From a virus (lineage: Duplodnaviria; Caudoviricetes), in IMG/VR virus record IMGVR_UViG_3300005077_000208, positions 1 through 25,132 of that record: 25,132 nucleotides of DNA; one strand, given 5' to 3'. Under the pieces are notes generated by a model. It made no database searches, was not told the origin of the DNA, and saw only the letters and a program-made list of their open reading frames with translations. Made by a program: the position numbers and the translations under genes. Positions 1 through 25,132 of this stretch are shown here, in pieces; within the stretch, counting starts at the first letter, position 1, and the number at the start of each line of letters is the position of its first letter.

Positions 1-120
1 TTGGGATATGGGATTTGAGGGAGATGGAATATTAGCGCCTGGTATTCCGGCGGCGGAAGGTGGCATTGATGCGCGCCTTCTTAAAGCTTCTTGTCCTTGT
101 GTTATCTGTGTTGGATTCAT
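1..120 (-). CDS. N-terminal part of a hypothetical Pro/Gln-rich protein (MNPTQITQGQEALRRRASMPPSAAGIPGANIPSPSNPHIP...), runs off the window
   Basis: Hand translation: ATG at 120-118, open to the window edge. AT-rich AATT-ATG context like other genes here, and an upstream minus-strand promoter. Confidence 0.6.
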   Translation of the reverse strand, partial: MNPTQITQGQEALRRRASMPPSAAGIPGANIPSPSNPISQ

Positions 121-126
121 AATTGC

Positions 127-155
127 TTGACAAACTCTAAATTGCCATTTATACT
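127..155 (+). promoter_or_regulatory. sigma70-type promoter, antisense to the structural operon
   Basis: TTGACA (127-132), 17 nt spacer, TATACT (150-155); ATG at 165. Confidence 0.7.
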
Positions 156-164
156 TCTAATATT

Positions 165-193
165 ATGATAGAGTTATTTTTATTCTTTGTCAA
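165..193 (-). promoter_or_regulatory. sigma70-type promoter for the gene starting at 120
   Basis: Minus strand TTGACA (193-188), 17 nt spacer, TATCAT (170-165). Confidence 0.6.
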
Positions 194-320
194 TGCTGCC
201 ATAATATTATTTTTATTTTGTGTCGCTATCGTCTGGTCTTTACTTATTGTTATTTCAATAATGTCATTTATATTTAATTTTTTTCGCCGATCTAAGGACT
301 CTTTCTTGCATCGCTCTTGA
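165..320 (+). CDS. 51-aa hydrophobic membrane peptide (MIELFLFFVNAAIILFLFCVAIVWSLLIVISIMSFIFNFFRRSKDSFLHRS)
   Basis: Hand translation, below the ORF-track size cut-off. About 38 consecutive mostly hydrophobic residues, then a basic tail; directly follows a near-consensus promoter. Confidence 0.5.
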   Translation: MIELFLFFVNAAIILFLFCVAIVWSLLIVISIMSFIFNFFRRSKDSFLHRS

Positions 321-2852
321 ATGCCAATTTCCCTGCTTATATCTCATATCTCTGACTAATCTTGAGGATTGTGTTGGTTTGGCAGTTTCAACTTTACTCA
401 TTATCTCGCTCATCTGTGCTTGGGGAAGAGGCTGTCTTACCGCACCTTTAACTTGAGATAAATCTACCCCTCCTTGACTAAAGGTTGCACCGGATATTCC
501 AGGTGATTCAACCGTTACTGGAGTTTTTGCTGCAGGAGCTATATTTTCAAGTAAATTGTATGTCTTTTGTCCAATTGTTTCTAACGGTTTTCCAATAAAG
601 GTATTGGTAATATTAGCCAAAGCGTTCATTAAACTCATTGATCCTTTTACTTTTAATCCTGCCGGATCTTTCAAAATATCATCCATATAAGTTTTCAAGT
701 TGGCATAAGCCCTAAAATTTGGGATAGCTTCAGGAACTTTGTCTGAGATATAACTTCTTAAATACTTTGAAATATCCTTTGTTAAGGATTTCATTTGTGG
801 ACCTATATTTGGAAGATTAAAAGCCCTAGGTCCAAACTCATCGGCTTTTTTAGCCATTTCCCATAAATTAGTCATAGACAAATCTGCGCTGTTTGATTGA
901 AGGTTATATAATCCCTGATCCGCCAATATCTGTTTTATTTGGGTAGCAACGGCTTGATCGTTAACTCCGTTAGCTTTTAATATTTTATCTATCTGCCTAT
1001 TGACAATATTACTGTTGATTGTTTTTGTCGATTTTTGTATTTTTGAAGCCAAATTACTGCCTTCATCGATTAAAGCCTTTTGTGTAGCTTCAATTCGTCC
1101 CTTATCCGAATATTTATAAATATCATGGTCTAGTAATGTTTTATTAAGCGATTCAGCCTGATCTTTAAGCACATTTTTCGCAATCAATTCCTTAGTTCCT
1201 CCTCCGGTTGTCGCCTCAAGCGTTCCTTCAATAGCTTTTTTTCCGACTCCGGCAACTTTTTCTGGTACTTTTTTAACACCTTTAAGAGGAGCCACATCCT
1301 TAAACATCATTAGCCAAGCTGCGGTCTCAACAGGACTATTCCAAGCATGGCGCAAAATATCCGTTGGATCCCAAGATATACTTCCATCTTCTTTTACTCC
1401 AAATCCGACAGTTTGAGCTAGTGATTTTCCTATTTCCGGTATTTGTTTAGCTGCGGCAGTTATGGGATTTTCTTTTGAAAAATCAAAAATATTTAAAGTT
1501 TGGTTTGGATGTTCTGTAGTCAGATAATCAAAAGCAGAAGTAGCTATATTTTTTACTTCATTGGCCGCATTTTCTATTGGGTTTCCTTTAAATCCGAAAA
1601 ATCCTTCTTCTTGACCAGGAATATTTGTTTTTGTAGTAGTGCCTAAAGCATAATCTTTGTTCAAATAATTTTGTTTATCTTGTTCATTTCCATAAATGTT
1701 TATTATTGATTGCATCTTCTGGGTTAATTGATCCGGCGTATCGGCTAAGACTTCCTTGCTTATTTCAGTTTGTGGAACTGGACTTCCTGAGAACCACCCT
1801 AATCCTCTTTGAATTATATTTCCCTTTTGGACAGTTTTTGATTTTGCCATATTTGCCATTTGAGGCTGTAGAATGGCTTTTTCACCTTCAGACAATACTT
1901 TACCTCCTATTCCAAATCCTATGTGTGCCGCCTGTTTTGATGCCAATGCTCGAAGTTCTGTGTTGAAAGCGGTATCATCAATAAGACCTTTCTTCTTCTT
2001 TTCCATGAGGTCCAATATAGCTTTCGCATTATCTACATTTGTTTTATTAAAATCTAATTTTACTTTTTGGTTTTTTATTCCCTGTACCTCTTCGTCTGAT
2101 AATTTGTACGTTTGATAATACGCTTCAATAGCCGCCTTGTTTTTTCCACCTGTTTTTTGTATATCTCTTAAGAGATCCTTTCTCAAAGCCTCAGCCTTAT
2201 CTTTAGGTAAATTTCCAGCACCTATCTCCTGAGTTTGTTCCTGGGCAAATGGCGATTCACCTGATTGAAAAGTCGGTTGATTTCCAAAAGACGCTTCTGC
2301 CGTAATTGGAGCCGGTGATGCTACTATTGCTTTTGGAGGACCGTTAACTATACCTAGTTTCTGTGCCGCAGTCCAAGGCCCCCAACCCTCGTTTTTATAC
2401 ATTTCAGCCGCGTATTTTACATTTTCCTCAGGATTGGTTAATATTGATGGATCGGGACGGCCTTGTAAAGCTCTGATTTGAAACAATCCATAGGAAGGTA
2501 TCGTTTGGCCGGCAATAGGATAATTGTCCCCTACAGCGGCAGGATTTCCACCGGACTCACCCATCATTACCTTTACAGCATTATCCCATTGATCTTGAGG
2601 AAAGTATTTTTTTATCAAGTCCACATATTGATTTGGCTGTGCATTTGCCTGAAACGGAGCATTCCCTTGAAATGTAGGGCTTTGATTATCGCTTATTTGA
2701 GATTGTGAAACGCCCCCACCCATTTTTTGATATTGGTCAACAAGGGCCGGATTATACGCAGACAATTCAGAAGGATTAACGACTTTTACCTCGCCTGTTT
2801 TTGTATTAAATATTTCTGCCTGTCCATTTGGCAGTATTCTTCTTAATGGCAT
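264..2852 (-). CDS. Virion ejection/DNA-transfer protein with an N-terminal lytic transglycosylase (lysozyme-like/SLT) domain
   Basis: aa ~75-165 contain ...MMGESGGNPAA...SYGLFQI...NPEENVKYAAEMY...GWGPW (catalytic ES and GLFQ motifs). The rest is helical. It lies after the tail genes, like podovirus ejection proteins. Confidence 0.75.
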   Translation of the reverse strand: MPLRRILPNGQAEIFNTKTGEVKVVNPSELSAYNPALVDQYQKMGGGVSQSQISDNQSPTFQGNAPFQANAQPNQYVDLIKKYFPQDQWDNAVKVMMGESGGNPAAVGDNYPIAGQTIPSYGLFQIRALQGRPDPSILTNPEENVKYAAEMYKNEGWGPWTAAQKLGIVNGPPKAIVASPAPITAEASFGNQPTFQSGESPFAQEQTQEIGAGNLPKDKAEALRKDLLRDIQKTGGKNKAAIEAYYQTYKLSDEEVQGIKNQKVKLDFNKTNVDNAKAILDLMEKKKKGLIDDTAFNTELRALASKQAAHIGFGIGGKVLSEGEKAILQPQMANMAKSKTVQKGNIIQRGLGWFSGSPVPQTEISKEVLADTPDQLTQKMQSIINIYGNEQDKQNYLNKDYALGTTTKTNIPGQEEGFFGFKGNPIENAANEVKNIATSAFDYLTTEHPNQTLNIFDFSKENPITAAAKQIPEIGKSLAQTVGFGVKEDGSISWDPTDILRHAWNSPVETAAWLMMFKDVAPLKGVKKVPEKVAGVGKKAIEGTLEATTGGGTKELIAKNVLKDQAESLNKTLLDHDIYKYSDKGRIEATQKALIDEGSNLASKIQKSTKTINSNIVNRQIDKILKANGVNDQAVATQIKQILADQGLYNLQSNSADLSMTNLWEMAKKADEFGPRAFNLPNIGPQMKSLTKDISKYLRSYISDKVPEAIPNFRAYANLKTYMDDILKDPAGLKVKGSMSLMNALANITNTFIGKPLETIGQKTYNLLENIAPAAKTPVTVESPGISGATFSQGGVDLSQVKGAVRQPLPQAQMSEIMSKVETAKPTQSSRLVRDMRYKQGNWHSRAMQERVLRSAKKIKYK

Positions 2853-2853
2853 A

Positions 2854-3093
2854 TTACCAACCTGAATCTGAAATTATATTTCCATTACCGTCACCACTTC
2901 CACCTCCACCCACCGTATTTACTATCTGTCCGGTTGAGGGATCATAAATATACCCTGTCGAACTTACTCCGAGTGTTGCAAACTGATAGCTTGGCGACTT
3001 CTCAGCCTGTGATTTTATTTCATCCAATCTGTAATCGTGATCCTGTTTCATTTTTTGGAGTTCAGCTAATCTCTGATATTCCTGATCGGTCAA
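2854..3093 (-). CDS. Probable C-terminal fragment of the 3113-3646 ejection protein (frameshifted)
   Basis: The start is only a TTG. The frame is open upstream (…DKLQRQRQLTDQEY…) and overlaps the end of the 177-aa ORF. Confidence 0.5.
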   Translation of the reverse strand: MTDQEYQRLAELQKMKQDHDYRLDEIKSQAEKSPSYQFATLGVSSTGYIYDPSTGQIVNTVGGGGSGDGNGNIISDSGW

Positions 3094-3112
3094 TTGTCTT
3101 TGCCTTTGGAGT

Positions 3113-3646
3113 TTATCCGGCCCTTTCGCTCATTGTGTCAAGAACGAGTTTATAAGTTCCCAAATCATTTTGCTGTCCCTGCAATGCCAACCCTACCTTT
3201 GTTCCTAATGTGCTTTCGCCTTGAGATATGCTCCCTTGAACCCTGCCTAAAGCCGTAGATAGTTCCCCTAATCTCTGTTGTAGTGGAAGGCTTTTGGCCG
3301 ATACCATGCCTTGTCTTTGAGCTTCCGTAACGATACTGTTTCGCGTTGTAGCTGACACATTAGGTTCAACCCTTTTTAAAGCATCTTCTACATTTCCTAT
3401 CGCCCCCTGTATTGTAGATGAGGTTTTACGAAGCTGTGGCAGTCCGGCGGCCCCCTCAAGCTGAGTGTAAATATCTAAAGGTTTTGCCTGTGATTGCTGG
3501 TAGTTGATATATGACTGTAAAGCTCTGTCTACTAAAGGATTAGTCGTTCCAGTCATAAAATCACTTAAAGATCCGCCTATGTCATTTAAGGAGCCGTAGC
3601 CAACATTCTGCTGATCTGTAAGAGCCTGATCCAAATTGTCTGCCAT
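3113..3646 (-). CDS. Gln/Ser-rich helical putative internal virion (ejection) protein, possibly frameshifted
   Basis: ORF composition, position between the tail hub and the SLT protein, and its own leaderless promoter. Confidence 0.55.
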   Translation of the reverse strand: MADNLDQALTDQQNVGYGSLNDIGGSLSDFMTGTTNPLVDRALQSYINYQQSQAKPLDIYTQLEGAAGLPQLRKTSSTIQGAIGNVEDALKRVEPNVSATTRNSIVTEAQRQGMVSAKSLPLQQRLGELSTALGRVQGSISQGESTLGTKVGLALQGQQNDLGTYKLVLDTMSERAG

Positions 3647-3652
3647 ACTTCA

Positions 3653-3681
3653 AATATAGAATTATTAACTCTTTATGTCAA
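3653..3681 (-). promoter_or_regulatory. sigma70 promoter giving a leaderless mRNA
   Basis: TTGACA (3681-3676), 17 nt, TATATT (3658-3653), 6 nt, ATG (3646). Confidence 0.7.
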
Positions 3682-3957
3682 TGACACCTCATCCCAATCC
3701 TCGGTATCTCTATTATAAACCTTAAATTTTTTTGTATCAGTTTCATAATACACCATGACTCCCTGGCTGGGTATTTCCCCATCCGGAATTTCCGCCGCAG
3801 TACCGGCCTGGATATATAAAACTCCATCTTTTATTTGCCTTCCGTTTAACGACTTTGGCAATATTTGTATTGTCTCAACAATCTTATTTTTTAAAATACC
3901 AACCTCTTTTTTCAGGTCGATAACCATTTTTTCAAGCTGATCGTTATTAAGTGCCAT
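3673..3957 (-). CDS. Small tail-associated hypothetical protein
   Basis: N-terminal coiled coil and a C-terminal VYYETDTKKFKVYN…W beta motif of the kind seen in fibre proteins; TAATG-coupled to the tail hub gene. Confidence 0.6.
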   Translation of the reverse strand: MALNNDQLEKMVIDLKKEVGILKNKIVETIQILPKSLNGRQIKDGVLYIQAGTAAEIPDGEIPSQGVMVYYETDTKKFKVYNRDTEDWDEVSLT

Positions 3958-6900
3958 TAAAATTGTTCCTCATCGCTTAGAGGCGAATGCTCAAGGGCAA
4001 CTGATAACACTTCAGGACTTGTAGTGGTTGTCGTTGCCAAATCACAAGCCATTTCGATTTCCTTATGCCTTCCCCCTAAAATTGACAATCTAGCCTTTTG
4101 TTTTCCTTCAGTAGATTGAGCCGAGTCCATTTCATTCCAATCATCTTCCCTATCTAATTTGTATTTAACCGCGACAGATTCCCCGTCATTTAAGGCAACA
4201 AAATCCGCCCTTACAGTCTGTGCATCTTTTTCCTTCCACACAGCCCCATAATCTTCTATAAAAAACTCAACCGTTCCCGAAGAAAACGGATCTGCGCCTG
4301 GATCAACGTAATCAACGTAATATTGGCCTCCATCCTTTACACCTATTAAAAGCTTATTTCCCACCGGATAAACTAAGCCTATTTTGACATCGCTTCCATA
4401 ATTAAGGGATGAGGGTATATAATCAAAAGTCAATGAATTTTCATATCTGATATTTTTTGTTCCCCAAGCATAAACACCTCGTTGAACATCATCGCTGTCC
4501 CCTCCGCCGGCAACGCCAATATAAAGTAATTTGTGCCACATATTCAAAGCTCCTGGATAAATTTCAATATATTTATCTTTCTCAAGTTTGGGTATTTGCT
4601 TTACAAAAGAAGCGTCAGATCCTCCCTTATATTCCATCAACTCGCCTGAATAGCCAGGAATTATGTATAAAGTCCCTTTTGAAGTAAATAAGGCATTGAC
4701 TCCGCCTTCGGGTAAGTTTATAGACAATTCGTAAGTTTTGCTGTACCCGTCCCATAAAAAGACCCTACCATCTTCCGAGTCGTATATGTTATCTCCCCTC
4801 ATTACGCCTATTGCCAAATACCCTTGCCAAAGAGCCAAAGCCCTAACCCTGTAACCTGACGGAAAGGTAAGCCTATGTGGATCATAAGATGATGCATCCC
4901 AGACTGCTAGATACCTCCCATTACCTGTCACTAGCATATTAAGAAACTGTATTTGTGGATGCCATTCGGTATCAGTTACTAAAAATTGATAGTAAGTATG
5001 AAAATCGGCAGTATTCAGGTTGTTGTTCGTGGTGCTTACCACAGTTCCGTCAGCAACGGTTGATGTAATATGAAAGTGATAAGTTGCCCCTAATATCGGC
5101 CTCCAGACATCGGAGAATATAAACTCAAAATCTCCGGTATGCAAACTTGCATTTGCGACAGTTTTTGAGACTACAACTCTATTTAAGGCATCATGGACAA
5201 CTAAAGTCCAGTCTCCTGTTCCTGTGGCCGCGATATTAACTTCAATAGATTTTTGGGGATCTTTTTCCGGTACGAAATCCTGTCTTTTAGCACTTGATGA
5301 CTCATCTATTGAAGTCTCAAGGGTATAAGTATCTCCTGTCGTATCAAGCGACTGGTCCAAATCTTCCCTGGCAGTTGGAGCCGAAAACGGGACATCGGTT
5401 GAATAAGTAGGGCTGTTTACGGCTGTTAAATCATAACCATCCGGTCCTGAGTCGGTAGCATCGTTATCAAATTCAAAATAAACCACAAGCCCCACCTCAT
5501 TACCTCCAAGCTCCAAGTCCTTGTCAAAAAGCAAATCGTCAGCATCGCGTGCTATATTCCACAATCTCGCATCATCCATTTTTCCGTCAAAAAACTTTTC
5601 AGCCGCCCCTGCCCCGCTGAAGGATGCCCCTATCGAAAATAATGCCGTACTATCGTAAATTGCACCTAAAGCTCCCGTTGTTGATCCTACCGATTCACCA
5701 TCTACATAAAATGTGGCTATCTTTGTTGAGGCTACCCATGTAACGGCTACCCTATGCCATACACCAGTCTCCGCGATTGAAAATGGACGGGTTAATATCT
5801 CGCTGTTTGCTCCGGTTGAAGAGATGCTTAAATTTAGCGTATATCCGGTAATTGTGCTTAAATCATTGTCAACAGTCGAGTAAAGAGTTGGGCTTGATGT
5901 TCCCGTTAACGCTGTTGAATAGTTTATATGTACTCGTCCTACCGATCCCGTTCCACCTTGAATAGCAAATCCTGATGTATTATATCCTCCTGCCCCGCCT
6001 GATGAGGTTAATAAGGCCGTACCAAGTGTTCCTGTCTGGGTTTCAATTAAGACTGATCCTCCGGCCCCTCCGCCTCCACCTCCGTTTGCATGTCCTAAGT
6101 CAGCCACTAATCCCTGAGCGCCGTTAGCCGTAATTGATGCTCCGGAGTTTACAGTAAAAGTCGCTCCTGCAATATATATTATTCCCCCTCCTGCGCCTCC
6201 TGATCCTCCACCCTCACCTGCGCCTACTGAGTATGAGTTTCCACCCGATCCTCCTCCTCCACCCATATACATTAAAGCAAGCAAATCTTGGCCTCCAACA
6301 GCGTTTCCAGGCTGACCCGCACCTAAAGGGTTTGAGCCTGTAGATCCTGTCCCTCCTATAGTCGCATATCCTCCCCCACCGCCTGATGATCCGGCGCTTC
6401 CCCCCGATGATCCTCTTCCTCCACCTCCTCCTGAATAATTTGCCACATAATTTGTTGAATCATAGACAGTTGTTCCATAACCTTCACCTTGCAACCCCCC
6501 TATATTTACAGTTGATGCAGGGCGTGAAGCTCCCCTAAATCCTTTACCGGAAACTGTTATTGTTCCATTTATCGTAACTGTCCCCGATGCTAAGAAAGCG
6601 AATATTCCCCCCGTTGTCCCATTCCAAGCCTTACCTGTCCATGTTTTACCCGCGTTCACCGTCACGTCTGCATATTGAGGCAATACCAGAACTTGAGCTT
6701 TGTTTGTGCCTGATGAAGAAAAGCTTATTTTTAACTTATCGACAGTGGTTATCGTTCCTGCCGTGTATGCTTGAATCTTAGTTCTTTGTGAAATACCCGC
6801 GTTTGTCCCTATCATCTGGACTATTAAAATCTCCTGTCCTGCCGCAAATGAAGCGTTAGTGGCTGAAAGAGAGTAAGTATTTATTGTTCCCGAACAGGCC

Positions 6901-7634
6901 GCGTCAGTTGGCGCTTGAGTCGTATTACTTGAAATCGTCAAGTTTCCGGCTGATCCGTCACCGAAGTTTGAAGATGAAGTTTTTATCGAAAATTTATAGC
7001 TTCTTTGGTCTGATGCCTCATTCCACTTACCCATTATAACCATCTCCCCACCTGATGTCGGTAAGCTTTCCGACTTGATATATGCCTCCATGCTTATATC
7101 TCCGGTAATAGACAAGTCCGCATTGTCAGCCCGCGTAAAGTACATGGAACTTGAAGCTTCAAGATCGGTTGAGTGGGTATTGGTAGGCTCTCCCCCCTCT
7201 GATCCTAAGAAATCATCAACAAACGTAGGGGTTGCTCCGTCAATATTTAGAGGACCATAACGCCCTAAAACCCTGTCTGATGCGTAATGCAAGTATCCGT
7301 CCTCTCCATAATAAGCCATCCCGTTTCCATGATTTGAGGGTATTTGTCTTAAATCGCTGTATTCAAAGCTTGAGTCGCGTTTATATAAATGTCCGGTATC
7401 GCCTAACATATACACATCACTATCTACCATATCGGCCCATTTTGGAAGATCGACAACGACAGATCCCGATTCCTTTTGGGTTTTTGGCATTAACTTGAAT
7501 GAACGAGGACTGGAACGCAGATCAATACAACGGGCAAATCTTATCGTATCGGAAACTTCTTTTTTCTCATAGTCTCCTATCCCGTTTATGAACCTGTCGT
7601 AGGTTATATAGTTTTTTTTTACTTTTGTAGCCAT
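3957..7634 (-). CDS. Tail hub/nozzle (stabilisation)-like protein with inserted LamG-like and glycine-rich domains
   Basis: Follows the adaptor gene and has beta-propeller-like N and C parts. LamG motifs (WHRVAVTW…FYVDG…FFDGKMDDARLWN) and a long GGGGG-rich segment. Confidence 0.65.
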   Translation of the reverse strand: MATKVKKNYITYDRFINGIGDYEKKEVSDTIRFARCIDLRSSPRSFKLMPKTQKESGSVVVDLPKWADMVDSDVYMLGDTGHLYKRDSSFEYSDLRQIPSNHGNGMAYYGEDGYLHYASDRVLGRYGPLNIDGATPTFVDDFLGSEGGEPTNTHSTDLEASSSMYFTRADNADLSITGDISMEAYIKSESLPTSGGEMVIMGKWNEASDQRSYKFSIKTSSSNFGDGSAGNLTISSNTTQAPTDAACSGTINTYSLSATNASFAAGQEILIVQMIGTNAGISQRTKIQAYTAGTITTVDKLKISFSSSGTNKAQVLVLPQYADVTVNAGKTWTGKAWNGTTGGIFAFLASGTVTINGTITVSGKGFRGASRPASTVNIGGLQGEGYGTTVYDSTNYVANYSGGGGGRGSSGGSAGSSGGGGGYATIGGTGSTGSNPLGAGQPGNAVGGQDLLALMYMGGGGGSGGNSYSVGAGEGGGSGGAGGGIIYIAGATFTVNSGASITANGAQGLVADLGHANGGGGGGAGGSVLIETQTGTLGTALLTSSGGAGGYNTSGFAIQGGTGSVGRVHINYSTALTGTSSPTLYSTVDNDLSTITGYTLNLSISSTGANSEILTRPFSIAETGVWHRVAVTWVASTKIATFYVDGESVGSTTGALGAIYDSTALFSIGASFSGAGAAEKFFDGKMDDARLWNIARDADDLLFDKDLELGGNEVGLVVYFEFDNDATDSGPDGYDLTAVNSPTYSTDVPFSAPTAREDLDQSLDTTGDTYTLETSIDESSSAKRQDFVPEKDPQKSIEVNIAATGTGDWTLVVHDALNRVVVSKTVANASLHTGDFEFIFSDVWRPILGATYHFHITSTVADGTVVSTTNNNLNTADFHTYYQFLVTDTEWHPQIQFLNMLVTGNGRYLAVWDASSYDPHRLTFPSGYRVRALALWQGYLAIGVMRGDNIYDSEDGRVFLWDGYSKTYELSINLPEGGVNALFTSKGTLYIIPGYSGELMEYKGGSDASFVKQIPKLEKDKYIEIYPGALNMWHKLLYIGVAGGGDSDDVQRGVYAWGTKNIRYENSLTFDYIPSSLNYGSDVKIGLVYPVGNKLLIGVKDGGQYYVDYVDPGADPFSSGTVEFFIEDYGAVWKEKDAQTVRADFVALNDGESVAVKYKLDREDDWNEMDSAQSTEGKQKARLSILGGRHKEIEMACDLATTTTTSPEVLSVALEHSPLSDEEQF

Positions 7635-7635
7635 T

Positions 7636-8568
7636 TTAGGTTATTTCTGAGGGGAAAAAGTTATGATTTCTTATTCCACCTCTTCTCAATTTTCTTTGAC
7701 CTTTAATAACCTTATTAGTTGATCTATGTCCCCATCTTTCCTTCGCGGCGGCTAAACCTGTCCCTGCATATTTGCCTGTTCCCATAAACTTAGCCTGATA
7801 ATCGTCTGACTTGTCGCTATCCACTTTAGGACCGGCAAAATAGCTCATACAGGTAAAATATACGGGAAGAATATGGGTTGAGGAGGGTAAGTTAGGCATC
7901 TCGCCTATGGTGTAGCTTTCAGATCCGGCAGCAATAGCCGATCCTTGATATTCTTTTGAAAGCGTCAGGGTTGTTGTCGAGTCAACAGTCTCGATCTTAT
8001 ACCATCGTGGGTAATCGTCAATCTTAAAATATCTGCCTTCAAGCACGCTAGTCCAATCCGGAGAATTGTCTCCCGTTACCTCAGTCCCTTCGTTATCCAA
8101 TGTTAAAATGGTTCCCTGGATATAATCATCGGCTGACAGGTCTTTCCCCTCCGCCTCATATCTTAACGTCATTACATAATCAGCAGTTGAAGGGGTAGGA
8201 TAAAGTTCATAAGTTTCGTGCCTGAAAAATATATGAGTGGGGTAATCTGCTGTATTAGGATAGGATTTTAGCTCTTGCCAAAGGCTTTCATCCTTTATCT
8301 CATTTTCAGCTAAAATATGGTGTCTTACGTCATCTGAGCCTGTTACATAAAAATCCTTCATTCTTATATAATCGTCAGGAGTCGGGTAGGTATCAACATC
8401 TTCCTCTGTCAAATCAGTCCTTGTCTCCTCAGTGTAAAACGAGCCTAATGTATCCTCGACAAAATGCAGTCCTATATTCAAATGTTGCTTAAAAAATTCA
8501 AGGGCATCACTGCTGTCGTCATTGCAGTATTTTTGACTTAATTCATACTGATCCTGGAAGCTTAACAT
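7636..8568 (-). CDS. Head-to-tail adaptor protein
   Basis: Helical N-terminus, Y-x-x-P-x-D motif, YELYPTPS…Y motif, an inserted beta domain, and position before the tail hub. Confidence 0.65.
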   Translation of the reverse strand: MLSFQDQYELSQKYCNDDSSDALEFFKQHLNIGLHFVEDTLGSFYTEETRTDLTEEDVDTYPTPDDYIRMKDFYVTGSDDVRHHILAENEIKDESLWQELKSYPNTADYPTHIFFRHETYELYPTPSTADYVMTLRYEAEGKDLSADDYIQGTILTLDNEGTEVTGDNSPDWTSVLEGRYFKIDDYPRWYKIETVDSTTTLTLSKEYQGSAIAAGSESYTIGEMPNLPSSTHILPVYFTCMSYFAGPKVDSDKSDDYQAKFMGTGKYAGTGLAAAKERWGHRSTNKVIKGQRKLRRGGIRNHNFFPSEIT

Positions 8569-8576
8569 ATTTATAT

Positions 8577-8613
8577 AAAAAAACCCACCTAATTGGCGGG
8601 TATTCTGTACCTC
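8577..8613 (-). promoter_or_regulatory. Leader element copy 1: operator hairpin GAGGTACAGAATACCC overlapping terminator-like stem ACCCGCC-AATTA-GGTGGGT plus U-tract
   Basis: Direct reading. TATATT (8628-8623) lies 9 nt upstream, and ATG 8568 lies 8 nt after the U-tract. Confidence 0.75.
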
Positions 8614-8635
8614 CTAAATATCAATATACTACATT

Positions 8636-8833
8636 TCAGTTAATTTCTCCACTTTTTTTGCCGTACTCAAGACTGTCATCAATAAAATAAATCATCGGTT
8701 TTAAGCCTATTATCACCCCATTTACCTCATCAGTCTCCAGAACAGTAAAAATCTTTATTCTGTATTTAGTAAGAAGCTGCCTCAACTCTTTTTCAAACCG
8801 GCCTTTTCTTTCTCCGAAATCGCCAGTTGACAT
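8636..8833 (-). CDS. Hypothetical protein (65 aa), apparent paralogue of 10479-10721
   Basis: Shared F-x-x-EL-x-x-LL-x-K…G-(I/L)-x-P pattern. Confidence 0.6.
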   Translation of the reverse strand: MSTGDFGERKGRFEKELRQLLTKYRIKIFTVLETDEVNGVIIGLKPMIYFIDDSLEYGKKSGEIN

Positions 8834-8840
8834 AGGAAGA

Positions 8841-9836
8841 TTAACTTAGCAACTCATCCATTGATTTGGAATGGATGTCTGAATATTTTTTTGGAGGGAG
8901 TGTTTTCCCGCCAGGAGCGCCACCGCCACCCACCTTTGAGGCAAGTTTCTTTTGATCTATTACTGTATCTTTTTTCTCTTCCGTCTTTTCCCCTGGTTTG
9001 ATAGGTACGATCTTTCTGTCTTTTACCTGCCAAAGAGGTGTTCCAGGCTTATATCCATGCCCACCCCCAAATTCAGGTGCCACCTTAATCCATAATTCAT
9101 AAGCTTCTTTCATTGAAGTAAGGCCATTTGACGCTCCCATATTAGTTATCAAGTAATCTACAAGCTTTCCCTCCTGAGTTTTAGGATCAGCCACTTTTCC
9201 CTCCTTAGCCATTGTCTGCATTTCCTTGTCAAACTCTTTATTCTGGTTTTCGGCAATCTGTTTTTCTTCCTTTTCCAACTCCCTTAAAGCTTCCCTTATT
9301 TGAGGGGCTGTTCCTTTTAAAATTATATCCGGATGGTCTTGGAGATGCCTAACCACTTTAGTAAACGCATCGTTCCAGTCTTTAGGCTCCCTTTCTTTAG
9401 GGATAAACAATTTTCCCTCCTCATTTTTTTCGTACTTGATAAATTCGATTATCTTTTTTTCCTCTTCTTTTTCGTCTTTTTTAGTTCCGCCGGCATCTTT
9501 TATTTCCTTTTTCTTTTGTTCCACATACTCATCAATCTCTTTCTGTGTACTTAGCTTCTTCATCTCAAGCTTTTCCTCATCGGTTGGCTCATTTTTCTTT
9601 TTTTCCTCTTCCTCTTCCTTTTGTTTTGTCGCGGCCTCAGCCTCTTCTTTTTCCCTAGCTTCTTTTTCTTCAGGGGTTTCTGCCGGCTTTTCCTCAGGAA
9701 AGCCCTCCTCGGTAAGTTTTTCAAAGCGGACCTTTTCCTCATCATTCCATTTGTCCTTATTATCAAGGATTGTTTTTATATCATCAGGACGCAGTTCATC
9801 ATTGCCTTTAATTACGGCTAGTTCAAATTCATCCAT
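8841..9836 (-). CDS. Putative capsid scaffolding protein
   Basis: Highly charged Glu/Lys-rich, helical and low-complexity, with a Gly linker and a short C-terminal helix (…SKSMDELLS). Confidence 0.5.
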   Translation of the reverse strand: MDEFELAVIKGNDELRPDDIKTILDNKDKWNDEEKVRFEKLTEEGFPEEKPAETPEEKEAREKEEAEAATKQKEEEEEKKKNEPTDEEKLEMKKLSTQKEIDEYVEQKKKEIKDAGGTKKDEKEEEKKIIEFIKYEKNEEGKLFIPKEREPKDWNDAFTKVVRHLQDHPDIILKGTAPQIREALRELEKEEKQIAENQNKEFDKEMQTMAKEGKVADPKTQEGKLVDYLITNMGASNGLTSMKEAYELWIKVAPEFGGGHGYKPGTPLWQVKDRKIVPIKPGEKTEEKKDTVIDQKKLASKVGGGGAPGGKTLPPKKYSDIHSKSMDELLS

Positions 9837-10479
9837 TTATAGGGTAATCAAACTCTTTAACAAGCTCATCTACTGTCATATTTTCCACCTTGGCCATTGT
9901 TTTCTCATCAAGCTCCATGCCTAATTTACCTTTCGCGTAATCATATAGCTGTTGCCTGGTGACTACTTTAGGAGTGGTATCTGCCGGTTTTAAACCTTCA
10001 AACTCATCATCTTTATCTTCCGGCAATACAGTTTTATCTTCCTCATGGGTGACTATTTTTTCTTCCCTGGGAGCCTCATCAGGTGTAGGAGGGGCGAGAT
10101 TAGCTTTATTTTTGTTTCTTTTCAAATATTTATCTAAGTCAGACGGCCTGTTATATTTGTCTATATTCTCTATAGCCTGCCTTTCGGGAGATTTCATTTC
10201 AGGCGGATTTATTACATCAACATTAAGGATAATTTGAGACTGCAATTTTTCCCTTTCATTTATCTTGGCTGTGCTTATTTTGCGCTTGGACAGGATTTTA
10301 TCAATAAGATGTTTTACGGCCAATCGCGCTATGAAGTAAGGGATAACGACAACCTGGCCCGCCTGTAGTTGTCTTACATAAGCGTTATTGGGATCTGAGA
10401 TATTATATTCAATTACAAATTCTTCATTGTCAATATTTTTAATTGTCACCATGTCATAAAGACTTTGTTTGTTTTCCAT
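9829..10479 (-). CDS. Hypothetical phage protein with a small C-terminal helical domain
   Basis: 216-aa ORF translationally coupled on both sides. Confidence 0.6.
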   Translation of the reverse strand: MENKQSLYDMVTIKNIDNEEFVIEYNISDPNNAYVRQLQAGQVVVIPYFIARLAVKHLIDKILSKRKISTAKINEREKLQSQIILNVDVINPPEMKSPERQAIENIDKYNRPSDLDKYLKRNKNKANLAPPTPDEAPREEKIVTHEEDKTVLPEDKDDEFEGLKPADTTPKVVTRQQLYDYAKGKLGMELDEKTMAKVENMTVDELVKEFDYPING

Positions 10480-10721
10480 TAGCTTGTTGCCTTTTCTATT
10501 TCGGTTTTAGGCTTTTCCTCAGGAACTTTTAAAGGGCTGTTATCGACTAATTTAAAAATACGGAGTTCCGGCGTGATACCGCTTGAAGTTACTCTTAGTG
10601 CAGGTTGGAATACAAGACTTCTTTTTTTCAAAAGCGCGTCAAGTTCATTTTGAAATTCCGTTAATTCTTGGGGAGTTGGAGTGACTGCTTTTTTTGCGGG
10701 TGCTTGTGGTTTGTTGTCCAT
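10479..10721 (-). CDS. Hypothetical protein (80 aa)
   Basis: ORF directly after a promoter and operator hairpin; TAATG overlap with the next gene. Confidence 0.6.
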   Translation of the reverse strand: MDNKPQAPAKKAVTPTPQELTEFQNELDALLKKRSLVFQPALRVTSSGITPELRIFKLVDNSPLKVPEEKPKTEIEKATS

Positions 10722-10722
10722 A

Positions 10723-10777
10723 GGGTTTTCTATAACCTCAACATAAAAAGAATAAACTATATTTTAGATTTTGTCAA
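10723..10777 (-). promoter_or_regulatory. sigma70 promoter plus leader element copy 2 (GAGGTTATAGAAAACCC, 10739-10723) 1 nt before the ATG
   Basis: TTGACA (10777-10772), 17 nt, TATTCT (10754-10749), 9 nt, hairpin G-A-GGTT-ATAGAA-AACC-C, T, ATG. Confidence 0.7.
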
Positions 10778-10784
10778 GTGTAAT

Positions 10785-12341
10785 TCAAACTCTAAAATGT
10801 GAAGGAAACGGACTGACAATATCCAAATAAAGCTTGAAACACAAATCTCTGTCGCTATCATCCCCCCATGATCCCGAAACATTTGCGGAGAAATTACCTG
10901 GATGGGTTGGAGAGCTATTGTCATCCCCAACTATAAGGGCATTACCCTCGCTGCCGTTGTCATATTCAACTGAAAGGACATAATGAGTGCCGCTTTCAAG
11001 GATAAACTGCTGACCTGAGCTGAAATTAAATGTTTCAAGAGATAACGTGGGGTATTCTGACGAAAGAGTGGTAATATCGAAAGGATCGGAAACTGCTAGG
11101 GGAGCGCCTGTGGGGACGCTTGAAGTGCCGAAAGTTCCCGAATGGGCATAAATTTTGGCGTAAATGTTTCCAGTTGGAGATCCGAGCTTGCCTAAATAAA
11201 ACTGGGCGGCAGTAAACTTTGTCCCGATACCGGTAAATGACTGTCCCACTGCTAAATAATAATATCCTACAGTTTCAGTATAATTAGAATTACTTTCATC
11301 ATAACTGTCAATCATTGTATATTTGGGCGCATCCTCAAAAAGCCACCCATCATTATTGTCTGTATCTACTGAATGGCTACCCGCATACCATGTAGCTCCA
11401 CCTGTAGCATTGGAGTTTGAGATGTCAAGGTAATCACAACTGACTATTCCTGAAGATTTAGAGAGGGTGAATTGGGTTGGGGTTTCTGCATCAGTACTAT
11501 TTAAAGTAATTAGATTTCCAGCTGTAAAACTTGTAATAGTTTGAGTTTTATCAGCTTCAAATAAAACTAATAATCCAGCATCTATTTTAATATTATTGAA
11601 TGTATTGTCTCCGAAAACACTAACTTGGTCTGCCGCTATCCAAAGATTGTAATATGTTTTACCTCCATATAAAGAATTCTCAGAACCAGTAAATTTTATC
11701 GTTGATGTTTCGGATGTTATCGTTACAACTTCACCATTTAATTCTTCAATATACCAACCATCTAATTCCGATTCTGTTATCTCCCACGTCCCACTACCCA
11801 TAATAACTGTGGGGGTATATCCTGTATCGGCATAGAAGGAGAAGTGATTAGCAGTTACATTGTGGTCATTGGCATCAAAAGTACCGCTTTGTTGGTAAAA
11901 CAACCCTGTTATTCCTAAATCGTCCTGCAAAGTCCATGTTCCTTCTCCTTCTATACTAATATAACCACCAGTTAAAGTCGCACCAGCAATAGTAATTGTT
12001 TCTTCCGAATTAGAACTAAGAGCAATTCCTCCTCCACCAGTTATTAAATAAGTTAAACCACTTTCAAGAATTAAACTTCCAGAACAATTCAAACCATTAT
12101 TTTCACCTGATATCGTAAAAGTATGCCCTGATGAACAAGTAAAATCGTGAGATTGAATTGGTCCTCCACTATCAAGAGTTATAGTTCCTCCTCCTCCAAA
12201 TCCTGAATTAGAGTCTATAAAGACATCATCTGAGGAAGTAGGCAAATTTCCATTGCCAGGAGAACCGCCACTAGAAGTAGCCCAATGGTTGTCATCATCT
12301 GACCAGTCACCAGACGACCCCACCCAATATCGGTTTGCCAT
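10785..12341 (-). CDS. Beta-rich virion fibre/decoration protein (beta-solenoid N region plus C-terminal beta-sandwich)
   Basis: N-terminal ANRYWVG…W…P…DDVFID motif, Gly/Thr/Ser-rich beta repeats, and a C-terminal VGQSFTG…FYL…GSPTG domain. Confidence 0.55.
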   Translation of the reverse strand: MANRYWVGSSGDWSDDDNHWATSSGGSPGNGNLPTSSDDVFIDSNSGFGGGGTITLDSGGPIQSHDFTCSSGHTFTISGENNGLNCSGSLILESGLTYLITGGGGIALSSNSEETITIAGATLTGGYISIEGEGTWTLQDDLGITGLFYQQSGTFDANDHNVTANHFSFYADTGYTPTVIMGSGTWEITESELDGWYIEELNGEVVTITSETSTIKFTGSENSLYGGKTYYNLWIAADQVSVFGDNTFNNIKIDAGLLVLFEADKTQTITSFTAGNLITLNSTDAETPTQFTLSKSSGIVSCDYLDISNSNATGGATWYAGSHSVDTDNNDGWLFEDAPKYTMIDSYDESNSNYTETVGYYYLAVGQSFTGIGTKFTAAQFYLGKLGSPTGNIYAKIYAHSGTFGTSSVPTGAPLAVSDPFDITTLSSEYPTLSLETFNFSSGQQFILESGTHYVLSVEYDNGSEGNALIVGDDNSSPTHPGNFSANVSGSWGDDSDRDLCFKLYLDIVSPFPSHFRV

Positions 12342-13183
12342 TATATAAATATCACATCCGAATTATCAGCTAACTCGGCAATTTTTAACCATGTTTTCTT
12401 GTTTTTAGGCCAACTCATCTCGGCCATAAGAATATGGGCTTTCTTCATGTTCACGTTGATCTCAAGGGCTTTAAGGCATGATTCCCTAGCCTCGCCACCT
12501 CGGTTTGTATACCATAAACACTTGGCACGGTAGTAATATCCTTCGGCTTTTTCAGGGAGCCATGTTGACACTTTAAGATAGGCGTCAAATGCCTCTATCG
12601 CCTCGTTGTACTTTTTAAGATCAAGGTATTCTTTTCCTAAATAAAATAGAGTCCTTGGCGTCTTATCCATAGATTTTAGGATTTTAAGGTTCCGTTCGGG
12701 ATCTTTTTTGTGATTGACACTATATCCGCACTCACGCTCAATGTCCACGTTCTCGTTTTCCAAGATATTAAGATTTTCGTGGACCTTGCCAACCCAAAAG
12801 ATATCTGGGTCGTTTTTGAATATGACCTTGCGCCAATGCCAGTTTTTGCCTGACTTGCTCTTAATTGAAAGCGCCCTTTTCTTGGCCTTGCCTATGATCT
12901 CTTTGACCTTTGAGATGGGAGTTAAAAGTCTATGGTCAGCGTCAATGGATAAGATAAAATCCCCCGTAGCCTTACCCTTAGCATGGTTTCTAGCCTCAGC
13001 GAAATTATCATTCCATTTGTAGTCGGTAAAGACCTTATCAGTGTACTTTTTGGCTATTTCAATCGTCTTGTCAGTAGAACCCGTATCACATACGATTATC
13101 TCGTCAGCCCCCTTTATGGAGTCAAGGCAATGGGTAAGTATTTCCTCTTCGTTTTTGACTATTAAAACACATGAAAGGCGCAT
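12341..13183 (-). CDS. Family 2 glycosyltransferase with C-terminal TPR repeats
   Basis: IVKNEE, DEIIVCDTGSTDKT, FAEARN, SIDAD (DxD) and VHE motifs; TPR-like LFYLGKEY…EAIEAF…YYYRAKCL. Confidence 0.9.
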   Translation of the reverse strand: MRLSCVLIVKNEEEILTHCLDSIKGADEIIVCDTGSTDKTIEIAKKYTDKVFTDYKWNDNFAEARNHAKGKATGDFILSIDADHRLLTPISKVKEIIGKAKKRALSIKSKSGKNWHWRKVIFKNDPDIFWVGKVHENLNILENENVDIERECGYSVNHKKDPERNLKILKSMDKTPRTLFYLGKEYLDLKKYNEAIEAFDAYLKVSTWLPEKAEGYYYRAKCLWYTNRGGEARESCLKALEINVNMKKAHILMAEMSWPKNKKTWLKIAELADNSDVIFI

Positions 13184-13188
13184 ATTTT

Positions 13189-13197
13189 ATTATAGCA
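13189..13197 (-). promoter_or_regulatory. Extended -10 promoter giving a leaderless glycosyltransferase mRNA
   Basis: TGcTATAAT, 5 nt, ATG (13183). A TTGACA at 13227-13222 is 27 nt away, too far to be its -35. Confidence 0.6.
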
Positions 13198-13231
13198 TTT
13201 TCTTATAGAGTTATAATTTGTTGTCAAATTT

Positions 13232-15127
<1,896 letters not shown>

Positions 15128-15135
15128 TTTATTAC

Positions 15136-15186
15136 AAAAAAAGCCCACCTAACTGGTGGGCATACTGTGCCTCTATTATCAGTTTA
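15136..15186 (-). promoter_or_regulatory. Leader element copy 3: operator hairpin GAGGCACAGTATGCCC (15173-15158) overlapping stem GCCCACC-AGTTA-GGTGGGC plus U7
   Basis: Direct reading. -10-like TAAACT (15186-15181) lies 7 nt upstream, and ATG 15127 lies 8 nt after the U-tract. Confidence 0.75.
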
Positions 15187-15190
15187 CTAT

Positions 15191-16114
15191 TTATTTTCTT
15201 AAACTTCCATACCGTATTCTTTCTGACTGTTTTTGGACTACTTCAATCCTCTTTTCCAAAACAGCGCGATCCGTTTTTAATTGCTTTTCTTTGATACTAA
15301 CCGTCTTTTCTCGGTCCTTCAATATAGCCAATTGCCTATCAACGCCTTTCAGTTTATTGTCAATATCCGTCCTTATCTTATCTATCTTTTCCTTTTGGTT
15401 TTTGACATATACGTCCACGTTAAATTTATCATCAAGAGCTTTTTCCTTTATGTTTTCCGCGTCTTTTAAGGCTTTATCGGTCTTATTTGATTTTTCTTCC
15501 ATTTCCTTGCTTAAAGCTTCCAACTTTGAATAATCATTATTTATACCCCCCCTGAGTATATTTATCTGGATTTTATCTATGTTATTGGCTTCGGTTATTT
15601 GCTTTAGCTCCTCTTCTTTATTTTTTAATTTAGAGGCTATGCTTTCCAGCCTCCTAGCCTTTCCATGAAGCTCGACTCCTTTTTCTTTCAATGCCTCTTT
15701 TTCTTTATTTATCTGTTTCTGATGCTCCTTAAATTTGTTATTAACATACTCATCGCTGTTTTCCCTTAAAGTCTGTATTTCTATATTCAGTTTACTTAAA
15801 TTTACCCTTTTCTCTTCCAATTGCCTATCAAGATCATATACCTGTTTTTTGACTATTAAATAATCGCCCCTTGCTTGCTTTAGGGCATTATTGCCGCGAT
15901 CCAGGGCATCTTGTAACTTCTTGGTCTTGTTTTCAATCAAATTAAGCTTTATTTGGGCAGTATTTAATGTGTTCATTGAAGGAGATCGGGCAGACATATC
16001 CATTAACTTATCTTTCCTTACATTATTAAGATGCTCTAAGTCAGAAAGAAGTTTTTTCTTTTTCCTTTCAAGTAGCTTTACCTCTATGGCTATGGGTTCC
16101 TCCTGGGGATACAT
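15191..16114 (-). CDS. Long coiled-coil hypothetical protein
   Basis: Lys/Glu/Leu heptad character over almost the full length. Confidence 0.65.
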   Translation of the reverse strand: MYPQEEPIAIEVKLLERKKKKLLSDLEHLNNVRKDKLMDMSARSPSMNTLNTAQIKLNLIENKTKKLQDALDRGNNALKQARGDYLIVKKQVYDLDRQLEEKRVNLSKLNIEIQTLRENSDEYVNNKFKEHQKQINKEKEALKEKGVELHGKARRLESIASKLKNKEEELKQITEANNIDKIQINILRGGINNDYSKLEALSKEMEEKSNKTDKALKDAENIKEKALDDKFNVDVYVKNQKEKIDKIRTDIDNKLKGVDRQLAILKDREKTVSIKEKQLKTDRAVLEKRIEVVQKQSERIRYGSLRK

Positions 16115-16131
16115 AGATAAGGTATCCTAAA

Positions 16132-16635
16132 TTAGTTTGATGACGGCTCTACATTTCCATTACTAGAGATAGGATTCCAGATGCAATAAAAATCAATTAC
16201 TCCGGCTGTGGTATTGGCTCCCCCCGATACCGTAAGAATAATATCCGTTCCGTTTAAAAGGTACTCAGGTAAGTTTCCGCTGGCATCGTTTTCAAGACCT
16301 AGTATGTAGGCTGTAGCCGGATTGGCATTATTAAGCCAAATCTCGCCTGCGTCAATGTCCGTATCGGTTTCTTGAGGTAAAAATATCGCCGTATTCCCGC
16401 TAATTCCAACCTCTAAAGTAGCTCCGCCGGCCAGTAAAGTAGTGCAGACTCCTAAAACTTGAGCCTTGACTAGTCCTGTAACCTCAAATATTGCCCCTCC
16501 ATCTAAAGCTCCTCCATCATCCCCCCATGCATCAGTAGTCCCTCCTGCGAAGGTAACAGTTTTTTTGGTAATAAGACCTAAGTTTGAGATAGCCTTGTAG
16601 TTGGCATCTACATATTGAGCCTTTGATGTTTTCAT
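16132..16635 (-). CDS. Putative capsid decoration/structural beta-sandwich protein
   Basis: Gly/Thr/Ala-rich beta pattern within the head cluster. Confidence 0.5.
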   Translation of the reverse strand: MKTSKAQYVDANYKAISNLGLITKKTVTFAGGTTDAWGDDGGALDGGAIFEVTGLVKAQVLGVCTTLLAGGATLEVGISGNTAIFLPQETDTDIDAGEIWLNNANPATAYILGLENDASGNLPEYLLNGTDIILTVSGGANTTAGVIDFYCIWNPISSNGNVEPSSN

Positions 16636-16636
16636 A

Positions 16637-16876
16637 TTATTTTTTCAAGCTAACTTTTATATTCTTAACTCCACCATTTTCTTCGTAAATTTTTCTTATC
16701 AAGGCCATCAATTCCATAAAATACCCTAAAGTGGGGTGATTCAATGGCTCTGAAGTGCTTTCGATTTTATAGCTGGCCTTCTCATCTGTATCAAATTCAC
16801 ACTCCCCCTTAATAAAATCAGATCCATCTTTATTTATTTCAAACTTGAATGTATGGGTAAACTGATCTATGGGCAT
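16637..16876 (-). CDS. Hypothetical protein (79 aa) with its own leaderless promoter
   Basis: ORF plus a promoter immediately upstream. Confidence 0.6.
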   Translation of the reverse strand: MPIDQFTHTFKFEINKDGSDFIKGECEFDTDEKASYKIESTSEPLNHPTLGYFMELMALIRKIYEENGGVKNIKVSLKK

Positions 16877-16881
16877 ACTAC

Positions 16882-16911
16882 ATTATGACACTTTAAAGGA
16901 GGAAAAGTCAA
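16882..16911 (-). promoter_or_regulatory. sigma70 promoter giving a leaderless mRNA
   Basis: TTGACT (16911-16906), 18 nt ending TGt, CATAAT (16887-16882), 5 nt, ATG 16876. Confidence 0.6.
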
Positions 16912-16924
16912 GAGGATCAAGCTA

Positions 16925-17905
16925 TTAAGCATTATTAACCGCCAATCCTGCATAAGTGCCAGGATTAGTGTCAATAACCTGAGGGAACCAGACATGGCCT
17001 GAGGCTGTACCTTCAATATCATCACAGCCTACAAAAGTATTATAACCATCAAAAATCATATTTGCCGTTTGAGTCTGGGCTGAAATATCAATCGCGGCAG
17101 TAATTTTATCCGCCGCATTAGTCCACTGAGCTATAAAAGTATTTCCCTTAAATAAATTCCATCCTGAACATCCATCCGCCCCTGCTGACTTAATAAATAA
17201 AGCCCCGACATTATCAGGCTGAATATTAAAGATACAATTTTCCCAAACATTTTTAGATGATGAAGAATTAAATCCAAGACAAGCATTAGCAGCTGATCTT
17301 GGGGCTGTATCTAGTCCAAATGCACAGCCTTCAAAAGTATTTTCAACAGCACCCGTCATATTAAGATCCCTTCCCGTAGCATCGTCTCCTGCAGTCGCTG
17401 TACCAAGACCTGCAAAATGAACATTTGAGAAATAATTTCTGTCTCCGGTAAGTTCTACCAAAACATCAACCGAATCCTGGAATGAGGCAAACTGTATATT
17501 TGAAAAAATACAACCTCTAGCTGAAATAGTAAATGCTGGATCAACTGAATCCGTAGTCATTAAAACTCTCGATCTTTGTGAAAGTCTAACAGGACCGGTA
17601 TTACCGATAAGGTGACAATAATCCTTGCTCCATGTAACTGCGGCTGTTTCGGAAGTTCCCGCCGTACTGCCAGGGACTAGGATTGCAACATCGTGATTAT
17701 AAGCAGTCATCGCATCATGGGCTGCGGCAATTGTAGCAAAGGCCCTATTAACGCTTTTCCCGTTATTTGCTGTATCTGAACCGTTGGCAGGATCAATATA
17801 AAAAATGTTGCCAATATAAGGAAGCCCAAGCATTGTTGCCAAATTCTCTGGAAAAACTTTATATCCCTGCTTCCAAGCTCTTTGTACGTCAGCAATATTT
17901 TTCAT
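16925..17905 (-). CDS. Right-handed beta-helix (pectin lyase-like) virion protein
   Basis: FYIDPANGSD…N-G-x-S…AFATIAAA start motif and repeated N-x-F-x-(G/N)C-x-F coils. Confidence 0.7.
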   Translation of the reverse strand: MKNIADVQRAWKQGYKVFPENLATMLGLPYIGNIFYIDPANGSDTANNGKSVNRAFATIAAAHDAMTAYNHDVAILVPGSTAGTSETAAVTWSKDYCHLIGNTGPVRLSQRSRVLMTTDSVDPAFTISARGCIFSNIQFASFQDSVDVLVELTGDRNYFSNVHFAGLGTATAGDDATGRDLNMTGAVENTFEGCAFGLDTAPRSAANACLGFNSSSSKNVWENCIFNIQPDNVGALFIKSAGADGCSGWNLFKGNTFIAQWTNAADKITAAIDISAQTQTANMIFDGYNTFVGCDDIEGTASGHVWFPQVIDTNPGTYAGLAVNNA

Positions 17906-17908
17906 AAT

Positions 17909-18049
17909 TTATCTTTTCTTGGCTTGCTCGGCCTCTTTAACTAAATGATAATCAGGATGATCTGGGTTTTGTCTTAAAAAATTAAGATTATATCCTTTAT
18001 ACATTTTGTCTGCATTTTTAACTTCTTTTTTATCTTTATTTTTTGCCAT
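17909..18049 (-). CDS. 46-aa basic hypothetical protein (MAKNKDKKEVKNADKMYKGYNLNFLRQNPDHPDYHLVKEAEQAKKR)
   Basis: Hand translation; fills the gap and stops 3 nt before the next ATG. Confidence 0.65.
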   Translation of the reverse strand: MAKNKDKKEVKNADKMYKGYNLNFLRQNPDHPDYHLVKEAEQAKKR

Positions 18050-18053
18050 GTTT

Positions 18054-18107
18054 AAAAAAAGCCTCTATACCTCTGCCTACTATAACTTCAAGCAAAGGCC
18101 GAGGCTT
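18054..18107 (-). terminator. Long bulged hairpin plus U-tract after the capsid/decoration genes
   Basis: AAGCCTC…GAGGCTT outer stem, GCCTTTGCTT/AGGCAGAGGT inner stem with G-U pairs, and a U7 run. Confidence 0.6.
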
Positions 18108-18122
18108 ATTGAACAAATAACC

Positions 18123-18848
18123 TTAATCAATCTGCAAATGTACCAATCCCATCGTGCTGTCAACCGATACGACTTCTCTTGCAAATCCGATGACAATTCC
18201 ACCTTCTCCACCGGACTGGGGTTTGACTGAGCCTGCAACTGCGGCTGACGGTCCAACTCCCGTAACTCCGTTTGATGTATTGGTTCCGGTATCAAATAGA
18301 CATGGACAATCTCCGCCTGATTGAATCCAGCCGTAGTAGGAAGCTGTCATTGCGTATAAAGCTACTCCTACCGCGCCACCCGTTTGGGTAGTTATAGGAT
18401 ATTGGATAACTCCGTTATAAGGATTCTTTCTTACCGTAACCTGTGACGTAGCGTCAACCAGGGCGATTTTAAGCGGTCTATCAACTTTAAAGGTACATAC
18501 TCCGCTTGTACTGGACTGCACGTCATGGCTGACAATTCTAAAGTGCTGTCCGATTCCCGTTGAGGACTCAACGTAAAGGTGTCCGTTGGCAAACAATCCT
18601 GCGGTAACTGCTGTTCCACCCAATGTAACCGAGATTTCATCATCACCTATTGCAGGAGTACCTGATACGGCCATTGATCTGAAGTTGGTATCTTCCGCCG
18701 GTTCCTGAAGCAAGTTGCCTGTAACTAAGGCAGCAGATGCGCCATTTTTTACATAGCGGTATTTATCACCCTCTGGAGAGATATATAATTCCCCAACTTT
18801 GTGCTGTGCGTATTGGCTTTCAGTAAATAAATCTTGTAGTGGTCCCAT
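18123..18848 (-). CDS. Capsid decoration/cement protein
   Basis: Immediately after the capsid gene; G-x-x-YRYVK and YYGWIQ-x-GG motifs typical of such proteins. Confidence 0.6.
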   Translation of the reverse strand: MGPLQDLFTESQYAQHKVGELYISPEGDKYRYVKNGASAALVTGNLLQEPAEDTNFRSMAVSGTPAIGDDEISVTLGGTAVTAGLFANGHLYVESSTGIGQHFRIVSHDVQSSTSGVCTFKVDRPLKIALVDATSQVTVRKNPYNGVIQYPITTQTGGAVGVALYAMTASYYGWIQSGGDCPCLFDTGTNTSNGVTGVGPSAAVAGSVKPQSGGEGGIVIGFAREVVSVDSTMGLVHLQID

Positions 18849-18850
18849 AA

Positions 18851-19921
18851 TTAGACTCCTAATACTCCAGTCAAGACTCCTTGTCTCCGAGGCTGGAAGG
18901 TAACCAAGTTACCCAACATGTAAATATGTGCGACTGTTCCGTAAACATCCGTAGGTTGCAAGAAACCCGTCCATTGGAAACCGGTATTGTCTGTCGGAGC
19001 CTCATCATAAACTCCCTCGACAGTTGATCCGGCTCCCAAGGCAATAGATTTCAAATCCGGATCTTTGATACCGTACCAATCTATATAGTTTTCATTGACA
19101 GCGTAAAAATATTGACTCGTACATTTCTCATCAGCTACCCAGGGGATGCCCTTGATAACCATTGAGGTAAATCCCTGTGCGCCTTTAAGTGCGGCGGCAG
19201 GAACAACACCCTTGCTTCTTCGTGTAACCATCGGCAGTCCGTTTGCATCGTAGTTGGCCTGAACTATTGGAGTAAGCAGGCTTTCCCCGTCATTCCAAAC
19301 TGTCTCATCGGAAATAAAGATAGTTGGTCTTTGGCGTGAGGCTGAACCTCCGGAAACCGCCGAGACTAGGGTTGAGATTTTAGTAAGATCAATCGTCCCT
19401 CCTGAAGCCGTTTTAGTACCGGCAAGGGAAGGATATGTGGTTTTTGAAAGTCCACCTACAGTGTCAGAGACCGTTCCATCATCGACTAAGTATTTAAGAC
19501 CGTAGAAATCTTTTGAGTCGTTGCCGGTCCCATCGGCATAGAACATTGTTCCAATATCATCCAAAGCGTCCTCTTGGGACGATTCGAGTTCAACTCTTAC
19601 TAAGCTAATAACCTGGGCATCAGTCTGGTTGACAACCCTTTCAAGTCCTGGGATTGCCACCGGAATTTCGTAACCGCGAAGATCATATTGCATCATTCTA
19701 CGAGTATCTGCAGTAGCGGTAGAATGTTTATCCATGCCGGAGAATGATCCACCATGAGTATTTTTGAATAGTTTAACAGGCTTTTTCAAGGTTTCACCGG
19801 ACCATTTAAGTCCGTTTGACATAAAACGGAAGGTAGAAAAGTTATCGGAAAGCAAATTGTCAACAACTTTCGGGAGGATTTTATCCTGGGTTATTGTGGT
19901 AACTCTGTTTGAAAAATACAT
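18851..19921 (-). CDS. Major capsid protein (probable start MYFSNRV at 19921, 356 aa)
   Basis: Size, position after the portal, HK97-type features (…FYADGTGN…FYGL…, IKGIPWVADEKC, terminal PRRQGVLTGV). The ORF-track start at 19960 lies inside the leader hairpin. Confidence 0.85.
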   Translation of the reverse strand: MYFSNRVTTITQDKILPKVVDNLLSDNFSTFRFMSNGLKWSGETLKKPVKLFKNTHGGSFSGMDKHSTATADTRRMMQYDLRGYEIPVAIPGLERVVNQTDAQVISLVRVELESSQEDALDDIGTMFYADGTGNDSKDFYGLKYLVDDGTVSDTVGGLSKTTYPSLAGTKTASGGTIDLTKISTLVSAVSGGSASRQRPTIFISDETVWNDGESLLTPIVQANYDANGLPMVTRRSKGVVPAAALKGAQGFTSMVIKGIPWVADEKCTSQYFYAVNENYIDWYGIKDPDLKSIALGAGSTVEGVYDEAPTDNTGFQWTGFLQPTDVYGTVAHIYMLGNLVTFQPRRQGVLTGVLGV

Positions 19922-19928
19922 ATAATTT

Positions 19929-20006
19929 AAAAAAAAGCCCACCCAACTTCGGGTGAGCATTCTGTGCTTCTAATTAAAAAGTATCAGATAGAAAACTGTT
20001 TGTCAA
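19929..20006 (-). promoter_or_regulatory. Capsid promoter plus leader element copy 4: GAAGCACAGAATGCTC (19970-19955) overlapping stem GCTCACCC-GAAGTT-GGGTGGGC plus U8
   Basis: TTGACA (20006-20001), 17 nt ending TGa, TACTTT (19983-19978), 7 nt, operator, terminator-like stem, 7 nt, ATG. Confidence 0.8.
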
Positions 20007-20019
20007 GGGGTATTTTGAA

Positions 20020-20172
20020 CTAGCCTCGCATTTTCTTTAACCTGTCCTTCATCGCCTGCCTCTTTACATTCATCGCTATCGCAACCGCTTGGGCTTCCGG
20101 CTTGCCCGCATGCCTTTCCTTTGCGATATTTTCCGAAACTGTTTTTTTGCTATATCCTTTTTTAAGTGGCAT
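20020..20172 (-). CDS. 50-aa basic phage protein ([50 protein letters not shown])
   Basis: Hand translation. I recognise MPLKKG-S…SENI…QAVAIA as a common small protein of phage head modules. Confidence 0.8.
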
Positions 20173-20176
20173 ATAT

Positions 20177-20470
20177 TTAAGATTTTTCGGATAAGGCGAC
20201 TAGTGCCTCTCCTAAATTTTTAAGAGCTTTTTTTAAAGATATATTTCCATCCATGTACTCGCTTGACGCGGCAGATACCAACTCCTGACAAGGTTCCCAT
20301 TTCTGATACCGTTCATCGCGCTTATCATCCATTTCCTCATCTTTAAGTGCCGCCTCAACTACTAAGTTGTCATCGGGCAATGATTCCAAGCGTTTAATCA
20401 TCGCATTATGTTTCGCCTCTAGTCTCTTTTTTTCCTTGGCATCGCTTGCGGCCAATGTGTTATATCTCAT
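20177..20470 (-). CDS. Hypothetical protein (97 aa)
   Basis: ATGA overlap with the portal stop. Confidence 0.6.
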
Positions 20471-22572
20471 AGTTGAGGTTGTAAAAATTGTAATCTTGCT
20501 CCTAAACCTTCCTGGGGAACTGCCGGCTGTTCACCGCCAGGTGCTATAGGAGGATTTTCCGGTTGGTCTGGTATTGGGGCAGGAGCCTCCCCGCCTGGAC
20601 TTGTAGCACTGCTTGCATCTGCGGCCTCGCCTGATACTGCCGCCTTTTGTTTTATGGCTATTGCAACCTGATCCTTTGTTTTCTTTATAAATTCAATATG
20701 TCTTTGCTTTATATCAGGAGACAATTCTTGAAAAATATTACTATCAAGGAAGCTTGCATATGTATCAAGGTATTCTTTTGTCGGATTTTCCCTTATTGGT
20801 ATCTCCCTGCCTCGGCTTACTAAGGATATGTCATTAACCGCGTCCCTATCTATGCTGTCAGGACCAACCCCCAATATCTCCTCCAAATACCTGTCCATTG
20901 AGAAGTTGTAATATATTATTCTTTTTGCAAATTCTTTAGGATTACGCTTACCCAACCCTTCCGCGATAGACAAAGGATCGAGTATGCTTATGGCCTGGAC
21001 AGTCTCATTCCTTTCCGCAACTTCATCTTTGGGCAATAATGTTCCGGCTTTTACCCTTATCGCGACACCATCCTCAATCTTATCGTTTGAAAACTCCATA
21101 AAGGCAGTATAACCGTCAGGCCCCGTATATTTAACCATTGTCGGCTCGTCCCAAAACACCTTCATCATTTGAGTAATTCCCCTGTAAAGCTTTCCCCCGC
21201 CGGTTTCAAGACTGTCAACTAAGGTCTGAGTCCTGCTCATGTTTGACCTTTGGGCTATTATCTCCTGGCCTAAAGTCTTAGCCCCTGACTGTTCTCCGCG
21301 AAGAGGGGCATTTGTTCCGAAAATATTATCTATCTCCTGACGGGCATCATTCTTGTCCCTGATAACAAACTCCGACAATTCATTTCTAGGCAACCTTGAT
21401 GCGGCCCTGGTGACATCTCCGCCAACCATTACCTTTTCATCGGGATCGCCGATAAGCTTTGCCACATCCTCCTCATCAATTTTATCGGAATCAAATATCA
21501 GTCCTGAATTAGCCTGGTCTGCATTAACGTCAATCTGGTGTCCTCTTTTATATAAAATATCCTGCTGGGATAATGCCTGCTCCGTAAGGGAAGTATCATC
21601 AATAAGGAATCTTCCTGCGTTTAAGTGGTTAAAGAAAATATAAGGCTTCATCGGCCTGTCAAAGAAGTTGTTATAAACCAAGTTTCCTTCCTCGTCTTTT
21701 GAATACTCGTCATAGTTATAATGGGGATTTTTCATTTTATCCAAGACCAACTCTTTATACTTCCATGTTACGCCTTCCTTTTTGTTGCCTTTGGAGTCAA
21801 AATAGGAAAACCAAAGCTCAATATATCCTACCTGTGTTGACAATGCCGGAGTCTGATTGTCATGAGTAGCTGAGAATAACCTTTTTATATCATCTGACTT
21901 ATCGGGGAACTTCAAAGCCAACTCCTCAATAGTCGCGGCCTGATACTCTCCTATCAAAGGCACATCCTCACTTTTTTTAAGAGGGGTTTTCTGCTCAATA
22001 ACCACTCTTGTCGGCCTTAAAGCCTCAACAGCAATCCCACCTGATCGGCTTCCATCATCTTTAACCCTTCCGATCATTCCATCCCAATAATACTTCATTA
22101 CACCAAGCCTCATCCCCATCAGAAGATGACGGGCCACCATAGCCAGCTTGTCTTTTATGTATAAATCCTCATATTGGGCCAGTAGAACATTTTTTACATA
22201 TCCTGCCAGTTCCCTTGATGAGTCGGTATCATTCGCCTCAGTTACAACCGGCTCAAGGATTTGACTGGTGACAAGAGGGATAAGCGTTTCAATAGCAGTA
22301 AAAATCCTGTTATTTCTATATTCAATTTGAAAGTCATATAAATCGGTGACATATTCCCGACTGTCAAGCCATACCTTTTCATTCTGTTCGCGCTTTTTTT
22401 TCAAATCAAGTTCCGTGTCCCAATAAGCCTCACTGTCACTTATCCTCGAACTGATTATTTCCGCTATTTTCTCGTCATCAAGACCTAACGCAAGAGGGCC
22501 GTATGTAGAGGTAGTTAAAACATCCTCTGTATTTTCGTTGTCCCTGCCTTGTAAACTATTTGGAAAATCCAT
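20467..22572 (-). CDS. Portal protein (P22/podovirus-like)
   Basis: 701 aa after the terminase; NRIFTAIE…P, PYIFF and LRGE…TLG motifs; Pro-rich C-terminal tail. Confidence 0.85.
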   Translation of the reverse strand: MDFPNSLQGRDNENTEDVLTTSTYGPLALGLDDEKIAEIISSRISDSEAYWDTELDLKKKREQNEKVWLDSREYVTDLYDFQIEYRNNRIFTAIETLIPLVTSQILEPVVTEANDTDSSRELAGYVKNVLLAQYEDLYIKDKLAMVARHLLMGMRLGVMKYYWDGMIGRVKDDGSRSGGIAVEALRPTRVVIEQKTPLKKSEDVPLIGEYQAATIEELALKFPDKSDDIKRLFSATHDNQTPALSTQVGYIELWFSYFDSKGNKKEGVTWKYKELVLDKMKNPHYNYDEYSKDEEGNLVYNNFFDRPMKPYIFFNHLNAGRFLIDDTSLTEQALSQQDILYKRGHQIDVNADQANSGLIFDSDKIDEEDVAKLIGDPDEKVMVGGDVTRAASRLPRNELSEFVIRDKNDARQEIDNIFGTNAPLRGEQSGAKTLGQEIIAQRSNMSRTQTLVDSLETGGGKLYRGITQMMKVFWDEPTMVKYTGPDGYTAFMEFSNDKIEDGVAIRVKAGTLLPKDEVAERNETVQAISILDPLSIAEGLGKRNPKEFAKRIIYYNFSMDRYLEEILGVGPDSIDRDAVNDISLVSRGREIPIRENPTKEYLDTYASFLDSNIFQELSPDIKQRHIEFIKKTKDQVAIAIKQKAAVSGEAADASSATSPGGEAPAPIPDQPENPPIAPGGEQPAVPQEGLGARLQFLQPQL

Positions 22573-22574
22573 AA

Positions 22575-22817
22575 TTATAAAAAGACATAAATTGCCTTAC
22601 ACCGTGAACACCTTACCTCATGCCCCAACCTCTCCTCGACAACCTTACCTAAATATATCAATTCAACCGCCTGATGGTGTTGCATGACAATAAGCCCGCA
22701 ATATATACATCTTACATTTTTTTTAACAGCCGTTGCCTCTTTATTTAATATTACCAAAACGTGAGGTAAATTGCTGTTGTCCGGAACTGATACAAATTTT
22801 TCCTCTTCCTGATTCAT
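22575..22817 (-). CDS. Mu Com-like C4 zinc-ribbon protein
   Basis: VRCIYCG…HEVRCSRCKA matches the Com pattern (IRCxxC…EIRCPRCK). Confidence 0.7.
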   Translation of the reverse strand: MNQEEEKFVSVPDNSNLPHVLVILNKEATAVKKNVRCIYCGLIVMQHHQAVELIYLGKVVEERLGHEVRCSRCKAIYVFL

Positions 22818-24430
22818 CTTTTTTTCCTCCTTGTTGCAAGTTGAACACGTCTTACGACATCTGAAAGGTCTAGTGCAGGCATTGTCTGATCCTCGTTTAT
22901 TCTAGGATGTTTTTCTTCCATTTTTCTTTTAGCGGCTGGAACGACTACTCCGCCCTGTGTCAATGTTTTTTGTAACGCTATATACCAGTAAACAGTTGCA
23001 AAGGCGAAATGGTCCGCCCTTCCCTCTATCGTTTCCCAAGTCGGGATAACTATTCCCAGATTATTTTCCTTGGTAGTTCGATAAAGTTGCCCCCAATGTA
23101 AAATATACTCTTCCAAATCAGTCAATGTCAAATTAAACCAAATATCCTGGGCCAGGATATTTGCCACTACCTCATCAATTATTCTTGTCCTATCGCTGTA
23201 AACTATGCCACGCTTATCCTGCTCGCCCCACCTTATCACCTCCCTCATCTTGCGGTCAGTATCAAAATAGTGTCCGAATACTTTTCCAGGATAATTTTTT
23301 ATCAGCCTTTTTGGGATATTGGGGTATGGCATCATGTCTATTACCATATATGCACCGTACCTATTCCTTAAATCCTCAATCTCCTCCCAACTGTCAGTAA
23401 CCCCGACTTTAAATATCCCGTACTTATTTCCTACCACATAATGTTTCAAAACCCCGACATCAACACCTATGGCAACATCAGTCATCGGATTTGAAGATGG
23501 ATCGAGGACATTTATAATATCTTTCCGCGTTACCGTATAATCCTTTGAGACATACGGCTGGCCTAATGTAAAGTTATGGAAAAAAGCGGGATCACGCTTA
23601 CTGTCCTCTATTATTTTTGATGCCGGTATCCAGGGAGCCATCATTTGACTTATCCAATAGCCTGATATATCAGACTTTCTTTTATATACCCATCTTCCGT
23701 ACCTGCGGGCATCATCGGGCAAGTCTCTATGGCATTTTGCACAGATATATTTTTCCGTTTCCATGTTAATATTTTCAGGCCATCTCAAATACCATTCATA
23801 GTTGCAATGGGGACATTTGACGAACCAATGCTTTTTATCCGATTTCTGCCACCGGTCATCAATCCCCTTTCCTGGTATTGAAGGGTTTGACAACTGCCAA
23901 ACAAAACCTAAATCCGGCCTGGTACGTTTAGCCTCATCAAGACGGGAACGATAGGTAGTAAGGACCGATTGTTTTGAGCGGTCTATCTCATCGTTAATTA
24001 GAAAATGGGCTGAGATTGAAATAGCGGCTGTTTCCTCCCAAGAACCACGGAAATACAAGAACCTATCGCCTATGCTTTTTAAGGCTGTGCTGTCGGTCTT
24101 GCCCATCATTGAGGATATTGCCGGATTGCTGTTAATTAAAGGATCTACCTTAGGAGTAACGAAATCCTTGACGATAGATCGAGAGGGTAGAGTGTATATT
24201 CCGTTAGCTTTCCTGTATTTTGCAAGATGTATTGATTTTAATATTGTGCAGGTTGAAAGGCCAATCTGGGCCGCCTTCATTATCGCCTGTTCTAAAGCGT
24301 AATCCAGGTAAATATCCCTTAAAAAGAAATGGTCATAAAATTCTATTCTTGTTTGGTTTTCGTTTACCAGCTTGTTATATTCAACGAAGGCGAGGGGGTT
24401 TATTGACTGTAAATCATCCGGTTTTAGCAT
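22814..24430 (-). CDS. terL: Terminase large subunit (GpA-like)
   Basis: Walker A-like MKAAQIGLST, Walker B LINDEID, SNPS, CPHC/CAKC zinc motif, nuclease GVDVG and DHFAFA. Confidence 0.9.
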   Translation of the reverse strand: MLKPDDLQSINPLAFVEYNKLVNENQTRIEFYDHFFLRDIYLDYALEQAIMKAAQIGLSTCTILKSIHLAKYRKANGIYTLPSRSIVKDFVTPKVDPLINSNPAISSMMGKTDSTALKSIGDRFLYFRGSWEETAAISISAHFLINDEIDRSKQSVLTTYRSRLDEAKRTRPDLGFVWQLSNPSIPGKGIDDRWQKSDKKHWFVKCPHCNYEWYLRWPENINMETEKYICAKCHRDLPDDARRYGRWVYKRKSDISGYWISQMMAPWIPASKIIEDSKRDPAFFHNFTLGQPYVSKDYTVTRKDIINVLDPSSNPMTDVAIGVDVGVLKHYVVGNKYGIFKVGVTDSWEEIEDLRNRYGAYMVIDMMPYPNIPKRLIKNYPGKVFGHYFDTDRKMREVIRWGEQDKRGIVYSDRTRIIDEVVANILAQDIWFNLTLTDLEEYILHWGQLYRTTKENNLGIVIPTWETIEGRADHFAFATVYWYIALQKTLTQGGVVVPAAKRKMEEKHPRINEDQTMPALDLSDVVRRVQLATRRKKR

Positions 24431-24434
24431 ATTT

Positions 24435-24497
24435 GAAGCTTCTAAGCTTTCTAACTACCGATAGTCTAGTGTAGCAGATTTTCAGTCTAATATTCAA
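24435..24497 (-). promoter_or_regulatory. Probable terminase promoter plus leader element copy 5 (GAAAGCTTAGAAGCTTC, 24451-24435) 4 nt before the ATG
   Basis: TTGAAT (24497-24492), 18 nt ending TGc, TACACT (24473-24468); hairpin G-A-AAGC-TTAGAA-GCTT-C. Confidence 0.6.
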
Positions 24498-24843
24498 CTG
24501 TCAGTTTGTAGCGGTGATCCTTGCCATACTTATCCTCCAAAAGCTTCCATTTTAACCTCCACGCGGCAGTTGCGGTTATAGGAGCTTTTATCTCTATAAA
24601 TTCCATCAACCCGTCATTGTGATATACCAAAAAATCAACTTTATAATCGCATATATGGCTTCCGTTCTCGCCAAATAATTCCACTTTCTTTTGCCTCTCC
24701 CAGGATTTGATTTCACCGGCGTTAATTAACATATCAAGTTCCCAGGCTTTCGTAGCTTCCCTTTTCGAGTCATAATGAAATCCCTTATAAGTTTGCTTTA
24801 TAGCCCCATATTTATTCCGGCTTTGATGTTTTATTGAATACAT
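24487..24843 (-). CDS. DUF1064-like PD-(D/E)XK nuclease-fold protein
   Basis: NKYGA…YDSKRE…L…GEI…Q…Y-x-VDF…EIK…WRLKWKL pattern. Confidence 0.85.
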   Translation of the reverse strand: MYSIKHQSRNKYGAIKQTYKGFHYDSKREATKAWELDMLINAGEIKSWERQKKVELFGENGSHICDYKVDFLVYHNDGLMEFIEIKAPITATAAWRLKWKLLEDKYGKDHRYKLTVEY

Positions 24844-24874
24844 AATGATTTTTATTTCCTTTAATAACTAATAA

Positions 24875-25132
24875 TTATTTCTTAAACTCTCCTCTAATTA
24901 TTTTAATTAACTTCTTTGTATCTTTAGCACTTATTGGACTATATTGGGCTATCTCACTACATACTTGGTCTATTATCTCCTTTACTGTTCTCTCCATTTC
25001 CTTTTGATGTTCTACTTCCAAATCTTCTATTCTTGTTTCCATCTTTATCTGTTGAGAGTGGAGGATTTTAACTAATTTCTTAATAGCTTTTTGATACTCA
25101 GGTTTAACAGCACAATGCCAATAAATAATATC
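24875..25132 (-). CDS. C-terminal part of a helical hypothetical protein (…IEDLEVEHQKEMER…RGEFKK)
   Basis: Hand translation: frame open from the window edge to TAA at 24877-24875. Confidence 0.5.
   Translation of the reverse strand, partial: DIIYWHCAVKPEYQKAIKKLVKILHSQQIKMETRIEDLEVEHQKEMERTVKEIIDQVCSEIAQYSPISAKDTKKLIKIIRGEFKK

What the first reader, a model, noticed from the sequence alone, without database searches (positions are those of the whole stretch)
8577..24451. Five-copy covarying leader hairpin (G-A-N4-(N)YAGWA-N4'-C) in front of key morphogenesis genes: candidate new late-gene RNA operator
Seen (minus strand): G A GGTA CAGAA TACC C (8613-8598, adaptor); G A GGTT ATAGAA AACC C (10739-10723, scaffold cluster); G A GGCA CAGTA TGCC C (15173-15158, fibre cluster); G A AGCA CAGAA TGCT C (19970-19955, capsid); G A AAGC TTAGAA GCTT C (24451-24435, terminase). 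All five 4-bp stems differ in sequence but are fully Watson-Crick paired. The closing G-C pair, the bulged A and the YAGWA loop are conserved. All are intergenic, sense-oriented and 7-16 nt after a -10-like hexamer, so near the predicted mRNA 5' end. Known: bulged-A or short-loop hairpins are protein-binding operators (MS2 coat operator, lambda boxB). Inference: this is a phage regulon coordinated at the RNA level. I do not recognise it as a described motif. An ssDNA hairpin is an alternative reading.
Basis: partly seen in the sequence, partly recalled or inferred. Interest (0 to 1): 0.88.

Follow-up and report, generated by a model that had tools for sequence, protein, structure and literature searches.

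The report
Com-like hairpin switch gates phage assembly
Five assembly-gene promoters of this phage are each followed by a small RNA-type hairpin shaped like the binding site of phage Mu's Com protein, three of them overlapping a stop-transcription signal, and the phage's own Com-like zinc protein likely binds them to switch on head and tail genes, a mode of phage late control not yet tested.

Summary
The five hairpins are real (5 sense, 0 antisense; shuffles 0.013).

First, in three copies (capsid, fibre, adaptor) the hairpin's 3' arm is also the 5' arm of an intrinsic terminator ending 7-8 nt before the start codon, so the two folds exclude each other. The other two copies abut start codons.

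Second, an 80-aa four-cysteine zinc-ribbon gene between terL and portal resembles phage Mu Com (hhalign 95%), whose RNA site has the same G/bulged-A/4-bp/loop/C shape.

The promoter-hairpin-terminator leader recurs with compensatory stems in related phages: 31 of 48 loci with a Com-like gene, 0 of 18 without, though these are few independent lineages. Independently, 8 of 13 Com-family hits in Patescibacteria genomes have it just downstream.

Best reading: a Com-like protein antiterminates late operons and tunes translation at the other two copies. Nothing was measured. The window's protein misses the Pfam Com cut-off. No Rfam match or paper was found. Earlier notes of this scan saw Com-plus-terminator switches on other DNA.

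The parts
24468..24497 (-). Predicted sigma-70-type promoter of the terL-com-portal operon (TTGAAT, 18 nt, TACACT)
   Evidence: sequence; not among the scanner's listed sites
24435..24451 (-). Hairpin copy 1, no terminator, 4 nt before the terL ATG
   Evidence: not conserved directly before terL in relatives
22814..24430 (-). Terminase large subunit
   Evidence: PF05876 E 3e-20; phrog_675
22575..22817 (-). 80-aa CxxC..CxxC zinc ribbon, Com-like, overlapping the terL stop by 4 nt; proposed RNA-binding regulator
   Evidence: hhalign of a 60-member profile vs Mu Com 95.4%, E 1.9e-8; controls 41% and 6%; AF2 all-beta model, pLDDT 86; no PF10122 hit for this protein itself
20467..22572 (-). P22-like portal
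19978..20006 (-). Predicted capsid promoter (TTGACA, 17 nt, TACTTT)
19955..19970 (-). Hairpin copy 2 (predicted antiterminator)
19929..19958 (-). Intrinsic terminator-like stem (9 bp) plus T8, sharing 4 nt with hairpin copy 2
18851..19921 (-). Major capsid protein
   Evidence: NF033394 above cut-off; phrog_9953
15181..15210 (-). Predicted promoter of the fibre cluster (weak -35, -10 TAAACT)
15158..15173 (-). Hairpin copy 3 (predicted antiterminator)
15136..15161 (-). Intrinsic terminator-like stem (7 bp) plus T7, overlapping copy 3
13232..15127 (-). 56-aa gene and collagen-repeat fibre reading frames downstream of copy 3
10749..10777 (-). Predicted promoter (TTGACA, 17 nt, TATTCT)
10723..10739 (-). 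Hairpin copy 4, no terminator, 1 nt before the ATG
10718..10735 (-). Predicted alternative stem (10735-10730 with 10723-10718) that buries the AUG and excludes copy 4, like the Mu mom translation-inhibition structure
8636..10721 (-). 80/216/331/65-aa gene cluster; the 331-aa acidic protein is a possible scaffold
8623..8651 (-). Predicted adaptor-operon promoter (TGGAGA, 17 nt, TATATT)
8598..8613 (-). Hairpin copy 5 (predicted antiterminator)
8577..8601 (-). Intrinsic terminator-like stem (7 bp) plus T7, overlapping copy 5
7636..8568 (-). SU10-type adaptor, first gene of the tail operon
   Evidence: PF24175 above cut-off

Best explanation
The five hairpins are likely RNA binding sites for the phage's own Com-like zinc-ribbon protein (22575-22817), which would act as a site-specific antiterminator of the capsid, fibre and adaptor operons and would also tune translation at the two terminator-less copies. 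Shown by the sequence: promoter-like site, then hairpin, then in three cases an overlapping terminator-like stem and U-run only 7-8 nt before the start codon. Predicted by folding: the hairpin forms first in the nascent RNA and is then displaced by the terminator. Inferred: host RNA polymerase makes short terminated leaders by default. The unattenuated terL-com-portal operon supplies the protein. Once it accumulates it holds the hairpin, the terminator cannot close, and structural genes are read through, which gives a delayed late switch. Weaker inferences: at 10739, binding frees a buried AUG as in Mu mom; at terL, binding 4 nt from the AUG may damp terminase and Com output (direction untested).
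For: (1) Terminator overlap in 3 of 5 copies. Predicted stem probability is 0.86-0.96 in the nascent piece and 0.000-0.001 in the full leader. There is no room for another promoter between the U-run and the ATG. (2) The Mu Com site has the same outline (PMC6483171; Mu record). That paper's SELEX gave a 3-4 bp variable stem flanked by GAG and CC; 3 of 5 window copies begin GAG and end CC, the other two begin GAA like native Mu. (3) Family profile vs Mu Com 95.4%, against 41% and 6% for two other zinc ribbons. Short proteins in the same terL-portal slot of L072 and L073 pass the PF10122 cut-off, and those loci carry the same hairpin. (4) Conservation: 32 of 61 leader terminators in zinc-ribbon-bearing relatives carry the overlapping hairpin, against a shuffle mean of 2.9, max 10. 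Intergenic hits are 43 sense vs 1 antisense; per locus 31 of 48 with a Com-like gene vs 0 of 18 without. (5) Anchored only on TTGAC plus GA 35-39 nt later (27 of 49 capsid leaders), 22 of 27 fold; arm permutations give mean 10.4, max 17 in 10,000. (6) TTGAC lies 30-50 nt upstream in 28 of 46 instances (3% at random positions), peak 36-37, placing the hairpin at about +1/+2; 7 of 46 use U-G pairs. (7) Independent set: 8 of 13 PF10122 hits in 401 Patescibacteria genomes have hairpin plus overlapping terminator 14-65 nt after the stop; 3 antisense hits in all 13 loci.
Against: No binding, 5' end, termination or read-through was measured. The window's protein has no PF10122 match, and only 6 of 60 family members match, below cut-off (best E 0.0025). 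Fold searches were uninformative. The C...GAG loop motif that Com bound best in PMC6483171 is absent from the window's loops (ending AA or TA). A small covariance model did not find the Mu site and scored copies 1 and 4 only at E 3-4. The terminator-containing fold beats the hairpin-held fold by 8-13 kcal/mol, so the protein would have to win kinetically. The co-occurrence rests on about 3 label changes on a quick terL tree, and five loci were moved to the Com class after I had seen hairpins in several of them; before that the count was 19 of 48 vs 2 of 22. 17 of 48 Com-bearing loci had no hit with the fixed detector. AUG release was clear only for the window's copy 4 and partly L096, not for terL, L179 or L201. 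In Pseudomonas syringae, stopping a com gene did not change the neighbouring lscB expression (PMC3899960 passage).
Confidence: 0.7

Rival explanations
1. Same RNA switch, different ligand: the hairpin is an antiterminator held by another phage protein (encoded outside this partial genome) or by a host factor, and the zinc ribbon merely travels with the head module.
For: Co-occurrence among the phages is phylogenetically confounded. The window lacks the early region. The long zinc ribbon is below the Com cut-off.
Against: The same hairpin-terminator follows true PF10122 genes on Patescibacteria genome contigs (8 of 13) and short-Com phages. Mu Com binds an RNA of this shape.
Confidence: 0.12
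2. The protein binds but acts only on translation or mRNA stability, as Mu Com does. The downstream stem and U-run are not real terminators but inhibitory or protective structures near the start codon.
For: Mu Com is a translational activator. Two window copies and three in relatives lack terminators. The U-runs lie only 7-8 nt from the ATG. Termination rules in this host group were not tested.
Against: GC-rich stems followed directly by T7-8 are the textbook intrinsic terminator. The terminator stem ends before the initiation region and leaves the AUG outside it. The T-run recurs across the relatives' leaders.
Confidence: 0.09
3. Protein-independent attenuators: fixed hairpin/terminator competition sets the ratio of structural proteins.
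For: The hairpin is predicted to form first in the nascent RNA.
Against: The hairpin is worth only -2 to -4 kcal/mol. Throttling the capsid gene by default makes little sense without an on-switch. An invariant G, bulged A and C point to a recognised shape. Absent from 18 of 18 Com-less loci.
Confidence: 0.05
4. DNA-level element: an ssDNA or cruciform hairpin or operator at the promoter, read by a DNA-binding zinc finger (as recalled for P2 Ogr) or a hairpin-reading polymerase (as recalled for N4).
For: The element sits at the promoter, and C4 zinc fingers can bind DNA (own knowledge).
Against: It lies downstream of the predicted start and is sense-only (43 vs 1). U-G pairs in 7 of 46 would be A-C mismatches on the other strand. 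Stems differ within one genome. It would not explain the terminator overlap.
Confidence: 0.04

Closest known systems
Phage Mu Com / mom mRNA (Pfam PF10122 Zn_ribbon_Com)
   Same: Small four-cysteine zinc ribbon. RNA site of G, bulged A, 4-bp stem, short loop, C. Late phage gene control by holding a small hairpin against a competing fold. Copy 4 has a predicted AUG-burying alternative stem.
   Different: Five sites in one genome instead of one. Three overlap terminators (transcriptional, not translational, output). Sites lie at the transcript start rather than inside com. The protein has an N-terminal strand and about 13 more residues between the cysteine pairs. Loops end in AA or TA, not GA. 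Targets are morphogenesis operons, not a DNA-modification gene.
BglG/SacY/LicT antiterminators and their RAT elements (recalled, not tested)
   Same: A protein stabilises a weak leader hairpin that overlaps an intrinsic terminator.
   Different: Unrelated protein fold (CAT and PRD domains). RAT is about 30 nt with internal loops. Controls sugar operons by phosphorylation.
Lambda late control PR'-tR'-Q, and N/boxB (recalled, not tested)
   Same: A promoter followed by a terminator that gates late genes; a small RNA hairpin as the cis signal (boxB).
   Different: Q and N modify RNA polymerase for processive antitermination from one or two sites. Here each operon has its own hairpin physically overlapping its terminator, which points to local structural exclusion.
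MS2/PP7 coat operators
   Same: Bulged-A hairpin near a start codon.
   Different: No terminator overlap, no zinc ribbon, RNA phage coat fold.

Membership tests
Mu Com family (PF10122) | Small protein with two CxxC pairs (CCCC zinc finger) | tested here: met
   C37, C40, C70 invariant and C73 nearly invariant in 60 homologues; all-beta AF2 model
Mu Com family (PF10122) | Score above the curated Pfam cut-off (22.9 bits) | tested here: not met
   No match for the window protein; 6 of 60 homologues match weakly, best E 0.0025. Short proteins in the same slot of L072 and L073 do pass
Mu Com family (PF10122) | Profile-level homology to Mu Com | tested here: inconclusive
   hhalign 95.4%, E 1.9e-8 over 33 columns vs 41% and 6% for two controls; short cysteine-rich matches can be inflated; fold searches gave nothing at E <= 0.001
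Mu com RNA site | G, bulged A, 3-4 bp variable stem, short loop, closing C | tested here: met
   All five copies vs Mu site and SELEX description
Mu com RNA site | Loop motif CC(N2-3)GAG bound best by Com | tested here: not met
   Window loops CAGAA, CAGTA, ATAGAA, TTAGAA. Sites beside true Com genes in Patescibacteria do have C..GA loops
Mu Com/mom system | Activation of translation by opening a structure over the start codon | tested here: inconclusive
   Predicted for copy 4 (AUG unpaired 0.08/0.06/0.15, rising to 0.95/0.4/0.6 when the hairpin is held); not for copy 1, L179 or L201
Mu Com/mom system | Zinc-dependent specific RNA binding | not testable with these tools
   Needs a binding assay
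Protein-dependent leader antitermination (BglG/RAT type logic) | Weak antiterminator hairpin overlapping and excluding an intrinsic terminator between promoter and first gene | tested here: met
   for three copies; for relatives
Protein-dependent leader antitermination (BglG/RAT type logic) | CAT/PRD-domain antiterminator protein and RAT consensus | tested here: not met
   No such domain among the window proteins scanned (genome partial); no Rfam match
Any Rfam family | Covariance-model match | tested here: not met
   Window: one chance-level hit elsewhere, E 0.7; 10 related loci: none at gathering score

The most novel reading that the evidence does not exclude
Com-family zinc ribbons are mainly hairpin-binding transcription antiterminators, with Mu's translational role a special case. 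This clade of likely Patescibacteria phages uses a long-insert Com variant as master late regulator of a multi-operon RNA regulon: one protein opens terminators at several start-proximal sites and sets translation at others. Loop sequence diverges per phage, giving naturally orthogonal protein/RNA pairs.
Probability: 0.5. Interest if true: 0.86.

Novelty: new variant of a known kind. Interest (0 to 1): 0.74.

Why it matters
If true, it adds a mechanism of phage late-gene timing that needs no phage sigma factor, DNA-binding activator or polymerase-modifying factor: a small zinc protein and 16-nt hairpins. It gives a testable answer to what Com-like genes do outside Mu, a role that a 2018 review calls unexplored (PMC6240691 passage). 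It offers a view of gene control in phages of probably uncultured Patescibacteria. It also supplies many diverged protein/hairpin pairs that could be tried as compact orthogonal RNA tethers or transcriptional switches in laboratory strains.

Tried and rejected
Rfam gave nothing relevant. A single-sequence terL search of viral contigs found no relative. The zinc-ribbon alignment was too variable to seed a locus search, so loci were gathered with terL and capsid alignments.

ESM Atlas gave only unnamed clusters. PDB sequence search gave generic zinc fingers. Foldseek on PDB and BFVD gave nothing at E <= 0.001. The wide VIA search and a complex prediction never ran, so there is no verdict from them. 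tblastn of the zinc ribbon against named phages gave one chance hit. The long-variant profile found 1 borderline hit in 401 Patescibacteria genomes. No RNA holder was listed for the region (no evidence either way).

A 17-position covariance model recovered its three training copies, scored the other two at E 2.9 and 4.3 among 15 hits, and missed the Mu site: too small to be useful. The pair count used 12 hand-picked rows chosen because they pair, so it is circular and I rely instead.

Rejected: a conserved YAGWA loop across the clade (loops vary). A conserved hairpin directly before terL (only the window's is credible among 41 long-variant loci). An iron-responsive-element or boxB identity (loop differs; recalled consensus). 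The GAGG in the stem acting as a Shine-Dalgarno (it is absent from two copies and lies upstream of the terminator in two others). Literature search was swamped by an unrelated word and is uninformative.
Full report
CONTEXT. The window is the whole record held (25,132 bases): the morphogenesis region of a podovirus-like phage, all on the minus strand. It encodes a DUF1064/resolvase-like gene, terL, a P22-like portal, a major capsid protein, collagen fibres, a glycosyltransferase, an SU10-type adaptor, a LamG protein and a transglycosylase-bearing protein. Many terL relatives in genome contigs carry Patescibacteria labels (the closest, 57% identical, is a 5.7-kb contig in a Paceibacterota bin). 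Only 7 of 27 listed starts have a Shine-Dalgarno-like word (one of the 27, the capsid, was taken one codon early). A Patescibacteria host is therefore likely but not shown.

OBSERVATION. The strict pattern occurs 5 times on the coding strand and 0 times on the other, against a mean of 0.013 in 300 shuffles; with a free loop the excess is small (8 and 4 vs 3.1). Each copy follows a -10-like hexamer by 7-16 nt, and two have a perfect TTGACA 36 and 38 nt upstream of the G.

In the capsid, fibre and adaptor copies the last 4 bases of the hairpin are the first bases of a GC-rich stem followed by T7-8. The T-run ends 7-8 nt before the start codon, so these genes can only be expressed by read-through. 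Folding predicts the small stem at probability 0.86-0.96 when only the hairpin has been made and 0.000-0.001 once the terminator is complete. The hairpin alone is worth -2 to -4 kcal/mol, and the terminator-containing fold wins by 8-13 kcal/mol. This is the anatomy of a default-off attenuator that needs a ligand. The other two copies have no terminator and end 4 nt (terL) and 1 nt (80-aa gene) before an AUG. In the latter an alternative stem buries the AUG unless the hairpin is held (unpaired 0.08/0.06/0.15 vs 0.95/0.4/0.6); the terL copy shows no such switch.

ORF 22575-22817 lies between terL and portal and has two CxxC pairs. I recalled a likeness to phage Mu Com and tested it. From PMC6483171 I read parts 1-3 of 6 of the text. 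Com is a 62-aa CCCC zinc finger that binds a short hairpin in mom mRNA. The native site reads G, A, 4-bp stem, 6-nt loop, C (also visible in the Mu record). SELEX gave GAG..CC cores on both sides of a variable 3-4 bp stem, with a loop CC(N2-3)GAG bound best. The window copies share the outline and base but not that loop. A 60-member profile of the window's protein aligns to Mu Com at 95.4% (E 1.9e-8, 33 columns), against 41% and 6% for two other phage zinc ribbons. The protein itself has no PF10122 match, and 6 of 60 members match below cut-off. PHROG hits named translational regulator and gpCom appear weakly in 4 and 3 of 60. The family has 154 representatives at E <= 0.001. The AF2 model is a confident all-beta domain (pLDDT 86), but fold searches named nothing. 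I therefore call it Com-like, not a Com member.

CONSERVATION. 239 loci gathered with capsid and terL plus the window collapsed to 172 clusters: 63 with the long zinc ribbon (window included), 30 with terL and portal but no strong hit, 79 not classifiable and left out of the contrasts. In long-ribbon relatives 32 of 61 leader terminators carry an overlapping G-A hairpin (upstream shuffles: mean 2.9, max 10 of 1,000); per locus 19 of 48 vs 2 of 22. Inspecting the 30 showed that five (L062, L063, L072, L073, L077) have a short Com-like gene in the same slot. Two pass the PF10122 cut-off, two match below it, and one does not match. I moved these five after seeing hairpins in several of them. With a fixed relaxed detector limited to intergenic leaders, Com-bearing loci give 43 sense hits vs 1 antisense and Com-less loci give 0; per locus with a capsid gene, 31 of 48 vs 0 of 18. 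The terL tree (56 rows, quick method) makes the long-ribbon loci one clade with three label changes in all, so this contrast is few independent events. In the capsid-leader listing, nearly all Com-less loci run a coding sequence straight into the capsid gene, with no leader. Among 46 instances there are 17 stem types, 7 with U-G pairs; TTGAC lies 30-50 nt upstream in 28 (3% at random positions), 18 of them at 36-37 nt; and the base before the G is A in 39. The hairpin thus starts at about +1/+2. A test without a pairing criterion (TTGAC, then GA 35-39 nt later; 27 of 49 capsid leaders) found 22 of 27 folding, against a permutation mean of 10.4 and max 17 in 10,000 (relatedness not corrected). 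Loops differ between phages and tend to resemble each other within one (five copies in L189, four in L198). Orthologous leaders recur before capsid, adaptor, portal and the 216-aa gene. By my reading, terminator-less hairpins abut the 216-aa start in L096, L179 and L201 (the detector flagged only L201). A copy directly before terL was credible only in the window among 41 long-ribbon loci.

INDEPENDENT SET. PF10122 rang in 13 of 401 Patescibacteria genomes, 9 above cut-off. Eight of the 13 (6 of the 9) have the same hairpin overlapping a terminator 14-65 nt after the stop codon, mostly with C..GA loops like Mu; one more has the hairpin without a detected terminator; the antisense strands of all 13 loci give 3 hits. 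One stem there is identical to the window's capsid stem. This links the RNA to true Com proteins outside the phage clade.

MECHANISM. Shown: layout, overlap, covariation, co-occurrence. Predicted: folding order. Inferred: host polymerase fires all five promoters; three leaders terminate by default; the terL operon has no terminator and supplies the protein through a 4-nt overlap with terL; the protein holds the nascent hairpin, and capsid, fibre and tail operons are read through. The terminated leaders could also soak up early protein and sharpen the threshold (speculation). Translational effects at the other two copies are likely but their sign is open. Confidence 0.7. Rivals: another ligand (0.12), translation or stability only (0.09), no protein (0.05), DNA-level (0.04).

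KNOWN AND NEW. It works like a BglG/RAT-type leader antiterminator (recalled) built from Mu Com parts. It is not an Rfam family. Searches of the held library listed no paper on Com-type antitermination or on this phage element; one search was uninformative. The library lacks most subscription papers, and I saw only listings for most hits and opened no supplements. Passages of PMC6240691 say that the general role of Com-like genes remains to be explored. Passages of PMC3899960 report no effect of a com stop codon on lscB, a caution against assuming that neighbours are targets. Earlier AI notes of this scan describe Com-like genes with hairpin/terminator leaders on other genomes, including one before phage capsid genes. 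I had recorded the Com reading before opening them, and they are not evidence; sequence and place look-ups found none on this DNA.

VERDICT. A real, conserved element. A new variant of a known kind: Com-like protein plus com-like hairpin, used as a multi-operon late antitermination switch. Interest 0.74.

Noticed in passing
L066:11291-11600; L071:3292-3587; L074, L069, L090, L067, L122 between terL and portal: Com-less relatives have a different small gene (65-72 aa, no CxxC pairs, no Pfam match for the three scanned) in the same slot. Most are followed by a promoter, an A/C-rich leader resembling CCAAA..ACGGA and a terminator before portal: possibly a second, unrelated antiterminator system.
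   Followed up: partly
L005 ~11790-11850; L001 ~8560-8660; L007 ~3310-3350; L089 ~16400; L096 ~11810; L179 ~8900; L019 ~16200; L028 ~10410; L161 ~6820; L184 ~8070: A second conserved intergenic element after the 241-aa gene: a stem enclosing TGACGAG..TTCAGG, then AAGG and a CCCT/AGGG terminator before the next gene. No Rfam match in L001, L005, L161. Possibly another structured attenuator.
   Followed up: partly
window 18050-18120 (-): At the equivalent place the window has a different long inverted repeat ending in T7 just before a 46-aa ORF.
   Followed up: no
window 13232-14982 (-): The collagen-fibre coding region is split over two overlapping frames near 14600: a frameshift, either an assembly error, a broken gene or programmed.
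   Followed up: no
window 16876-16911 and 13183-13230 (-): The 79-aa gene and the glycosyltransferase gene have a -10 hexamer 5 nt before the ATG and no hairpin: likely leaderless mRNAs outside the regulon. Leaderless starts also precede the 216-aa gene in L180, L089, L199.
   Followed up: partly
L241, L242, L244, L247, L248: Patescibacteria genome contigs carry Com zinc ribbons within longer frames (170-320 aa); those of L241, L242 and L244 read like PAS fusions by eye. All but L244 have the hairpin clearly downstream.
   Followed up: partly
L246 downstream of the Com gene: The gene after the Com gene and hairpin-terminator begins like an ATP-cone protein (ribonucleotide reductase type; recalled, not scanned).
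   Followed up: no
L167 capsid and adaptor leaders; L085 and L088 capsid leaders: Variants: L167 uses A-A instead of G-A at the base in both leaders; in L085 and L088 the terminator appears to pair with the hairpin's 5' arm instead of its 3' arm (read by eye).
   Followed up: no
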